Shown here in pieces: positions 1-39,440 of a stretch of DNA of 39,440 nucleotides. A program made the translations under genes and the position numbers. The stretch comes from Desulfurobacteriaceae bacterium. GTDB lineage: Bacteria; Aquificota; Aquificia; Desulfurobacteriales; Desulfurobacteriaceae. The stretch is from contig JBDOLX010000114.1 in NCBI GenBank assembly GCA_039832905.1, positions 1 to 39,440 on the forward strand, in the 5' to 3' direction. The notes beneath the pieces were generated by a model. It saw only the letters and a list, made by a program, of their open reading frames with translations. It did no database searches and was not told the origin of the DNA. Each line of letters starts with the position of its first letter. Within the stretch, counting starts at the first letter, position 1.

Positions 1-175
1 CGTCTCAGAACCCCCAATCCGTTAGCGAGAGAACGTCTCTTTTTCCAGTCTTAGAACTGTATTCCTGACTGATAGCAACAACAGTCAATCTGAAAGCAGA
101 ACAGAAAATTATAAGCCAAAACTTCTGCCGGTAGAAGTAATACTGATTGGCAGGAATGCTGATTGGCAGGCTGGA
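1..175. repeat. Conserved ~245-bp noncoding block, copy A' (3' part; continues from 39353..39440 across the window junction). Second copy at 36412..36652
   Basis: Alignment by eye of 39353-39440+1-175 with 36412-36652 (roughly 85-90% identity). Contains internally duplicated CCTCTATCYCGTCTSAGA, hairpin ACTTCTGCCGGTAGAAGT (119-138) and two direct CTGATTGGCAGG copies (144-170). Confidence 0.8.
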
Positions 176-224
176 CTGGTTTGCAATTGAATTCTAAAAG
201 TGTAAAGTAGAAATCAGAAATCAA

Positions 225-362
225 AAGTTGAAACTCAGTAGTAAGTAGTAAGTGCTTAGTAGTCAGTAGTGAGTAGTTACTACTTCCTTCTTAGTAGTAA
301 GTAGTAAGTTCTTAGTAGTAAGTAGTAAGTTCTTAGTAGTGAGTAGTGAGAACTGAGTAGTA
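225..362. repeat. Tandem array of about six ~21-bp units built from AGTAGTA/AGTAGTG heptamers (TAGTAGTAAGTAGTAAGTTCT and variants)
   Basis: Units are directly visible and contiguous with no spacers, so this is not CRISPR. The positionally equivalent array in the other module copy (36690-36890) uses a different unit. Confidence 0.8.
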
Positions 363-500
363 AGTAGTCAATTCTGAATTTAAATTTAGAAACTACAAAG
401 CCCTATATTATTAAAAGCAATATTACTTTTAATAGGAAAGTGCACAATATGTAATGTGCACATATACAGGATTATGTGCACATAATGTGCACATATATAG
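363..500. promoter_or_regulatory. Conserved segment with 24-bp near-palindrome ATTAAAAGCAATATTACTTTTAAT (410-433) followed by GTGCACA (440-446) and three ATGTGCACAT boxes (455-464, 474-483, 485-494)
   Basis: Same arrangement recurs at 36891-37010, where the palindrome is perfect. Palindromic boxes are typical protein-binding sites. Function unknown. Confidence 0.55.
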
Positions 501-736
501 AACCAACCAGCTCGGTTCTGACCAGTCTGCCAATTCTGGTAATTCTGATTTTTGAAAAGCGAAATGCACAAGTGCAAAGTGTAAAGTGTAAATGCAAAGA
601 GCAAAATGCAAATTGACATTCTGAATTTAAATTAAGAATTTAAGTTTCTAATTTCCCGTCTCTTCAAATAGCTGTATAAAGTTGTGTAAGGGACTTCAAG
701 AATCTTAGCAATAGATGCTACTGATACACCTTTTTT

Positions 737-1237
737 CTAAACTCTTCTATATTGGTCCTTGTATTTGTCTAGTCCAGAAGAATAGCTACCTTTAGGACGT
801 CCAAGGGGTTTACCTTTTGCTTTTCTTCTCCTTAAAGCTTCTTTTGTTCTTTGACTAATTAATTTCCTTTCTATTTCTGCAGTTATAGAAAAAGCCATAG
901 CAAAGACTTTGGATTGCAAATCATCTTTTAAGACTTGCTTGTTCTTTACAACGTGAAGTTCCACACATTTTCTTAACAGAATGGAAAGGATTTCCATAAT
1001 CTCCAGCATAGATCTACCGAGTCTGGAGAGTTCGGTAATAATCAAAACATTTCCTTTCGAAAGCATTAAGAATAAGATCTCCTACCTTTCTAACCTTTCA
1101 ACTTTTCCTACCACTTATAGTTTCTTCTATAATCTCAATATTTCCTAGCTTTTTCTCATTAGCATATCTAAGAATTTCAAATCTTTGGTTTTCAGTCTCT
1201 TGTCTATCTGTAGAAACTCTTATGTAAGCACAGACAT
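737..1237 (-). pseudogene. Serine recombinase (resolvase/invertase family) pseudogene; degraded paralog of the intact gene at 27986-28594
   Basis: The C-terminal 109 codons (737-1066) are ~95% identical in protein to residues 60-170 of the 202-aa resolvase. The upstream N-terminal region still aligns at DNA level, but ATGTCTGTGCTTACATAAGAG replaces ATGTCTACTTACGCTTATATAAGAG (frameshift and stop), and the Trp codon of ...RKSW... is TGA. Confidence 0.8.
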
Positions 1238-1335
1238 TCTCAGAAAACCTTACATGTATTCTAAATTCAAAGTACTTTACCTGTCTTAACGAGAGTTTAT
1301 ACTAAATAAAGATAACTCATCAAAGGGAGGGATAA

Positions 1336-2043
1336 ATGAAATTAACTACAAAAAAATTAAAGAAAATATTCGACAAATGTTTCTCTGAAATCGGTAGAGA
1401 AAAGAATAAAGATGTTCAATGGTATTTAAAGAAACGTCCTAAACGCATCACAAAACAAAGTTTTTTTGAACAAGCCGTATGGGCAATATGGGTAGCAGGA
1501 AAAACTCGTCGCAGTGCAGAAACATTCCTTAGTCGTGCAGAAGAAAAAGGATTTGTTTGGGACTTCACCACTATTGCCTCTTGGAACAAAGCACGTTTAA
1601 CTAAATTCATGGAAAAATTACATGGACGTCCCGTTCCTAAGGGTGCTCGCAAAAGATGGGAAGCGATCTACCAAATTGCTAAGCTTCTCAATAATTATTC
1701 AAATGAAGCGGAATTCCGCAAAGAATTCTTTAACGGAAAAATTAAAAGTGCCGAACTAGATAAAAACGATGTCAAAAATTTAGTCAAACTAGGTCTTCCA
1801 TTTATAAGAAAAGCAAATGCCAGTTTTATTCTCAGAAATATGGGAGGCGAATTTATCAAGCATGATCGATGGGTAGAAGCATTTTTACGGCATTACAATT
1901 TATCTTTAGATGATTTAGAAAAAATGCTTCAGACTTTAAATATTCCATTAGGTCTCTTTGACATTGTTATATGGGCTTACTGTGAAAAATTTATAGGCGA
2001 TACTAAAAAACTTAATGAACACTTTAAGCAAGCTTTTGGATAA
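1336..2043 (+). CDS. Hypothetical protein, 235 aa; weak resemblance to HhH-type DNA-3-methyladenine glycosylase I (Tag-like) fold
   Basis: Clean ORF with GGAGGG RBS 7 nt upstream. Segments WAIWVAGKTRRSAETF and LPFIRKANASFILRNMGGEFIKHDRWV resemble Tag/HhH-GPD helix-hairpin-helix regions. Similarity is judged by eye only. Confidence 0.45.
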   Translation: MKLTTKKLKKIFDKCFSEIGREKNKDVQWYLKKRPKRITKQSFFEQAVWAIWVAGKTRRSAETFLSRAEEKGFVWDFTTIASWNKARLTKFMEKLHGRPVPKGARKRWEAIYQIAKLLNNYSNEAEFRKEFFNGKIKSAELDKNDVKNLVKLGLPFIRKANASFILRNMGGEFIKHDRWVEAFLRHYNLSLDDLEKMLQTLNIPLGLFDIVIWAYCEKFIGDTKKLNEHFKQAFG

Positions 2044-2111
2044 AAAGATTACTTATAGCATTCATAGGAAGTTATAAAGATCCAATTTTTGGTTTAGTTC
2101 AAGGAGGGACT

Positions 2112-2363
2112 ATGATAACCAAAAAAGACAAACTTTCTTATATTGAGGGTCAAATTAAAATGCAAGTATCTGACCTAGAGAAAGCATTTGAAATCATTAA
2201 GAAATATAAGGTTGATGTGAAAATTTCCATAAAAGAAAAAACTATCGAAATAGAATTAGGTTCCTTATCATCTACCCTCACAGTTAAAGATTTAATCTCA
2301 ATGCTTCAAGAACTAGAACCTCTCTGCGTACCTTTAGAACGACCAATAGTCGATATTTTTTAA
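2112..2363 (+). CDS. Small hypothetical protein (83 aa), paralog of the next gene
   Basis: AAGGAGGG RBS; shares YIEGxIKMQVSDLEKAFEIIKKY and LISMLQEL with the 2399-2704 product. Confidence 0.6.
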   Translation: MITKKDKLSYIEGQIKMQVSDLEKAFEIIKKYKVDVKISIKEKTIEIELGSLSSTLTVKDLISMLQELEPLCVPLERPIVDIF

Positions 2364-2398
2364 AATAGAAAATCAAGCTTAAAATAGAGGCACTATCA

Positions 2399-2704
2399 GT
2401 GATCAAATGGAAAAACGAAAAAAGAAAACCCACCTACATAGAAGGCTGGCTTAGAATACAGATATCTGATGTAGAAAAAGCATTAAGAACTATAGAAAAA
2501 TATAACCTTAAAGCTTACATCCACACTAAAAAGGGAAATACTTGCGAAATTGACCTAAACTCTACTTCCTTCTCAATTAAAGAATTAATTTCAATGCTTC
2601 AAGAACTTAGTTCTATTTGCATACCTTTAGACTCAATAGCTAACATATTAAAAGAATTAGAAGAAGATGATGATAAACCCGAAAATAACAGCTGGCTAAC
2701 CTAA
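2399..2704 (+). CDS. Small hypothetical protein (101 aa, GTG start), tandem paralog of 2112-2363 with acidic C-terminal tail
   Basis: Paralogy to the preceding ORF (YIEGWLRIQISDVEKALRTIEKY, LISMLQEL). The start codon is uncertain. Confidence 0.5.
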   Translation: MIKWKNEKRKPTYIEGWLRIQISDVEKALRTIEKYNLKAYIHTKKGNTCEIDLNSTSFSIKELISMLQELSSICIPLDSIANILKELEEDDDKPENNSWLT

Positions 2705-2748
2705 TCTATGAAACTTCAGAATTCCAAAAATAAATTTTGGAATAATCC

Positions 2749-2770
2749 ATTGTTTGAAAGCACGCACTTC
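2749..2770. repeat. Solitary copy (19/22 match) of the 22-bp oriV iteron (ATTGTTTGAAAGCACGCACTTC)
   Basis: Compare CTTGTTTGAAAGCACGCACTCT repeated 4x at 37406-37493. Lies 80 bp upstream of the methyltransferase ORF. Confidence 0.6.
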
Positions 2771-2847
2771 CTTTTCTGAAGAGAAGAACTTTTTGTAACT
2801 GGAAGTTTTGCGATAATTCCTTGAAAAGATGGTCGTAGGTTTTCCGT

Positions 2848-3471
2848 ATGATAAAAGAAATAAAACAGACAATAGAATTTTACAATCAGTATGCAGAGAA
2901 ACTGATAGAAAAATACGAAAAAGCAGAACCTAAGAAACTTCAAACTTTCATATTGAAATCGCTTCCTGGTAGAGAATCTAAAATTTTAGAAATAGGATTT
3001 GGATCAGGACGAGAACTAAAGTTTTTAATGGAGAATGGTTATCAAGTTTGGGGAGTAGATGGTGCAATAGAGTTTGTTAAGTTGGCAAAAAAGAGATTTC
3101 CTGAGATATCTAATCGTTTTTTCCACGCTTGTCTTCCAGATTTAAATCTTCCTTCTAACTATCTCAAGTTTTTTGATGTAATTATTTCTATCGCGGTTTT
3201 AATGCATATTCCAAAAAGGTTTTATAGACAAATTGCTAAGAACTTGGCTAAGTATCTAAAAGATGATGGTGTAGTAATTTTGAGTTATAGCTTAACTCCT
3301 CGAGAAGAAAGAGAAAGATTTTTTGAAAGGATGGATCCGAAAGATGTTTTGGAAGCCTTTTTAGCTGAAGGTTTTAGAAAAGAAGATGAACTAAAAACAT
3401 CGGATGCTTTCTTAGAAAGAAGGGATATCCTGTGGATTACAGAGGTATATAGACTTGAAAGAAAAGATTGA
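2848..3471 (+). CDS. Class I SAM-dependent methyltransferase (small-molecule type, not a DNA MTase)
   Basis: Motif I ILEIGFGSGRE; overall ~200-aa Rossmann MTase layout. No DPPY/NPPY or cytosine-C5 motifs. Confidence 0.7.
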   Translation: MIKEIKQTIEFYNQYAEKLIEKYEKAEPKKLQTFILKSLPGRESKILEIGFGSGRELKFLMENGYQVWGVDGAIEFVKLAKKRFPEISNRFFHACLPDLNLPSNYLKFFDVIISIAVLMHIPKRFYRQIAKNLAKYLKDDGVVILSYSLTPREERERFFERMDPKDVLEAFLAEGFRKEDELKTSDAFLERRDILWITEVYRLERKD

Positions 3472-4021
3472 CATTGAGTATCTGATAAAGGTTAACAAAG
3501 TCATAGAACGGGAAAGGAAAAGCAGTACTTATAAGCTTGCCCTTATGTAGATGTAAAATCTTCAACAGACCTATAGATGTTCATTTAATAGGTGATCTTG
3601 CTTGGTTTTGAACTTCTGGGACCGAATAACTTTCTTTAATCCTGTTTTTCTTGAGTGCGTGTTTTCAAACAAGCAAGGGCTTCTTTCACAAGGAGGGATT
3701 TCACTGTTTGTGATTTTTGATTGTTTTTGAGAACGGTAATAGAAATTAAAAAAGATATATTTGAATGTATTCTATATGTAAATAGCATATAAATAGTGTA
3801 TGCTTTATGTATACTTTCTACACTTAAGATAGATACTCAGTTTATTATGGAGAAACTTTGTTTATAGTTCCTAAAGAGAGAATAAGAATCTTAGGAAAAT
3901 CTATAAAAGAAACTTCAGAAAGGATTTCTAGCTGGATATTTGGAAAATAGAAAGAAAAAAAAGAACTTAGGAAAGAGAAATCCTCTCCAGAATGGTTCAG
4001 TTTATCTTGTTTGTGGAAAAT

Positions 4022-4234
4022 CTATAGTATTCCTTCTCGTTTAAGAAGCATTCTAACAAGAGTAGAGGCTGAAACTCCGTGTTCCTCAGCATACTGGTTA
4101 ACTTTTTCTTTTTCTTCTCTTGAAAGATATACAGCGAGATATGTTTCACTTCTTTTTCTTTTGCCTTTTTTAGAAGTGACATTCTTTTTTAAATCTGCTT
4201 CTTGAAGAAACTCATCCATTCTCTTGAAGCCCAT
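4022..4234 (-). CDS. Ribbon-helix-helix centromere-binding protein (ParG-like partner of ParA)
   Basis: 70 aa; basic N-terminal tail followed by RHH pattern TYLAVYLSREEKEKVNQYAEEHGVSASTLVRML. Lies directly downstream of parA, the type Ib gene order. Confidence 0.65.
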   Translation of the reverse strand: MGFKRMDEFLQEADLKKNVTSKKGKRKRSETYLAVYLSREEKEKVNQYAEEHGVSASTLVRMLLKREGIL

Positions 4235-4291
4235 GGTTACATCTCCTGTATGTTTATTATGTATTTATACTGTATGCAAAATATATGTATT

Positions 4292-4924
4292 TTACATGTC
4301 ACTTACAATTAGACTATCTATTTCTTTAATAAGCGTTTTTATTTCACGACACGCTTTAGAATTGGGGTTATACTCACAAACTGAAAGACCGTTTTGATAG
4401 GATCTTTTGTAATCTACGCGACGAAAAATTTTAGAGTTAAAGATTTTGAAAGTAGGAGAGGATTCTACAAACTTTTTTAACTCTATAATTTCCGAAAGGC
4501 TTCTTGCATCTGCATTGTTTATTAAAACATACACGTTTAAGTTAGGATTATACTTTCTTGCTTTTTCTACCACTTTCTCAAATTTTTGTAGACCAAAAAT
4601 TTCTATCTGACTAGGAGATACAGGAGTAATAACCATATCTGAAACAACTAGAGCAAATCTGTTAAGGTCATTATCGTAACCACCACTATCTATAAGAAGC
4701 TTCTCATTCTTCCTTTCCTGCAAAATCGTTTTTATATCCTCAAGAGTTTCAGGAGTAAATACTTGTAATAATTTTCCTTGTTCCCTTTCCCGAATTTTTG
4801 AGAAAAGATAACAAGAGTGCTGACTGTCCAGGTCTATAATCGGAACCTGCATTTCTACAGCGAGGTTGACTGCTATTGTTGACTTACCTACTCCTCCCTT
4901 TTGATGGGCTACGGTAATTATCAT
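4292..4924 (-). CDS. parA: ParA/ParF-type partition ATPase (small type Ib)
   Basis: Deviant Walker A KGGVGKST at residues 9-16; 210 aa. Followed by an RHH protein, with a repeat-rich upstream region at 5040-5320. Confidence 0.85.
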   Translation of the reverse strand: MIITVAHQKGGVGKSTIAVNLAVEMQVPIIDLDSQHSCYLFSKIREREQGKLLQVFTPETLEDIKTILQERKNEKLLIDSGGYDNDLNRFALVVSDMVITPVSPSQIEIFGLQKFEKVVEKARKYNPNLNVYVLINNADARSLSEIIELKKFVESSPTFKIFNSKIFRRVDYKRSYQNGLSVCEYNPNSKACREIKTLIKEIDSLIVSDM

Positions 4925-5084
4925 GGATAACTCCTGAATTTAAAATTTAGTCATTGCACTTACAAGTATACCACATATAATAAGCATGTTGTATAGATAC
5001 TTTTTATATGTGAAATACATATATAAAACATATAAGTTTCGAACAACTATTTTCTTTCTCCTTAAAACAACGGTAAATGGGAAT

Positions 5085-5260
5085 CGAAACTTTTGCCGGC
5101 AGAAGTTTTGTTGATTGGCAAATTGAAATAGTCTGTTTTAAAGGTGAGAATAGGAATGAAAGATAAAGTAGAAAGGGAAAAATTGAGGCTTGATAGTTGA
5201 TGTTTGAGGACTGGTAGTTGATGTTTGAAGGTTGAGAATTGGAGGTTGAATAGGGAATTA
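5085..5260. promoter_or_regulatory. Candidate centromere/promoter region of parA
   Basis: Hairpin AACTTTTGCCGGCAGAAGTT (5088-5107) followed by TTGTTGATTGGCAAATTG. Direct repeats TAGTTGATGTTTGAGG / TAGTTGATGTTTGAAGG and GGTTGA(G/A) units at 5190-5260. The hairpin+TGATTGGCA unit also occurs at 119-170 and 36592-36650. Confidence 0.45.
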
Positions 5261-5337
5261 AACTGTAAAGTTTCCGTAGAAGGAATTTGTTTGAAGGCAT
5301 ACATTAGCAGAATCTTAACCATAAGTTGAGGGGAGTT

Positions 5338-7382
5338 ATGGCTTTAAAGGATTTAGAGTTACCTTTTTGTATGAATACCTCAGAGAATGATTTAGTAAAG
5401 GAATTCTTTATTCCCTTATTAAAAAACTCTATCGAATATAAGAGGGGAGTGGGTTTTTTCTCTTCTGGATGGTTTAAAGTGGTGTCAGAGGGAATAATCA
5501 ATCTTGTTCTAAATGGTGGAAGAATTAGACTTATAACAAGTCCTATTCTTTCAAAAGAAGACTATGAAGCCTTAATAAAGGGAACACAAGCAGCACGGGA
5601 TAGAAAGCTTTATGAAGCTATTTTGTTTTCCATAAAAGATTTAAAAGAATCTCTTGAAGAAGATACTTTATCAGCTATTGCTTGGATGATTGCAGACGGA
5701 ATAATGGAGATAAAGTTGGCAGTTCCAAGAAATAATTTAACAGGAGATTTTCATGATAAATTCGGTATTTTCATCGACAGCGAAGGAAACAAAGTAGCTT
5801 TTTCCGGTTCACCAAATGAAAGTATACAAGGTATGCATAATTACGAATCTATAAAAATTTTCCCTTCATGGAGAGATCTTACATCAAAAGAAATTGCTGA
5901 AGCTGAGGATTGTAGATTTGAATTACTATGGAACGATAAAGATCCAAATTTAAAAGTTTTTTCAATCCCAGAGGCAGCAAGAAAGGAGATTCTTAAGTTA
6001 AGGACAAAAAAAAGACCTTACAAAAAAGAAGTAATCTTAAGTGCATTTAAAGAAAATAACTTACCTGTTCTAAGAAATTATCAAAAAGAAGCGGTTAGTA
6101 AGTGGGTTAGTAATAACTTTCAAGGCATATTTGAGATGGCAACAGGAACGGGAAAAACTTTTACTTCCTTGTTTGCAATAAATGAATTTATTAAACATTC
6201 AAAGCGAAACTTAATAGTAATTATAGTTCCTTTTGTTCACTTAATAGATCAGTGGGAGAAAAACGTTAAGTTACTGTTTAAAGATCCTATTAAATGCTGC
6301 GGTTCGAAAAACAAATGGTTATCAGTGTTGAGAGACAAAATTTTGATACAAAATAAGGGGGATATAGAAAACTTAGTCGTTATTTCTACCATACAAACAG
6401 CTATTAAAGATTACTTTCTTGAGGTTATTCGTAAAGCTTCTGGTAATAGTCTAATCGTTATTGATGAAGTTCACTATGCTGGTGCACCTGAATTTTCAAA
6501 AATACTTGATCCATTCTTTAAAGCTCGTATCGGCTTGTCTGCTACTCCGGTTAGAATGTGGGATGAAATTGGAACTGAGAAATTGGAGGAATATTTTGGT
6601 GGTGTTGTTTATCGCTTTCCTTTAGGAAGGGCTATTCAGGAAGGTTTTCTAACTCCTTACGAGTATCATCCTATTTTAGTTGAACTTACAGAGGAAGAGT
6701 TTGAAGAATATCAACTGTATTCAGAAAAAATAGCCAAGTTGCTTGCCCGCGAAAGTTTATCTGAAGAAGAAAAGAGTAAGAGGTTAGAACATATTCTCAT
6801 TAGTAGAGCTAATCTTTTAAATAGGGCAAAAAATAAGTTAAAGGCTTTAGAGAAATTAATAGTTCAGAATAGACTCATTAAATACAGTATTTTTTATTGT
6901 GATCCTTTACAAATTGAAGAAGTTTCTAGTATACTTAGAAAATATAATATAGTTATTTCTAAATTTACAGCTAAAGAAACAAAAGAACAGCTAAAGAAAC
7001 AAAAGAAGAAAGAAAGCTAATCTTAAGTAAATTTGAGGCAGGAGAAATAGAAGCTTTGGTTGCAATGAAGTGTTTAGATGAGGGAGTGGATGTTCCTGCT
7101 ACACAATATGCATATTTCCTGTCTAGTAGCACGAACTCACGACAGTTTATTCAACGAAGGGGAAGAATCTTACGCAAATTTAAGGGAAAAGAAAAAGCAG
7201 TAATATTTGATTTTATCACCGTTCCTCCTAAAGACCGCGAAATTTCACCAGTTACCCGTAAAATCTTATCTAGAGAGTTCAAGAGATTTAGAGAATTTGC
7301 TTCATATGCAGTTAATAAGTATAGGGCTAAAAAGGAAATACTTGATGTTGCAAAGAGATATCACCTTTTAGATGAGGTTTAA
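5338..7382 (+). pseudogene. PLD-family nuclease / SF2 (DEAD/DEAH-like) helicase fusion, interrupted by a 20-bp tandem duplication (6968-7007) that shifts frame. ORF fragments 5338-7020 and 7056-7382
   Basis: N-terminus has an HxK...GSxN-like motif (HDKFGIFIDSEGNKVAFSGSPNES). Helicase motifs I MATGTGKT, II DEVH, III SATP in the first ORF; motif V LDEGVDVP and motif VI QRRGRILR in the second ORF. Removing one copy of CAGCTAAAGAAACAAAAGAA restores an uninterrupted ...KETKEERKLILSKFEAGEIEALVAMKCLDEGVDVP... reading. Likely ATG start at 5338 after a GAGGGGAG RBS; the ORF track starts at TTG 5326. Confidence 0.8.
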
Positions 7383-7546
7383 AATGAACTTTGAAAGAAT
7401 AAAAAAAGAAATAGAGACAAAAGATTTAATTGTGATAAAGGCTTTGCTTGAAATTTTAGAGGTTGAAGAAAAAAAGATAGGGCTACAGAGACCCAAAGGA
7501 ATAAAAGACGATATAAGAAAAATTTTTGATCGCTGGGGAAAGGAAT

Positions 7547-9493
7547 ATGATCCTGAAGAAAGTTAAGGTTAAGAACTTCAGACAATATTATGGTGAACAA
7601 GAACTAGAGTTCTCTACGGATCCAGAAAAGAATATTACCTTAATCTATGGAAAAAATGGTGCAGGAAAAACTTCTCTTTTTATGGGTATAAACTAGGTTC
7701 TCTATGGTTCGTCAGAGGTAAAAATAGAAGGTAAAAAAGTTAATAAGAAGGCAATAGATGAAGCAAAAGAAAAGGGTGAAGAGTTTGTAGAATCAGAAGT
7801 TGTTCTTACTTTTTCTCATGAAGGGATTGATTATCAAATAAAGCGAAAAGTGGTGTACGATGTAAAAGAGGATATTGAACATCCGGAAGAAGTGCAGATG
7901 GAGAAGATTTTTCCAAAAGTTGATGAAATATCAAATTCGTTGATAGCCTTAAATCCTATATTACCCCCAAATGTTCGAAGTTACTTTTTCTTTGACGGGG
8001 AAAAGATAGATGAATTTTCTAAACCTGATCACGACAAGGAAGTAAAGGAAGCTGTATACAAGGTTCTTGGTATTACTTTGATAGAACGGGCGATATCTCA
8101 TGTAAGAGATATTTTAAGAGAATATAACAAGGAACTGGCAAAAAAATCCTCGGGTAGATTGAGGGAGTTAAGAGAAAAATACAATGATGTTTTACAAGAA
8201 AAAGAAAATTTAGAAAACGAATTGAAGGAAGCAAAAGAAGAAAGGGAAGCACTGGAAGCTAACATAAGGGAGGTGAAGAGTAGGCTTAGGGAAATAGAAG
8301 AAATCCAACACTTGATAGAAAGGAGAGATGCTTTAGAAAGTAAATTAACAAGTATGGAGTTGGAACTTTCCAAAATCTATTCAAAACTTAGGAAAGTAAT
8401 CAATAAAAGTTTCCTTTTAATAGGTAGTATTTCTATAGAAGAGGCTTATGAAATACTAAGTAAGGAAATAAAAAATTCTGCTGATATTCCTAAGAAGTTT
8501 TTATCAAAGTTAATAGAGAAAATCTTAGAAGAAAAGGAATGTATATGTGGTTCAGCATTAACTCCGGAAATGAGAAGAAAACTTATAATGAAAAAAGCGG
8601 AAATTGCCCAAATGGCGAAAAGTGATAAGACAGAAGAAATAGTAAGTTCCATTATTGCAGAAATTTCAGGATTGAAGAGTAAAAAGGAAACTATACATAG
8701 TGAATTAATTTCTCTTTTTAGTGAGAAAATGAGATTAATGGATAAGATTCAGAAAACCTATGAGGCTTTAGATGAAGTGGATCAGCAGTTAAGTAAAAAT
8801 GAGTTGGAAGATGTAAGAAAACTTCAAGGTTTACTTGAAGAATATACAAAAGATTTGGGAAGATATACTCAAAAGATAGAAAGCATAGAGGAAAAAATAA
8901 AGGAAAAAAATGAAGAAATATTGTTCCTACAGAAGGAGATTAGTAAGGAAGAAAAGAAAGAGAGAGAAACTAATGAATTAACTAGGAAGAAGAATCTAGC
9001 GCAGGCAGTTTTACATCAACTGGAGACTCTCTATGAAAAGTTGTCTTTCAACTTAAGAAAAGAGATAGAAAGTGAAGCTACAAAGATATTTAAGAAGTTG
9101 ATTAGGAAAAAGGAATTCTTTAAACGTATAGAACTTTCTGAAGACTATCTCCTTAAGCTTATAGATGCCTTTGAAGATAGAGAATCTAAAAGAGAACTTT
9201 CTGCTGGAGAAAGACAAGTATTAAGTTTAGCTTTCATATTAGCATTGGCAAAAGTATCAAAGAAAGAAGCTCCTGTAGTTATGGATACTCCTTTTGGTAG
9301 ATTGGATCCAGAGCATAGAAGTAATATTCTTCAAGAGATTCCCTATTTAACACGTCAGCTTGTTCTTTTTGTAACTCCTTCAGAAATGACAGAGTCTCTT
9401 AAATTGCTTATACAAGATAAAGTAGGAAAGGAGTATGAACTTGATTTTAATGAACAGGAAAAATATACAAAAATTGTTCCTTTAGAGAGGTAG
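7547..9493 (+). pseudogene. DndD-like SMC/ABC-family ATPase (648 codons) with a single in-frame TAG at 7694-7696. The annotated 547-aa ORF (7850-9493) lacks the Walker A segment
   Basis: ATG 7547 preceded by an AAAGGA RBS. MILKKVKVKNFRQYYGEQELEFSTDPEKNITLIYGKNGAGKTSLFMGIN-stop-VLYGSSE... gives a Walker A GKNGAGKTS. Continuous frame into 7850-9493. Long coiled-coil middle. C-terminus LSAGERQVLSLAFILALAKV...VMDTPFGRLDPEHR resembles the DndD signature (DTPLGRLD). Confidence 0.75.
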
Positions 9494-9497
9494 ATTT

Positions 9498-9902
9498 ATG
9501 ATTTTGGAAATTTCTTTAAGGGACAAAATTTATATAGATGAAGACACACATGATATATACAAGAGGCTTAAGGAGGATTTAAAACTCTTTGATACTATGA
9601 AAGAACTATTCTTAGTAGCGGCAGCTGTAGGATATTATAACAATAAAAGAGTACCTTTAAAAAGGAGAAAAGATATTTTCTCTAAAAGTATTTTCGATAA
9701 GGAAACTGATATTCCATTTATTTATGTATTAGCATTAGCGGGAGAAAAAAGTAAAGAAGTTTTTCAAAAAGATGTTTTAAGTGTAGTTGAAGAATATGCT
9801 AACGGTGGAATTAGAATTTTGGCTGAAAAATTTGAAAATGTGAGAAAAATGGAAGAAGCTATAGACGAATTTAGTGCTTATTTAGTGGAGAAGTTTGGGT
9901 AG
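9498..9902 (+). CDS. Hypothetical 134-aa protein between the ATPase and the DUF262 nuclease
   Basis: AGAGAGG RBS; 4-nt gap from the preceding gene and overlaps the next gene. No recognisable motif. Confidence 0.55.
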   Translation: MILEISLRDKIYIDEDTHDIYKRLKEDLKLFDTMKELFLVAAAVGYYNNKRVPLKRRKDIFSKSIFDKETDIPFIYVLALAGEKSKEVFQKDVLSVVEEYANGGIRILAEKFENVRKMEEAIDEFSAYLVEKFG

Positions 9903-12027
9903 ATATTTGTTCGGAGGAGCGGAAGTGGGAGTAGAATATAAAAAGTATGAGTTAGAGAAATTCTTTGATCTTATAGATAGTGGAAAGATAGTTCTTCCAG
10001 AATTTCAAAGAGGATATGTATGGTCAATAGGAAAACAAAAAAGATTTCTTGCTAGTATTTTAGTAGGATTGCCAGTTGGAAGTACTCTTCATATTGAAGG
10101 TTCAGCTGGTGACTTTGTTGCAAGAGCTATTTGTGAACGACGAGAAGTGAACCCGAAAGAAGAATGTGAATATCTTTTAGATGGTCAGCAGAGGATTTCT
10201 ACTCTTTATAATATTTTTCAAGATATTTATGAAAAAGAAGAAACAAGGGATTGGAAAAAAGTCTTAAATTCTCTCTTTGATAAGCTTAGATATAGATGGT
10301 TTATTAAATTATCAAAGGAAGATGATATCTTTGGACTTAAAACATTAAAATTTGATCCAAGTAAGCTTCTTACTCTTGAACCTAGAAGAGTGGAAGAGTA
10401 TATAGAGGTGAAGAAAATAGAAGATATAAAGGAAGAAAAAATACAGAAAAAAAATGCTTGGTACCATCCTGCATTTATTCCTATAAAAGATGGACGAAAA
10501 CTTACAGGTCGGTTATCTGAATTGGAAAAGGCAAGATTGGCTGCAGAGGAATATTTAGTACCTTTGTTTGAAATTAGAAAGAAAGAGTTAGGATTGCATA
10601 GGCAAGTTCTTAAGCAAATTGCTAAAAGAAGAGTAGAAGAATTACAAGCAGAAGTAGCTGATGGAAAACTTAAGTTGAGAGATATATTGTCAGATATTCA
10701 TCCAGATATAGATAACTTGGACGAAAGAACTATTAATGAAGTATGGACAGAGTTGCAAATTAGTTGGGTAGAGGATGTTTCAAGATATCTAGAAGGATTA
10801 CTAAAAAGAGAAATTCCTGTTGTACTTTTACACAAAAATGAAATAGGTAGAGCTGCTGTTATTTTTGAGGAATTTAATACTGGAGGAACTAAGTTAGAAG
10901 ATTTCGATTTGTTTGTTGCTAAAGCAGCTAGAGTAGATTCAGAGAGGTCACTTGTAAGAAGGATAATGAATGTTCTAGATAGATCTTTTGATACTACTCA
11001 TTTAGAAAATGAGGCTATAAATTGGAAAGCAAATTTATTTACTCCAACAAAAGAGTTAAGTAAGAAATTTAAAAAGATATTTTTGAATTCCTTATCGTTA
11101 ATAGTATTTTCTCTGGAAAAAGGAGAAGAGCTTTCGAAAGAAATGACTCTTAGTGGTAAGATTCTTTCTTTACAACCTGAAGATGTAGTTAAATATACTG
11201 AGAGAGTAACAGAAGCTATTGTGAAAGCTTTTGCGTTTCTACAGTTGAAGTGTGGGCATGTTAATGAAAAATCTATTAGTTATGAATATATGATTTTACC
11301 AATAGTGTATGTGTTCTATTGTAAAGATGACATATGGTACGATAATAGCATTCTGAATAAGATAGGTGCTTGGTTTTGGGGATCTTTGTTTGCTGGTATG
11401 TATAAAGAAAGACAGGATGATCAGTTAATTAAAGATATAAAAATGCTTAAAGCTTGGTTAGTAGATGGAGAAGAAGATTCAGAAGAATTTAGGCGTTGGA
11501 AAACTGTTGTAACAGATAAAATATTTAATAGGGAAGGTTATTCAGACTGGGAGACACTGTTAAATAAAAATCCGGAAACAGAAGCACCTAAAGCTATTAA
11601 GAAAGCTATACTGAACTATATTCTTAGTAAGAAACCTGTAGATTTTTTACCGGATCAAGAGATTAATCTTACTGCGTATAAGTGTGCTAATGGTAATTTT
11701 AAGTTGGAAGAGCATCACATTATACCACTAGCAAGTGCAACTAAAATAGGAGAGTCTACAAAGAAGATAAGAAAAGAGAAAAAGCATATTTTGAATAGTC
11801 CCCTCAATCTTACATATATCTCTGATTCAGCAAATTTAAGAATCAGAGATAAAAGAATAGATGAGTACTTTAACGAGTTGGGACACTTTAAAATAGGTAC
11901 CCACATTTTTCCAACGGATATAAGGAAGCCTCAGAATGACGAAGAAAGAAAAGAAATTCTTAAGAAACGTTTGGAACTTTTGAAACAGAGTGTGACCTCT
12001 GAAATCAATATGTTACTAAATTCCTAA
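9895..12027 (+). CDS. DUF262 (ParB/Srx-like NTPase) + DUF1524 (His-Me finger nuclease) protein, GmrSD/SspE-like
   Basis: N-terminus has LPEFQRGYVW and LLDGQQRISTL. C-terminus has EEHHIIPLASA...NSPLNLTYISDSAN typical of DUF1524. The track start is TTG 9895; a GTG at 9925 preceded by GGAGGA is the more likely start. 3' end overlaps the dndE 3' end by 23 nt (convergent). Confidence 0.8.
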   Translation: MGRYLFGGAEVGVEYKKYELEKFFDLIDSGKIVLPEFQRGYVWSIGKQKRFLASILVGLPVGSTLHIEGSAGDFVARAICERREVNPKEECEYLLDGQQRISTLYNIFQDIYEKEETRDWKKVLNSLFDKLRYRWFIKLSKEDDIFGLKTLKFDPSKLLTLEPRRVEEYIEVKKIEDIKEEKIQKKNAWYHPAFIPIKDGRKLTGRLSELEKARLAAEEYLVPLFEIRKKELGLHRQVLKQIAKRRVEELQAEVADGKLKLRDILSDIHPDIDNLDERTINEVWTELQISWVEDVSRYLEGLLKREIPVVLLHKNEIGRAAVIFEEFNTGGTKLEDFDLFVAKAARVDSERSLVRRIMNVLDRSFDTTHLENEAINWKANLFTPTKELSKKFKKIFLNSLSLIVFSLEKGEELSKEMTLSGKILSLQPEDVVKYTERVTEAIVKAFAFLQLKCGHVNEKSISYEYMILPIVYVFYCKDDIWYDNSILNKIGAWFWGSLFAGMYKERQDDQLIKDIKMLKAWLVDGEEDSEEFRRWKTVVTDKIFNREGYSDWETLLNKNPETEAPKAIKKAILNYILSKKPVDFLPDQEINLTAYKCANGNFKLEEHHIIPLASATKIGESTKKIRKEKKHILNSPLNLTYISDSANLRIRDKRIDEYFNELGHFKIGTHIFPTDIRKPQNDEERKEILKKRLELLKQSVTSEINMLLNS

Positions 12028-12373
12028 AGTCTTCAAGCTTTTTAACCCTATTATAGAGGAGATCTGCTCCTCTATTTATATGTGCTCTGAAAAGCTCAAG
12101 TAGAAGTTTTTCATTTTGCAAATCAAAGCCATCTTTGTAAGCCCTTTGCTTAAAAAGACAAATCAAGATAGTGTCTAAATCACCAAGTAAAACATGCCTC
12201 ATTAACTCTTGACCATCTTGTTTATACCAATTCGGATCTGGTAATGTGGGGTCTTTCAAAGATAGAACCAAACCAAATCTACAGAGAATATTAGGAGTAA
12301 GACCTGTTCTTCCTTTTAGTATAGAAAGTTTTTGGCTAACTTTCTTGTCTAGGATAATCCTGTTAAATTTCAT
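12005..12373 (-). CDS. dndE: DNA sulfur modification protein DndE
   Basis: 122 aa, immediately downstream of dndD with a GGAGAGAG RBS. N-terminus MKFNRIILDKK...LKGRTGLTPNILCRFGLVLSL resembles the DndE family. Confidence 0.65.
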   Translation of the reverse strand: MKFNRIILDKKVSQKLSILKGRTGLTPNILCRFGLVLSLKDPTLPDPNWYKQDGQELMRHVLLGDLDTILICLFKQRAYKDGFDLQNEKLLLELFRAHINRGADLLYNRVKKLEDFRNLVTY

Positions 12374-12392
12374 TTTCTCTCTCCTAAAGCTA

Positions 12393-14327
12393 CTAATTCC
12401 AGAAGTATCCTTTTTGCACTTTTGTACACATACAATCTTCGTCGTAGACCAATAGATAAGAGTGTGATATATGTTTCTTCAATATGTTGAAAAGTTCTTT
12501 GTCCACTTCTACATTAGTAGACAAAATAATCACTTGATGGCTAATTTGTGGGAAATAATTATTAGCAAGATTTTCTCTGTGTTCGTTATCCAATCTACCT
12601 AAAGGAGTGTCTATAATCACTGGTAACTTTTTACCCGAGGTTTTTGCAAGTCCCCATAAAAACGATATTGCAAATATTTGTCTTTCTCCTGAAGAGAGTC
12701 TATCAATAGGAATTTTTCTATTATTCAAGTCAAAAAGAGTAATTTCAAAAGTTTCAGGGTCTATATGAAGATCTCTTATAAAATTCTCTTTTCTTTTAAG
12801 CTTATAAAGGGCATCTAGTATTTCTTTTTCCAAGATTTTTACCTTTCTTTTTATAAATTCGCTTCTGAACCTGTTAAGAACCTTCTGTGACTTTTCTATT
12901 AGGGAAATAACTCTTTTCTTCTTTGTCTTTTGTTTAATGAAGTTTTCTAATTTTTCTATCTCCTTTTCTATCTTTCTCTTCTCTCTTTCTAACTTATTGA
13001 CTTCTTCTTCTAACTGTTTCTTTTTAATTTCTGCTTCTATCTTTTCTTGGTCTAGCTTAGATATTTTTTCTAAATAGGGTCTGATAACCTCTTCGTCTGG
13101 AACATTTTGTAAACTGCTCTCGACTTCTAGTAACTCTTCTTCTAAGGTTTCTAATTTACGAAATAGTTCTTTAGCTTTATGTAAAGTGTTGGTTTTTAGG
13201 TTCTGTACTGCTATTTCTAGTAGTCTGTTTTCTCTTTCCGAAAGATCGTGAATGATGTCTATTTTAATTTCTTTTTTTACAAAGAATAGTCTTTTTATAT
13301 TTTCTAGCGTATCTTTATCTAAAGGAATGGATTTCAAAATACTTTCAAGTTCTTTGTACTTATTTTTTAGTATCTCTTCCTCAAACTTTATTTTTTTTAT
13401 CTCTTTTTCCATTTCTAGCTGGGCTAGAAGTTCTTCTAATAGATTTATACCTAGTGCAAGAGGTAAATCTTTGGAAGAAATTTCTCGTATCTCATTCTTA
13501 ACTTCTTCTATTTCGTTTTCCAGGAATTCTTTTTTGGATAGGTTTCTTTCATAATTTCTAAATAACTCTCCACCTTTTTCAATAAACTTTCTTTCTGCTT
13601 TCTTTAGTTCTTTTTCTAAATTGATTCTCTTTATTTCTAAACTAGCAATTTCCTGTTTTTTCTTTCCTAACTCTTCTTCTATTAGTTCTCTTTCTTCTTC
13701 CAGTTTGTTGAGTTCCTTTTGAATTTCTTCAGAGAAATCCTCTTGATGAAGATATCTTTTTCTTAATATTTCTAAACTATAGTTTAGAGTATCTACTACT
13801 GTAACTCCTAAAAGAGACTTGACGTCATTCACAAACTCTACTTCTGAAAAGTCTTCTGCAAGTTTTTCTATTTTCTCTCCATCAAAGAAGAAAAAGTTAA
13901 CCAAACTTGGAGGAATAATATCAGAAATAAATTCTTGCCATTGGTTTTTAGGAATTTCCTTATAAACTTCATTGTTTTTGTAAAGAAGAAATTCTTCTTT
14001 AAAACTTTTATTAAGATCCCATTTCCTAATTACTTTGTAAGTATCTTGAGATTCTAAGGAAAAATAAACAAACTCAAGTGATATTTGGGCAAGGTTCTCT
14101 CCTTTATGTATAAGTTTTCGAATAAACTCTTCATATTGTTTCTTTGTGTATCCGTAAATATTGTTACCGTATAAACATAACTTCACAGACTCAAGTAATG
14201 TAGTCTTTCCTGTTCCGTTTTTTCCACCAAACAAAATAATGTTTTTTCCTTTTCTTGGCTTTAAATCAAAAACATTTCTTCCTTTGTAAAGACCTATATT
14301 TTCTAAGGTTAAAGAAGTTAAAATCAT
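12393..14327 (-). CDS. dndD: DNA sulfur modification protein DndD (SMC-like ABC ATPase)
   Basis: Walker A GGKNGTGKTT; long coiled-coil. C-terminal signature LSSGERQIFAISFLWGLAKTSGKKLPVIIDTPLGRLDNEHRENLANNYFP characteristic of DndD. 4-nt overlap with dndC. Confidence 0.85.
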   Translation of the reverse strand: MILTSLTLENIGLYKGRNVFDLKPRKGKNIILFGGKNGTGKTTLLESVKLCLYGNNIYGYTKKQYEEFIRKLIHKGENLAQISLEFVYFSLESQDTYKVIRKWDLNKSFKEEFLLYKNNEVYKEIPKNQWQEFISDIIPPSLVNFFFFDGEKIEKLAEDFSEVEFVNDVKSLLGVTVVDTLNYSLEILRKRYLHQEDFSEEIQKELNKLEEERELIEEELGKKKQEIASLEIKRINLEKELKKAERKFIEKGGELFRNYERNLSKKEFLENEIEEVKNEIREISSKDLPLALGINLLEELLAQLEMEKEIKKIKFEEEILKNKYKELESILKSIPLDKDTLENIKRLFFVKKEIKIDIIHDLSERENRLLEIAVQNLKTNTLHKAKELFRKLETLEEELLEVESSLQNVPDEEVIRPYLEKISKLDQEKIEAEIKKKQLEEEVNKLEREKRKIEKEIEKLENFIKQKTKKKRVISLIEKSQKVLNRFRSEFIKRKVKILEKEILDALYKLKRKENFIRDLHIDPETFEITLFDLNNRKIPIDRLSSGERQIFAISFLWGLAKTSGKKLPVIIDTPLGRLDNEHRENLANNYFPQISHQVIILSTNVEVDKELFNILKKHISHSYLLVYDEDCMCTKVQKGYFWN

Positions 14328-15760
14328 TCTTTGTTAACCTCTCTTAAGATTTCTTCTTCTGTTCTCCATTCTTCGTTAAGAATTTTTTCAAGTTTCTTGA
14401 TAAGGGAGGTTTTTCTTGAGGAAAAAGCATTATACTGGCAAGTGTTAAGTAACTTGATTATTAGTCTTGGGTCTACATTTTCTTCTGTTGCCAATGACTC
14501 TATTAATTTCCTATCTTCCGCTGAAAAGACTCCAATATCTTCCTTTGGAATTTCTAACTCTTTTTCATAAACTTCTTTATAGATTTTTGCGACGCTATCT
14601 TCCCAATCACCTTCTTCCAGTTTCCAAATTCTTCTAATTTCTAAAAGTTCTTCAAGAGATATTAATTTAATTTCTTCTTCATAGGGATTATTCTCATTTA
14701 TCTTCTTCTCAGTTTCTAAAAGTTCTTTTAGGAAAATTTTTCTATATTCAAACTTGTAAGGTCCTCTCCCTAATTTCTTAGTTCCATTTCCATAGCTATT
14801 TCTTAAAAAGTATATACTTCCATCTCTTCTTTTGTAATCACGATAGATATGCTTATTTTCTGGATCTTGAGTTTTAACAAGCAATTCCCTAAATTCTTGA
14901 AGAGGGCGCAGCCAATTTTCCCCACTTTCTATAAGAGAACTAAGAGATTTTTCATTCTTAACAACAGTACAGACCCAACAACCGAATCTACTGTTACCTC
15001 CTGTCTGTTCATCAGCTGCAACTAAATTTCCAACTATAATAGGTGGTTCTCCCGCATTTGCTTGTTTATACATTTCAAATAACTCTTGATTGTTTCCTCC
15101 CCATGGAGACTCAAAATTAAGTAAATAATTCCAAACATCTTCAACTGTCCAGTCTTCTATAGGCGTGTAAACTAGAGCTCCAGGAAGAGTTGAATGTCTA
15201 GATAATCTACTATTTTCTATTTTGTGTTCATTTATCGTTTTCTCTCTATTGAGGCTTTCTGCCTTTCTAACTCCTAAAACTACAATAACTTCTCCATATT
15301 TACTTACTGTTTCAATTACAAATCTATTTGAAGGTTCTATCTTTAGTCTATCTGTGCACCATCTAAATTCTTTAGTGGGGGCAGGGTAACCTCTTCCAAT
15401 CAAATTAACCCAAAAAGTATCTGAAATTCGGGGACATACTTTTACAGCTTGAATAGGTAATCCTTTTTCTTTAGCTGCTTTATTAATAAGGGTAAGATTT
15501 TTATCTACGTAGTTTATGACTTTAGGGATTTCTATTAGTGTATCGGAAGAGAGTACGTATATAGGCTTTCTTAACTTATTTCTCGGCATTCTTTCTAAAG
15601 CTTCCCAAACCAATTGTAATGTTGCTGTAGAATCTTTTCCTCCGCTGTACCCTATTATCCACGGATAGCTATTTGAGAAATAAATATTCTCGATCTCTTT
15701 GTAAAGAGTATCTAAACTTTTTCCACCAAATAGAAAGGATTTTTTAGATTTATGTGACAT
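14324..15760 (-). CDS. dndC: DNA phosphorothioation protein DndC (PAPS-reductase-like ATP pyrophosphatase)
   Basis: PP-loop SGGKDS near the N-terminus; cysteine cluster RFGCWVCT; 478 aa. Operon position between dndB and dndD. Confidence 0.85.
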   Translation of the reverse strand: MSHKSKKSFLFGGKSLDTLYKEIENIYFSNSYPWIIGYSGGKDSTATLQLVWEALERMPRNKLRKPIYVLSSDTLIEIPKVINYVDKNLTLINKAAKEKGLPIQAVKVCPRISDTFWVNLIGRGYPAPTKEFRWCTDRLKIEPSNRFVIETVSKYGEVIVVLGVRKAESLNREKTINEHKIENSRLSRHSTLPGALVYTPIEDWTVEDVWNYLLNFESPWGGNNQELFEMYKQANAGEPPIIVGNLVAADEQTGGNSRFGCWVCTVVKNEKSLSSLIESGENWLRPLQEFRELLVKTQDPENKHIYRDYKRRDGSIYFLRNSYGNGTKKLGRGPYKFEYRKIFLKELLETEKKINENNPYEEEIKLISLEELLEIRRIWKLEEGDWEDSVAKIYKEVYEKELEIPKEDIGVFSAEDRKLIESLATEENVDPRLIIKLLNTCQYNAFSSRKTSLIKKLEKILNEEWRTEEEILREVNKE

Positions 15761-16796
15761 ATTTTTCTCCCAATATCTTCTTTAGAATGAACTCTGCTGT
15801 AGCTTTTATGTTTACGTTAGCTTTACTTAATCTACCTTTGTTTAGTGCTATTCCTTCCCACTCAGGATTATTTCTATGCCAGTCTATATCTTTCAGCCTA
15901 GAAAGAATTTCTCGTAGGTTTAATTGCTTTTTGATAATTACGCGACCTACTATAGCGATAGCGTTCAGAAAAAGTCCATGAGAATGGATGTATTCTTGTC
16001 TTGCCTTATAAGCAGCTAGTTCGCCTTTTTTTATCTTTTCCCACTCAGGAATGTTCCTACCTACTTCTTCCCAGAATTCAAAAGAAAGTATTCTGTCTTC
16101 TTCGCTTATTTCCACTTTGTTGCCTTTCTTATCTAGAAATTCTTTGGTAGCATGATAAATGCTACTTAGTGTAAAAAGTTTATTTGATCTATTTGATATA
16201 GAGCTTCTTTCATACTCTACTAAGTCTTTGAAATAGTAAACGTTTTCTGCAAGATATCTAGTTAACTCCGCCATCTGATCTCTATAGTCATATAGGATAC
16301 TAATGGATGGCGTTGGTTTTACGGAATACCTGTTCAAGTCAGTAAATATTTGCTGACTTCGTTCTAGTCCTAAATCAATAAAAACAACCATTGAAATTGT
16401 TTCGTAACCTAGTTCCGGATTTTCTTGAAGGGCTTGTTTTATAGCTTCAATCCTGTGTTGTCCGTCATTTATTATGATTCTTGAGTTTTTATCTATTTTA
16501 AGTTTTCCTATTTGATAGTTTTCTTCACTAATGGCTTCAAATTCCACTTTCCCATCAACGGAAATAGTGATTGAAGAAAAAACGTAAGTGTATGGGTTAT
16601 CCAAAATGTACTTTTTTATTTCTGGAATCCTTCTTTTATTGAGAATTCTCTGAGCCCTTAGTTTAGGTGGAAGTAAAGGAATGTTTATCTCTTTAAATAT
16701 CTCTGGAATTAGTTTTAATGGACACATTACAGTGTAAAATTCTTTTCCTGCTTGAATTCCTCTAACAGCAGGAAAGGTATAAAAGGAATTTCTCAT
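15750..16796 (-). CDS. dndB: DndB (DGQHR-domain regulator of the dnd operon)
   Basis: INDGQHRIEAI (DGQHR motif). N-terminus FPAVRGIQAGKEFYTVMCPL resembles the DndB family. Overlaps the dndC start. Confidence 0.8.
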   Translation of the reverse strand: MRNSFYTFPAVRGIQAGKEFYTVMCPLKLIPEIFKEINIPLLPPKLRAQRILNKRRIPEIKKYILDNPYTYVFSSITISVDGKVEFEAISEENYQIGKLKIDKNSRIIINDGQHRIEAIKQALQENPELGYETISMVVFIDLGLERSQQIFTDLNRYSVKPTPSISILYDYRDQMAELTRYLAENVYYFKDLVEYERSSISNRSNKLFTLSSIYHATKEFLDKKGNKVEISEEDRILSFEFWEEVGRNIPEWEKIKKGELAAYKARQEYIHSHGLFLNAIAIVGRVIIKKQLNLREILSRLKDIDWHRNNPEWEGIALNKGRLSKANVNIKATAEFILKKILGEKYVT

Positions 16797-16919
16797 AAGT
16801 ACTCCTATACCTTTAATGGAAGTTAACTAAAAAACTTCCATCTAATTATACATGCAAACTTCCAGTGAAGAAACTACCTTCTATGTATACTCAGCACAAG
16901 AAAAAGGAAACTATAAAAT

Positions 16920-17010
16920 TAATACATGTATTACATGTGTATTATACATATATTTTATCAGTAAAATACAACTAAACTACATGTTAATCACATGTATAAT
17001 ACATGTACTA
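16920..17010. promoter_or_regulatory. Cluster of five (T)ACATGT(A) palindromes upstream of dndB; candidate operator/promoter
   Basis: ATACATGTAT 16922-16931, TACATGTGTA 16932-16941, CTACATGTTA 16978-16987, CACATGTATA 16990-16999, ATACATGTAC 17000-17009. Located 125-210 bp upstream of the dndB start codon, in the only intergenic gap of the minus-strand gene block. Confidence 0.4.
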
Positions 17011-17119
17011 CACCTGCAAGGTTATTACAAATCTCTTTCAAAACCACTTAAGTGTTCTTCCACTGATAACTTTCATACTTTACTGAAAGATCAACTTAAA
17101 GCTTTATCTCACTCAGAAT

Positions 17120-18913
17120 TTAAAAAGCAAACTCATACTTTACGACCGATCCATCCATTCCAGCCGAAATTAAATAATTTCCATCGTTTGAAAAATCGAT
17201 GGAGTTTACAAAGCCAATATGGGCAGGAAGTTTCAGAACAAGGTCACTATTTTCTAAGTTAAAAACGAGAAGATTTCCTTCAAATGTTCCACACGCTAAG
17301 AGGTCGTTACTTAAAAATTTTAAAGTGGAAGGTTCTTTCACTTTTAAGCTAGCTTCTGTGAAACCTGTTTCTGTATCTACGATTTCTATTTCTCCGTTAT
17401 TTTTACCAACTGCAAGAAGTTTTCCATCGTTAGAAAATGTAAAAGTTGATACTTCTTTTCCAAAGTTTTTTATTAACTTACGATTTGTAATGTTTTCAAG
17501 TATAAACTCGGAATTTTCGTAAAAGTAACAGCCCAAGAGAAAGTTATCTCTGAAAGTCATTGCTGAAAGACAAAAGTCACCAATTGGAATCTCAGAGGTT
17601 TCCCATGTTTTAGTATTTATCAACACTACAGTACCGAAACATCCTGCTGCAAGGGTTGTTCCGTTAGTTGAAAAAGTTAAAGAACCTACAAATGTTGGAC
17701 ATGGAATTTTTTTGATAACTTCTTCCTTATTGGTATCAACAATAACAACCTTTTTATCTTCGGTACCACAGGCTAAAAGTCCTGTTTTGGAATTAAATGC
17801 TGCTGATTCTATAAATCCATCAGTTTCAGCTATCTCCTTAAAGCTTCTATCTTCAAAACTATATCTAAAAATCTTTGTATCCGCCACCAAAGAAAAGGAC
17901 TCCTTCGAACAAAATACAAACTTTCCAGGTTCAGTAGGATCTATTTTCCAGACGATTTCGTCTTTATCTAAATCCCACAGCTCAATTCCAAGACTTCCTG
18001 CTGCAAGGTATTTGCCATCGGGACTGAAAGATATTGAGTAGATCTTTTCAAACTTTCGCATCCCTTTTTTGTAGGGAAGGCTACTTTTTAACTTTTTAAT
18101 TTCTTCCAGAGTTTCTAAATCAACAAGACTTATTTCTCTAGCTTTTCCAAGGGCAATTACCTTTCCATTAGGACTGAAAACAGCAGATACGGAATTATCA
18201 AAAGTTTCTAAAACCTCTCCTGTTTCAATATCTACAAGACACGCTTTCTTCTTCCTTTCTGAGAGTTTTTTATTATCCATTTGGTGAAAAATCATTCCAC
18301 AAAGGAGAAGCTTTCCATCGTGACTTATATCAAGGGAAAAGAGAGAACATTTTGAATTTTCATGAATACTAAACGATTTAATTTCTTTTCCTGTTTCGGC
18401 ATTAAATATTCTTATTGTTTTGCCTTCTGCGTACATTATTCTTTTACCGTCAGGGGTAAAAGTTAAATATCCTCCACACTCAATCCCTTGTTCCCATAAG
18501 ACATCTCTTGTCTCTAAATCCCTAAGCTGGAGATAAATTAAAAACTCAATTCCTTTTTCTTTTCGTATTTCTCTTTTAGTTATAACAGCAAAAGTTTTAC
18601 CGTTAGGATTCACTTTAACACTTTCTACAAAGTCAAAGTTTTCTGCTATAAAGTCTGTAGATTTACCGCTTTCAATATCGACAAAATCAAGGATTTCATT
18701 TGCCCTCAGAACTAATTTACTGTCTATTGTGATGTCGATATCGTAAAGCCAAGCTTTATTACTCAGCGTCCAGAGAAGAGTTCCACTTTCTACATCCCAA
18801 CATTTCGTAAATGAGTTACAGGTAGAAATCAATTTTTTTCCGTCAGGCGTGAAACTAAGATGTTTGACCCATGAAGGATGACTGGCTGATTGAATAAGTT
18901 TTTCAACTTTCAT
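17120..18913 (-). CDS. WD40 beta-propeller repeat protein, 597 aa (about 14 blades), no other domain
   Basis: Repeating ~40-aa units with FSPDGK/SNDGK...G.....W(D/E) patterns throughout. AAGGGAG RBS. Confidence 0.85.
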   Translation of the reverse strand: MKVEKLIQSASHPSWVKHLSFTPDGKKLISTCNSFTKCWDVESGTLLWTLSNKAWLYDIDITIDSKLVLRANEILDFVDIESGKSTDFIAENFDFVESVKVNPNGKTFAVITKREIRKEKGIEFLIYLQLRDLETRDVLWEQGIECGGYLTFTPDGKRIMYAEGKTIRIFNAETGKEIKSFSIHENSKCSLFSLDISHDGKLLLCGMIFHQMDNKKLSERKKKACLVDIETGEVLETFDNSVSAVFSPNGKVIALGKAREISLVDLETLEEIKKLKSSLPYKKGMRKFEKIYSISFSPDGKYLAAGSLGIELWDLDKDEIVWKIDPTEPGKFVFCSKESFSLVADTKIFRYSFEDRSFKEIAETDGFIESAAFNSKTGLLACGTEDKKVVIVDTNKEEVIKKIPCPTFVGSLTFSTNGTTLAAGCFGTVVLINTKTWETSEIPIGDFCLSAMTFRDNFLLGCYFYENSEFILENITNRKLIKNFGKEVSTFTFSNDGKLLAVGKNNGEIEIVDTETGFTEASLKVKEPSTLKFLSNDLLACGTFEGNLLVFNLENSDLVLKLPAHIGFVNSIDFSNDGNYLISAGMDGSVVKYEFAF

Positions 18914-18978
18914 CTCTTTTCTCCCTTAAAAGGTTTGTATCTTAAGCTATTGAAAGCTTAAAAAACTCTTATTTTTCA

Positions 18979-19326
18979 CTATGTTTCCCCTTGGATTTCA
19001 TAATGTTCATCCCATCTCAGTTCAACATCTTCTTTTAGGTTGTAAAACTGACATACGGACTCAATTAAGTTTTTGTTATTTAGGACTTTTTTAGACGAAA
19101 GGATTACAAAGCGTTTTTTCCTCTTATTATAGACTACTCTGCCCCTTGGAATTTCGTCATATTCTAACAGTCTTAGTTGCGGATAACGGAGAATAAATTC
19201 ATCCCAATACGTAAAGTGATCACAAGACGGCTGAACCGTGTCTCCGTAATCTTCACCATTTTCAACTGGTTCCTTAAAACCGTCAACTTTGTTGTTTACT
19301 ATCCAGAAGACGCCAATATGAGGCAT
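18979..19326 (-). CDS. Hypothetical 115-aa protein in the FtsZ-like/DUF262/WD40 operon
   Basis: AAAGGA RBS. Gaps of 33 and 66 nt to its neighbours on the same strand. No recognisable motif. Confidence 0.55.
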   Translation of the reverse strand: MPHIGVFWIVNNKVDGFKEPVENGEDYGDTVQPSCDHFTYWDEFILRYPQLRLLEYDEIPRGRVVYNKRKKRFVILSSKKVLNNKNLIESVCQFYNLKEDVELRWDEHYEIQGET

Positions 19327-19358
19327 CTAAAATCCTTTTTTTTAACTCATTCTTATTT

Positions 19359-21704
19359 CTAAAATCTACAAGCGAAAAACATAAGTATCTTGTAATATCT
19401 TATATCTACAAGAAGTTTGAACGCCTCTACTATATATAAATAGTCCTCTCTTACTCCCCTTTGCTCCAATATTTGTTCTAACTCCTTGAAGCTTCTAAAC
19501 TCATCTCTCAACTTTAACTCATTTTTCAACTTGTTCTTTAACCCTATTATCTTTTTTGCAAAATCTTTAGTACCTTTAATATCTGGATAATTTTCTCCTG
19601 TTTTTTTCTCGTATGTTTCCGCCTTATCAAATATAGAACGGTTACCTTCACTTATATTTAGTTTAGACTCTACTAAAAAGATGTTTCCTATATTATTTAC
19701 CCATTTTTCATAGTCCCAGTCTCTTTCTTTTTCTTCTTCTAAGGAGTAGGGAAGATCATTTTTATAAAAGTCCCTCTCTATTCTTTTAAATGCTTCTTTT
19801 AGTAAGTCTTTTTCTTGCGAATTAACGGAAAACAAGTGTTCTCTCTGTAGACCTCTTGGTCTTTTAGATAAGGGCTTTAGTATGTTTTTCTCAAATGATG
19901 ACTTATCATAGTCAAAATTAATTCTTTCAAATTCAGCTAAAACGTAAAAGTAATCCTCTCTAAAGTCATAAATGGGATATTTATAGAAATCCTTTCTATA
20001 ACATTTGTTAGATTGAGAACTGATAAATCTATACTTTCCTTCCTTTAGATGATTGGAAAAGTTAAAGAGTCCTCCCCAAGGACGTTTACCAAGTTTCCAA
20101 ACAAACATTTCTGAAAACTCTAAAATATTGAGTATATAAGCTCTTTCTGTTAAAAACTCTTTCAAACACGAAGATTCATGTTTGAGATACTCTTCAAGGA
20201 ATTCGGCAGAATCTTTAAATTTTTTCTTCAAGTAATCAATTCTCTTTTCTAATCTCTCCTTGAAGGATACAAGTCCTAACTTTTTCTTCCTTTCTTCTAA
20301 GAGAAACTTCTGTTCCTCTTCAACATCAAAAGTTTTGTTAAACTTAAGTTCCGAGTTAAGATTCAAAGCTATGTAATGTGTAAATCTTGAAGCCCCATAA
20401 ATGCCCAAGAATTCTCTAACGGAATAAGAAAGTTCATTACTCAGAATATCAATGCCTGATTTCTCTACATTGGTAATACTTTCTTTTAATGTTGAGTAAT
20501 ACTGCTTAATTTCCTTTAAACTTTCATACAAAACACTAAATAGTTTCTTAGCTTCACTTTTTAGATCGTAATTTATAAGATCCCTAAAGGCTTTATTTAT
20601 TGCTTGATATATAGTATCTTCCCCTGATTCATACCATATATCTATTGAGTACTTAATACTTCCATCCAGAGAAGAACTTTCCTTCTCTTTCTTAATTACA
20701 TCTATCACATATCTATAGAAACTTTTTCCACTTACTGCATTAGATCTATATAAAAGGAGATTTAAGAGATGCATTGTAGTGGCTTCTGCTTCTTTTGCAC
20801 TTTTGAAAACCATGAATCTTTCTGAAGTTAAGGACTCTAAAAGTTCGTAGATGTCTGCAAAAAGTTCATTAATATCGTTGTTTTTTTCATTTCTTACTTC
20901 TTCCCCAAATAATAAGTTAGCATAATAAATCATTAAGCTTTTAAGTTTTTCTAAGGCAGTTAATCTTTTACCTCTATCCGTCTGAGAAACAAAGATGTTT
21001 ATAAGTTCAGAAAATGCTGTTTCCTCTTCTTTTTTCGTTAGTTCTCTTACATTAATAACTGTTTTGATAACTTTTAGATTCTCAAGGGATTCATACAATC
21101 TACTACTACTATGGTTTGCAAGATTTTCAATAAAATAACAAAAAGCTCTCCTCATTAATTCTTGACTGTAAGTTTTAGGACATAGCTTTTCAATGTTTTT
21201 AGCATTAGCAAGTTCTTTCAAGAAATCATAGTCTATCGGAGATCCAAGAAAAATTCTTGGTTCAGAATCCTCGACGAACAGTTTTTTCTTTATTTCACTT
21301 TCTTTACCCATTCCTTTCAACTTTCGTAGCATAGCAAATAAAAATAACCATAAAGTTGTTAATCTTTGTTGTCCATCTATAATGAGATAAAACTTGGTTC
21401 TTTCATTTTCCAAGTTTTTAATCTGCTGGTAAACTTTTTTATTTACAAAATTCTTTAACTCATCTAAAGCAACCTCTGCCAAGAACACAGTACCAAAGAT
21501 ATAGTTTCTTATATCTCTTTCAGATACATTTTTGATATCAAAGAAAAAATCCTCTATCTGTTTTTTTTCCCAAGCATAAGGTCTTTGATAATGTGGTATG
21601 AGATACAAAACATTACCTTCCAATAATCGAGGAAACTCTGTTAATTCAACATCAAATATTTTCTCATTTTGCTTTTTAGAATCCATACAGTCCAATTTTT
21701 TCAC
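19359..21704 (-). CDS. DUF262 + DUF1524 (GmrSD-family) protein, 781 aa
   Basis: LIPHYQRPYAWEKKQIEDFFFD and YLIIDGQQRLTTLWL (DUF262). C-terminus LQREHLFSVN...NIGNIFLVESKLNISEGNRSIFDK (DUF1524-like). Start codon uncertain (GTG 21704, TTG or ATG a few codons in). Confidence 0.8.
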   Translation of the reverse strand: MKKLDCMDSKKQNEKIFDVELTEFPRLLEGNVLYLIPHYQRPYAWEKKQIEDFFFDIKNVSERDIRNYIFGTVFLAEVALDELKNFVNKKVYQQIKNLENERTKFYLIIDGQQRLTTLWLFLFAMLRKLKGMGKESEIKKKLFVEDSEPRIFLGSPIDYDFLKELANAKNIEKLCPKTYSQELMRRAFCYFIENLANHSSSRLYESLENLKVIKTVINVRELTKKEEETAFSELINIFVSQTDRGKRLTALEKLKSLMIYYANLLFGEEVRNEKNNDINELFADIYELLESLTSERFMVFKSAKEAEATTMHLLNLLLYRSNAVSGKSFYRYVIDVIKKEKESSSLDGSIKYSIDIWYESGEDTIYQAINKAFRDLINYDLKSEAKKLFSVLYESLKEIKQYYSTLKESITNVEKSGIDILSNELSYSVREFLGIYGASRFTHYIALNLNSELKFNKTFDVEEEQKFLLEERKKKLGLVSFKERLEKRIDYLKKKFKDSAEFLEEYLKHESSCLKEFLTERAYILNILEFSEMFVWKLGKRPWGGLFNFSNHLKEGKYRFISSQSNKCYRKDFYKYPIYDFREDYFYVLAEFERINFDYDKSSFEKNILKPLSKRPRGLQREHLFSVNSQEKDLLKEAFKRIERDFYKNDLPYSLEEEKERDWDYEKWVNNIGNIFLVESKLNISEGNRSIFDKAETYEKKTGENYPDIKGTKDFAKKIIGLKNKLKNELKLRDEFRSFKELEQILEQRGVREDYLYIVEAFKLLVDIRYYKILMFFACRF

Positions 21705-21723
21705 CTCCCCTTTTCACTTCATT

Positions 21724-22695
21724 CTACCAAACCGCTTTACTTATCCCTGTTGCTATAACGGTTATCTCTACAGAGTCTTCTATTTCTTCCTCTATGTTAA
21801 CTGCAAAGAAAAAATTTGTGTTGTCTCTCTTTGTCCTTTCTTCTACTAGTCTTACTGCCTCATAAACTTCGTCAAGTGTCAGATCCATTCCACCTTTTAT
21901 GCTTATCAACACGTAGCTTGCCTTCTCAAGTTGAACATCTTTTAGAAAAGGACTATTTATTGCTTTTCTTGCAGCCACTATGCCTTTGTCTTTCCCAGTT
22001 GCTTTACCGCTACCAATAAAAGCATAACCACCATTACGTATCACGGTTCTTACATCAGAAAAATCGATGCTAATAAGTCCAACTTTCGTTATGGGTTCAA
22101 CTATTCTTTTTATTGCTTGGTAAAAAACATCATCAATCAATAACCTAAAAGCGTCCAATACACTCATATCATTAGAAGCAACATCAAGAAGTTTTTGATT
22201 AGGAACAACGATTAAGGTATCCACAAACTCTTTAAGTTTTCTTATTCCAATCTTTGCGCGTTCGTGTCTTTTCTTTCCCTCAAAATTGAAAGGATAAGTA
22301 ACGATACCAACAGTTAAAATTCCCATATCTTTTGCGACTTTGGCTATTAAAGGTGCTACTCTTGTTCCTGTTTCCCCTCCCATACCGGTGATAATAAACA
22401 CTAAATTATAACCCTCAATAGCTTTTCTAAGCTTAGATTCTTCCTTTAAGAGTGACCGTTCTTTTACTGCCTGTTTTTCCTCAGCCTCAAGAAATTCGAT
22501 AAAACCTTCTTCTATCTGAATCTTAATTGGTCCTTGAATTCTCAAAAGTGTCTGAACGTCTGTATCTATAGCTATAAACTCAATTCCTTTAATTCCTTTA
22601 GCAAAAATCATTTCAACGGTATTACAACCACATTCTCCTATTCCAATAACTTTAATAGTTGGTTTCTGTGATGTTTTATCTACTATGCCAGACAT
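21724..22695 (-). CDS. FtsZ paralog (tubulin/FtsZ GTPase fold) with degenerate T1 and T3 loops, no C-terminal tail
   Basis: Long collinear similarity to canonical FtsZ: GMGGETGTRVAPLIAKVAKDMGILTVGIVTYPFNFEGKKR, then VPNQKLL...SVLDAF, then T7-loop SIDFSDVRTV, then GYAFIGSG, then SPFL. The glycine box is GIGECGCN instead of GGGGGN, and the T3 GLGAGxxPxxG segment is replaced by a charged stretch EEGFIEFLEAEEKQAVKERSLLKEESKL. ATG at 22695 preceded by AGGG; the track starts at TTG 22740. Confidence 0.8.
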   Translation of the reverse strand: MSGIVDKTSQKPTIKVIGIGECGCNTVEMIFAKGIKGIEFIAIDTDVQTLLRIQGPIKIQIEEGFIEFLEAEEKQAVKERSLLKEESKLRKAIEGYNLVFIITGMGGETGTRVAPLIAKVAKDMGILTVGIVTYPFNFEGKKRHERAKIGIRKLKEFVDTLIVVPNQKLLDVASNDMSVLDAFRLLIDDVFYQAIKRIVEPITKVGLISIDFSDVRTVIRNGGYAFIGSGKATGKDKGIVAARKAINSPFLKDVQLEKASYVLISIKGGMDLTLDEVYEAVRLVEERTKRDNTNFFFAVNIEEEIEDSVEITVIATGISKAVW

Positions 22696-23024
22696 CTCAA
22701 CTACCCTATAATCCAATATATTAAAGCTTACAACAAGCAATAATAAGAATAAATTTGGACAGAAAGTGACCTATAAAAAGGTTTTCTTCTTTAAAAGCAA
22801 GTCTTAAAGAAAAACATCAAATCTGTTCCAAATTGCTTTGAAAATATCTATGGAAAACTTGAAAACAAAGTTTAATGTGTTAAACTAAAATACACTAAAT
22901 TAGTTTAATGGATTACTAATAGATATAGCTAAAAGACTTAAGGTTCCTGAATGAATTCTTCTACCTTCTTAAAGTCTATCTAAACCTCTATGCTGTATAT
23001 GTTTTATGCGAATGAAACTCCCCG

Positions 23025-23372
23025 TCAAAAATCATCAGCACCAATAAAGAAGCAGATGGCTTTTTCTAACTTTCTCATTTCTTCCCTCGTCAGAGAAGCT
23101 ATCCTATCAGGAATGACTCTTGATAAGTCAATTGCCCTTATCTGGTCTATCATGACTGCCGAATCCTTTTCTAAACGTTCCCTTGCCTTTATGAAAAGCC
23201 TCATGGGGTACTTGCCTTTGAGATTAGAGGTTATCGGCGCTACAAGAACTGTAGGATAGCTACTAAGAATTTCTTGCCTTTGGATGACTACCACAGGTCT
23301 CGTTTTGCCAGGTTCTGCTCCCTTCGTTGGACTGAGTTTTGCTAAGTATATCCCGCCTCTAATCAAGTCCAT
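23025..23372 (-). CDS. mazF: MazF/PemK-family toxin (endoribonuclease)
   Basis: RGGIYLAKLSPTKGAEPGKTRPVVVIQ matches the MazF/PemK N-terminal signature. 14-nt overlap with the upstream antitoxin. Confidence 0.8.
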   Translation of the reverse strand: MDLIRGGIYLAKLSPTKGAEPGKTRPVVVIQRQEILSSYPTVLVAPITSNLKGKYPMRLFIKARERLEKDSAVMIDQIRAIDLSRVIPDRIASLTREEMRKLEKAICFFIGADDF

Positions 23373-23601
23373 CTGTCACCGTCCCTTCTAAATCTCTAAT
23401 ATCTTTTAGGTTTTCCGGGTCCTCTGCAAGTTCCCTTGCAGATTCAATTAAATCCTTTAACATCTCCTGTTTTTCAAGTTCCCTTTTGTACAGAAGAAGA
23501 GCTTTTTTAACTATCAGGCTTTTAGGACTTTTTGTTTTCTTAGATAGGTTCTCTAACAATTCAAAGAATTGATCATCTAACCTAATCGTATAAGTCTTCA
23601 A
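23359..23601 (-). CDS. RHH antitoxin of the MazF/PemK-family toxin
   Basis: RHH pattern TIRLDDQFFELLENLSKKTKSPKSLIVKKAL. C-terminal DIRDLEGTVTDGL motif shared with the antitoxin-like ORFs at 26052 and 27514. Confidence 0.7.
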   Translation of the reverse strand: MKTYTIRLDDQFFELLENLSKKTKSPKSLIVKKALLLYKRELEKQEMLKDLIESARELAEDPENLKDIRDLEGTVTDGLD

Positions 23602-24078
23602 TGCATCCTCCAGATAGCTTTAATAATTATTCTATTATTTCAATAGCGGATTAACAAGTTAATTAACAAATCTGTTTTTGACGGGAATTTTTACAGTCCA
23701 GTAGAAGAAAGCCTTTAAGTGTTGTATCACAAGAAGTTTAAAAGCCCATAGAATGGAAACCAATAACAGACAAATTTCTGCAGTTAGAAAAAGATAAATA
23801 GGACTTTCAGCACTTCCTATGTCCATATTTTGGAACAGATATCAAGAAAGAGTTACTATTTTTCATGAACTTTTTGTACAAATTTATTATTTGGAATGAT
23901 TCATCTTTGAAATAGGCGGAAGAAACAAAACATTCCGTCAAATAAAAGATATAGAAAACTCTTACCTTGCAATTGACGGAATAGAAGTTGGATCTGGAAA
24001 CAAAATTTTCCTTTGGCTATTTGGTTTTGTTTATTAGACTCCTAACTCTCTTCGCTTTGAATGGAAAAAACGGTTAAT

Positions 24079-24501
24079 TTATTCACCTTTCACTTTTAAT
24101 ACTTGCAGAAACTCCTCAGGAGAAAATACAGGAATTTTTAAAGTAGGAAAATCCTCCAGATTTCTTGTGACAATACAGGAACATTTAGAATGAAGTGCTG
24201 AAGCGTATATAACAGCATCTTCGAAATCTTTGAAATTTAATTTTCCGGCTGTTTCTATGACAGATCTATTTACAGAAGCAACTTCAACAAGATTAAGAAG
24301 AAGGTCTAGACATTCATTAGCTTTCTCTCTATTAAGAGCCTTACTTACAAGGTAGTAGATAGTAGTTATAGTAGTTGCACATATAACTCCCGTAATTTCT
24401 CCTTTTTCAACTTTGGAAAGTAAATTTGAAGCTGGCTTAGAAAAGGGTTTCCGATCAAGAAGAACATCTAAAATAACATTTGTGTCAAACAAAACTCTCA
24501 T
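24079..24501 (-). CDS. vapC: PIN-domain toxin (VapC-like)
   Basis: MRVLFDTNVILD...; acidic residues at PIN positions. 4-nt overlap with the upstream RHH gene. Confidence 0.8.
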   Translation of the reverse strand: MRVLFDTNVILDVLLDRKPFSKPASNLLSKVEKGEITGVICATTITTIYYLVSKALNREKANECLDLLLNLVEVASVNRSVIETAGKLNFKDFEDAVIYASALHSKCSCIVTRNLEDFPTLKIPVFSPEEFLQVLKVKGE

Positions 24502-24740
24502 AAGTACTTTCCTTCGAGATGTTCCTTATAATCGGCCTCATCAATGTTTGTATTTCTTAACAATCCTTTAAGTTTCTTAACTGTAGGAGTTAACTCCTCT
24601 TTGTCATTTTTGTCATCTAGGAGAACACTAAAAAATTTCTCAACTATTTGAGAAATAGATTCTCCTCTTTTCCTGGAATATTCTTTAGCCTCTTCTATAA
24701 CAGTCTTATCTAACCTTAAGGTTAGTTTTGTTTTCAACAT
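24498..24740 (-). CDS. vapB: RHH-type antitoxin (VapB-like)
   Basis: KLTLRLDKTVIEEAKEYSRKRGESISQIVEKFF shows the ribbon-helix-helix pattern. Located upstream of and overlapping vapC. Confidence 0.7.
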   Translation of the reverse strand: MLKTKLTLRLDKTVIEEAKEYSRKRGESISQIVEKFFSVLLDDKNDKEELTPTVKKLKGLLRNTNIDEADYKEHLEGKYL

Positions 24741-25126
24741 CTCCTCCTGCCGTACTGTTTTATTAGAAAATATACGTCATTTTTTAAAAAGCAAGTTTTT
24801 ACTTAATAACCGCCCGATTAACTCATAACTTACTATCTTTATAAATATCTCGTTAAAAAGTAGATTATTAACTAATAAAGTTAAACGAATAGCATTTTTT
24901 AGAAATTCAAATTACCAAACCTCCTAAGGAAGGTAACCTTGACAAGTTATAGAAATAAAAGTTATAATTATTTAATTCAAAAAGAAGGGAGGAAGTTCTT
25001 ACAAATTCCTGAACAATTGCTGTTACACCAAATAAGCAGAAAAAGAGCGAGAACACGACAGAGCGGTTATCAGTTAAAGTCTGTTTAGTAGAAGAACTAT
25101 CATAGACAGCAGCATTGGAGGGAGGT

Positions 25127-25936
25127 ATGAGGGAGAATTCATATCAGGACAAATATGAATGGAATGCAGAGGACTATGCAAGGCATTCTGCCTCTCAGAA
25201 AAAATGGGCAAAAGAATTGATTGATAAAATGAATTTAAAAGGACATGAATGGGTACTTGATATTGGTTGTGGTGATGGAAAAGTAACAGCTGAAATCGCC
25301 AGACACGTTCCTAAAGGCCGTGTAGTTGGAATTGATATTTCAGAAGAAATGATAGCCTTTGCTTCTCAAAAGTTTCCAACTTCGCAATACCCCAATCTAA
25401 TTTTTATACGAATGGATGCCTCAGCATTATCCTTCCGGGAAAAATTTGATATTGTTTTTTCAAATGCAGTTCTTCACTGGATTACTAATCATAAGCCTGT
25501 ACTAAAAGGAATATACCAAGCTTTAAAGCCAAATGGGAAATGTATTGTCCAAATGGGAGGCAAAGGGAATGCTGCAAGTGTTATTGAAACCTTAGATGAA
25601 ATTATAAACGAAAGGCCTTGGAAAGAATACTTTCATGATTTCTCCTTTCCTTATGGCTTCTATTCTCCCGAGGAATATAAACCATGGCTTGAAGAAGCAG
25701 GATTCAAGATTCAATACCTTGAACTGAAGCCAAAAATTATGGTTCACGAAGATATTGAAGAGTTCAAAGGGTGGATACGAACTACTTGGTTGCCGTATCT
25801 CTGCCGAATACCTAAAAAGTTAAGGAATCGCTTCATTGAAACAGTCGCCCAAAGATATGTTGAAAAATACCCACCAAGTAATGATGGAAAAATCAAAACA
25901 CTAATGCAGCGATTGGAATTCATAGTAACTAAATGA
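25127..25936 (+). CDS. Class I SAM-dependent methyltransferase, trans-aconitate methyltransferase (Tam)-like
   Basis: Motif I LDIGCGDGKVT, FSNAVLHW, IVQMGG; collinear with Tam. ATG 25127 follows a GGAGGGAGG RBS; the track ORF starts at 25115 inside the RBS. Confidence 0.7.
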   Translation: MRENSYQDKYEWNAEDYARHSASQKKWAKELIDKMNLKGHEWVLDIGCGDGKVTAEIARHVPKGRVVGIDISEEMIAFASQKFPTSQYPNLIFIRMDASALSFREKFDIVFSNAVLHWITNHKPVLKGIYQALKPNGKCIVQMGGKGNAASVIETLDEIINERPWKEYFHDFSFPYGFYSPEEYKPWLEEAGFKIQYLELKPKIMVHEDIEEFKGWIRTTWLPYLCRIPKKLRNRFIETVAQRYVEKYPPSNDGKIKTLMQRLEFIVTK

Positions 25937-26051
25937 TTACTTAGTTCTTTTCATAGATTGCATCTTCTATAAAGTAAAATCTACATAGTAATCAAATAAA
26001 CCGAGAAGAAGAAGGTTCAATTATTTTCATCCTACTAACTAAAGGAAAAAA

Positions 26052-26444
26052 ATGTTCACTTATGCATATATAAGAGTTTCTACAGATAAAGAGGAGATAG
26101 AAAATCAACGACTTGAGATTCTTAGATATGCTAACGAGAAAAAGTTCTGTCATCAAAAAGTTGACTTTTCCTGTCAAAAAATTAGATTCTCTTTAAGAAG
26201 GATAAAAGAAGATCAAAAAGCTATAAAAGATATAAAAGAGTTAAAAGGAACTGTAAGTGATAGATTTTCAGTTAAGTTTGATTTCATAAAAGGAATAGAA
26301 CCTGGAAAGATCAAGTCAAAAGAACAATTAGAGAAACTGTCAGAAAGAGACTGTGTGAAAATCCAGAGGAACAAAAAGAGAACTCATAGATTGAAGAAGC
26401 AAACAACTAAAAGCTATGAAGGAAAAAGGAACATGAGAGTGTGA
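26052..26444 (+). pseudogene. Chimeric ORF: serine-resolvase N-terminus (first ~33 codons) fused to a C-terminal fragment of a MazE-like antitoxin and the start of a MazF remnant
   Basis: MFTYAYIRVSTDKEEIENQRLEILRYANEKKFCHQK aligns with the resolvase start. IKEDQKAIKDIKELKGTVSDRFSVKFDFIKG parallels 27514-27732. DNA is ~95% identical to 27365-27480 and carries a deletion relative to the 27361-27939 locus. Confidence 0.7.
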
Positions 26445-26521
26445 AGTAAGGATCTTCTATTAAGGTTTTATTGTATTCTCTACAAGCCCCTTCTTTTACA
26501 ACTATCATAAATTCTCTGAGA

Positions 26522-26956
26522 TTATTTTATACCGAGATCCTCACAAACCTCTTTCGCTGTAAAAATTTTAATGTCTGGAGAAAAGAATCTTTTATCGTTA
26601 GTGAGTATCAAATCACATTTCTCTTTCTTTGCAAGAACATACTGAATGGTATCTTCAAGATCTTTAAAATTGCTATTGCTTTTCATTAAACTAACAGCTT
26701 CAATTACTTCTTTATTTGAAAAGGGAATTAAGGTAAAGACAGACATTGAGTCTTCTATATAGTTGAGAGCTTTTTCTTTGTTAACTTTAGAAAGAACATA
26801 ATAAATTGTAGTTATCAAATCACAACTTGTAAACAGTTCAACTCCCAACTTTAGAAGTTTCTCTATTGCCGAAATAGAGTAATGAGAGTTAGTTCTATCT
26901 TCGAAAAGATCTATGATTACATTGGCATCTACAAAAACTTTTTCAATTATCATCAA
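26522..26956 (-). CDS. vapC: PIN-domain toxin (VapC-like)
   Basis: VFVDANVIIDLF...; 144 aa. Overlaps the upstream RHH gene by 14 nt. Confidence 0.8.
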   Translation of the reverse strand: MMIIEKVFVDANVIIDLFEDRTNSHYSISAIEKLLKLGVELFTSCDLITTIYYVLSKVNKEKALNYIEDSMSVFTLIPFSNKEVIEAVSLMKSNSNFKDLEDTIQYVLAKKEKCDLILTNDKRFFSPDIKIFTAKEVCEDLGIK

Positions 26957-27215
26957 AGTCTTCTCCCATTTCTGCCTTTAATTCTTGAAAAGTTTTATTT
27001 TTTGCAACTCCTTTAAAGTATTTTCTATATTTTTTAAGTCGTTCAAAAGCTTCTATCCTTTTTTCCTTTTCAATCTCCTTTACCTCTTTCTCTATCAGTT
27101 CTTCAATAAGAGAACTTTGAGTTTTATTGTAAATCTTTGCCAACATCTCAAGGTCTTTTACCACTTTTTGAGACAATGTAATCGTTTTTCTTACTTTCTT
27201 TTCTGCAACACTCAT
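26943..27215 (-). CDS. vapB: RHH-type antitoxin (VapB-like)
   Basis: KTITLSQKVVKDLEMLAKIYNKTQSSLIEELI shows the RHH pattern. Upstream partner of the PIN gene. Confidence 0.7.
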   Translation of the reverse strand: MSVAEKKVRKTITLSQKVVKDLEMLAKIYNKTQSSLIEELIEKEVKEIEKEKRIEAFERLKKYRKYFKGVAKNKTFQELKAEMGEDFDDN

Positions 27216-27369
27216 CGTATCCCTCAGTAAGCTTTATTTATGCATATCTACCTATGTGTATAGAATTTACATCAACTTTGTCAAGTTTTCTACTGCAAAT
27301 CCACACTCCCAAAATATTGAGATGAAGTTTTACTATTTATCTTTCTTCAAAAATCTCATAATGAAAAAA

Positions 27370-27490
27370 GAGTTTCTACAGATAAAGAGGAGATAGAAAA
27401 CCAACGATTTGAGATTCTTAGATATGCTAACGAGAAAAAGTTCTGTCACCAAAAATTGACTTATCCTGCCAAAAAATTAGATTCTCCTTA
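27370..27490 (+). pseudogene. 5'-truncated fragment of a serine-resolvase gene start (RVSTDKEEIENQRFEILRYANEKKFCHQK...)
   Basis: About 95% DNA identity to 26073-26190. No start codon. Ends 24 nt before the antitoxin-like ORF at 27514. Confidence 0.7.
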
Positions 27491-27513
27491 AGAAAGTAAC
27501 TAAGAGGTTAAAT

Positions 27514-27732
27514 ATGAAAGTATTTACAACTAAGCCGGACAATGAGTATCAAGAGAAACTACGAAGAAAAGAATTAACAAAAAGAATGGTTAAAGCTGCA
27601 AAAAGGATGAAAGAAGACAAAGAAGCTATAGAAGACATAAAAGAATTAGAAGGAACTGTGGGTGATGGACTTTCAGTTAAGTTTGATCTCATAAAAAGAG
27701 TAGAACATGAAAAGACCAGATCAAAAGAATAG
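27514..27732 (+). CDS. MazE-like antitoxin (72 aa)
   Basis: Shares EAIEDIKELEGTVGDGLSVKFDLIK with the antitoxin at 23359-23601. Followed in-frame by a mazF remnant. Confidence 0.55.
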   Translation: MKVFTTKPDNEYQEKLRRKELTKRMVKAAKRMKEDKEAIEDIKELEGTVGDGLSVKFDLIKRVEHEKTRSKE

Positions 27733-27939
27733 TTAAGGAAACTGTTAGAACAGATAACTCCTGAAAATTTACATGATGAAGTTAATTGGGATAAAAAAGT
27801 GGAAGAGAGGAGTGGTAGATATATTCCTGAAAGAGGAGATGTTCTATGGTTACAGTTTTCACCACAAGCAGGACATGAACAGACAGGAAGAAGTTCTGCT
27901 ATTTATCTTTCTCCGAAAATTCTTATAATGGAAAGATAA
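27733..27939 (+). pseudogene. MazF-toxin remnant (N-terminal ~45 codons only, no start codon)
   Basis: In-frame translation ...RYIPERGDVLWLQFSPQAGHEQTGRRSAIYLSPK matches the E. coli MazF N-terminus (YVPDMGDLIWVDFDPTKGSEQAGHRPAVVLSP), then stops at 27937-27939. Confidence 0.65.
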
Positions 27940-27985
27940 GTTTAGAAAGATACAATTATTTCCACCCTATTGCTAAGGGAGAAAG

Positions 27986-28594
27986 ATGTCTACTTACGCT
28001 TATATAAGAGTTTCTACTGATAAGCAAGAAACAGAAAACCAAAGATTTGAAATTCTTAGATATGCTAATGAGAAGAAGCTAGGAAATGTTGAGATTATAG
28101 AAGAAACTATAAGTGGTAGGAAAAGTTGGAAAGTTAGAAAAATAGGTGCCCTTGTCCCTATGCTTTCAAAAGGGGATGTTCTTATCATTACTGAGCTTTC
28201 AAGACTTGGTAGATCTATGCTAGAGATTATGGAAATCTTATCTATCCTTCTAAGAAAAGGTGTAGAACTCCACGTTGTTAAAAATAGGCAAGTGTTAAAA
28301 GACGACTTGCAAAGCAAAGTCTTTGCAATGGCTTTCTCTATAGCTGCAGAGATAGAAAGAGAGCTAATCAGTCAAAGAACAAAAGAAGCTTTGAGAAGGA
28401 GAAAAGCAGAAGGTAAACCTCTTGGTAGACCTAAAGGTAGCTATTCCTCCAGACTAGACAAATACAAAGACCAAATAGAAGAGTTTAGAAAAAAAGGTGT
28501 ATCAATAGCATCTATTGCCAAGATTCTTGAAGTTCCTTATACAACTCTATATAGCTACCTAAAAAGACGAGAAAACTCAGATTCGAACTTCTAA
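27986..28594 (+). CDS. Serine recombinase (resolvase/invertase family), intact
   Basis: Catalytic YIRVSTDKQ with Ser10. C-terminal HTH SIASIAKILEVPYTTLYSYL. 202 aa. AAGGGAG RBS. Confidence 0.9.
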   Translation: MSTYAYIRVSTDKQETENQRFEILRYANEKKLGNVEIIEETISGRKSWKVRKIGALVPMLSKGDVLIITELSRLGRSMLEIMEILSILLRKGVELHVVKNRQVLKDDLQSKVFAMAFSIAAEIERELISQRTKEALRRRKAEGKPLGRPKGSYSSRLDKYKDQIEEFRKKGVSIASIAKILEVPYTTLYSYLKRRENSDSNF

Positions 28595-28663
28595 ATTTTT
28601 TTAAAAATGACAAAAAATACGCTTAAAGTGCATACCTTTTGAAGGAGGTTAAAAACAACTAAA

Positions 28664-28864
28664 GTGTTTAAAAGTGGAAATTCATGGACATTAAGATTAG
28701 CAAAAGAAGTTTATATAAAGAGAGAAAGAAACCGTATAGTTCTAATACCTAAAGAAAAGAAATGGGATGTTCTCTTCGAAAAACTCGAAGAGGTAAAAGA
28801 AGAAACAAAAAATTTCTTAATCGAAAGAAGTCAACCAGATCCTCAAGAAAAGGAGCTATTTTGA
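28664..28864 (+). CDS. AbrB/MazE-fold (SpoVT-AbrB) antitoxin
   Basis: MFKSGNSWTLRLAKEV swapped-hairpin motif. GTG start. Stop overlaps the ATG of the truncated PIN gene (ATGA). Confidence 0.65.
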   Translation: MFKSGNSWTLRLAKEVYIKRERNRIVLIPKEKKWDVLFEKLEEVKEETKNFLIERSQPDPQEKELF

Positions 28865-28971
28865 TGATATACATGCTAGATACCAACATATGTAGTTACA
28901 TAATTAGAAATAGACCAGAACATGTGAAAGAAAAACTCAAAAAAGTAGAACAACAACATAAAGTGGAATAA
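28864..28971 (+). pseudogene. Truncated PIN-domain toxin (VapC N-terminal 35 codons)
   Basis: MIYMLDTNICSYIIRNRPEHVKEKLKK matches the VapC N-terminus and terminates at 28969-28971. No continuation in any frame. Confidence 0.65.
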
Positions 28972-29102
28972 AAATATAAAGGTGAATTATGGGACTTTTA
29001 ATGAGAAAGTAGACTTAAATTTTTTTAGGAAAAAGAACTCTTTTATTTAAAAAACTTTTCTTTTAAAACCATTGATTCTCTAACAGAAAATCATAACCAT
29101 CT

Positions 29103-29315
29103 TTATCGCAATAGCTTCTCTTTAAAAGCTTTCTTTACCCTCTTTCCAACTTTTTCCGATAGCGCATAAACATAAACACCTGTAACAAGTACTAAAGCTC
29201 CTGAAAAGCCTTGTAATCCTTCAGGAAGGAAAGCTGCTATAACAGCAACAACTACTATTAGAGGGAAAAGAACTATAAACCCCATTAGTCTATCTATCAT
29301 TCTTAGCTCCCTCAA
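29103..29315 (-). CDS. Small membrane protein (70 aa, two predicted TM helices)
   Basis: Hydrophobic stretches FIVLFPLIVVVAVIAAFL and ALVLVTGVYVYAL. Last gene of a 4-gene overlapping operon. Confidence 0.5.
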   Translation of the reverse strand: MRELRMIDRLMGFIVLFPLIVVVAVIAAFLPEGLQGFSGALVLVTGVYVYALSEKVGKRVKKAFKEKLLR

Positions 29316-29764
29316 CTCGCTTTTAAAAGGAACTTCTTTTTAAGCTTCAATTTGCTTAATGTTTCTTCTATTAAATTCTCCATTTCCGGATGCATTTGCT
29401 TTAGTTTATCTAAGGAAAGCATCAATTTTTCAAACATTTCATCATCTAAACCTATTTCTCTCCCTTTTTCTACCTTATCTATTTCGTCAAGCCAAGTGTT
29501 TACTCTACTCAATCTTACCTCAGAAAATTTCCAACCACGACTCTTTAATGGTTCAGCATCTTCTCCCATAGATACGTAAACTACCAAAGAAAGAAGTTCA
29601 TTAACCAACTTAAGACGTAAATTTTCTTCTAGAAGTTTCTTTCTCTCCTCTTCCGAGCTTTTTACTTCTTTTCTTAATCTAACTTTCATTTCTTCCAACT
29701 TCGCTAAAATAAATAACAGAAAAAGCCTTTTTATCATTTCAGATCCATAACGTTGCAGTTTCAC
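29312..29764 (-). CDS. Hypothetical coiled-coil protein (150 aa) in the SPFH/NfeD operon
   Basis: 4-nt overlaps with both neighbours. No recognisable motif. Confidence 0.5.
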   Translation of the reverse strand: MKLQRYGSEMIKRLFLLFILAKLEEMKVRLRKEVKSSEEERKKLLEENLRLKLVNELLSLVVYVSMGEDAEPLKSRGWKFSEVRLSRVNTWLDEIDKVEKGREIGLDDEMFEKLMLSLDKLKQMHPEMENLIEETLSKLKLKKKFLLKAS

Positions 29765-30186
29765 TTTACTTTTTCAACAACAACCTTATTTCCTATAACC
29801 TTTTTAACAACAACTTTATCACCATATTCAAGTTCTTCCTCTGAAAATCCTATCCACAATTCCTCTCCGCCAGCCCCAAGTGGAAACCGGATCTGATAAT
29901 TCATATCGTCCACTTTTTTAACAACAATCCCCTCTTGTCCAATCAGATCAGATAAAGCATCTTCTACACCCTTTACCTTCTTAGCTATTTTGTAACTTAA
30001 GAAAGAAGCCGACAGAAGTCCTAATAGAAAACCTACTGAAAATGAAAAAATACTTGGTGAAAGGGAATAGAATACATATCCTAGAACAAACCCTACTCCT
30101 ACAGGAAATAGGAAAAAGGTCATAACAAAAACATCAATCACTATCAAAGCTAATCCTAATACAAGAAAAACCCATCCATTACTCAT
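29761..30186 (-). CDS. NfeD-family membrane protein (short form, C-terminal OB-fold)
   Basis: N-terminal TM helices. C-terminal GQEGIVVKKV...YQIRF...GEELW...GDKVVVKKVIGNKVVVE beta-barrel pattern. Adjacent to the SPFH gene. Confidence 0.75.
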   Translation of the reverse strand: MSNGWVFLVLGLALIVIDVFVMTFFLFPVGVGFVLGYVFYSLSPSIFSFSVGFLLGLLSASFLSYKIAKKVKGVEDALSDLIGQEGIVVKKVDDMNYQIRFPLGAGGEELWIGFSEEELEYGDKVVVKKVIGNKVVVEKVK

Positions 30187-31051
30187 CTCTCTTTCCTCTT
30201 GAAGTTCCTAAAAGATTTAAAAGTGAATCCACGGAGGACGGAAGAACAACTATCTTTGCATTCTGGCTTTCCGCTATTTTTTCAAGGGACTTTACATAGT
30301 TATCTCCAAGAAGTAATAGTCCTGCAAGCTTCTCATCTCCTACCGCTTCTTTTACGCTTTTTACAGCATTTGCCTGTGCTTCACCAATTCTTTCAATAGC
30401 TTCAGCTTCTTGCATCTTGGCAAGCTTATATCCTTCAGCTTCTAGTTCCTGTGCCCTTTTCTTTCCTTCTGCCTCAAGTATCATAGCTTTCTTTTTCCTA
30501 TCCGCTTCAATTAGCATACTCATAGCTTCTGCAATATTTCTTGGTGGTTTTATCTCCCTTACCTCTACCCTATTGATAATAATTCCCCAGCTTTTTGATG
30601 CCCCCTGAAGGACTTCTTTAATCCTTGCATTTATCTTTTCCCTAGAAGAGAGAATTTCGTCAAGTTCCATTCCACCTACAACATCTCTCAAGTTTGTTTG
30701 AATAGTCTGCACAATGGCATACTCAAGATTCTCTATGTTGTAAACAGCAGAAACAGGGTCAACAACCGTAAAGTAACAAACTGCATCTATTCCTACCACA
30801 ACATTGTCTTTGGTAATTACTTCCTGAGAAGGAATATCAAGCACCCGTTCTTTTAGACTTACTTTCGCTATAAGTGAATCAACAAAAGGGATGATAAAAT
30901 GAAGTCCTGCCCCTAATCTCCTGTGGTATCTTCCTAATCTCTCTACTATCCATTCTTCTTTTTGAGGAACAACCTTTACTGATAATAAGAAAATGAGTAT
31001 TAAGAAAACTAGAAGACTTACTGCAATTATTGTTCCTATACTCCATTCCAT
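30179..31051 (-). CDS. SPFH/band-7 (stomatin/prohibitin-like) membrane protein
   Basis: N-terminal TM anchor; SPFH core VVPQKEEWIVERLGRYHR...RVEVREIKPP; coiled-coil A/E/K-rich C-terminus. Confidence 0.85.
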   Translation of the reverse strand: MEWSIGTIIAVSLLVFLILIFLLSVKVVPQKEEWIVERLGRYHRRLGAGLHFIIPFVDSLIAKVSLKERVLDIPSQEVITKDNVVVGIDAVCYFTVVDPVSAVYNIENLEYAIVQTIQTNLRDVVGGMELDEILSSREKINARIKEVLQGASKSWGIIINRVEVREIKPPRNIAEAMSMLIEADRKKKAMILEAEGKKRAQELEAEGYKLAKMQEAEAIERIGEAQANAVKSVKEAVGDEKLAGLLLLGDNYVKSLEKIAESQNAKIVVLPSSVDSLLNLLGTSRGKRDE

Positions 31052-31123
31052 CTTCCCCTCCTATCCTCCTATCGTTTATTATCATAACAGCTAGTTAACC
31101 AAAAAGTAAATAGAGGCTTTGTT

Positions 31124-32461
31124 ATGGACGAAAATCTCAAAAAATTCAATGAGAAAAAAACTTACAGTAAACAGAATACAGCAAAAGAAGTTTTTACTTT
31201 TATCGCAATAATTTTTCCTCTTGCGTTTTTGTTCTACGTTATCTATGTCTCCTACCAAAAGTCCCAAATCAAACCTTTACTTTCCAACTTCCTAGAAGGT
31301 AAAAACCTTTCTATTTCTGAGTATGAGAAACTCTATAACTTCTATGGGATTAATCTAAAAGATAAAGAAGGAAATACTCTTCTCCACCGTTTAACTCTAA
31401 AAGTCTGTTCTCAAAAAATGAATTCTATCCCTCCTTTAATTCCAAGACTTTTAAAAGATGGACTTTCACCAAACGAAAGAAATAGAAAAGGACAAACTCC
31501 CCTCCATCTAGCTGCTGCCTACTGCAAAGATGAAGATACATTAAAAAAACTTCTTTCTCTTTTCCTAAAGTTTGGTGGTGACATAAATGCTAAGGATTGT
31601 GCAGGAAATACTCCACTCTTTTACACAATAGACTATGATGCTTACAACCCTCAAATAAGAACTCTTCTTAAGTTTAATCCAAATGTTAATGTCAAAAATT
31701 ACTACGGATGGACACCTCTTTGCAAAGCCGCATTCTTCGATATTGGAACATCCTTTCAACTTCTACAAAAATATGGAGGGAACATTCGTGAGAAATGTGG
31801 AGAAGTTTCCATTCCAGAACTTGTAAAAACTTTAAGTAGTAGAAAAGTAGCTAATTACCTAGAAAAATTAGGAATAGGTTTTAAAGAAATTAAAGAGTTA
31901 AAAGGAAACTTAAAGAAACTACTTTTTAAATCTTCAATCAATACTTTTTGTGTTAAGGAAGACTTTGAAAAAAACATAGAAAACGCTGTAGCGTTCTCAA
32001 TATATTTTGATCAAGCAGATAGAGTAAAAGCTTTTTTTAAGCACTCCTTATTCTCCTTAAATTCAACGATTACCTCCAAGGAATTTCCTGATACAAAGCT
32101 TAAAAGTTTTTCTCCACTGTTACTGGCTGTTTATAGCAAATCCTGTTCCCCAAAAGTCTTAAGTTATTTTCTAACACTTGGAGTTAACCCTAACAAAAGG
32201 TTAGAGAACGGTAAAACACTCCTTCACATCTGCGTAGAAAGAGGATGTGTCGAATGTGCAAAGCTTCTTATAGAAAATGGAGCAGACGTCCACCTAAAAG
32301 ATAAAAAAGGCTTTACTCCTTACTGTATAGCTGTTGCTAATGGAAGAAAAAGAGTTGTAAAAGAACTTTTAACCTACGGAGCCAATCCTAAAGACCCTTG
32401 TGTTGAAATGGCTAAACTTCTTAGAGAAATGGAAGAGTTCTCTCAAGATACATTGTGGTAA
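31124..32461 (+). CDS. Ankyrin-repeat protein with N-terminal transmembrane anchor
   Basis: TM helix FTFIAIIFPLAFLFYVIYVSY. Ankyrin units GNTLLHRL, GQTPLHLAAAYC, GNTPLFYTI, GWTPLCKAA, GKTLLHICVERGCVECAKLLIENGADVHLKDKKGFTPYCIAVANG. Confidence 0.8.
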   Translation: MDENLKKFNEKKTYSKQNTAKEVFTFIAIIFPLAFLFYVIYVSYQKSQIKPLLSNFLEGKNLSISEYEKLYNFYGINLKDKEGNTLLHRLTLKVCSQKMNSIPPLIPRLLKDGLSPNERNRKGQTPLHLAAAYCKDEDTLKKLLSLFLKFGGDINAKDCAGNTPLFYTIDYDAYNPQIRTLLKFNPNVNVKNYYGWTPLCKAAFFDIGTSFQLLQKYGGNIREKCGEVSIPELVKTLSSRKVANYLEKLGIGFKEIKELKGNLKKLLFKSSINTFCVKEDFEKNIENAVAFSIYFDQADRVKAFFKHSLFSLNSTITSKEFPDTKLKSFSPLLLAVYSKSCSPKVLSYFLTLGVNPNKRLENGKTLLHICVERGCVECAKLLIENGADVHLKDKKGFTPYCIAVANGRKRVVKELLTYGANPKDPCVEMAKLLREMEEFSQDTLW

Positions 32462-32572
32462 GTAAAGAATAAGCCTTACAAAAATAAGTAACTTCTACAC
32501 TATCCACACTCAAGACTGTTCTAGGAAAATTTTCATCGGAAATTTTCTGCTTACTATAGAGTTTTTGTAAGT

Positions 32573-32914
32573 ATGCTATGTTTTATTAAGGAAAGGATCG
32601 AGAAGTTGAAGGTTAAACAGCCAGGAAAAACTCTTCAGAAAATAATTCACGCTTTAAAGGAACACCAAGAAGAGCTTAGAGAAATACACAAGGTTAAGAA
32701 TCTTAAAGTTTTCGGTTCTTATGCTAAGAATGAACAAACAGAAAATAGTGACCTTGACTTAATGGTTTCCTTTGGGAAGACTCTTACTTTGCTTGAGTTC
32801 ATTGAACTTAAAAAGTACTTAGAGAGTATAACAGGAATAAAAGTGGATTTAGTTACAGAAGATGGCATAAGTCCTCATATAAAGCCATATATTGAAGCGA
32901 CTGAGATATTGTAG
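32573..32914 (+). CDS. Minimal nucleotidyltransferase (MNT) antitoxin of a HEPN/MNT pair
   Basis: GSYAKNEQTENSDLDLMVSF matches the GS...SDxD nucleotidyltransferase motif. 113 aa. Confidence 0.75.
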   Translation: MLCFIKERIEKLKVKQPGKTLQKIIHALKEHQEELREIHKVKNLKVFGSYAKNEQTENSDLDLMVSFGKTLTLLEFIELKKYLESITGIKVDLVTEDGISPHIKPYIEATEIL

Positions 32915-32915
32915 T

Positions 32916-33251
32916 TGAAGGAAACAAAAGTGCATCTAAAACCCATTCTTCAAGAACGTGAGTTCTTAATGGAAAACTCTTTAGGTATTTTATGAGTAAT
33001 CATGTGCTTGAACATGCATTTATTAGAAGCCTTGAAATTATAGGCGAAGCCTTGAGAAACTTCCTTTAGATCTAGGAGAACAATATCCTGAAATTCCGTA
33101 AAGAAAATTTGCTGGAATGAGAGATGTTCTAATCAATGATTATTTTGGTGTAGATTACAAACTTATTTGGAAGACTATTATAAAAGAAGTGCCTTTACTT
33201 AAAGAGCAGGTGCAGAAAATCTTGGTAGAAATAGAAGAAAATGAGAAATAA
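32916..33251 (+). pseudogene. HEPN (DUF86) toxin gene decayed by at least two frameshifts/stops
   Basis: Across three frames reads ...NHVLEHAFIRSLEIIGEALRNF / LDLGEQYPEIP / AGMRDVLINDYFGVDYKLIWKTIIKEVPLLKEQVQKIL. This matches the DUF86 consensus including the R-x(4-6)-H-like GMRDVLINDY region, but TTTAG and CCGTAAAG interrupt the frame. Confidence 0.65.
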
Positions 33252-33730
33252 CAATAATCTACTCCTTTCAAACTCTCTAGAAACAACTTCAGTAATTTCT
33301 GACAAGATAAGAGGAAGCTCGTAGTAAGTAACTGCTTCTGTTTATACAATTAGCCAAAACTTCTGCCCGCAGAAATTAGGTTGTAAATAGTTGTTATCCC
33401 TCGGCTTTTCGGATTCTTTGTTGAAAACTATGTAGGTTAAAAAGTTTGTGCATACTCTCTGTGCATTCTGTAATGTGAAAAAATCCTGTGCAATTCTGTG
33501 TAATGTACAGCTGTGCATTTACCTGTGCAGTTTAGTTTTTCTCTATCCATCTAAAACGAAGCGTTATAAGAGGATCATGCCGTTCTAAAAAAAACAAACA
33601 GAACAGGAAACAGGATAGAAAATTGTTTTACTAACCGAAACAACTGTTAAGGTTAAACGTCAACTATGTAAGTACTAATTCACTATAAAATACTAGTATT
33701 CTTTATTCAAAGAAAAACAGGAGAAGACAG

Positions 33731-34249
33731 ATGAAACAGAAGTTTCCTCGCTTTAAAGTACCGAAAGAGATATTAGCAAAAGCAGAGGCAATGTACTGGT
33801 TTCCGTTTCTAAAACATGACATATTTACAAGGCATTACAAAGTTACTAAAGAAATAGAAGAAATGGTTTACTTCACTTACAGAAAACTATCTCGAAATAA
33901 CCCACTTGTAAGCATAGATGAACTACAGGTCGAAACACAACTACCATTAAAAGTAGTTATATCTGCAATACAACAACTAAATAGTAGAGACATCTGTTTG
34001 TTAAAGATAGTGCCCACAAAACTTACAGAATTCGTTATTGGTGGAGAATACGATTATAATGAAATTAAAGAACTCGTTGAAAAAATAGCAGGCAAAAGCC
34101 AATACTATGGATTTGAAGAGTTTGGAATAATGACAAAAATCCTTCAGTTTTTAAAAGGAAAAGGAGTAGATATTGATAACGTCCCTGAATACCCTGATCA
34201 GGAAGAATTTGGAATTACAGAAGATGATTTAAAAAATATAGACATCTAG
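33731..34249 (+). CDS. Hypothetical protein (172 aa)
   Basis: ORF with an AGGAGAAG RBS. No recognisable motif. Confidence 0.5.
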   Translation: MKQKFPRFKVPKEILAKAEAMYWFPFLKHDIFTRHYKVTKEIEEMVYFTYRKLSRNNPLVSIDELQVETQLPLKVVISAIQQLNSRDICLLKIVPTKLTEFVIGGEYDYNEIKELVEKIAGKSQYYGFEEFGIMTKILQFLKGKGVDIDNVPEYPDQEEFGITEDDLKNIDI

Positions 34250-34272
34250 ATCTATCAAGAGGAGTAAAGTAA

Positions 34273-34614
34273 ATGCTGGCTAAAAGAATGTTAGACGAAA
34301 TTTTGATGAATTTAACAGGTAAGTATCTAAGTCTTGATGAGTTTGCAGAAAGATTAAGAGATAGGCTTATATGGCAAGGACTCAAAAATCTACAAATTAA
34401 GATAGACGATGAGGCCTTATGTATTGCAGTTTTTCATCCTGATGACACTCCGATACTCTATACATTCTTAAGTGAACTCAGCGATGAAGACAGAACTGTT
34501 GAAGGACACCAATATGGTTATGTGCACGCAGAATACTGGGTCAGACCAAATCCTATTATTTGGAATAGAGATGGATTAACAAAACTGGAGAAAATTCTTT
34601 TAAGTAAGAAATAG
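34273..34614 (+). CDS. Hypothetical protein (113 aa)
   Basis: ORF with a GAGGAG RBS. 23-nt gap from the preceding gene. Confidence 0.5.
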   Translation: MLAKRMLDEILMNLTGKYLSLDEFAERLRDRLIWQGLKNLQIKIDDEALCIAVFHPDDTPILYTFLSELSDEDRTVEGHQYGYVHAEYWVRPNPIIWNRDGLTKLEKILLSKK

Positions 34615-34877
34615 GGAATAAATTTCAATAACAGAGAAGTTAGACATAACATAAAACAATTCTCAGAGATTTTTCAAGAAAACAGTCAATAATTCTCTTA
34701 ACTCCTAGAACTACCACTAAAAATAGGAAACAGTACATTTAAATATGTTTCATATGTAAATAATATGCATTTTACATACTCAGACAGATACCAATTTCTA
34801 TTTACAAAGGACTACTTTACAAATTAGTTGTAAAGTGAAGTAGACATAATCGTAAATTTCAATCACTGGAGATAAAG

Positions 34878-36071
34878 ATGATTAAAATCTACGCTAACAA
34901 AAAATTAAGTGGTGATCTCTACTACCAGGAAAATGAACATAAATACATTTTCAACTCGAGAATAATCCTATTTCAATTACTATGCCTTTTTCCTACGAGA
35001 GTTATATTTCGAGATTCTACTTACATCCCATATTTGATATGAATATGTCAGAAGGGTATCTCTTCGAACTACTAGTGAATATTTTGCGTAAAGAATTTAG
35101 AAAAGTTAACGACCTTACGATCTTTAAAGCTTTATCCCCTTTCCTTGAGGGCCGGCTAACATATAAAGTAGATGAAAATCCTATTCGCCAGCAAATAGAA
35201 GTAGAGTTATCCTTTGACGATGTCATAGAAGATAACGAAGCAGATCTATTCAAGAAACTTGTAAACGCTTTTTTATTTAAGTCGGCAATATCTGGAGTAC
35301 AATCAAAGGTTCTAGCTACATTAAAGAGTAAAACATCTTTCACAGAAAAAGATTACATAGTTAAAACTTTTAAAGATGAGTTTCCCCATTTAGCAGAAAA
35401 CGAGTATTTCTGTATGAAAGCCATACAGTACGCAAAAATTCCAACTCCAAAGTTTTGGCTTTCTAAGAACAAAAGATTCTTCATAATAGAAAGGTTTGAC
35501 TATAATCGTGAGACCGGAAAATCTAAAGCTTTTGAAGAGTTTTGTGTTTTGTTTAAAAAGCACAGAGTTTCAAAGTATGAAGGATCTTACGAAAAGATTG
35601 CTAAGATTTTAGGAAAAATATCTTCTAATACCGAAAAAGACTTACAAACATACTTTAAGTCAATAGTAATGAACTTTCTACTAAAAAACGGAGATGCTCA
35701 TCTGAAAAATTTCGGAATTCTTTACGATAGCTACGAGAATATAAATAAGATTAGCCCCTGCTTATGACATTGTTAATACAATCGTTTACCTTCCAAAAGA
35801 TAAACCAGCACTTTTTCTTAAAGGGAGAAAAGTATGGTATTCCAAAAAAGAACTTATTAAGTTTGGAGAGGAATTCTGTCTATTAACACCAGAAAAAGCA
35901 AAGGAACTATTTGAAAACTGTGAATTCGCAGTTTCAAAAATAATCAAAGAAATTAAAGAATATGCAGAAGAAGTTCCTGAATTTAAGGAATTTGCTAATA
36001 GAACGGTGGCTATTCTGCACTTCTCCTTGGATAAGAACCTCAAAGAAACCTATAAAGAAATTCCAAAATGA
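34878..36071 (+). pseudogene. hipA: HipA-family Ser/Thr kinase toxin gene split by two frameshifts. Frame 0 at 34878-34958, frame 2 at 34943-35767, frame 0 at 35751-36071
   Basis: N-terminus MIKIYANKKLSGDLYYQENEHKYIF (HipA N-terminal subdomain). Second frame has NNPISITMPF...IFDMNMSEGY, AISGVQSKV (P-loop-like) and LKNGDAHLKNFGILY (catalytic). The third frame restores LAPAYDIVNT and the C-terminus. The stop overlaps the ATG of the downstream HTH gene. Confidence 0.7.
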
Positions 36072-36322
36072 GGTATTCTAATGGAATATTGGGAAATAGG
36101 AAAAAAATCAGAGAACTTAGAAAAAGGAAAGGAGTTACCCAAGAGGAGTTGGTACGTAAAGTCAACATTTCAAGACAGATTCTTTCAACTTTAGAAAATG
36201 GACTTTTGGGCAGAATAACTGTTGCAATGCTAATATACATACTACACCAATTAGGACACGAACTCGACATAAAAGAAAGAAAAAGAACTTTCTTCTTCGA
36301 TCCATCTATGGTAGGCGACTAA
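36068..36322 (+). CDS. XRE-family HTH protein, HipB-like candidate antitoxin
   Basis: KKIRELRKRKGVTQEELVRKVNISRQILSTLENG is a classic XRE helix-turn-helix. ATGA overlap with the hipA remnant. Confidence 0.65.
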   Translation: MRYSNGILGNRKKIRELRKRKGVTQEELVRKVNISRQILSTLENGLLGRITVAMLIYILHQLGHELDIKERKRTFFFDPSMVGD

Positions 36323-36411
36323 CTACTTCCAAATAGTTTTGATTGGAGACTCAAACCTTAAGAATTTTCCCTTTCTATTTTCCTCTTTTGCCTTTTCTTT
36401 TTTCCCAGATT

Positions 36412-36652
36412 TCCCCTCTATCCCGTCTGATTTCGCTTCTAACGAATTCCAAGTTAAATAAAGGTATTACTTCCCCCCCTCTATCTCGTCTCAGAGACCC
36501 AAATCCGTTAACGAGAGAGTGTCTCTTTTCCAGTCTTAGAACTGTATCCCTGATTGATAGCAATAAGCAATAACAGTCAAACTTTAAGTCAAAACTTCTG
36601 AGGGCAGAAGTAATGCTGATTGACAAGTTGGCAGATTGGCAGGTCTGCTTAC
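36412..36652. repeat. Conserved ~245-bp noncoding block, copy A (counterpart of 39353-39440+1-175)
   Basis: See the feature at 1-175. Contains hairpin CTTCTGAGGGCAGAAG (36595-36610) and GCTGATTGACAAG / CAGATTGGCAGG direct repeats. Confidence 0.8.
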
Positions 36653-36689
36653 AAAGGTAAGAACGAAAATGAAAAGTGGAAAGTAAAAA

Positions 36690-36890
36690 GTAGGAATTTG
36701 AATGCTGAAATCTGAATTTTGAAAGCTGGAAGCTGAATGCTGAATTCAGGATGTTGAATGTTGAAATCTGAATTCAGAATTCTGAAAGTTAAATGCTGAG
36801 TTCTGAATGTTGAATTCAGAATGCTGAATGTTAAATGTTAAATGTTAAATGTTGAATGTTAAATGTTGAAACTTAATCTGAATTTAAATT
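36690..36890. repeat. Tandem array of ~11-bp units (TGAATGCTGAA / TGAATGTTAAA) and AATTCAGAATTCTGA palindromes
   Basis: Visible as AATGTTAAATGTTAAATGTTAAATGTTGAATGTTAAATGTTGAAA. Not CRISPR. Confidence 0.8.
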
Positions 36891-37010
36891 CAGAAACTAT
36901 AAAGTCCCTATTTATTAAAAGTAATATTACTTTTAATAGGAAAATGCACAATATATATATATGTGCACATATACATGTGCACAAGATTACTTAACATTGT
37001 GCACACTCTG
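36891..37010. promoter_or_regulatory. Perfect 24-bp palindrome ATTAAAAGTAATATTACTTTTAAT (36914-36937) followed by TGTGCACA-type boxes (36961-36970, 36974-36983, 36998-37007)
   Basis: Counterpart of 363-500. Lies ~400 bp upstream of the iterons. Confidence 0.55.
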
Positions 37011-37149
37011 AATTGTGAATTTCAACTCCTGATTTCGATTTCAATTGAGAAATCAGAACTGGTTTTTGATCTTAATTTGCGGAATCGACTTTCAAAAGTA
37101 GAAAGTAACTTTGAGGCAGATAATCACTCCATTCTAAAAAAACGATAAA

Positions 37150-37582
37150 GCTGCAGCCCCGAAAAAATTTTTTCGCCGCCGCTTTTATAAAAAAAATTGA
37201 AAGTTTTTAGAGGAAAGCGTTTATTAATTAGTTTTCGCTAATGTTGTTAGTTTCGCTTTTTCTAATTCTTTGCTTTAACAAAAAAAAAGAAAAAGCAAGT
37301 TTCAGCCAGCTTCGCTGCATCTGTTAGCAAATCTGTTAAGTAATCTGTTACTTAATCTGTAAGGATGGCTTAGGTTATTGACTCTTAAGATCTTTCTTCA
37401 TGTTTTCTTGTTTGAAAGCACGCACTCTCTTGTTTGAAAGCACGCACTCTCTTGTTTGAAAGCATGCACTCTCTTGTTTGAAAGCACGCACTCTCTTGTT
37501 GTCTATTTGAAACATTTTGACAATACATTGAATGCAATTTAAATCTGTGTTACACTTGCATTAACGTAAGAGGGAGGTATTT
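37150..37582. promoter_or_regulatory. Candidate replication origin (oriV) and rep promoter region
   Basis: AT-rich with A-tracts (AAAAAAAAAGAAAAAG 37281-37296), a GCCGCC island, and direct repeats CTGTTAGCAAATCTGTTAAGTAATCTGTTACTTAATCTGTAAG. The 22-bp iterons lie immediately upstream of the putative rep gene. Confidence 0.6.
37406..37500. repeat. Four complete 22-bp iterons CTTGTTTGAAAGCACGCACTCT (third copy has one C-to-T change) plus a partial fifth
   Basis: Exact tandem repeats at 37406-37427, 37428-37449, 37450-37471 and 37472-37493, 90 bp upstream of the putative rep ATG. Confidence 0.9.
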
Positions 37583-38854
37583 ATGGATAGTAACGTAAAA
37601 ATAAAAATAGATTTCAATCTCCTTCAGTCTGGAACTTGGGTTCTGGAAAAGAAAGGGAATCAACAGATTCATTATTTTGAAAAGAAAATAGGGGAAGGAA
37701 AAATAATTATTTATAACGCTTTAGATGTTCCGAGTCCTATTGACAGCAAAATTCTTGATTATTTGATGGTTAGATCTCAGGAAATGCAGTGGGCAGAAGA
37801 AATTACTATTCCTTCATTGCGAACCTTGGCGAAAGAAATTGGTATGGGAACTGATAAAAAGAGGCTTGAACGCATAAGGAGAGGGTTAGAGATACTTGTG
37901 AATACTAGAATACGTTTTGAAAACTGTTTTGTGGATAATGGTACTTTGGACTATATAAAAGGGGGGGATTATGAAGTTATAAACATAGGTATCTTGACTG
38001 ACTATACAATAGAAAAAGTAAGTAAAAGAGGGCAACCCCGACAGATTACTGTTTGGTTTAATAAAAACTTTATTTCTTTATGTAAGCATTCACTTGGTTA
38101 CAAACTAATTCCCTATGCTCCAATACAGGGTCTAAGAGACACGGCTTATGCACTTTATAAGTGGGCTTATCGCTGGTATGACTCATCTAAAGGCTATGGT
38201 GAAAGGTGGATAGGGAGTGGGAAAGCGTTAGTTGATTGGTATAAAAACGAACTTAATAGTGTTGCTCAATATAAGTATCCTTCGGAGGTCTTAAGAAGAA
38301 TAAAGGTGGCAATTAAACAGCTTAATGAGAATCCAAAGGTTCCTTTTGGTCTTAATCTTAAAGAAGAAAATGGAAACTACAAGATAGAACTTTATCGTAA
38401 AGAAGGAGTTATTCTCAAAACTAAAAGAGAAATTCTTTTTGATAAGTTACCTAGGGCTTTAAGAGAAGCTATTATTAAACTGATAGAGAAGAAAAAGCAT
38501 ATTAAGGACTCCTATGCCTTAGCCCGTTCTATGTCCCTTAAAGAATTGGAAATTCTTCTTAAAAAACTTGTAGTTATCCAGCTTCCTAAAAGTACGTGGG
38601 AAATGATAGAGACTTTATATTCCGACATAAGAGACTTTGAACCTGAGGATGTGAAGAAGTCAAAAATAGAGGTAATAGAAGCACCGATAGGAAAAGAAGT
38701 AAAAGGCGAATTTGTTTATTTAGTGGTTGAAAAAGAAAAGCTAAATGAGAAACATAGTTTTTATAAAACACTTGAAGCTATTATTCCAAGCTGGAGAGAA
38801 GGATTGCAGAAAGCAGTTGGTTATCTAAAAGAGGTTCAGCTTACAAAGCTTTAA
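37583..38854 (+). CDS. Putative iteron-binding replication initiator (Rep), 423 aa
   Basis: Position directly downstream of the iterons. GGGAGG RBS. Winged-helix-like segment IPSLRTLAKEIGMGTDKKRLERIRRGLEIL. The assignment is mainly contextual. Confidence 0.55.
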   Translation: MDSNVKIKIDFNLLQSGTWVLEKKGNQQIHYFEKKIGEGKIIIYNALDVPSPIDSKILDYLMVRSQEMQWAEEITIPSLRTLAKEIGMGTDKKRLERIRRGLEILVNTRIRFENCFVDNGTLDYIKGGDYEVINIGILTDYTIEKVSKRGQPRQITVWFNKNFISLCKHSLGYKLIPYAPIQGLRDTAYALYKWAYRWYDSSKGYGERWIGSGKALVDWYKNELNSVAQYKYPSEVLRRIKVAIKQLNENPKVPFGLNLKEENGNYKIELYRKEGVILKTKREILFDKLPRALREAIIKLIEKKKHIKDSYALARSMSLKELEILLKKLVVIQLPKSTWEMIETLYSDIRDFEPEDVKKSKIEVIEAPIGKEVKGEFVYLVVEKEKLNEKHSFYKTLEAIIPSWREGLQKAVGYLKEVQLTKL

Positions 38855-38971
38855 TTGATTGTGGTTTTTCCAGGAATAGAAAGTTGTGCTTTTGTTGTTT
38901 AAAAATCCTGTGCATTGTGTGCTTCTAAGTTTTATTTCATGTGCATTTTCTTATGTTGCTTCTTGTGTACT

Positions 38972-38998
38972 GAACTTCTGCCCGCAGAAATTTTTTGT
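38972..38998 (+). terminator. Rho-independent terminator candidate downstream of rep (AACTTCTGCCCGCAGAAATTTTTTG)
   Basis: TTCTGC/GCAGAA stem with a short loop, followed by a T6 run. Confidence 0.55.
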
Positions 38999-39053
38999 CA
39001 AGTTTCTTTTTCTCTCTTACTTTTGAAATAGAAGAAAGTTTTGAGAGGTTACT

Positions 39054-39347
39054 ATGCTGAAATATAATCCTGAAACAGATACTCTCTATGTTTCTTTCTA
39101 CGACGAGGAGAAAAAGAAACAGGTCAGTCTGATAATCTCTGAGGTTAGCAAAAAGTCAGAGTATTTTCCTGAAGATGATATTCTGTGGGTAGATATTTCG
39201 GAAAAAAAGTCCTTTGAAAGTGAACACATATTTGATGGCAATTTTGTGGTTGACTTTGATAAAAACGGAGACCCAGTAGGACTGGAAATCTTTGGTTGGA
39301 AAAGGTTTTACGACGAAAGGTGTGTAGGTAAGCAAGAGAAAAAATAA
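39054..39347 (+). CDS. DUF2283-family small protein
   Basis: YNPETDTLYVSF...VVDFDKNGDPVGLEIFG matches the DUF2283 pattern (YDxExDxLYI...D.DxxGxxVGIEI). Confidence 0.55.
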   Translation: MLKYNPETDTLYVSFYDEEKKKQVSLIISEVSKKSEYFPEDDILWVDISEKKSFESEHIFDGNFVVDFDKNGDPVGLEIFGWKRFYDERCVGKQEKK

Positions 39348-39352
39348 AAAAT

Positions 39353-39440
39353 CCTCTCTATCCCGTCTGATTTCGCTTCTGACGAATTCCAAGTATAAAG
39401 GTATTACTCCCCCCTCTATCTCGTCTCAGAACCCCCAATC
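39353..39440. repeat. 5' part of conserved block copy A'; also 19-nt terminal redundancy (39422-39440 = 1-19)
   Basis: CCTCTCTATCCCGTCTGATTTCGCTTCTGACGAATTCCAAG... aligns with 36412-36500. The final 19 nt are identical to the first 19 nt of the window. Confidence 0.85.

Follow-up and report, generated by a model that had tools for sequence, protein, structure and literature searches.

Which restriction genes partner the phosphorothioate (PT) modification operon dndBCDE at this locus, and do they amount to a new kind of system? The window analysed here, 39,440 nucleotides of a Desulfurobacteriaceae contig, carries a co-directional cluster on the + strand, from 5326 or 5338 (depending on the start codon taken) to 12027, that converges on dndE-dndD-dndC-dndB on the minus strand (12005–16796). 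A first-pass annotation described it as four genes converging on dndBCDE: a PLD-nuclease/helicase, a DndD-like ATPase, a 134-aa protein and a DUF262/DUF1524 nuclease. The co-directional arrangement and all four protein types are indeed present, but the PLD/helicase and DndD-like reading frames are each split, and a 60-aa gene had been missed. The last + strand gene ends, as that annotation noted, 23 nt inside dndE (12005–12027), an overlap that is exactly the same in the relative L086. Every kind of component at the locus is already known, and we find no new four-protein system. The probable overall picture is that the dndBCDE operon is accompanied by two restriction modules, each of a known kind: a decaying Pbe arm, and an SspE/DndI-like nuclease that serves as the functional partner of dndBCDE.

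A PbeABCD Operon with Two Lesions

The region 5338–9902 (+ strand) is an ordinary, already described PbeABCD operon, with the canonical gene set by profile, motif, size and order, broken by two mutations. Its roles are assigned here following PMC6459918 and PMC10853773. The 5′ part of pbeA (5338–7020, + strand; open from a TTG at 5326) encodes an HKD/PLD nuclease and the N-terminal half of an SF2 helicase/translocase. It matches the PADLOC PbeA profile PDLC02707 at 594 bits (residues 7–558 on profile positions 2–564 of 672) and Pfam ResIII and DEAD, and its translation contains the HKD-like motif HDKFGIFID...GSPNES. The 3′ part (7008–7382, + strand), in a different frame, supplies the C-terminal domain of the helicase, including motif VI (QRRGRILR); it matches PADLOC PbeA at 144.7 bits (positions 577–671 of 672), TIGR04095 (dnd_restrict_1) over positions 343–451 of 451, and Pfam Helicase_C.

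Exact self-comparison places a perfect 20-bp tandem duplication, two copies of CAGCTAAAGAAACAAAAGAA, at 6968–7007 (+ strand), and this splits the gene into ORFs 5326–7020 and 7056–7382. Past the frameshift the 5′ part closes with the out-of-frame tail ...KETKEQLKKQKKKES and a stop; the NCBI product for the same contig, P0121, stops at the identical tail. Removing one copy in silico yields a 2037-nt open frame whose product matches the PADLOC Pbe profile end to end (773.5 bits). The repaired junction, KFTAKETKEERKLILSKFEAGEIEALVAMKCLDEGVDVP, is collinear with 27 tblastn matches in related loci, with gaps of a few residues at most, and with Persephonella atlantica P0122, the closest intact homologue (68% identity). 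The duplication thus throws pbeA out of frame ahead of the helicase C-terminal domain.

The pbeB candidate (7384–7566, + strand, 60 aa) is assigned by position and size: it begins 2 nt beyond the end of pbeA and shares its last 20 nt with the start of pbeC, much like the 66-aa PbeB of H. jeotgali (PMC6459918). An HMM search against PADLOC, Pfam and NCBIfam returned no match for it. The same slot in 27 related loci yielded ORFs of 49–88 aa, most of which have in common the loose pattern L..I...E..N(L/I)(K/R)....D..M...I.K.I.

Next in order is pbeC (7547–9493, + strand), a CxC-type zinc-hook, coiled-coil ABC ATPase and DndD paralogue identified by PADLOC and its motifs. An in-frame TAG at 7694–7696 (+ strand) parts a 49-codon Walker A piece (7547–7693) from the remainder of the gene. 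Among 35 tblastn alignments over this position, a few of them to DndD or unrelated ABC ATPases, 28 have W here, 4 have F, 2 have L and 1 has Y; the codon is most simply explained as a change from TGG (Trp) to TAG, and would truncate the protein right past the Walker A motif. With the stop read as Trp, the product scores 412 bits against PADLOC PbeC (residues 1–635 on 1–650 of 651), compared with 286 bits for the best DndD model. It has Walker A (GKNGAGKT), signature (LSAGERQ) and Walker B (VVMDTPFGRLD) motifs, and a CICG (CxC) motif at residue 332 of 648 that 28 of 30 alignments retain, the remaining two being DndD cross-matches. The operon ends with pbeD (9498–9902, + strand, 134 aa), which by synteny and TIGR04062 is dnd_assoc_4; its score (E = 9.4e-17, 61.5 bits) falls under the 74.25 cut-off, and it is 49% identical to a gene in the same position in L089 that carries Pfam PF27807 (DNA_S_mod_dnd_assoc_4). 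The literature describes dnd_assoc_4 (PbeD) as the counterpart of DndE in the CxC system; BLASTP found no similarity between PbeD and the window's DndE.

Two of the four genes, pbeA and pbeC, thus appear to be inactivated, a point the first-pass annotation overlooked. [quoted passage not shown] As the contig is metagenome-assembled, either lesion could instead be a minority allele or a mistake in the assembly or its consensus.

The same genes in the same order were described in DndCDEA-PbeABCD (Xiong et al. 2019, Nat Commun, PMC6459918), where an HKD-SF2 helicase (PbeA), a ~60-aa PbeB, a CxC ABC ATPase (PbeC) and a ~135–150-aa PbeD lie beside dnd; PbeABCD has since been re-annotated as a system centred on the CxC ABC ATPase and DndE (Rakesh et al. 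2024, NAR, PMC10853773). The window differs in its frameshifted pbeA and prematurely stopped pbeC, in converging on dndE where the known operon comes after the dnd genes, in an extra DUF262/HNH gene past pbeD, and in having no dndA nearby. The proposal that the composition matches no known partner does not hold up, since PbeABCD accounts for four of the five genes (PADLOC, TIGR04095, TIGR04062); what stands is the broader claim of a PT-associated restriction arm beside dndBCDE.

An Intact DUF262/HNH Gene beside dndEDCB

The fifth gene (9895–12027, + strand; NCBI starts it at GTG 9925, giving 700 aa) encodes an intact 710-aa protein of the GmrSD superfamily, a DUF262 (ParB-like NTPase) domain joined to a DUF1524-type HNH domain. 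It aligns full length to more than 100 homologues, and the motifs DGQQR and HH..N..N..N are invariant. The SspE-like DUF262 plus HNH architecture proposed earlier is borne out, and in both architecture and context the protein is SspE/DndI-like. Its clade escapes the existing SspE and DndI models: only weak N-terminal matches were found to the SspE and DndI (PADLOC Orf5) profiles. Against SspE of SspABCD-SspE (Xiong 2020; Gao 2022, PMC9646914; PDB 6JIV, 7DRS, 7DRI) no full-length match reaches significance (PADLOC E = 0.0015 for residues 33–122; PDB matches E 0.1 or worse), and within the window the accompanying modification is of the Dnd type (double-strand PT), not the Ssp type. Where SspE and DndI have the PT-sensing Tyr, it has Phe. 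The DndI system, IscS-DndBCDE-DndI (Tang et al. 2024, NAR, PMC11662687; PDB 9JFL), likewise sets a DUF262 plus DUF1524 HNH protein beside dndBCDE and needs no local dndA, IscS serving instead; the 710-aa protein has no sequence match to 9JFL.

The nearest solved structure is BrxU (PDB 7P9K). This and other GmrSD-type type IV enzymes give the best structure and sequence-profile match and share the DUF262 NTPase plus HNH layout, yet identity to BrxU is only 14%; BrxU acts on base-modified phage DNA and has no tie to PT genes, whereas the clade in the window consistently adjoins Dnd or Ssp genes.

On the minus strand, dndE (12005–12373), dndD (12393–14327), dndC (14324–15760) and dndB (15750–16796) give near full-length PADLOC matches (123.7, 596, 611 and 456 bits, respectively) and read as an intact PT modification module; no dndA was found within the window.

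Linkage and Decay in Related Loci

Among 80 species-representative loci, PbeA/PbeC lie within 10 kb of the DUF262 clade gene in 33 and are adjacent and co-directional in 31; where the flanks extend a full 10 kb, in 39 loci, PbeA/PbeC are within that distance in 20. A PAPS-reductase (SspD/BrxP/DndC-like) gene is found within 10 kb in about half of the 80. All relatives of at least 52% identity whose neighbourhoods were inspected (L001, L006, L086/L087, L089, L090) adjoin dnd genes, and in more distant ones, where examined, the gene follows SspB, SspC and SspA in the place of SspE. Occurrence apart from dnd, which the first-pass annotation named as counting against its reading, is largely borne out: such genes neighbour SspB/SspC/SspA and a BrxP/SspD-like gene, without dnd, in for example Selenomonas ruminis (L029) and Caldicellulosiruptor kronotskyensis (L004), and Xiong 2019 (PMC6459918) reports dndCD within 10 kb of just 42% of PbeAC pairs.

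In L086, an 83% identical relative, pbeC and pbeD survive only as deletion remnants. In L006, an archaeal MAG contig, a 7-kb block 77% identical in nucleotides to 9904–16852, the DUF262 gene plus dndEDCB, begins exactly at the DUF262 gene, with a resolvase beside it in place of pbe; the L006 orthologue is itself split, on a contig covered only 1.66x. L090, too, lacks pbe while carrying the DUF262 gene beside dndBCDE; conversely, a PbeA of 61% identity belongs to a plain dndCDE-pbeABCD locus from which the DUF262 gene is absent. Either module can therefore occur without the other, and the DUF262 gene travels with dndBCDE as a single cassette.

Weighing the Alternatives

An unlikely competitor is that all five genes work together as a unit, the DUF262 protein reading PT while PbeA–D translocate on unmarked DNA and block or cut it; the lesions would then be errors of assembly, variants between strains or an off-state that can be reversed. 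A perfect tandem duplication can revert by slippage, the pbe frames are otherwise clean and full-length scoring, the DUF262 gene starts before pbeD has ended, and the frequent co-directional linkage just described includes L089 (54% identity), where pbeC-pbeD-DUF262 also converges on dndEDCB. Against this stand two independent inactivating lesions within one operon, large deletions in the same genes of L086, the occurrence of either module alone, and the H. jeotgali dndCDEA-pbeABCD fragment, which by itself protected a heterologous host (PMC6459918). Somewhat less probable again is a PT-independent type IV enzyme, GmrSD/BrxU-like and directed at modified-cytosine phage DNA, that simply lies in one defence island together with dnd and pbe. 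Against it, the gene keeps company with PT machinery in particular and not just with defence islands, as seen in the close relatives abutting dndBCDE, the PAPS-reductase neighbours, the SspE slot and the conserved 23-nt overlap. Very improbable is the undescribed four-protein Ssp/Dnd hybrid, apart from DndFGH, Pbe and SspE, that the first-pass annotation envisaged. The DUF262/HNH gene does lie outside published PbeABCD and is missed by the SspE and DndI models, but Pbe profile matches already largely refute the idea: three of the four named proteins are recognised as PbeA, PbeC and dnd_assoc_4 and only the 710-aa protein falls short, with its weak N-terminal SspE match; PbeB fills the remaining slot, two of the named genes are broken, and the coupling of an SspE-like reader to Dnd modification has already been published, for DndI (PMC11662687).

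The SspE/DndI-like nuclease is probably the working restriction partner of dndBCDE, although its structural closeness to BrxU, a PT-independent type IV enzyme, its weak SspE and DndI profile matches, Phe substitution and split L006 orthologue count against this. By analogy with SspE and DndI, DndBCDE and a housekeeping cysteine desulfurase would put PT on host DNA; the N-terminal domain of the 710-aa enzyme may sense it by way of a hydrophobic pocket surrounding the invariant PxFQR motif; reading would alter the NTPase cycle, so that the enzyme is released or restrained on self DNA; and the HNH domain would then nick invading DNA that lacks PT.

A Second DUF262/DUF1524 Gene

On the far side of dndBCDE lies another, unrelated DUF262/DUF1524 gene (19359–21704, minus strand, 781 aa), which could instead be the real partner of dndBCDE. 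It is possibly another PT-linked nuclease, closer to DndI and SspE than the 710-aa protein, to which its similarity is N-terminal only. It matches Pfam GmrSD_N (107.7 bits), PADLOC Orf5 (72.8 bits) and SspE (54.9 bits), and, in the PDB, DndI 9JFL (E = 5e-9) and SspE 6JIV (E = 5e-4); its translation shows the motifs PHYQR, DGQQR and EH...N...N.

Gene Layout and Identity of the pbe Genes

The contig, complete at 39,440 bp, belongs to an NCBI metagenome-assembled genome (MAG) labelled Desulfurobacteriaceae bacterium (protein records P0001 and P0121). A tight run of forward-strand ORFs (5326-12027) converges on dndE-dndD-dndC-dndB on the reverse strand (12005-16796), whose products each match their PADLOC profile (DndE, DndD, DndC and DndB) over nearly the full length. 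The first-pass annotation had described a four-gene cluster here; the run and its convergence are real, as is the 23-nt convergent overlap that it reported between the final forward ORF and dndE, but our ORF map differs from it in having split ORFs and one additional small ORF. The PLD/helicase gene is divided between two forward ORFs (5326-7020 and 7056-7382), a 60-aa ORF (7384-7566, forward) lies between it and the ATPase, and the DndD-like ATPase occupies one forward frame (7547-7693 and then on to 9493) with a TAG at 7694-7696 between its two parts. Promoter-like sites in 4900-12500 were fewer than in shuffled sequence (promoter and terminator scan), and an Rfam scan of the whole window returned no RNA families. 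Within the 3' end of dndE, 26 nt beyond the stop codon of the DUF262 gene, a hairpin with a 9-bp stem is followed by a T-rich tract (12053-12075, forward strand) and possibly terminates the convergent transcripts.

Both PLD/helicase pieces fall on a single PADLOC PbeA profile (positions 2-564 and 577-671 of 672), and both match the NCBIfam model TIGR04095, "DNA phosphorothioation system restriction enzyme" (304.5 and 140.7 bits; cut-off 600). Once the frame is repaired, the protein matches PADLOC PDLC02707 at 773.5 bits (residues 3-660 against profile positions 2-671 of 672). Pfam matches to ResIII, DEAD and Helicase_C, together with an HxK...D...GSxN motif in the translation, give the PbeA architecture of an HKD/PLD nuclease domain fused to an SF2 helicase. 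No profile exists for PbeB, a small protein that evolves rapidly (about 50-66 aa; 66 aa in H. jeotgali, PMC6459918); the 60-aa ORF sits at the PbeB place between pbeA and pbeC, where 27 related loci have ORFs of 49-88 aa with a loose helical pattern common to most.

Both ATPase pieces are assigned to PbeC profiles by PADLOC, and with a Trp restored at the stop the protein matches PbeC from end to end at 412 bits, versus 286 for the best DndD model. It is a coiled-coil ABC ATPase, distinct from DndD, with a CxC zinc hook at its apex (CICG at residue 332 of 648). The CxC is kept in 28 of 30 alignments, the two exceptions being DndD cross-hits, and this hook is the defining feature of the CxC ABC ATPases, which Rakesh et al. 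equated with PbeC (PMC10853773). The 134-aa product of the next gene matches NCBIfam TIGR04062 (dnd_assoc_4; E = 9.4e-17, 61.5 bits, under the 74.25 cut-off) and is 49% identical to the product of a gene carrying PF27807 in a related locus (L089), which places it in PbeD. Its proposed standing as a DndE cognate is unconfirmed at the sequence level, because BLASTP found no similarity between it and the window's DndE.

The profile matches, the CxC motif, and the size and position of PbeB therefore identify 5338-9902 as pbeABCD in canonical order. Membership in DndFGH (DptFGH) was considered and rejected, as PADLOC and NCBIfam gave no DndF, DndG or DndH match among the 5326-12027 proteins. Exact look-up found no record of this PbeD sequence in public assemblies, nor anything for the Persephonella PbeA (P0122), and a metagenome scan for close PbeA relatives returned a single locus, 36% identical.

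Lesions in pbeA and pbeC

As written, not all four pbe genes are intact. An exact 20-bp tandem duplication in pbeA (CAGCTAAAGAAACAAAAGAA twice, 6968-7007) shifts the frame, and deletion of one copy of the 20-mer restores a single 2037-nt frame. The repaired junction (...KFTAKETKEERKLILSKFEAGEIEALVAMKCLDEGVDVP...) is collinear with 27 tblastn matches in related loci; the closest intact PbeA, from Persephonella atlantica (68% identity), reads KFTAQESNEERKLILDKF at the junction and aligns with the repaired form. NCBI's product for this contig terminates in an out-of-frame tail (...KEQLKKQKKKES), and PbeA as written stops short of motif VI and the rest of the helicase C-terminal domain. The in-frame TAG in pbeC follows codon 49, in GKTSLFMGIN*VLYG, and cuts the protein just past the Walker A motif. 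The residue aligned to it is Trp in 28 of 35 alignments; one TGG-to-TAG change therefore accounts for the stop.

Pbe-type defence blocks the replication of viral DNA in a phosphorothioate-dependent way. Any single pbe deletion impaired protection in an experimental system (Xiong 2019, PMC6459918). Because pbeA and pbeC are both broken and each pbe gene is needed for protection, we infer that the Pbe module, if the assembly is correct, would be non-functional in vivo. Recoding of TAG and programmed frameshifting were both considered and set aside; neither had a supporting signal, and a close relative carries outright deletions in the same genes.

A Nuclease of SspE/DndI Architecture outside Both Profile Families

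The last forward gene of the run (9895-12027) encodes a 710-aa protein with two features of SspE: an N-terminal DUF262 domain (Pfam GmrSD_N, 81.5 bits) bearing the DGQQR NTPase motif, and a C-terminal DUF1524 HNH domain. The motif (D96-G97-Q98-Q99-R100) is invariant in 44 homologues. The position aligned to the phosphorothioate (PT)-sensing Tyr of the N-terminal hydrophobic pocket (Y30 in SspE, Y25 in DndI) is an invariant Phe in this clade, aromatic but not Tyr, so that the 710-aa protein reads PEFQR where SspE reads PPYQR. Profile searches do not place the protein in SspE, the best PADLOC match (E = 0.0015, 15 bits) covering residues 33-122 only; PADLOC SspE models find weak matches in only 10 of the 44 clade members, and the PDB SspE match has E = 0.72 with a single sequence and 0.11 with a profile. 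Assignment to DndI likewise fails: the protein has no sequence match to PDB 9JFL, and it and its relatives have only weak N-terminal matches to PADLOC Orf5, which we take to be the DndI family. The fold of its DUF262 and DUF1524 domains is closest to BrxU/GmrSD. On these matches the protein is a GmrSD-superfamily member of SspE/DndI architecture that belongs by profile to neither family, and its gene lies beside dndBCDE, a DndI-like context. Its sequence cluster has one member, from one contig.

A second DUF262/DUF1524 gene (19359-21704, reverse strand) lies on the far side of dndBCDE. Its 781-aa product carries PHYQR, DGQQR and EH...N...N motifs and matches DndI (PDB 9JFL, E = 5e-9), PADLOC Orf5 (72.8 bits) and SspE (54.9 bits). 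The two proteins are unrelated outside their N-terminal motifs.

Neighborhoods of the Same Genes in Other Loci

Relatives of 52-83% identity (loci L001, L006, L086/L087, L089 and L090) all adjoin dnd genes, either a full dndBCDE or, on short contigs, dndE-dndD. The DUF262 gene and dndEDCB are kept as a block in three of them (L006, L086, L089). In L006, a contig from an archaeal (Methanocaldococcaceae) MAG, positions 511-7495 are collinear with 9904-16852 of the window (the DUF262 gene plus dndEDCB) at 77% nucleotide identity over 7 kb; the homology begins exactly at the DUF262 gene, and upstream lies a resolvase gene with no pbe. A block this similar in a bacterial and an archaeal MAG points either to transfer between the domains among vent thermophiles or to a binning error. 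The L006 contig has a coverage of just 1.66x, and its DUF262 gene is split (532-1482, 1604-2668).

L086, a hydrothermal-vent contig, encodes a DUF262 protein 83% identical to the 710-aa protein. Of the pbe genes, the sequence upstream of it (1-760) retains no more than the 3' end of pbeC fused to pbeD, and this remnant carries deletions and a premature stop. In L089 (54% identity), pbeC-pbeD-DUF262 converges on dndEDCB, and a 61%-identical PbeA occurs in a plain dndCDE-pbeABCD locus without a DUF262 gene (L093). An insertion sequence with a DDE transposase lies between pbeA and pbeB in L093 (12043-12885), and pbeC of Caldicellulosiruptor kronotskyensis (L004, 7383-9418) is called as two genes of 255 and 419 aa; both are possible pbe damage. 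These cases hint at frequent loss or silencing of Pbe modules. Damage in the window and independently in L086 (perhaps also in L004 and L093) fits the weak co-evolution reported between Pbe and Dnd.

Among 80 species-representative genomes carrying the 710-aa clade, PbeA or PbeC is found within 10 kb in 33, and 31 of these 33 loci are co-directional, as PbeABCD-DUF262 or DUF262-PbeABCD. A strong DndC is present in only two of the 80 genomes of these distant relatives, and a weak PAPS-reductase match in about half. The order in Selenomonas ruminis (L029) is BrxP/SspD-like gene, SspB, SspC, SspA, DUF262 gene, PbeA, PbeB, PbeC, PbeD; in C. kronotskyensis it is DUF4007 (SspB-type), a 1194-aa gene, cysteine desulfurase, PbeA-D, DUF262 gene. 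From these neighborhoods, the 710-aa clade thus holds the SspE slot beside Ssp or Dnd PT writers, and Pbe is a frequent yet dispensable third module.

Proposed Function

The working restriction partner of dndBCDE is most probably the intact DUF262/HNH enzyme, and the Pbe module is most likely a decaying second arm. Because there is no dndA within the window, the cysteine desulfurase with which DndBCDE would write PT is presumably encoded outside it. SspE (PMC9646914) and DndI (PMC11662687) serve as models for the 710-aa enzyme: PT sensing by its N-terminal domain is expected to modulate NTP hydrolysis, and its HNH domain to nick unmarked DNA.

Other readings deserve consideration. A less likely account takes the lesions as artefacts or as a reversible off-state, in which case the five genes would cooperate. 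Another possibility is that the 710-aa enzyme is a type IV enzyme of the BrxU kind with no connection to PT, a suggestion that fits its closest structure but not the consistent linkage of its clade to PT writers; the Dnd and Ssp genes near members of the clade disfavor the type IV activity, cleavage of DNA with modified cytosines regardless of host PT. As to the partner itself, the 781-aa protein, on the strength of its PHYQR and DGQQR motifs and its match to DndI, is a candidate for the true DndI-type partner of dndBCDE, in place of the 710-aa enzyme that we prefer.

The first-pass annotation had proposed a new hybrid restriction system. Profiles and motifs instead reveal PbeABCD, already described (PMC6459918, PMC10853773), beside a PT-linked nuclease of a kind already published (SspE/DndI-like), DndI being a GmrSD enzyme of this type already coupled to Dnd modification (PMC11662687). 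All of its components being of kinds already described, the locus opens no new category. Among the papers searched, none links a DUF262/DUF1524 gene to PbeABCD, and the recurrent layout of writer, DUF262 gene and Pbe and the position of this clade outside the SspE and DndI profiles are therefore modest additions. With the Pbe arm read as decaying, the locus would be a natural case of a PT-modification module keeping one restriction partner while another decays. Since current defence profiles label this sizeable DUF262/HNH clade as neither SspE nor DndI, annotators would miss the partner. It is conceivable, and in our judgment rather improbable, that the clade is a distinct, unnamed PT-linked family of GmrSD type, repeatedly wedged between PT writer (Ssp or Dnd) and PbeABCD, and the PT reader that Pbe lacks. 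If so, many bacterial Pbe systems would really be five-gene systems, and the missing link for PT sensing by Pbe would be supplied.

The Remainder of the Contig

Three serine-recombinase (resolvase) genes or fragments are present (737-1235, reverse; 26052-26444 and 27986-28594, forward), and the copy at the 5' end of the contig seems to be truncated or to carry a frameshift. In L006 a resolvase of 70% identity (1-200) flanks the DUF262 and dnd block, suggesting that a resolvase accompanies the block when it moves. Given these resolvases and genes for a ParA-like ATPase (4292-4924, reverse), an FtsZ/tubulin-family protein (21724-22740, reverse), a PIN-domain toxin (24079-24501, reverse) and a HipA_C kinase (34982-35767, forward), the contig as a whole (39 kb) resembles a plasmid or mobile island more than core chromosome. 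A 235-aa ORF (1336-2043, forward) has a weak PADLOC "OGG" match (E = 3e-6) and no Pfam match, and adjoins a SAM-methyltransferase gene (2848-3471). Two proteins are of eukaryote-like type: a 597-aa WD40-repeat protein (17120-18913, reverse), encoded between dndB and the second DUF262 gene, and a 445-aa ankyrin-repeat protein (31124-32461, forward).

Follow-up and report, generated by a model that had tools for sequence, protein, structure and literature searches.

The phosphorothioation locus and its plasmid

The locus is a PbeABCD phosphorothioate-linked defence module paired with a dndBCDE cluster. It lies on a stretch of DNA (hereafter the window) which constitutes the whole 39,440-bp contig of a Desulfurobacteriaceae MAG, the neighbouring proteins of which are deposited as MEO2069591-MEO2069601 (locus-tag prefix ABGX27_). 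The dnd genes occupy positions 12005-16796 on the minus strand, convergent to the pbe module, in the order dndE (12005-12373), dndD (12393-14327), dndC (14324-15760) and dndB (15750-16796); all four are intact and are full-length profile matches. DndC falls into a common 90%-identity protein cluster with DndC of Phorcysia thermohydrogeniphila, a member of the same family in which the dndBCDE genes show 80% DNA identity and are accompanied by a convergent GmrSD-type gene and by no pbe genes.

The window begins and ends with the same 19 nt, a sequence found nowhere else within it. The window also carries a ParA gene, a Rep candidate with 22-nt iterons upstream, toxin-antitoxin genes, resolvases, a second GmrSD_N gene and an FtsZ-like gene. 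Most likely, it represents a complete circular plasmid of approximately 39.4 kb with a defence island. One resolvase paralogue (638-1238, minus strand; approximately 85% identity to the intact copy) possesses a TGG to TGA stop together with several indels, from which genuine pseudogene formation on this plasmid is deduced.

The PbeABCD system was described by Xiong et al. in 2019 (PMC6459918) and re-annotated by Krishnan/Aravind in 2024 as an HKD-nuclease/SF2-helicase, a small protein, a CxC ABC ATPase and a DndE cognate (PMC10853773). The module in the window adjoins dndBCDE and has the same four-gene order and sizes, with PLD/HKD, ResIII and Helicase_C domains in pbeA, a pbeB of approximately 65 aa, a DndD-like CxC ABC ATPase (pbeC) and a DndE-like pbeD. 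It differs in that pbeA is frameshifted and pbeC prematurely stopped, in the presence of dndB (the archaeal prototype is dndCDEA), in having a DUF262-HNH gene after pbeD, and in its location, a small plasmid from a thermophilic Desulfurobacteriaceae bacterium.

The pbeA gene and its product

The first gene of the module is pbeA, the product of which combines an HKD/PLD nuclease with an SF2 helicase. The initial annotation of this DNA, which had recognized a restriction-like gene of the PLD-helicase type, was correct on this point. As encoded, the 5′ part of the gene (5338-7020, plus strand) specifies 560 aa from the ATG at 5338; the list of open reading frames starts at the TTG at 5326, and the NCBI call is a 549-aa protein beginning at a later Met. 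Within this part lie the HKD/PLD nuclease domain, RecA-like domain 1 with motifs I-III, and the beginning of RecA-like domain 2. The 3′ part (7008-7382, plus strand; ERKLILSKF...), which contains helicase motifs V and VI and the C-terminal helices, is now out of frame, and the open reading frame at 7056-7382 is annotated at NCBI as a separate 108-aa “helicase-related protein.” The upstream frame (5326-7020) is frame 1 and the downstream one frame 0; deleting 20 nt fuses both. The repaired gene possesses 678 codons from TTG 5326, or 674 from ATG 5338, in agreement with the frame of about 680 codons that had been proposed upon removal of one copy of the duplicated sequence.

The cause of the interruption is the sequence CAGCTAAAGAAACAAAAGAA at 6968-6987 (plus strand), which encodes (T)AKETKE of PbeA and is repeated head-to-tail at 6988-7007 (plus strand), the extra copy moving the ribosome into the +2 frame. 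After KETKE there follow ten out-of-frame residues (QLKKQKKKES) and a TAA stop at 7018-7020. Reading of the sequence, Tandem Repeats Finder, a repeat search and a script all recover the exact 20-bp tandem duplication reported earlier, with Tandem Repeats Finder placing it at 6967-7007 (period 20, 2.0 copies, 100% match, score 82). The strictly periodic stretch measures 41 nt (6967-7007), leaving 1 nt (A) of ambiguity or microhomology at the duplication junction. The window was simulated 100 times under a first-order Markov model, and no exact tandem duplication with a unit of more than 13 nt arose. The window contains three other exact tandem duplications with units of at least 14 nt (14, 21 and 22), all of which sit inside tandem-repeat arrays (288-375, 36695-36870 and 37406-37500). 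The 20-bp duplication is confirmed as real in the sequence and is not a chance feature.

As to the origin of the duplication, the initial annotation offered slippage, for which there is no specific support; classic repeat slippage was rejected given the single nucleotide of junction microhomology. A weak 9-nt periodicity overlaps the duplication (78% match, score 45 in Tandem Repeats Finder). The internal AAAGAA repeats are spaced at 9 nt and would yield a duplication of 9 nt and not of 20 nt, so that they were likewise discarded as a slippage source. Typical target-site duplications are shorter than 20 nt, and no IS remnant is present; on these grounds a transposon-excision footprint was rejected. 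The duplicated segment is flanked by an 8-nt inverted repeat, which may be due to chance in AT-rich DNA. The duplication consists of two copies of a 20-nt unit, and a simple-sequence-repeat contingency tract with many short-unit copies is not present.

The repaired PbeA matches the PADLOC PbeA profile PDLC02707 with an E value of 5e-233 (residues 3-660 on profile positions 2-671 of 672). Pfam analysis places ResIII at residues 244-406 and Helicase_C at 500-606, with DEAD also matched, while the PADLOC PLD_Helicase profile covers residues 17-243 and NCBIfam phospholipD_antiphage residues 17-343. The NCBIfam model TIGR04095 (dnd_restrict_1, “DNA phosphorothioation system restriction enzyme”) is matched over positions 9-451 of 451 at 478 bits, against a curated cut-off of 600. 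The HKD nuclease signature is represented by HDKFGIFID at residue 139 and GSPNES at 157, and the helicase motifs by I (ATGTGKT, 268), II (DEVH, 376), III (SAT, 401), V (LDEGVDVP, 573-580) and VI (QRRGRILR, 599-606). The duplication maps to KETKE at 546-550, just past the strand (540-544) that precedes motif V, and was therefore rightly placed between motifs III and V in the initial annotation. Only once one copy is removed do SF2 motifs I-VI occur in one polypeptide; in the unrepaired gene, V and VI come after the stop and in a different frame.

Homologues of PbeA (635-774 aa) cross the duplication site without a gap in 119 of 119 cases, and the repaired protein aligns likewise. Homologues naturally ending at this point had been named as the observation that would speak against an interrupted gene; none of the 119 does so. 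The local motif F-T-x-x-E-x-x-x-x-R-x-x-(L/I)-L has F, R and L invariant in the homologues, and the repaired PbeA regains all three (F543, R552 and L556). The nearest full-length homologue, P0002 from Persephonella atlantica, is 68% identical and, at 674 aa, has the length of the repaired PbeA. Its AlphaFold model (mean pLDDT 86.8, and 91-94 near the break) reveals a strand at 540-544, a short loop and a helix at 549-560 in the second RecA-like domain, and the alignment to the repaired PbeA is gap-free here. Judging from this model, the break at residue 550/551 would fall at the start of the helix and reduce the second RecA-like domain to a stump. The truncated protein still has its nuclease domain and motifs I-III of the helicase; everything from helix 549-560 on, including motifs V and VI, is gone. 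From established knowledge of SF2 helicases we infer that, because these two motifs are missing, it cannot hydrolyse ATP or translocate on DNA.

The remainder of the pbe module

A pbeB candidate (7372-7566, plus strand) encodes 64 aa with no family match; its position and size are those of the 65-aa gene in a relative, L001, and of the small protein of the known system (PMC6459918, PMC10853773). The relative has the order dndC-D-E, pbeA (677 aa), an IS, pbeB (65 aa), pbeC (652 aa) and pbeD (138 aa), such that its pbe genes agree with those of the window in order and size.

The pbeC gene (7547-9493, plus strand) encodes a CxC-type ABC ATPase of 648 codons, with Walker A at 35, CIC at 332 and the signature LSAGERQ at 551, and contains one in-frame stop. 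Both halves match PADLOC PbeC profiles (E values of 2e-19 and 3e-91). The stop is a TAG at codon 50 (7694-7696, plus strand), giving GIN*VLYG where the L001 homologue has GINWVLYG; the Trp at this codon is read from that one directly aligned homologue. The change is consistent with a single TGG to TAG transition. It is independent of the pbeA lesion and is located approximately 670 bp downstream of it. Recoding of TAG was considered and rejected, since this codon serves as the regular terminator of 6 of the 25 confident genes of the window.

Downstream, pbeD (9498-9902, plus strand; 134 aa) is intact and DndE-cognate or dnd_assoc_4-like, scoring 61.5 bits against TIGR04062, for which the cut-off is 74.25. 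Its end is overlapped by the start of the DUF262-HNH gene (9895-12027, plus strand), which is also intact, encodes 710 aa and is followed by a terminator-like hairpin at 12053-12075. The latter protein possesses a GmrSD_N domain with the DGQQR NTPase motif and a C-terminal HNH-like motif (HH...N, nuclease-like), a layout like that of DndI, the phosphorothioate-sensing nuclease with DUF262 and HNH parts (PMC11662687). A further likeness to the IscS-DndBCDE-DndI system is the position of such a nuclease beside dndBCDE (PMC11662687). The protein is only weakly similar to the Phorcysia protein, and no PADLOC SspE, NCBIfam or PDB sequence match was obtained; it may be termed DndI-like by domain layout and position only. 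A promoter scan returned 14 sites against 26 expected.

Related plasmids and searches for other alleles

Six metagenomic contigs (L004-L009) carry a ParA of the same 90%-identity cluster, and their parA region shows 84-88% DNA identity to the window. They also share window positions 5290-5638 at 87% DNA identity. Each contains a 108-aa open reading frame, the first 99 residues of which are identical to the PbeA of the window at 92 of 99 positions, and which then runs into a rearrangement junction joining it to a methyltransferase segment located at 2803-3544 in the window. The six plasmids descend from an ancestor that carried pbeA and keep no more of the gene than these 99 codons.

A near-identity DNA search of the PLSDB plasmids with 5326-9500 gave no match, nor did a protein search of PLSDB with the Rep candidate. 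Scans of genome and metagenome contig collections for the one- or two-copy pattern gave no matches to either allele. A search for the repaired PbeA locus returned nothing among the genome contigs and, among the metagenome contigs, only a 36%-identical locus. Exact-product look-ups for the truncated PbeA (P0001) and for P0002 revealed no encoding contig on record.

Interpretation of the duplication

The duplication is probably real and, in evolutionary terms, a recent loss-of-function mutation in the plasmid-borne pbeA, one young step in the stepwise loss of the Pbe arm. The single lesion in each gene, with all motifs kept, is the sole basis for calling it recent. The extra 20 nt impose a +2 frameshift and truncate PbeA before motifs V and VI. 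In the one system that was tested, which is archaeal, defence needed all four pbe genes; pbeB, pbeC and pbeD were absolutely required, while deletion of pbeA left less than ten-fold protection (PMC6459918). Since the TAG in pbeC joins the frameshift in pbeA, and pbeC was essential in that system, the module is doubly disabled; most likely it is dead, and its antiviral activity is predicted to be lost.

It is unlikely that the second copy arose during assembly or sequencing, or is a minority allele in the consensus, the real pbeA being single-copy and intact. The locus does come from one MAG contig and one record only, the sequence there is A-rich, low in complexity and overlapped by the 9-nt periodicity, and no independent assembly of the locus occurs in the collections. 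However, the junction at which CAAAAGAA is followed by CAGCTAAAG is absent from an unduplicated template, so that an assembler would need reads bearing it, and 40 nt are few enough for one short read to span. Nor does a clean 20-nt copy resemble the homopolymer indels that are the typical consensus errors of long reads. Moreover, the lesion in pbeC is a base substitution and the resolvase paralogue carries several lesions, which argues for real decay on the plasmid. That the gene works as encoded is scarcely credible, whether through a -1 frameshift in the A/G-rich tract yielding full-length PbeA with seven additional residues or through two separately made products that reassemble. An insertion of 20 nt amounts to +2, such that a -1 shift restores the frame, and AGGAG at 7040-7044 lies 11 nt upstream of TTG 7056, with ATG 7065 as an alternative restart. 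Ribosomal -1 frameshifting was nonetheless rejected: positions 6988-7017 contain no canonical slippery heptamer (X XXY YYZ), and shuffled sequences fold as stably as the RNA downstream (z = 0.07). Nor do the 119 homologues tolerate any indel in this segment; the modelled break would lie inside the fold of the second RecA-like domain, at the start of a confidently predicted helix, and pbeC is truncated too.

A reversible on/off switch (phase variation of a restriction-type function), in which the duplication turns pbeA OFF and misalignment between the two 20-nt repeats turns it ON again by deleting exactly one of them, seems quite improbable. Perfect tandem repeats are inherently prone to precise deletion through misaligned replication, and pbeA is otherwise fully intact. 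Switching by intragenic duplication is documented for cap3A of Streptococcus pneumoniae (Waite et al. 2001, cited in PMC11163986), where a perfect tandem duplication within the open reading frame also inactivates the gene and precise loss of a copy would restore it; in what PMC11163986 relates of that case, the ON and OFF forms are both seen, with interconversion between them, and the pathway is otherwise intact. By comparison, the window shows only the OFF state, with a second, irreversible lesion in the operon, and the gene is deleted in relatives. The nonsense codon in pbeC is beyond reversal by slippage, and reversion of pbeA alone would not restore function, because pbeC is also stopped and was absolutely required for defence in the tested system (PMC6459918). 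Furthermore, the repeat consists of two copies of a 20-nt unit and not of a repeat tract, the 119 homologues show neither repeat nor length variation at this site, relatives lose pbeA by deletion and not by toggling, and the contig scans contain no alternative allele. A contingency switch at the population level, whereby the plasmid lineage toggles the Pbe nuclease-helicase and the stop in pbeC is a minority or strain-specific allele, is very improbable. Were it true, such a switch might, for example, admit unmodified foreign DNA or permit escape from self-damage when phosphorothioation lapses, and phase variation would have its first example among phosphorothioate-dependent restriction modules, one from a thermophile. 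Among the three readings originally offered, recent inactivation is the best supported, whereas the reversible switch has been weakened by the TAG in pbeC and the deletions of pbeA in the sister plasmids.

Significance

Under the preferred reading of genuine inactivation, the Pbe arm would no longer be under selection and would be shed step by step, while the dndBCDE modification genes remain, as does a second candidate effector. The DndI-like nuclease possibly covers phosphorothioate-dependent restriction, which would make Pbe redundant. Modification by dnd is reported to be often decoupled from restriction modules (PMC10853773), and the picture of decay fits this decoupling. As in the solitary dnd clusters (PMC10853773), the phosphorothioation genes are intact and the linked restriction module is absent or degraded; the window differs in showing a loss in progress, with two single-lesion pseudogenes, and not an end state.

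This is an ordinary pseudogenizing duplication in a known defence gene and involves no new mechanism; its value is mainly for annotation and ecology, and it opens no new mechanistic question. The coding sequences deposited as “DEAD/DEAH box helicase family protein” and “helicase-related protein” together make up one broken pbeA, and pbeC, too, is a pseudogene; censuses of defence systems would otherwise score the plasmid as having a working Dnd-Pbe system. For this thermophilic member of the Desulfurobacteriaceae, a hot-vent bacterium, the locus appears as a snapshot of a restriction arm being shed, with the modification genes and a second candidate effector kept.

Plasmid features

The contig appears to be a plasmid of the Desulfurobacteriaceae metagenome-assembled genome. 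Nucleotides 1-19 of the window are identical to 39422-39440, and this 19-mer is absent elsewhere in the window. A closed, circular molecule of approximately 39,421 bp is thus probable. ParA is encoded at 4292-4924. A candidate Rep gene spans 37583-38854 and is preceded by iterons at 37406-37500 (22 nt, 4.3 copies). Two long, imperfect heptamer-based arrays lie near the presumed replication region, AGTAGTA (approximately 19 copies; 237-375) and TGAATGC (approximately 25 copies, with super-periods of 21, 35, and 42 nt; 36695-36870). PLSDB yielded no match in a near-identity DNA search with 5326-9500 or in a protein search with the Rep candidate.

The cargo includes a plasmid-borne FtsZ-like gene (minus strand, 21724-22740), the product of which scores 293.7 bits, below the NCBIfam ftsZ cut-off of 295.2. 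It adjoins the gene for a second GmrSD_N protein (19359-21704) and has as a further neighbor a gene encoding a 597-aa WD40-repeat protein (17120-18913). Elsewhere, an SPFH/NfeD pair (29761-31051) lies beside the gene for a 445-aa ankyrin-repeat protein (31124-32461); such proteins are uncommon among bacteria.

Lesions on the element

The duplicated 20-nt segment in pbeA is flanked on both sides by the arms of a perfect 8-nt inverted repeat (AAATTTAC at 6961-6968 and GTAAATTT at 7027-7034), and the end of the left arm coincides exactly with the left edge of the duplication. This repeat could have promoted the duplication event; alternatively, it could be a chance occurrence in AT-rich DNA.

Inspection of pbeC (7547-9493) reveals an in-frame TAG at codon 50 (7694-7696), where the homologue in locus L001 of a relative (GCA_017880035.1) possesses Trp. 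This is a predicted second, independent knockout within the operon of the frameshifted pbeA. Older pseudogenes are also found on the same element: a resolvase paralogue (minus strand, 638-1238), which by comparison with the intact copy at 27986-28594 carries a TGG to TGA stop and several indels, and two short N-terminal resolvase fragments (26052-26162 and 27369-27449).

The pbe loci of relatives

L001 provides a further case of a pbe operon perturbed by mobile DNA, an IS with a DDE_Tnp_1 transposase (L001 12043-12885) being located between pbeA and pbeB. In the six sister plasmids from several metagenomes (L004-L009), only the first 99 codons of the window's pbeA remain (92/99 aa identical; for example, L004 9154-9480), joined at a rearrangement junction to a methyltransferase segment. 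The window counterparts of the two parts are 5290-5638 (pbeA start) and 2803-3544 (methyltransferase segment). The cargo of these plasmids includes HNH, McrBC, and PLD in place of pbe-dnd.

A candidate effector

The end of pbeD is overlapped by the start of an intact gene (9895-12027) encoding a 710-aa DUF262 protein, which has a DGQQR motif and is HNH-like at its C-terminus, and a terminator-like hairpin (12053-12075) is found 3′ of this gene. The protein showed no match to PADLOC SspE, NCBIfam, or PDB. Its layout is the same as that of DndI, a phosphorothioate-sensing nuclease, and it may be the effector that is still used.

Follow-up and report, generated by a model that had tools for sequence, protein, structure and literature searches.

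Four adjacent plasmid genes, encoding an FtsZ-like protein (FtsZl), a GmrSD-family protein, a 115-residue protein (p115), and a WD40 protein, raise the question of whether they form one system or only share a neighborhood. The original prediction, made from the sequence, had described this combination as foreign to any known defense, partition, or division system. This is borne out, as neither PADLOC (PADLOC-DB v2) nor literature searches retrieved a described system with the same four genes, and PADLOC-DB v2 gave no matches for FtsZl and p115.

Anatomy of the locus

The window, that is the whole stretch of 39,440 nucleotides analyzed here, is a circular plasmid of about 39.4 kb from a Desulfurobacteriaceae MAG, with an exact terminal overlap of 19 nt that is consistent with an internal repeat. 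Its gene content includes ParA, resolvases, and MazEF, VapBC, and HipA modules. The four open reading frames (17120-22740) all lie on the minus strand upstream of dndBCDE, as first described, with intergenic gaps of 19, 32, and 65 nt and a distance of 323 nt to dndB. The cluster is flanked on one side by the MazEF/VapBC modules and on the other by dndBCDE, where the PAPS-reductase domain corresponds to DndC and the AAA_23 domain to DndD. Pfam confirmed most of the predicted domain assignments, together with the setting in a defense and addiction island. The neighboring Pbe genes on the plasmid carry one frameshift and an in-frame stop.

Each of the four genes is preceded by a Shine-Dalgarno-like sequence, and a sequence scan revealed no terminator-like sites in the gaps between them; together with the short gaps, these features are compatible with co-transcription of the cluster. 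The AT-rich stretch upstream of FtsZl is likely to be its promoter region, because it is the sole sizeable gap upstream of the cluster; a consensus scan gave nothing exceeding shuffled expectation. The dndBCDE genes probably have their own promoter in the region preceding dndB. The coordinates of all features are given in Table 1.

Table 1. Features of the cluster and its surroundings, with window coordinates and the evidence used for each.
Feature	Coordinates	Strand	Evidence
dndB, dndC, dndD, dndE	12005..16796	-	Pfam DndB 1e-119, PAPS_reduct, AAA_23, DndE
Intergenic region upstream of dndB, 323 bp	16797..17119	-	ACATGT-rich inverted repeats and TATAAT box; sequence read
WD40 protein, 597 aa, 14 blades, no other domain	17120..18913	-	Pfam WD40 and propeller families; blade count
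p115, small-protein family without assigned role, 115 aa	18979..19326	-	Relatives, AF2 model, invariant residues
Window-specific segment, 2.43 kb	19319..21745	-	Unrelated 321-bp spacer in its place in L001; blastn break points and junction alignments
GmrSD-family (DUF262 + DUF1524-like) protein, divergent, stand-alone, 781 aa	19359..21704	-	GmrSD_N 1e-30, PADLOC, alignment
FtsZl, plasmid-borne tail-less FtsZ paralogue, 323 aa, MEO2069605.1	21724..22695	-	Pfam, TIGR00065, loop alignment
Non-coding AT-rich stretch, 284 bp	22741..23024	-	Between mazF stop and FtsZl; sequence read

A degenerate FtsZ derived from the host lineage

The FtsZl reading frame (21724-22740) codes for 338 residues if a TTG start is used and for 323 residues from the NCBI start, M16 at position 22695. 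The protein contains both Pfam domains of FtsZ, Tubulin (PF00091, 1.5e-34) and FtsZ_C (PF12327, 6e-22), and marginally misses the NCBIfam equivalog TIGR00065, with 293.7 bits for a cut-off of 295.2. It shares 52-57% identity with Desulfurobacteriaceae FtsZ, the closest canonical sequences being those of Desulfurobacterium, Thermovibrio, and Phorcysia, and forms a long branch sister to the Desulfurobacteriaceae FtsZ clade. Judged by its sequence, FtsZl is a derivative of the FtsZ of the host lineage.

The predicted near-canonical GTPase core, however, does not hold. As in canonical FtsZ, the T5 (PFNFEG) and T6 (PNQKLL) loops are conserved, and the T7 loop (canonical NxDxxD) reads SIDFSD, with both aspartates, D211 and D214, kept and the asparagine replaced by serine. 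In contrast, T1 has changed from GGGGGN to GECGCN, T3 from GLGAGGKPEIG to FLEAEEKQAVK, and T4 from GGGTGTG to GGETGTR; the phosphate-loop substitutions comprise G21E, G22C, G68F, G70E, G72E, G108E, and G112R, and the three loops carry five Gly-to-Glu changes. This degenerate N-terminal half is read from the window sequence only, since the copy in L001, the sole close relative of FtsZl found (95.5% nucleotide identity), is incomplete at that end. Overall, 40 of the 120 positions with a conservation of 95% or more among 47 canonical FtsZ sequences are changed, including 17 of the 30 such positions between residues 61 and 125, while the C-terminal two-thirds keep a windowed identity to the canonical consensus of 57-77%. 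FtsZl also lacks the disordered C-terminal linker and the conserved peptide that serves FtsA/ZipA-type anchoring: it stops 7 residues past the globular core, where its relatives run 35-60 residues further. From these features, we infer that FtsZl would be unable to bind GTP in the usual way or to assemble a Z-ring.

Tail-less paralogues beside a housekeeping FtsZ are known, namely FtsZm in magnetotactic bacteria and FtsZ2 and FtsZ3 in Rhizobiales, which, like FtsZl, duplicate the host FtsZ in a lineage-specific manner and lack the C-terminal peptide. To our knowledge, these proteins retain GGGTGTG unaltered, are encoded on chromosomes or chromids, and have no p115-type partner, whereas FtsZl is encoded on a plasmid among toxin-antitoxin (TA) and defense genes.

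Comparison with L001 gives a dN/dS of 0.21 for FtsZl over 193 codons, indicating purifying selection, and of 0.15 for p115, which suggests that both genes are functional and not decaying. Together with the identity level and the long branch, the value for FtsZl also argues against a recent duplication of ftsZ from the chromosome, an origin that the original prediction had named as counting against its own reading.

The pairing of FtsZ-like proteins with p115

p115 has 18 close relatives and belongs to a large family, with 1501 cluster representatives at E<=1e-3, that is frequent on plasmids of Acinetobacter and has no match in Pfam, NCBIfam, PHROGs, or PADLOC. The AF2 model of p115 (pLDDT of 91.7) matched no fold in the PDB, and in particular no winged-helix or DNA-binding fold, and neither sequence nor structure showed similarity to a known toxin, antitoxin, or FtsZ-binding protein. 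p115 has the invariant residues H37, R61, D106, and H108 and, at its C-terminus, a D-E-H-Y motif. It would be a small protein of the alpha/beta type whose invariant set (His, Arg, Asp, His) resembles that of an enzyme.

About 35 of the 40 distinct p115 loci examined have no FtsZ-like neighbor, and the neighbors are not conserved; p115 therefore does not need an FtsZ mimic. The gene order is MNT-p115-PLD/DUF87 in L002-L004, an LRR repeat protein adjoins p115 in L031, and a fusion to an ADP-ribosylglycohydrolase, the enzyme class of Tri1 (see below), occurs in one relative of p115.

An FtsZ-like partner is found again in an unrelated element from anaerobic-digester contigs (L042-L045), where a gene for a 330-residue tail-less FtsZ-like protein is followed, after 3 nt, by that of a 156-residue p115 homologue, and upstream of the pair lies a gene for a 361-residue protein in which an FtsZ N-domain is fused to p115. 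The digester protein is only 28% identical to FtsZl, compared with the 52-57% that FtsZl shares with Desulfurobacteriaceae FtsZ. In the window, digester, and fusion proteins, respectively, T1 reads GECGCN, GDGGLN, and GNGGIG, and T4 reads GGETGTR, GDDTGSG, and GGATGSG; the tail is missing from all three. The T7 loop is kept in FtsZl and lost in the digester protein, and the fusion has no C-terminal domain at all, so that the FtsZ-like proteins do not share any one conserved interface. As far as sequences can tell, the recurrent unit is a degenerate tail-less FtsZ-like gene next to a p115 gene, present in two distant lineages, the second of which was reached via p115 and hence with an ascertainment bias.

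Having lost the membrane-tether peptide and acquired acidic or bulky residues at the phosphate-holding glycines of T1, T3, and T4, FtsZl would act through protein-protein contacts, mimicking the host FtsZ. With p115, it may form a toxin-antitoxin-like or sensor-effector couple on mobile elements, in which the mimic would neutralize or gate p115, or p115 would control the mimic; either of them could be the toxic partner. We tentatively propose, as a possibility and not as the expected outcome, that degenerate, tail-less FtsZ copies paired or fused with p115 represent a new kind of mobile two-component module, where a structural mimic of the division protein of the host would either bait or neutralize an enzymatic p115 effector. 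If true, the module would link growth arrest, plasmid addiction, or phage defense to an interference with the Z-ring or to its surveillance, and p115 would be a new effector fold, also used with WD40, LRR, MNT, ADP-ribosylglycohydrolase, and hydrolase partners. Small two-gene mobile modules targeting FtsZ have precedents in the type IV TA system CbtA/CbeA, whose toxin CbtA acts on FtsZ (cited in PMC3632139). Another precedent is the effector-immunity pair Tre1/Tri1, which involves ADP-ribosylation of FtsZ. However, none of these systems encodes an FtsZ copy, and p115 has no sequence or fold similarity to CbtA, CbeA, Tre1, or ADP-ribosyltransferases.

Alternatively, FtsZl could act alone, with p115 as a mere neighbor, as a plasmid-encoded modulator of host division of an ARC3-like or dominant-negative type that caps the filaments of the host FtsZ or co-assembles with them and so retards division, which might for instance aid plasmid inheritance. 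A C-terminal domain and T7 aspartates retained below a destroyed top nucleotide face would suit such a role, as would a plasmid-borne gene under purifying selection. ARC3, which we take to lack the GTPase motifs, provides a precedent, for this role and for the mimic alike, as an FtsZ-derived protein that is no longer a polymerizing GTPase and is tied to a regulating repeat domain. Its FtsZ-like domain is joined to MORN repeats, and the assembly of Z-rings is inhibited by it directly (PMC12232670); end-capping inhibitors of FtsZ filaments also exist (PMC9897490). ARC3 is, however, eukaryotic and carries its repeats in the same polypeptide, whereas the WD40 protein is separate from FtsZl, two genes away, and tracks p115 instead; homology is considered for the FtsZ fold only. 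The repeated pairing with p115 and the p115 fusion in the second lineage argue for a functional link, and with T7 lost in the digester copy and the C-terminal domain absent from the fusion, capping through the T7 face cannot be general. A division modulator acting on its own thus appears unlikely.

A probable mosaic of separate cassettes

Related loci do not support the view of the four genes as one conserved system. In L001, the order is FtsZl, 321 bp, p115, with about 280 nt between the two genes and no GmrSD gene; the only close homologue of FtsZl is therefore not linked to a DUF262 gene, in disagreement with the linkage to DUF262 and WD40 genes that the prediction would have such homologues show. 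No WD40 start is found within the 80 nt remaining after p115 in L001. Relative to this locus, the GmrSD gene of the window falls within an indel whose break points lie in the coding sequences on either side, among the final 7 codons of FtsZl and the initial 3 of p115; the C-terminus of FtsZl reads ATGFDEE..., as in canonical FtsZ, in L001 and ATGISKAVW in the window. The dS between the window and L001 is 0.12 for FtsZl and 0.39 for p115, which points to recombination between them. L008 and L038 share the order MNT-HepT-p115-WD40, with neither FtsZ nor GmrSD, and conserve the p115-WD40 intergenic region and ribosome-binding site.

The WD40 protein matches its counterparts in L008 at E=2e-287 and in L038 with 77% amino acid identity. 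A self-built blade profile and a spacing of about 42 residues agree with the predicted 14 blades, arranged as 7+7 with three degenerate, corresponding to two seven-bladed propellers; PADLOC gave only a marginal repeat match. Traveling with p115 in the nearest relatives, the WD40 protein would probably be a binding scaffold or sensor for p115.

For the GmrSD-family protein, predicted as a DUF262/DUF1524 nuclease, the first domain is clear (GmrSD_N/DUF262, PF03235, 1.1e-30), with D110-G-Q-Q-R114 invariant among homologues bearing DUF262 and DUF1524 and a match at 3e-24 to the DUF262 protein of PDB entry 9jfl. The second, DUF1524/GmrSD_C (PF07510), stays below the Pfam threshold when the isolated C-terminus is searched (E=0.0015, 18.8 bits against a cut-off of 23), though the catalytic motif E622-H623...N674...N683 is present and invariant in the full-length alignment with PF07510-bearing homologues. 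The length and the placement of DGQQR and EH...N...N liken the protein to GmrSD, BrxU, and SspE, enzymes that work as single proteins, and suggest a putative type IV restriction nuclease. In this family, DUF262 is a ParB-like NTPase domain and DUF1524 a His-Me finger nuclease domain, and cleavage is NTP-dependent and directed at modified DNA, bearing glucosyl-hmC or other modifications. It differs from this family in its divergence, its best homologue having 24-27% identity with no close relative found, and in its sub-threshold C-terminal domain. PADLOC matched it to HEC-06, Orf5, and the N-terminus of SspE, and it adjoins the dnd cluster as SspE adjoins the ssp genes. Identity with SspE was rejected, the PADLOC and PDB similarity covering only residues ~5-140 and the neighbors being dndBCDE, with no sspABCD. 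The GC content of the gene is 30.3%, compared to 35.5% and 37.4% in the flanking genes.

On balance, we lean toward reading the 5.6-kb cluster as a mosaic in the plasmid's accessory region, composed of three or more cassettes that move separately, and not as one four-part machine: FtsZl and p115 as the recurrent mimic unit, the GmrSD cassette, and the WD40 gene accompanying p115. The GmrSD gene would be an autonomous, modification-dependent (type IV) nuclease cassette recombined between FtsZl and p115. An integrated four-gene defense system, with FtsZl as decoy or sensor for phage factors attacking FtsZ, the WD40 protein as adaptor, and the GmrSD protein as effector, is distinctly improbable by comparison with these loci. 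Co-oriented genes with short, terminator-free gaps in a defense island would fit it, a dead nucleotide pocket and missing tail suit a non-functional target mimic, and the repeat proteins adjoining p115 (WD40 here, LRR in L031) resemble the sensors of many conflict systems. But the set does not recur, GmrSD being absent from L001, L008, and L038; enzymes of this family act alone, and the window gene has a distinct composition; PADLOC has no model for FtsZl, for p115, or for the set; and nothing ties the nuclease to FtsZl as its effector. A decoy or sensor role may still apply to FtsZl by itself.

We consider it very improbable that FtsZl is what is left of a captured ftsZ, decaying and without function, in a cluster without joint meaning. 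The lost motifs and tail, the disrupted Pbe genes nearby, and the extreme rarity of the family (two contigs among 5.8 billion proteins searched) could be read in this way, but the reading frame is intact and under purifying selection, the C-terminal two-thirds are well conserved, and an independent lineage has a degenerate tail-less protein of similar design. A TubZ-like segregation motor with p115 as adaptor can hardly be entertained: a plasmid tubulin/FtsZ homologue with a small partner protein is the hallmark of type III partition, and TubZ/TubR/tubC and phage PhuZ likewise place a tubulin-superfamily gene beside a small partner gene on a mobile element, but TubZ and PhuZ are active GTPases only remotely related to FtsZ, and TubR binds DNA as a winged-helix protein, whereas FtsZl is a close, true FtsZ derivative whose degenerate phosphate loops make GTP-driven treadmilling unlikely, p115 has an unmatched alpha/beta fold and mostly occurs without a tubulin-like partner, and the plasmid already carries ParA.

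On this particular plasmid, the short gaps and the lack of terminators still permit co-transcription and cooperation of all four genes.

Gene order and composition of the cluster

The FtsZ paralogue (FtsZl), the DUF262/DUF1524-like protein (GmrSD), the 115-aa protein p115 and the WD40 protein are encoded by four ORFs of the same strand, as originally predicted, with gaps of 19, 32, and 65 nt and a Shine-Dalgarno-like sequence ahead of each. A promoter and terminator consensus scan of the cluster returned sites fewer than, or no more than, in shuffled sequence. The domain calls Tubulin and FtsZ_C, DUF262, and WD40 hold, the last with all 14 blades, and p115 has no domain match. The proposed DUF1524 domain falls below the Pfam threshold, but its EH...N...N residues are invariant in an alignment with full-length PF07510-bearing homologues. 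PADLOC and literature searches agree that the combination matches no described system. The set does not recur in the relatives examined, contrary to its reading as a single novel system.

On L001, the metagenome contig with the only close relative of FtsZl, just an unrelated 321-bp spacer separates the FtsZl gene from p115, and the 2.43-kb GmrSD-bearing stretch of the window is absent. The indel break points lie within the final seven codons of FtsZl and the initial three codons of p115; FtsZl on L001 ends in ATGFDEE, a C-terminus that looks ancestral. The WD40 start was not found in the 80 nt remaining after p115 on this contig. The GmrSD gene has a GC content of 30%, compared to 35-37% in its neighbors, and its closest relative has at most 27% identity. 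Between the window and L001, FtsZl and p115 show a three-fold difference in synonymous divergence, a further sign of recombination between the two genes. A p115-WD40 pair lies behind MNT-HepT on two contigs, L008 from a Desulfurobacterium MAG and L038 from a metagenome, with 77% amino acid identity for WD40 and a conserved p115-WD40 intergenic region; neither an FtsZ-like nor a GmrSD gene was found at these two loci. Other p115 relatives have an MNT gene before and a PLD-DUF87 protein after them, or an AAA gene before. Taken together, the L001 indel, the GmrSD composition, the divergence gap, and these alternative surroundings of p115 indicate that the four-gene cluster is most probably an assembly of cassettes. 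A tidy 'operon' arising from cassette shuffling is a caution against taking adjacency in a defence island for a system.

Clustering at 90% identity groups the WD40 protein with 54-aa fragments from a eukaryote-like contig that carries a PiggyBac-type transposase; these fragments were judged spurious. The ~1.5 kb downstream of the WD40 gene on L038 contain no coding-strand ORF of at least 60 aa and no tandem repeats.

Features of the window and of contigs carrying p115 relatives
Feature	Contig	Position	Strand	Accession	Source
Four-gene cluster	window	17120-22740	minus		
FtsZl	window		minus	MEO2069605.1	NCBI record
p115	window		minus	ABGX27_08880	NCBI record
WD40 protein	window		minus	MEO2069602.1	NCBI record
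GmrSD-bearing stretch	window	19319-21745			
Region upstream of dndB with inverted repeats	window	16797-17119			
Pbe-type module	window	5326-7382, 7383-9493			
Frameshift in PbeA	window	near 7000-7056			
Stop codon in PbeC	window	~7690			
Serine recombinase gene and partial copies	window	737-1066, 26052-26444, 27986-28594			
Internal ~230-bp repeat	window	36412-36643			
Second copy of repeat, joined ends	window	1-170 + 39352-39440			
423-aa ORF	window	37583-38854			
Region downstream of WD40 gene	L038	5290-6829			
Split DnaE region	L043	3565-9921			
p115 relative and PHP-domain gene	L050	205-1912			
LRR protein and p115 homologue	L031	2-1912			
p115 homologue and toxin-antitoxin genes	L039	715-2244			
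215-aa gene and p115 homologue	L052	993-2007			

The FtsZ-like protein and its pairing with p115

Alignment of FtsZl with 47 canonical FtsZ sequences does not bear out a 'near-canonical' core: 120 positions show conservation of at least 95%, and FtsZl departs from 40 of them. The changes concentrate in the nucleotide-phosphate loops, with GECGCN for GGGGGN in T1, FLEAEEKQAVK for GLGAGGKPEIG in T3, and GGETGTR for GGGTGTG in T4, the tubulin signature. Loops T5 and T6 and both T7 aspartates are retained. The protein ends directly after the globular core, with neither a linker nor a C-terminal peptide.

Every top match of FtsZl is a chromosomal Desulfurobacteriaceae FtsZ, at 52-57% identity compared to at most 48% for other phyla, and a neighbor-joining tree places FtsZl on a long branch, sister to the Desulfurobacteriaceae FtsZ clade. 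These identities and the long sister branch point to an old capture from the host lineage followed by fast evolution, rather than to the recent duplication of a chromosomal ftsZ that the original prediction had considered. A search of 5.8 billion proteins turned up a single close relative, a partial gene with 95.5% nucleotide identity on the 1.3-kb contig L001. The 193 shared codons give a dN/dS of 0.21, so FtsZl is under purifying selection.

Searches with p115 led to a second FtsZ-like lineage. In the 361-aa protein P0261, encoded on contigs from anaerobic digesters (L042-L045), an FtsZ N-terminal GTPase domain is fused to a p115 domain. Because binning assigned these contigs to three taxa with no relation to one another (Erysipelotrichia, Pusillimonas, and an unclassified bacterium), they probably represent a mis-binned mobile element. 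They also carry, about 1.7 kb further downstream, a tail-less 330-aa FtsZ-like gene with both FtsZ domains, and only 3 nt separate it from a 156-aa p115 homologue (12758-13750 and 13754-14224 on L043). The loops of this FtsZ-like protein are degenerate (T1 GDGGLN, T4 GDDTGSG); those of the fusion read GNGGIG and GGATGSG, respectively. With an identity of only 28% between the digester FtsZ-like protein and FtsZl, the two lineages are far apart. That each of them has an FtsZ-like protein which lacks the tail, has altered phosphate loops, and either precedes p115 or is fused to it is hard to put down to chance, although p115 was the route to the second lineage.

In the digester element (L042-L045; for example on L043), a DnaE-type DNA polymerase III alpha appears as two genes (596 and 807 aa) that enclose a REase-ARP/PD-(D/E)xK gene and a FHIPEP-like gene, with two UDG-like genes nearby. 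A p115 relative directly upstream of a PHP-domain (DnaE N-terminal) gene on L050 and L051 echoes this DnaE neighborhood of the fusion protein.

The p115 family and the proposed role of the pair

The p115 profile search retrieved 1501 cluster representatives, 543 of them at E<=1e-10. Most members stand alone with a length of 110-160 aa, and H37, R61, D106, and H108 are invariant, which suggests a role of this His/Arg/Asp/His set in catalysis or ligand binding. The PHROGs, PADLOC, NCBIfam, and Pfam libraries gave no match to p115, its profile retrieved nothing beyond noise at E~0.8 from PDB sequences, and there was no PDB fold match. Three candidate identities, HEPN toxin, ADP-ribosyltransferase, and RNase of the RNase T1 or RelE type, were rejected because their folds are absent among the structure matches; a HEPN toxin would moreover be all-alpha, and p115 is alpha/beta. 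With at least 1500 sequence clusters and no Pfam model, a function for p115 would annotate many genes.

Some relatives are fused to an ADP-ribosylglycohydrolase (P0256, a distant one) or to an alpha/beta hydrolase. For most p115 genes no FtsZ-like gene lies nearby, and no neighbor is conserved overall; those met include WYL regulators (three loci), AAA ATPases, an LRR protein, RtcB, and DUF2130. The contigs of the relatives P0273, P0271, P0298, and P0237 have no FtsZ-like neighbor or are too short. Members of the family are carried by 74 PLSDB plasmids, of which 59 come from Acinetobacter, including clinical isolates, and lie near Doc, BrnTA, and macro-domain genes. On L039 (Acinetobacter sp. 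TR11 plasmid pTR11_1) and L040, p115 homologues adjoin a Phd/Doc pair and a macro-domain gene, or BrnTA. A tie of p115 to ADP-ribose metabolism is possible. IMG/VR gave no match to p115 or the fusion protein, nor did the INPHARED phage collection to a p115 homologue; FtsZ matches in INPHARED are canonical ftsZ, apparently host-derived. A 637-aa leucine-rich-repeat protein directly upstream of the p115 homologue in a Desulfobacterales MAG (L031) parallels the p115-WD40 pairing, in which a repeat protein also stands beside p115. On L052, L053, and L054, a 215-aa gene just upstream of the p115 homologue weakly resembles the p115 profile (E~2e-7), suggesting p115-like genes in tandem.

Phage and plasmid factors often target FtsZ, the central division protein of bacteria. 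Target mimicry is well known from plant immune decoys; we know of no description of it for the bacterial cytoskeleton. In FtsZl, the Glu, Cys, Phe, and Arg that replace phosphate-wrapping glycines would abolish normal GTP binding, and a protein without the C-terminal peptide would not be tethered to the membrane through FtsA-type anchors. These two losses would make FtsZl a fold-preserving mimic and not a division protein. With its GTP pocket ruined and its membrane tether gone, a mobile-element FtsZ copy would be a natural 'target mimic'. Most likely, FtsZl and p115 would be the two halves of a TA-like or sensor-effector couple on mobile elements, with WD40 as a p115-associated scaffold and GmrSD as a type IV restriction cassette, independent of the couple, that inserted between its two genes. 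PADLOC and literature searches returned no described system matching an FtsZ mimic with p115. The closest functional precedent may be chloroplast ARC3, an FtsZ-derived non-polymerising regulator with a repeat domain (PMC12232670), and FtsZ-directed toxins such as CbtA would be a precedent for addiction modules aimed at division (PMC3632139).

Alternatively, FtsZl could cap filaments via its T7 face (for filament polarity, see PMC9897490), which fits the window protein but cannot apply to the digester FtsZ-like protein and the fusion, since neither has a T7 face. An integrated four-gene defence system is unlikely, though conceivable on this one plasmid, and no comparison backs it. A TubZ-like partition role is unlikely for a protein with dead loops on a plasmid that already has ParA, and a decaying pseudogene is unlikely given the dN/dS of 0.21 and the parallel design in the second lineage. 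The original observation is thus largely right and its 'single novel system' reading is not supported; a mobile-element FtsZ mimic linked to the widespread, uncharacterised small-protein family p115, as proposed from the comparison of two lineages, appears to be a narrower and better-founded lead.

The plasmid and its other genes

The window is a single complete contig from a Desulfurobacteriaceae MAG. Its first 19 nt recur identically at its other end, and the joined ends rebuild a second copy of an internal ~230-bp repeat (77-89% identity); the molecule is therefore circular, of ~39.4 kb. The internal repeat lies upstream of a 423-aa ORF, which is flanked by the two repeats, has no Pfam match, and may encode Rep. 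The window carries ParA, serine recombinases and recombinase fragments, MazEF, two PIN/VapBC pairs, an MNT gene, HipA-like, SPFH/NfeD, and ankyrin genes, and a dndBCDE operon convergent with a Pbe-type module (PbeA, DndD-like PbeC, dnd_assoc_4, and a DUF262 protein). From this gene content, it is a small plasmid or similar element rich in addiction and defence genes. A megablast search of PLSDB with the cluster gave no match.

One intact serine recombinase gene is accompanied by two partial copies with 80-95% nucleotide identity to parts of it, which suggests that the accessory region has been repeatedly recombined and rearranged. The Pbe-type restriction module appears degraded and the dnd modification genes appear intact: a frameshift splits PbeA, and the in-frame P-loop N-terminus of PbeC (GKNGAGKTS) is severed by a stop codon. 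These defects could be true decay or MAG assembly errors. Upstream of dndB, several inverted repeats containing ACATGT and a TATAAT box may be DndB operator sites.

Follow-up and report, generated by a model that had tools for sequence, protein, structure and literature searches.

The window, a contig of 39,440 nucleotides from a hot-vent bacterium of the family Desulfurobacteriaceae, encodes a paralogue of the cell division protein FtsZ in which the phosphate-contacting loops are, judged by their residues, wrecked. We propose that this protein may be a pseudo-GTPase that derives from FtsZ, is maintained by selection, is borne by an accessory element and acts on the host FtsZ, a reading to which we assign a probability of roughly 0.45. 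Most likely it would serve as a brake on the real FtsZ or as a partner of it that does not itself polymerise.

Gene and fold

21724..22695, minus strand: coding sequence of the ftsZ paralogue, 323 aa plus stop (ORF list; Pfam, TIGR00065, PDB, NCBI, AF2 and Foldseek)
22696..22740, minus strand: TTG-started in-frame extension 5′ of the coding sequence, probably untranslated (N-terminus alignment and NCBI length)

Counted from a TTG, the open reading frame has 338 codons on the minus strand (21724..22740), and an earlier note on this DNA had given these coordinates for the gene. The frame stands but its start does not: since the N-terminus of canonical FtsZ aligns from Met16 at equal length and the NCBI product has 323 residues, translation almost certainly begins at the ATG (22695) and not at the TTG (22740). 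The exact 323-aa product is deposited as MEO2069605.1 under the label "cell division protein FtsZ."

The protein matches the Pfam families Tubulin (PF00091; 1.5e-34) and FtsZ_C (PF12327; 6e-22), and its score against TIGR00065 (293.7 bits) falls 1.5 bits short of the equivalog cut-off of 295.2. A phmmer search of the PDB gave 1.5e-73 for E. coli FtsZ; the best matches were 49 FtsZ chains below 1e-50, and no TubZ or PhuZ chain was found at E≤1e-3. The structure prediction that the earlier note had proposed yielded an AF2 model with a pLDDT of 88.8 and a pTM of 0.88, which Foldseek matched to solved FtsZ structures with TM scores of 0.82-0.93. [quoted passage not shown] The paralogue is collinear with Desulfurobacteriaceae FtsZ over about 305 residues at 52-57% identity, and the description of it as a collinear FtsZ homologue is thus confirmed by alignment over the full length, not by short motifs only. 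In a phylogenetic tree it forms the sister of 35 Desulfurobacteriaceae FtsZ sequences, with a branch of about double length. A canonical FtsZ, MEO2068412.1 (P0002), is very probably encoded by the same MAG as well, because this accession lies in the same block as those of the contig (MEO2069591-629); the assignment follows from the numbering.

Nucleotide-binding loops, T7 face and C-terminal end

22618..22644, minus strand: T1 and start of H1, GIGECGCNT (aa 18-26) for GVGGGGGNA (alignment and position frequencies)
22462..22494, minus strand: T3 site, FLEAEEKQAVK (aa 68-78) for GLGAGGKPEIG (gapless alignment, position frequencies and AF2)
22360..22386, minus strand: T4 tubulin signature, GMGGETGTR (aa 104-112) for GMGGGTGTG (alignment and position frequencies)
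22054..22086, minus strand: T7 synergy loop and start of H8, KVGLISIDFSD (aa 204-214) (alignment, position frequencies and face counts)
21727..21747, minus strand: C-terminal end, ...ATGISKAVW (alignment; comparison with the L001 orthologue and 145 representatives)

FtsZ binds the phosphates of its nucleotide through loops T1-T4, the ribose through T5 and the guanine through T6 (PMC8936486). Position frequencies were taken from 145 diverse FtsZ representatives. At ten hallmark Gly, Asn and Pro positions the paralogue is changed at all ten, while 137 of the 145 representatives are changed at none; over the columns that are at least 90% conserved in FtsZ, 37 of 119 differ. The degeneration is concentrated in H1/T1 and T3, where 7/22 family-conserved positions are kept as against 147/231 elsewhere (Fisher p=0.005).

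The glycine box of T1 reads GECGCN instead of GGGGxN, as the earlier note had seen in the string GIGECGCN. Its sole aberrant residue is E21, at a position occupied by Gly in 144/145 representatives; the cysteines also occur in canonical FtsZ, in 3/145 at position 22 and in 36/145 at position 24. T2 carries N44D. At T3, the sensor of the γ-phosphate, the segment is equal in length to the consensus GxGAGxxPxxG, and all four glycines and the proline are gone; the changes are G68F, G70E, G72E, P75Q and G78K, each at a position at least 96% conserved in FtsZ, and the pLDDT of the AF2 model falls to 56 at residues 71-80. No normal T3 loop was found anywhere else in the protein, and its reported absence is therefore correct. 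What does not hold is the further claim that a charged, helical insert of ~30 residues replaces the loop. The alignment is gapless throughout the region, so there is no insert; FLEAEEKQAVK stands in place of the loop, and the charged helix after it is simply the usual H3.

T4, which had been regarded as retained, is recognisable as GMGGETGT but is not intact, since the signature GGGTG[ST]G has become GGETGTR through G108E and G112R, both at positions that are Gly in 145/145 representatives. G108E falls at a γ-phosphate contact: in S. aureus FtsZ (SaFtsZ) the γ-phosphate mimic touches A71, A73, G108 and T109 (PMC8936486). In FtsZ84, replacement of one signature-motif Gly by Ser is enough to impair in vitro assembly as well as the binding and hydrolysis of GTP (PMC4603965). 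The phosphate site of the paralogue has gained seven acidic side chains, which crowd it. This acidic pocket may reflect drift after constraint was lost and not design, since Gly-to-Glu is the expected outcome of a single transition in a genome of 32% GC.

The loops for the ribose and the base are preserved, with 5/7 conserved positions kept in T5 and 6/7 in T6, and N25, E139, R143, N166, F183 and D188 are all conserved. This raises the question of whether the protein still binds a guanine ligand, or carboxylates in place of phosphates, and perhaps forms filaments as a cytoskeletal or segregation element of a plasmid in the manner of TubZ, which would suit the plasmid-like nature of the contig. 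We consider this very unlikely. Every active member of the tubulin/FtsZ family that we sampled keeps the T1, T3 and T4 glycines, and the new acidic side chains lie at the very site of the phosphates. The element moreover carries a partition ATPase of the ParA type already, the gene adjoins neither a TubR-like partner nor a centromere, and its closest relatives are bona fide FtsZ proteins, not TubZ or PhuZ. The latter resemble the paralogue as tubulin-superfamily genes on mobile elements, but belong to a different family, keep their GTP motifs, have TubR/tubC partners and possess a long C-terminal helix, and the paralogue shows none of these traits. A TubZ-like partition motor was accordingly rejected, given the FtsZ relatives, the lost GTP motifs and the presence of ParA.

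Both ILTVGIVTYPFNFEGKKR and DFSDV are present in the paralogue, beside GIGECGCN and GMGGETGT. The T7 loop, also described earlier as kept, does retain DFSDV and the catalytic pair D211 and D214, but P205V, N209S, L210I and A213S are changes, and the motif NxDxxD reads SIDFSD, with Ser for an Asn found in 143/145 representatives. S209 is the equivalent of N208 in SaFtsZ, where N208L, D210N and D213N each abolish assembly (PMC8936486). Special conservation of the bottom (T7) face was not seen: 19/31 conserved positions are kept there versus 111/174 in the rest of the protein, and the difference from the top face (24/48) is not significant (Fisher p=0.36). Docking of the paralogue onto FtsZ filaments by its T7 face, as the earlier note suggested, is plausible.

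In FtsZ the linker and the C-terminal peptide tether the protein to anchors of the FtsA/SepF type. The paralogue has neither. Only six residues follow VIATG, compared with a minimum of 22 and a median of 187 among the 145 representatives, which bears out the earlier remark that the tail is missing; Desulfurobacteriaceae FtsZ proteins end in ...LLEELKxED. The L001 orthologue terminates differently again, in ...ATGFDEEETLI, and its homology with the paralogue ceases directly after the Gly317 codon.

Orthologue, selection and genetic setting

A full-length search of 5.8 billion clusters recovered a single orthologue, P0001 at locus L001, which is partial and lacks the N-terminal 123 residues; a search with the N-terminal 123 aa of the paralogue found nothing. 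An exhaustive phmmer search of 1.84 billion representatives returned P0001 and canonical FtsZ proteins but no further orthologue. Scans of genomes, metagenomes and viral contigs gave distant canonical FtsZ or nothing, and plasmid and phage collections contained ordinary ftsZ genes only, at ≤47% identity to the paralogue. The known instances of the paralogue thus number two, the second without its N-terminal 123 residues.

In two independent assemblies the open reading frame is intact, at a nucleotide identity of 95.5%. Comparison of the paralogue with P0001 gave a dN/dS of 0.20 over 194 codons, outside which lies the degenerate N-terminal pocket; about 12 of 27 changes are non-synonymous, whereas 78% would be expected (p=1.6e-4). 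The dN/dS against this partial orthologue shows that the gene is maintained by purifying selection.

19359..21704, minus strand: GmrSD/SspE-like DUF262 nuclease gene (Pfam GmrSD_N 1e-30; PADLOC HEC-06, Orf5 and SspE)
18979..19326, minus strand: 115-aa orphan gene, the sole neighbour shared with the paralogue at L001

The 39.4-kb contig is probably a circular, plasmid-like accessory element. It carries Dnd, Pbe-like, GmrSD, MazEF, PIN and HipA genes, resolvases, ParA, iterons and a terminal overlap, and PADLOC matched DndB-E, PbeC, SspE, HEC-06 and Orf5 among the neighbours. Two genes on it appear to be damaged, a helicase gene that is split and a PbeC-like ORF that is truncated. The paralogue is outside any cell-wall or division gene neighbourhood, its neighbours being MazEF and GmrSD. 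A promoter and terminator scan around the gene did no better than on shuffled sequence, and Rfam and tRNA scans of the window yielded nothing. The GmrSD-like gene begins 19 nt past the stop codon of the paralogue with a strong GGAGG site of its own; it forms a variable cassette that the orthologous locus L001 does not have. The 115-aa protein has no match in Pfam, NCBIfam or the PDB, and its family is found elsewhere without any FtsZ. Guilt by association was therefore rejected, the first neighbour being a swapped cassette and the second belonging to a family that occurs without FtsZ, so that no partner is tied to the paralogue.

The location within an island of defence and toxin-antitoxin genes would fit a decoy or sensor, that is, a mimic of host FtsZ that binds FtsZ inhibitors of phages or plasmids (Kil-, gp0.4- or SulA-like) and either titrates them or signals to defence effectors such as a GmrSD-type nuclease. 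An FtsZ-shaped protein unable to polymerise or to reach the membrane would make a harmless bait, and in this genome the nuclease gene does follow at 19 nt, with its own ribosome-binding site. That gene, however, is the swapped-in cassette missing from the sole other locus; the FtsZ-like protein matches none of the families of PADLOC-DB, its surface residues are far diverged from those of host FtsZ (55% identity), and we found no paper pairing FtsZ with decoy immunity. A decoy therefore seems quite unlikely.

The gene might also be a functionless relic, a host ftsZ that was duplicated or captured, hitch-hikes on the mobile element and is decaying, the GTP pocket first. Its extreme rarity (5.8 billion clusters yielded one partial orthologue, and the genome, metagenome and viral scans none) is what such a relic would show, as are the apparently damaged genes around it, a 3′ end overwritten by the cassette swap, divergence spread across all surfaces, and the replacements themselves, Gly-to-Glu and Gly-to-Cys being single-step changes favoured by AT bias. 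We nevertheless judge a relic unlikely, because the 323-codon frame is intact, the dN/dS of 0.20 (p=1.6e-4) separates two independent copies, the predicted fold is confident and the buried and structural invariant residues are retained.

Possible role and comparison with known systems

The core idea of the earlier note, an FtsZ paralogue with altered nucleotide handling or a pseudo-GTPase, finds support in the sequence statistics (10/10 hallmarks changed; p=0.005; dN/dS 0.20). Such a pseudo-GTPase would be unable to bind GTP in the normal way, and if so it could be neither the lower, nucleotide-presenting subunit of a protofilament nor polymerise alone. Without its tail it would not be recruitable to the membrane. 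Of the FtsZ-type contacts it would keep just one, in which its C-terminal (T7) face meets the GTP face of host FtsZ, either a monomer or the end of a filament; the resulting complex would be a dead end that does not propagate, possibly with a GAP-like stimulation of hydrolysis. In this way it would most likely act substoichiometrically as a modulator or inhibitor of host Z-ring assembly in the service of the element, for instance in division delay or in an abortive or addiction-type function. Against this role, conservation of the bottom face does not exceed that of the remaining protein, and this face carries N209S at a residue whose change to Leu abolishes assembly in SaFtsZ. E. coli offers a precedent: FtsZ mutants with a defective top face form the less toxic class there, because filaments grow at the end that exposes T7 (PMC8936486, discussing refs 21-22), so that a protein docking by its T7 face may be a weak inhibitor.

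With canonical FtsZ the paralogue shares the two-domain fold, T5, T6, R143 and the T7 Asp pair; it differs from it in the T1-T4 hallmarks, which are all changed, in the lack of a linker and C-terminal peptide, in its roughly twofold longer branch and in lying just under the TIGR00065 cut-off. Alphaproteobacteria have tail-less accessory paralogues, A. tumefaciens FtsZ1, S. meliloti FtsZ2 and M. gryphiswaldense FtsZm, which likewise end right after the globular core, without CTL or CTP, and occur beside an essential full-length FtsZ. Both features of these accessory proteins are found here, truncation after the core and, as deduced from accession numbering, a full-length FtsZ in the genome. The alphaproteobacterial tail-less paralogues, however, keep a complete GTPase domain, whereas the phosphate-binding loops of the present protein are destroyed. 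To our knowledge, the bacterial FtsZ paralogues described to date retain their GTPase motifs. On its own, tail-less A. tumefaciens FtsZ1 cannot polymerise; it depends on the main FtsZ, with which it co-polymerises, and together the two hydrolyse GTP about as fast as the main FtsZ does by itself (bioRxiv 10.1101/412759).

The action proposed here, chain termination or sequestration by a subunit with one competent and one incompetent longitudinal interface, resembles that of engineered top-face FtsZ mutants and of the cappers MciZ, SulA and MipZ (PMC8936486, PMC9897490). The natural cappers, though, are unrelated proteins or peptides that occupy the C-terminal (T7) face, and among the engineered mutants the toxic class has a defective bottom face, while in the paralogue the top face is the defective one.

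Plant ARC3, an FtsZ-like domain joined to MORN, is derived from FtsZ and acts on FtsZ rather than as FtsZ, much like the role proposed for the paralogue. The FtsZ-like domain of ARC3 lacks GTP-binding motifs. ARC3 is eukaryotic, multidomain (middle and MORN) and far more diverged, whereas the paralogue is a bare and fairly recent bacterial FtsZ core. ARC3 directly inhibits or modulates assembly of the chloroplast Z-ring (PMC12232670; bioRxiv 10.1101/2024.01.08.574726).

A bolder reading, possible though doubtful, is that a mobile element domesticated a host FtsZ into a nucleotide-free, tail-less "half-subunit." Such a protein might serve as a chain terminator, a GAP or a phosphate-mimicking cap by which the element arrests or times division, or, within the defence island, as a bait for phage proteins that target FtsZ. 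If true, it would make the protein the first FtsZ-derived pseudo-GTPase regulator in bacteria and a prokaryotic equivalent of plant ARC3; our literature search found no paper linking "pseudoGTPase" with FtsZ.

The NCBI label "cell division protein FtsZ" is almost certainly wrong as a statement of function, and such labels would mislead any survey in which the copy number or function of ftsZ is scored on names alone. An FtsZ core that is under selection, with one of its longitudinal interfaces dead, would offer a ready tool for probing the polarity and the capping of filaments, and the paralogue may represent a new class of mobile-element-encoded division regulator.

The FtsZ-like gene and its product

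The FtsZ paralogue is encoded by the following frame in the ORF listing:

21724..22740, minus strand: ORF of 338 codons with a TTG start

The first 15 codons are probably untranslated. Initiation at the ATG at 22695 gives a 323-aa protein, whose N-terminus is then exactly as long in the alignment as those of canonical FtsZ proteins. The identical 323-aa product is deposited as MEO2069605.1, under the NCBI label [quoted passage not shown] The contig of this record measures 39,440 bp, so that the window comprises it in full.

The likeness to FtsZ is global and extends beyond short motifs, those quoted in the earlier note being all present. Pfam recognizes both the Tubulin (1.5e-34) and FtsZ_C (6e-22) domains; phmmer matches E. 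coli FtsZ at 1.5e-73 and 49 solved FtsZ chains below 1e-50. The AlphaFold2 model (mean pLDDT 88.8, pTM 0.88) gives Foldseek TM-scores of 0.82-0.93 against solved FtsZ structures. An identity as TubZ or PhuZ was rejected on the phmmer search of the PDB, where FtsZ chains were matched. In functional terms the protein falls outside canonical FtsZ: the defining motifs T1, T3 and T4 and the tail fail, and its score against the curated equivalog model TIGR00065 (293.7 bits) falls 1.5 bits short of the 295.2 cut-off.

GTP pocket, T7 face and tail

In filament structures of S. aureus FtsZ, T1-T4 touch the phosphates, while T5 and T6 touch the ribose and the guanine, respectively; A71, A73, G108 and T109 hold a gamma-phosphate mimic, the Mg2+ waters are held by N44 and D46, and T7 residues N208, D210 and D213 of the upper subunit complete the active site, assembly being abolished by N208L, D210N and D213N (PMC8936486). 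Residue numbers in the FtsZ paralogue equal those of S. aureus FtsZ up to H7 and are one higher thereafter. Mapped in this way, the phosphate contacts are changed by G21E, N44D, G70E, G72E, A73E, G108E and G112R. In FtsZ84, one Gly-to-Ser substitution within the signature motif (G105S) is enough in vitro to impair the binding and hydrolysis of GTP as well as assembly (PMC4603965).

For comparison we used 145 FtsZ representatives, taken from the best-scoring 150 phmmer matches when 1.84 billion representatives of 50%-identity clusters were searched exhaustively. Ten hallmark positions were scored (G21, N44, G62, G68, G70, G72, P75, G78, G108 and G112); 137 of the 145 deviate at none of these, seven at a single position and one at two positions, and the FtsZ paralogue at all ten. 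Among columns at least 90% conserved in 89 closer FtsZ proteins, 37/119 are changed, mostly to residues unseen in canonical FtsZ. H1/T1 and T3 together keep 7/22 positions conserved in Desulfurobacteriaceae FtsZ, compared with 147/231 elsewhere (Fisher p=0.005).

The feature described in the earlier note is real and statistically striking, though the description was partly wrong with respect to an insert, T4 and T7. The altered T1 (GECGCN) has one aberrant residue, E21; its two cysteines lie inside natural variation, Cys occurring at these positions in 3/145 and 36/145 representatives. The charged insert of ~30 residues said to replace T3 is absent: HMMER and MAFFT both align the region without a gap, FLEAEEKQAVK stands in place of GLGAGGKPEIG position for position, and the charged helix that follows is the normal H3. 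Only here, at residues 71-80, is the AlphaFold2 model uncertain (pLDDT 56). T4, reported as retained, is not, the tubulin signature GGGTGTG reading GGETGTR. T7 keeps both catalytic aspartates (D211 and D214), and the Asn before them is now Ser. Nor does a preserved T7 face find statistical support: the bottom-face elements (T7, H8, H10 and S9) keep 19/31 positions, against 111/174 in the remaining protein and 24/48 on the top face (p=0.36, bottom versus top).

The missing C-terminal linker and tail were correctly noted. The protein stops six residues past VIATG, where the 145 representatives have at least 22 (median 187), and it lacks the conserved ...LLEELKxED peptide with which Desulfurobacteriaceae FtsZ proteins end. 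What is specific to the FtsZ paralogue is that both phosphate site and tail have been lost.

Because the glycines of T1, T3 and T4 are lost and seven new carboxylates lie in the pocket, the protein is very unlikely to bind GTP normally. That ligand binding or filament formation persists appears highly improbable in view of these changes; on the other side, N25, E139, R143, N166, F183 and D188 are all retained, as are 5/7 and 6/7 of the family-conserved positions in T5 and T6, respectively.

Origin, selection and the carrying element

The closest full-length relatives are FtsZ proteins of the Desulfurobacteriaceae (Desulfurobacterium, Phorcysia, Thermovibrio and MAGs; 52-57% identity), those of other phyla showing 40-48%. 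In a neighbour-joining tree the FtsZ paralogue is sister to all 35 Desulfurobacteriaceae FtsZ proteins, its own branch having roughly double their length (0.279 versus a mean of 0.134); the canonical family members average 86% identity among themselves. Its best full-length match, MEO2068412.1 (P0002; 356 aa), has every motif and the tail intact. The proteins of the window contig are numbered MEO2069591-629, and locus tag ABGX27_08880 corresponds to MEO2069603 (about gene number 1776), from which we infer that MEO2068412.1 belongs to the same genome's accession block and that the host very probably encodes a canonical FtsZ besides the FtsZ paralogue.

The collections searched yielded a single orthologue, P0001, a C-terminal fragment of 202 aa encoded on a JGI contig of 1,325 bp (L001). 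It carries paralogue-specific residues (YPFNFEG, SIDFSD, F191, K258 and others) and is likewise tail-less (...ATGFDEEETLI); the N-terminal half of this second copy was looked for and not found. The two genes are 95.5% identical across 582 nt, with 15.5 synonymous and 11.5 non-synonymous changes between them (dN/dS 0.20); about 12/27 changes are non-synonymous versus 78% expected under neutrality (binomial p=1.6e-4). The gene is therefore kept by purifying selection, at least across its C-terminal 60%. A decaying relic is an unlikely reading of a gene so maintained.

The window contig is accessory DNA, with the following features:

Defence, toxin-antitoxin and partition genes of the window contig
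4292-4924: ParA partition ATPase
5326-12027: Pbe-like module (phosphorothioate-dependent restriction), adjoining dndBCDE
12005-16796: DndBCDE, dndBCDE intact
19359-21704: GmrSD/SspE-like nuclease
23025-23601: MazEF

Two PIN genes, HipA, an MNT-type nucleotidyltransferase and resolvases are also present. The Pbe-like module appears damaged: its helicase is in two ORFs (5326-7020 and 7056-7382), and the match of the PbeC/DndD-like ORF (7850-9493) to the models begins only at about position 126-156. Between dndB and a 115-aa gene, on the same strand, lies a gene for a 597-aa multi-WD40 beta-propeller protein (17120-18913).

The contig is probably a plasmid-like element, circular and about 39.4 kb in length, because its ends overlap by exactly 19 bp (1-19 and 39422-39440), a ~545-bp segment (36412-36957) is repeated across them (39352-39440 plus 1-453; 88-95% identity), and four to five iteron-like 22-bp tandem repeats (TCTTGTTTGAAAGCACGCACTC) occur at 37406-37515. 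An orphan 423-aa ORF (37583-38854), without a match in Pfam, NCBIfam or the PDB, begins just downstream of them; repeats and ORF form a candidate plasmid replicon. Since DndC shares a 90% cluster with Phorcysia DndC, the element belongs to the Desulfurobacteriaceae. Near the contig start, adjoining the repeated segment, AGTAGTAAGT-like repeats with a 7-nt period are densely arrayed (213-380). A resolvase/invertase region occurs in inverted copies (613-1229 and 27998-28613; 77-89% identity), with partial direct copies at 26010-26345 and 27306-27750; the inverted copies enclose a ~27-kb segment, containing the ftsZ-like gene as well as the Dnd/Pbe modules, that may be able to invert.

In L001, a 320-bp spacer (583-903) stands where the window, at 19319-21745, has the 2.4-kb GmrSD/SspE-like gene, a cassette swap with breakpoints directly past the Gly317 codon of the ftsZ-like gene and within the first codons of the 115-aa gene. 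The latter (18979-19326), next after the GmrSD gene or spacer, encodes an orphan protein without a family match, possibly an as yet undescribed partner in a toxin-antitoxin or defence system. Its family comprises 18 clusters, confined to similar metagenomes, and elsewhere adjoins MNT nucleotidyltransferase, PLD-DUF87, PDDEXK_4 or Nmad2/3 genes without any FtsZ. In loci L008 (8001-8351), L009 (3993-4343) and L010 (2616-2966) the gene overlaps an upstream MNT-type nucleotidyltransferase gene, with PLD-DUF87 following, and in L012 (2336-2698) it comes after Nmad2/Nmad3. Neither neighbour was accepted as a partner tied to the FtsZ paralogue by context, the GmrSD cassette being swapped out in L001 and the 115-aa family occurring elsewhere without FtsZ.

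Possible role at the host Z-ring

Without normal GTP binding the FtsZ paralogue could not present nucleotide to the next subunit, and would therefore neither propagate a protofilament nor self-assemble. Missing the C-terminal peptide, it would not be membrane-anchored. The FtsZ-type contact left to it would be made by its C-terminal face, docking onto the GTP face of host FtsZ, either as a monomer or at the end of a filament, and resulting in a dead-end complex, possibly with GAP-like hydrolysis. As the most likely role, with a probability of about 0.45, we propose that the element uses this protein to modulate or inhibit assembly of the host Z-ring. Three caveats attach to this proposal: the T7 Asn is changed, Gly-to-Glu replacements are what mutation would be expected to produce in a genome of 32% GC, and filaments grow at the T7-exposing end, top-face mutants being less toxic than bottom-face mutants (PMC8936486). 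The location within a defence island would also suit a decoy or sensor for FtsZ-targeting proteins, which we consider decidedly unlikely; the FtsZ-like protein matches no PADLOC model, and our literature search found no paper on FtsZ with decoy-type defence.

Plant ARC3, which has an FtsZ-like domain and inhibits Z-ring assembly directly (PMC12232670; bioRxiv 10.1101/2024.01.08.574726), is the closest counterpart in function. Tail-less accessory FtsZ proteins of Alphaproteobacteria likewise end without a tail but, unlike the FtsZ paralogue, have an intact GTPase domain; A. tumefaciens FtsZ1 does not polymerize alone and co-polymerizes with the main FtsZ (bioRxiv 10.1101/412759). No paper joining "pseudoGTPase" and FtsZ was found. 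In the representative library, outside the window, four tandem double-FtsZ proteins (P0165-P0168; 731-840 aa) have two full FtsZ cores per chain. P0168 has a degenerate T3 in its first core and lacks the T7 Asp pair in both; such tandem cores may be another case of FtsZ cores losing catalysis.

The FtsZ paralogue is known from two sequences only. Carried on a plasmid-like element with defence and toxin-antitoxin genes, it is probably an FtsZ turned pseudo-GTPase, and its biology could be instructive as that of a natural half-competent FtsZ subunit.

Follow-up and report, generated by a model that had tools for sequence, protein, structure and literature searches.

A duplicated non-coding module with heptad arrays brackets the replicon of a vent plasmid and may serve its maintenance

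Results

A duplicated module brackets the replicon of a circular plasmid

We found that the replicon of a ~39-kb circular plasmid from a deep-sea-vent thermophile is bracketed by two diverged, directly repeated copies of a composite non-coding module, which we refer to as A and A′. Judged from sequence comparison, the module combines conserved blocks with hypervariable arrays of contiguous 7-bp units (heptads), the duplication is old, the blocks have been held by selection, and module copies have exchanged sequence in the past with a breakpoint in a hairpin loop. As our best explanation, which we favor only tentatively, the modules would be old, duplicated, cis-acting and protein-binding maintenance regions of a RepE/RctB-like iteron replicon, and their heptad arrays would work like putative centromeres of the omega/ParG type. 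To our knowledge, plasmids of the Aquificota, a deep-branching thermophile group, are almost unstudied.

The two ends of the window (the whole 39,440-nt stretch of DNA that was analyzed) overlap by 19 bp, which indicates a circle of 39,421 bp in which copy A′ runs across the junction (39352–39440, then 20–637); copy A occupies 36412–37005 (Table 1). As the preliminary description had proposed, the two copies lie as direct repeats on either side of oriV (four 22-bp iterons), rep and a DUF2283 gene, and a decayed serine-resolvase gene adjoins A′; several further resolvase gene fragments are found on the plasmid. On the other side, a gene for an HTH_3 protein (36068–36322) neighbors copy A. Rep is an iteron initiator of the RepE/RctB fold, and the bracketed segment is therefore a true replicon, with the only recognizable rep gene in the window. 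The Rep family has no Pfam model, yet its members abound on small circular plasmids of vent metagenomes. DUF2283 is a domain of the transcriptional activator FseA (PMC4755241); searches of PDB sequences with the DUF2283 protein and with a ribbon-helix-helix (RHH)-like protein of the plasmid (see below) gave no informative match.

Table 1. Positions of module parts, partial copies and neighboring genes in the window.
Feature	Position	Strand	Description
Module A block 1	36412–36593	+	Non-coding, conserved; two CTCTATCYCGTCT direct repeats at 36416 and 36479
Module A hairpin/inverted repeat	36594–36611		ACTTCTG-AGGG-CAGAAGT; TTTTG after it on the minus strand
Module A TGATTGRCA / TTGGCAGG boxes	36612–36651	+	First box 5 nt past the hairpin
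Module A heptad array	36652–36875	+	32 in-phase 7-bp units; proximal AAAGTRG, distal AAWGYTG (other register: KYTGAAT)
Module A palindrome, 18 bp	36877–36894		Perfect; TCTGAAT-TTAA-ATTCAGA; two inverted heptad-type half-sites
Module A palindrome, 26 bp	36913–36938		Perfect; TATTAAAAGTAATATTACTTTTAATA
Module A GTGCAC palindromic boxes	36943–37005		Include the inverted repeat TGTGCACAA-N12-TTGTGCACA
oriV iterons	37406–37500	+	22 bp × 4.3 (TCTTGTTTGAAAGCACGCACTC); belong to the bracketed replicon rather than the module
rep	37583–38854	+	Initiator with RepE/RctB-like winged-helix fold; no Pfam match
Hairpin copy F	38974–38991	+	Downstream of rep; T6 after it; TGTGCA motifs before it
DUF2283 gene	39054–39347	+	Stop 5 nt upstream of module A′; linkage also in the relative
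Module A′ block 1, first part	39352–39440	+	Begins 5 nt past the DUF2283 stop; 39422–39440 repeats window 1–19
Module A′ block 1, continuation over the circle junction	1–120	+	89% identity to module D of the relative
Module A′ hairpin	121–138		ACTTCTG-CCGG-TAGAAGT; G.T wobble on the plus strand only
Module A′ boxes	139–187	+	16-bp unit AATRCTGATTGGCAGG, two copies
Module A′ heptad array 1	188–372	+	Proximal AAAGTRN and AAATCAG; distal ~19 copies of AGTAGTA
Module A′ block 2	373–518		Palindrome TCTGAATTTAAATTTAGA 373–390; 26-bp palindrome 409–434; four GTGCAC boxes 440–492; GAACC..GGTTC hairpin 500–518
Module A′ array 2 and third palindrome copy	558–637	+	TGCAAAG, ~7 units, 558–613; palindrome 620–637
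Serine-resolvase pseudogene, adjoins A′	638–1238	-	84–87% amino-acid identity to intact copy 27986–28594; one frameshift, two in-frame stops
Palindrome-like copy CCTGAATTTAAAATTTAG	4933–4950		Overlaps the parA ribosome-binding region; not conserved upstream of parA in L063
Partial third copy C	5089–5262	+	Hairpin ACTTTTG-CCGG-CAGAAGT 5089–5106; TGATTGGCA 5112–5120; ~10 TTGAKRN heptads
Hairpin copy E	33359–33376		ACTTCTG-CCCG-CAGAAAT; left flank GCCAAAAC module-type; TGTGCA motif cluster after it, 33447–33529

Self-comparison of the circle (BLAST, MAFFT) placed the module blocks among its strongest matches, with 82.7% identity over 249 columns for block 1 (36412–36647 versus 39352 through 176) and 90% over 100 columns for block 2 (36877–36975 versus 373–468). 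This bore out the existence of two diverged copies around the rep region, and the similarity was not limited to short low-complexity matches. Within block 1 of module A, the stretch preceding the hairpin was 90.6% identical to A′ in aligned columns. The modules are also non-coding, as had been supposed: overlapping open reading frames had no Pfam match, the copies differ by indels of 1, 2, 3 and 14 nt, of which those of 1, 2 and 14 nt break the frame, and the heptads cycle through all three frames with stops.

Each block 1 carries two CTCTATCYCGTCT direct repeats, the hairpin of both copies is 18 nt long (ACTTCTG-N4-YAGAAGT), and the 18-bp palindrome TCTGAATTTAAATTYAGA is present in both modules (36877–36894 and 373–390). 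These motifs are concentrated well beyond expectation in the window: the hairpin pattern was found five times (0.1 expected), TGATTGRYA seven times (1.5 expected), the 18-bp palindrome pattern seven times (1.1 expected) and GTGCAC 10 times (1.5 expected), with 7 of these 10 inside the two modules.

In the maintenance model that we tentatively favor, the module would have three constrained parts, namely a left block bearing two direct repeats, a 7+4+7 inverted repeat together with its adjoining TGATTGGCA boxes and three or four AAAGTRG heptads, and a right block of palindromes (TCTGAAT-TTAA-ATTCAGA and GTGCAC boxes). Between the left and right parts, a heptad minisatellite would grow, shrink and be replaced through slippage and gene conversion between copies. 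At least one plasmid-encoded dimeric DNA-binding protein would sit on the palindromes and spread cooperatively over the contiguous 7-bp units, in the manner of the RHH protein omega on the parS heptads of pSM19035, and the resulting nucleoprotein complexes would serve plasmid maintenance through partition or pairing of the replicon, and/or through insulation. Candidates for this binding role are the DUF2283 protein, whose gene immediately precedes the downstream module, and a ParG-like RHH protein.

The arrays are hypervariable heptad arrays

The preliminary description had given the array units of the two copies as 21 and 11 bp long, which proved wrong, as Tandem Repeats Finder (TRF) assigned both arrays a period of 7 bp with 0% indels. 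A window scan found lag-7 periodicity only at 188–401, 543–633 and 36658–36897, and lag-14/21 periodicity at 5158–5261. The four arrays (A, A′1, A′2 and that of the partial copy C) contain 32, ~26, ~7 and ~10 units, respectively, which adjoin one another in phase; homologous arrays differ by indels of 14 or 21 bp. The units had also been called unrelated between copies; this holds for the distal heptads of A and A′1, which are dissimilar, but both arrays open with AAAGTRG-type heptads.

Array A contains 14 matches to the palindrome half-site TCTGAAT, a number reached in 0 of 300 shuffles, and this half-site is enriched in arrays A, D and U (the latter two from a related plasmid described below) and not in A′1 or C. 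On this sequence evidence, arrays A, D and U have heptads that are copies of the terminal palindrome half-site. No single heptad consensus covers the arrays of the plasmid (AAWGYTG, AGTAGTA, TGCAAAG and TTGAKRN); given that the distal heptads differ to this degree (KYTGAAT in the other register of A), one sequence-specific binder cannot read all of the arrays.

Conserved blocks and array turnover in related plasmids

The closest relative of Rep, at 79% amino-acid identity and from vent metagenomes, has an equal two-module bracket, with module U upstream and module D downstream; on their right sides, U is the ortholog of A, and D the ortholog of A′. Since the bracket has been kept in a plasmid with a 79%-identical Rep, the duplication of the module is old. 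Module D was 86% identical to A over 36412–36593 and 92.6% identical to block 2 of A′ over 373–518, and the TGTGCACAA-N12-TTGTGCACA inverted repeat is kept in module U. Between the two plasmids, 164 of 184 positions of block 1 and 125 of 135 positions of block 2 were identical, compared with 259 of 342 adjacent third codon positions (Fisher p = 2e-4 for block 1 and 1e-5 for block 2). On the upstream side, the module was 79–86% identical, compared with 43% at third positions. The identity of the conserved blocks (89–93%) relative to that of neighboring third codon positions (76%) points to purifying selection, and could in part stem instead from sequence exchanged recently between lineages; mosaicism is seen in Rep itself.

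All differences between near-identical plasmids fall inside the module: an array indel of 21 bp, the loss of 25 bp from a palindrome, an inverted hairpin loop and a patch of clustered conversion. Such variation in the arrays, in the hairpin loop and in the 26-bp palindrome, on a background that is otherwise identical, means that the module has dispensable parts; the 26-bp palindrome, which is missing from module U and half-deleted in contig L068, is itself dispensable. The second A′ array is a lineage-specific expansion because it is missing from the orthologous module D. The arrays change by indels in multiples of 7 bp and do so much faster than their flanks, in line with the rapid turnover between conserved flanks that had been anticipated.

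Beyond these plasmids, the module was sought at 57 other Rep-family loci from metagenomes, none of which showed similarity to the module (E < 1e-3), a hairpin or heptad periodicity; missing at these loci, the module with its heptads is no family-wide companion of Rep. A blastn search of PLSDB in 'distant' mode with positions 36300–39440 as the query returned no match, the hairpin-core pattern had a single chance match in genome contigs (in Jeotgalicoccus), and three patterns searched in viral contigs gave no matches or, for a 21-mer, a chance match within one phage gene family.

We considered whether the modules might be without present function, as a duplicated intergenic remnant with a selfish or neutral heptad minisatellite in it, dating from an old cointegration or tandem duplication. 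The placement of every difference among near-identical plasmids in the module, the unrelated distal arrays, the lineage-specific second A′ array and the lack of the module on most Rep-family plasmids all fit such a remnant. It is nonetheless a very doubtful account, as the blocks are significantly more conserved than neighboring synonymous sites, several distinct motifs are strongly over-represented, and two copies have outlasted the divergence of two plasmids despite the deletion risk that direct repeats pose around an essential gene. If the arrays were neutral minisatellites between two constrained blocks, they would represent a well-documented yet ordinary plasmid anatomy.

The arrays resemble known partition centromeres

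In parS of the Inc18 plasmid pSM19035, at least four contiguous heptads are needed for function, and direct and inverted heptads occur (PMC9499535). The arrays described here likewise consist of gapless 7-bp units in both orientations, with 19–33 contiguous heptads per array and an inverted heptad pair closing each array. The likeness to the pSM19035 system, which pairs omega (RHH, ParB-pSM) with delta (ParA), extends to the presence of several arrays per plasmid near partition or replication-control genes, and to the order of a small (~70 aa) RHH protein after a small ParA: here, a 210-aa ParA (CbiA/AAA_31) is followed by a 70-aa ORF (4022–4234, minus strand) with several Pfam RHH matches, all of them below threshold. 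The pSM19035 arrays have 7–10 units of one consensus, WATCACW, whereas those examined here exceed this length several-fold and comprise at least four sequence classes. Unlike in pSM19035, we found no omega homology, close relatives of the RHH protein occur without heptad arrays, and binding is putative. If the modules are maintenance sites, they would represent the first heptad-array centromere-like elements outside Firmicute Inc18 plasmids, as well as a natural case of very fast array turnover between otherwise identical plasmids, which bears on how partition and incompatibility specificity diversifies in dense plasmid communities.

A second parallel is offered by type Ib centromeres, such as that of pB171 par2, with its gene order parC1-parA-parB-parC2 (PMC4270457), and parH of TP228, which is bound by ParG. 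These systems share with the modules two arrays of many short units on either side of a maintenance operon, and they employ an RHH centromere-binding protein. Their arrays bracket parAB, whereas here oriV-rep-DUF2283 is bracketed and only a partial third copy lies beside parA. The repeat units of pB171 and TP228 are 6 and 8 bp long; those of the modules are 7 bp, and are embedded in a composite with a hairpin, conserved blocks and GTGCAC boxes.

The partial copy C lies between parA (minus strand) and a helicase gene, with its array 200–340 bp upstream of parA and with a hairpin-to-TGATTGGCA spacing of 5 nt, equal to that in A and A′. It thereby occupies the position typical of a centromere, ahead of a type Ib parA-RHH operon, and on this account partition sites for a ParG-like protein, as proposed earlier, keep some plausibility. 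The relatives of the operon told otherwise: seven ParA/RHH relatives (L049 and L060–L065), whose RHH proteins are 58–84% identical with a near-identical beta-strand, have no heptad array and no hairpin, and we therefore dropped the ParG-like protein as a demonstrated binder. The link between ParA/RHH and the modules is, in short, not supported by relatives. What clusters at the parA promoter is ACAT[AG]T rather than a heptad. The palindrome in the parA ribosome-binding region was also considered as an RHH operator and rejected, since L063, which encodes an RHH protein of 84% identity, lacks it.

There is a further reading, in which hairpin-bounded heptad arrays would be exchangeable specificity cassettes of an undescribed plasmid-maintenance system, with the DUF2283 (FseA-like) protein or another small plasmid protein reading palindromes and heptads. 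Array swaps at the hairpin and palindrome would then change the partition or incompatibility identity of co-resident, closely related vent plasmids and keep the rest of the replicon, and in a stronger form, the flanking modules would let the whole oriV-rep-DUF2283 segment move between plasmids. We regard this as quite improbable.

The modules differ from Rep-binding arrays

Arrays on both sides of a RepE/RctB-class initiator gene are also known from P1 (incC-repA-incA), F (incB-repE-incC) and Vibrio chromosome 2 (incII; RctB), where the likeness would extend to a plausible role in copy control or incompatibility via pairing (handcuffing; PMC6312765), an established mechanism of iteron plasmids. 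By analogy, Rep could bind the modules as auxiliary arrays, as with P1 incA or F incC, and copy number would be controlled through titration or handcuffing, with the heptads as degenerate half-iterons. The replicon that they bracket is an iteron replicon with a Rep of the RepE/RctB fold, and the family-wide conserved iteron half TCTTGTTTGAAA contains TTGAAA, a member of the A-type heptad family; TTGAAA is nevertheless of low information in DNA of 32% G+C. The P1, F and incII arrays are origin iterons, whereas searches allowing up to 2–3 mismatches found no iteron or conserved half-iteron in any module, and the module repeats are of 7 bp rather than 19–22 bp. These iteron searches ruled out the heptads as half-iterons. 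The only extra true iterons are two found elsewhere (2749–2769 and 3653–3673), the AGTAGTA and TGCAAAG arrays are unlike the iteron, and the 57 other Rep-family loci have no such arrays. A Rep-binding role is, on balance, highly improbable.

The hairpin is a poor fit to an RNA terminator

Each hairpin-plus-array could alternatively be a minus-strand transcription unit, in which a promoter in block 2 drives a ~250–350-nt, G-poor heptad RNA that ends at a hairpin terminator and serves as an antisense RNA, a protein sponge or a copy-control element. In keeping with this, TTTTG follows the hairpin on the minus strand in A, A′, D, U and E, the stem is conserved as the loop varies (AGGG, CCGG, CCCG, CGGG and TCCT), and the arrays are strand-asymmetric, with a purine-rich, C-poor plus strand. 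Copy F, with its T6, resembles the rep terminator. Against a transcription unit, sigma-70 promoter scans gave no excess of sites over shuffled sequence and none that was suitably placed. Rfam searches of the modules found nothing at gathering thresholds; with the cutoff relaxed to E <= 1, the only matches were chance ones to microRNA and RAGATH-7 models, far below threshold. Folding z-scores were close to -1 on both strands (-1.0 and -0.9), and the alignment fold had one compensatory pair among 55; together, these led us to reject block 1 as a structured RNA, and the Rfam and folding results also spoke against the suggestion that the blocks are loci for small RNAs. The G.T wobbles in the stem (A′, C and L068) would be tolerated only in an RNA from the plus strand, whereas this model calls for the minus strand. 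A 7-bp stem with three G-C pairs would moreover probably be weak near 70–75°C, the temperature at which the organism grows (PMC3570795). Because the A and A′ repeats are unrelated, a shared RNA target is disfavored as well. We thus consider the transcription unit unlikely.

Module copies have recombined at the hairpin

In module D of the relative, sequence to the left of the hairpin loop is A′-like and sequence to the right is A-like, and the mosaic breakpoint falls in the loop, between 36602 and 36605 (maximum chi-square, permutation p ~ 1e-4), at a resolution set by few informative sites. An A′-like left side joined to an A-like right side at the hairpin is the left-hand junction expected of an exchange between A and A′, from which we concluded that module copies have recombined. 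The exchanged tract has a second boundary near 36940, which makes a gene-conversion tract of ~340 bp likelier in appearance than a single reciprocal crossover. Recombination between A and A′ had been predicted to excise a rep minicircle; module D supports past exchange, but a free ~3-kb circle was not found. We also rejected a model in which a 3-kb plasmid had integrated into a larger one and the relative was its free circle, since the ends of L058 do not overlap, module D runs on its right into A′-type sequence and not into oriV, and the window has only one recognizable rep gene.

A breakpoint in the hairpin loop is what might be seen if the hairpin and its flanks formed a site-specific recombination or nicking site (res-, cer/dif- or oriT-like), and if the modules were scars or substrates of cointegration, resolution or cassette exchange that moved the rep segment or an array cassette. 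Two contigs that otherwise share 99.9% identity differ, in addition, only by a loop inversion (CCCG to CGGG or the reverse), the flanks of hairpin copies E and F are mixed, and a resolvase pseudogene and several resolvase fragments are present. The longest exact identity between A and A′ is 25 bp, so that ordinary homologous exchange should be rare. The inverted repeat is also flanked on one side by ~180 bp of constrained 'accessory' sequence, which recalls cer and psi, in which accessory sequence lies on one side of an inverted-repeat core.

The likeness to cer and psi (XerCD) and to res (serine resolvases) thus consists of a short inverted-repeat core beside ~200 bp of constrained accessory DNA, a breakpoint that maps to the core and resolvase genes on the plasmid. 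The modules, in contrast, are direct repeats on one replicon, which resolution would delete. Two active direct sites would excise the sole rep, and the bracket is kept in two diverged plasmids; a res system has one site per monomeric replicon, and here there are two full direct copies in the window as well as in the relative. Neither the region upstream of the intact resolvase gene (27720–27985) nor that upstream of the pseudogene (1239–1335) resembles the module, which lies beyond the 3′ end of the pseudogene, and no three-subsite res architecture was recognized, leaving little to recommend the earlier idea of res-like sites. The core, with 7-bp arms and a 4-bp spacer, misfits typical tyrosine-recombinase cores, and we detected neither a relaxase nor an integrase gene in the window. 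With the gene-conversion-like second boundary and the few informative sites behind the breakpoint also weighing against it, a dedicated recombination site seems to us a rather remote prospect.

Hairpin-centered exchange together with the loop flip nonetheless offers a tractable case of recombination at a short palindrome. The geometry at the hairpin is also compatible with that of an oriT, consisting of an inverted repeat, 5 nt and a conserved TGATTGGCAGG box, which we take to resemble the TGGCAGGA of T-DNA borders.

A pair of composite modules around the replication region

The window begins and ends with the same 19 bases, so the contig closes into a circle of 39,421 bp. It has a G+C content of ~32% and plasmid-type gene content, including one replication region, dnd genes with GmrSD-like nucleases, toxin-antitoxin pairs, and an intact serine resolvase along with resolvase gene fragments. 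One serine-resolvase gene and its 5′ region occur in four copies or fragments (an intact gene, a pseudogene that carries two stop codons and a frameshift, and two fragments of the N-terminal part), which suggests repeated resolvase-associated rearrangements. Also encoded is an FtsZ/tubulin-family protein of 338 aa (Tubulin and FtsZ_C domains) that may act in partition or defence, whose gene lies directly upstream of those for a GmrSD-like nuclease and a WD40-repeat protein; the dnd cluster adjoins.

The preliminary description had reported a two-copy composite module (copies A and A′) around the rep region, and we found this arrangement to be real and more structured than was then described. 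With coordinates verified, both copies display the same order of parts: two CTCTATCYCGTCT direct repeats, an inverted repeat of 18 nt (ACTTCTG-N4-YAGAAGT), then, after a gap of exactly 5 nt, a TGATTGRCA box, a repeat array, an 18-bp palindrome (TCTGAATTTAAATTYAGA), a 26-bp palindrome, and GTGCAC boxes. Every one of the module motifs was strongly over-represented compared with shuffled sequence. A and A′ are 82.7% identical over 249 columns in the conserved left part (block 1) and 90% identical over 100 columns in the conserved right part (block 2). The modules are non-coding, since the copies differ by indels of 1, 2, 3 and 14 nt and the ORFs overlapping them match no protein family. The array units of 21 and 11 bp proposed earlier were wrong: Tandem Repeats Finder returned a period of 7 with 0% indels for both arrays, and in an autocorrelation scan 7-bp periodicity was confined to four places in the circle.

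Part of the module recurs a third time (copy C) in the stretch separating parA from a helicase gene, and two further copies of the hairpin, each associated with a TGTGCA motif cluster, were found elsewhere. Judging from its sequence, the one at 38974-38991 looks like a rep terminator, while the other precedes an unknown ORF; the two have 20 identical nucleotides in common (regions 33359-33529 and 38880-38991).

Features of the circular contig and their positions
Feature	Position	Strand	Remark
Copy A	36412-37005
Copy A′	39352-39440, then 20-637
7-bp periodicity	188-401, 543-633, 36658-36897, 5158-5261		543-633 is the second array of A′
C hairpin	5089-5106
C box TGATTGGCA	5112-5120		5-nt spacing as in A and A′
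C array			~10 TTGAKRN heptads
Further hairpin copy	33359-33376		left flank module-type
Unknown ORF	33731-34249
Further hairpin copy	38974-38991		T6 after it
Polypyrimidine tract	36340-36411		precedes block 1 of A
Origin iterons	37406-37500		four, 22 bp, upstream of rep
rep	37583-38854
Orphan iteron	2749-2769	+
Orphan iteron	3653-3673	-
Methyltransferase ORF	2848-3471
Type Ib parA	4292-4924	-	then ORF of 70 aa, RHH-like
ACAT[AG]T cluster	4963-5062		4 sites, parA promoter
ACAT[AG]T cluster	16918-17017		6 sites, upstream of dndB
Serine-resolvase copies and fragments	26012-26444, 27368-27494, 27947-28594, 638-1238
FtsZ/tubulin gene	21724-22740	-
GmrSD-like nuclease and WD40-repeat protein genes	19359-21704, 17120-18913	-

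The bracketed replicon and its relatives

Rep belongs to a family for which we found no Pfam or NCBIfam model. It is predicted to be a winged-helix iteron initiator, since its AlphaFold model (mean pLDDT 76.5) matches RctB domains 2-3 (E = 3.5e-9) and RepE. More than 120 homologues were detected on small vent-metagenome contigs, several of which are ~6-kb circles as judged by terminal overlaps (L001, L002, L004, L005), and their iterons have the half TCTTGTTTGAAA in common. Some 4-5 kb round the circle from oriV, a methyltransferase ORF is flanked by two lone, almost perfect 22-bp origin iterons in inverted orientation; these orphans might serve in Rep-mediated pairing or regulation.

Neither module, hairpin nor heptads were found at 57 Rep loci of ≤65% identity, while the module was present with the closest Rep (P0002, 79% identity). 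Overlaps among five contigs of different sample origin (L058, L059, L067, L068 and L069) allowed us to rebuild this relative, whose order is upstream module (U), oriV, rep, DUF2283, downstream module (D). On their right-hand sides, U is orthologous to A (TGTGCACAAGATTAYTYAACATTGTGCACA repeat, then oriV-proximal sequence) and D to A′ (ATATACAGG..TTATGTGCACAT boxes, GAACC..GGTTC hairpin and third palindrome), so the two-module bracket predates the split of the plasmids. A polypyrimidine tract of 70 bp (TTTTCCCTTTCTATTTTCCTCTTTTGCC..., 1.9 copies of a 22-bp unit) adjoins A and is missing from A′ and D, which come after the DUF2283 stop codon instead. U also carries a G+C-rich insertion of ~150 bp (L058 21-170) amid otherwise ~32% G+C DNA, with strong nested hairpins (GGTGC..GCACC and GCGGGC..GCCCGC).

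Between the two plasmids rep itself is mosaic (L058 1195-2463 in the relative): identity at third codon positions is 42-44% over codons 1-180 and rises to 70-90% in the codons from 181 to the end, and the divergent N-terminal half is accompanied by a different variable iteron half (GCACGCACTC vs CACTAAACTC).

Conserved blocks, arrays and exchange between copies

As a neutral yardstick on the downstream side we used adjacent third codon positions, which are 76% identical (259/342). Between A′ and D, identity was 89% in block 1 (164/184; Fisher p = 2e-4) and 93% in block 2 (125/135; p = 1e-5). On the upstream side, where third positions are 43% identical, the hairpin with its proximal heptads and the end of block 2 are 79% and 86% identical between A and U; oriV is 82% identical between the plasmids. 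Since identity exceeds that of third positions, the blocks are under purifying selection, or at least much younger than their surroundings. Their conservation is evidence against a functionless scar, and we regard a neutral remnant as a very unlikely reading of the modules.

The arrays turn over. Those of A and D are nearly identical over their first 13 heptads, after which indels of 21 and 14 bp set them apart; the U array is built of TCWGAAA and that of A′ of AGTAGTA, and D has no counterpart of the second A′ array. The heptads in A, D and U reproduce TCTGAAT, the terminal-palindrome half-site (observed counts were reached in 0 of 300 shuffles); those of A′1 and C do not.

Sequence comparison gives clear evidence for exchange between module copies, centred on a short palindrome. 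In a three-way alignment, D sides with A′ (21 informative sites vs 8) left of the hairpin loop and with A right of it (29 vs 6), and the breakpoint falls between 36602 and 36605, within the 4-nt loop (maximum chi-square, permutation p ~ 1e-4). Near the 26-bp palindrome D reverts to A′-type sequence, so that what was exchanged is a ~340-bp tract, as would be expected from gene conversion between modules or a cassette swap. Three near-identical versions of the relative do not differ over ~1 kb of sequence from rep, DUF2283 and the beginning of block 1; their differences are all confined to the module: five clustered substitutions towards A-type sequence and another in the hairpin stem, a hairpin loop inverted from CCCG to CGGG, an array indel of 21 bp, and loss of half the long palindrome through a 25-bp deletion. 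Exact matches between A and A′ reach at most 25 bp, and we infer that this shortness may explain why homologous deletion does not rapidly remove the bracket.

A site-specific recombination or nicking site is a quite unlikely explanation of the modules. A res site was rejected: neither resolvase gene has module-like sequence upstream, the resolvase gene next to A′ has decayed to a pseudogene, and rep would be lost if two directly repeated sites were active.

Possible functions of the modules

Taken together, the modules are an ancient, constrained composite non-coding pair around an iteron replicon, each with a hypervariable heptad minisatellite. We found no description of such elements in the literature on Desulfurobacteriaceae plasmids that we searched. 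We tentatively favor the possibility that they serve plasmid maintenance in cis by binding protein, with the heptads as an omega-like platform. Gap-free runs of contiguous 7-bp units, both direct and inverted, are the hallmark of pSM19035 parS, which is bound by the RHH protein omega (PMC9499535), and in pB171 par2 an operon has arrays on both sides (PMC4270457). The window encodes a small ParA together with a protein of 70 aa whose several RHH matches are all sub-threshold, and C sits upstream of their operon. A comparative test of partition via ParA/RHH failed, because seven loci with relatives of these proteins displayed no heptads and no hairpin; at one of the seven, the RHH protein is 84% identical and has the same beta-strand.

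In shuffles ACAT[AG]T never exceeded three sites per 100 bp; its two clusters are putative operator sites of the RHH protein or of a global regulator. A related motif, AAATACATATA, occurs in the parA-RHH intergenic spacer of the window and of L065, one of the seven ParA/RHH loci.

A minus-strand repeat RNA is an unlikely alternative to maintenance elements; as for known RNAs, there was no Rfam match, folding energies were unremarkable, and the alignment fold had one compensatory pair among 55. The least probable reading is that the heptads form a Rep-titration array; iterons were sought in the modules and none was found, the orphan copies lying elsewhere.

Only Rep and DUF2283 are known to accompany the module. 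As a candidate module binder DUF2283 is a lead, because its domain is that of FseA, the transcriptional activator of ICEMlSymR7A (PMC4755241). A homologue 62% identical to the window protein is encoded on a vent-metagenome contig (L072 1383-2786), immediately downstream of a gene for a Piwi-domain (prokaryotic Argonaute-like) protein.
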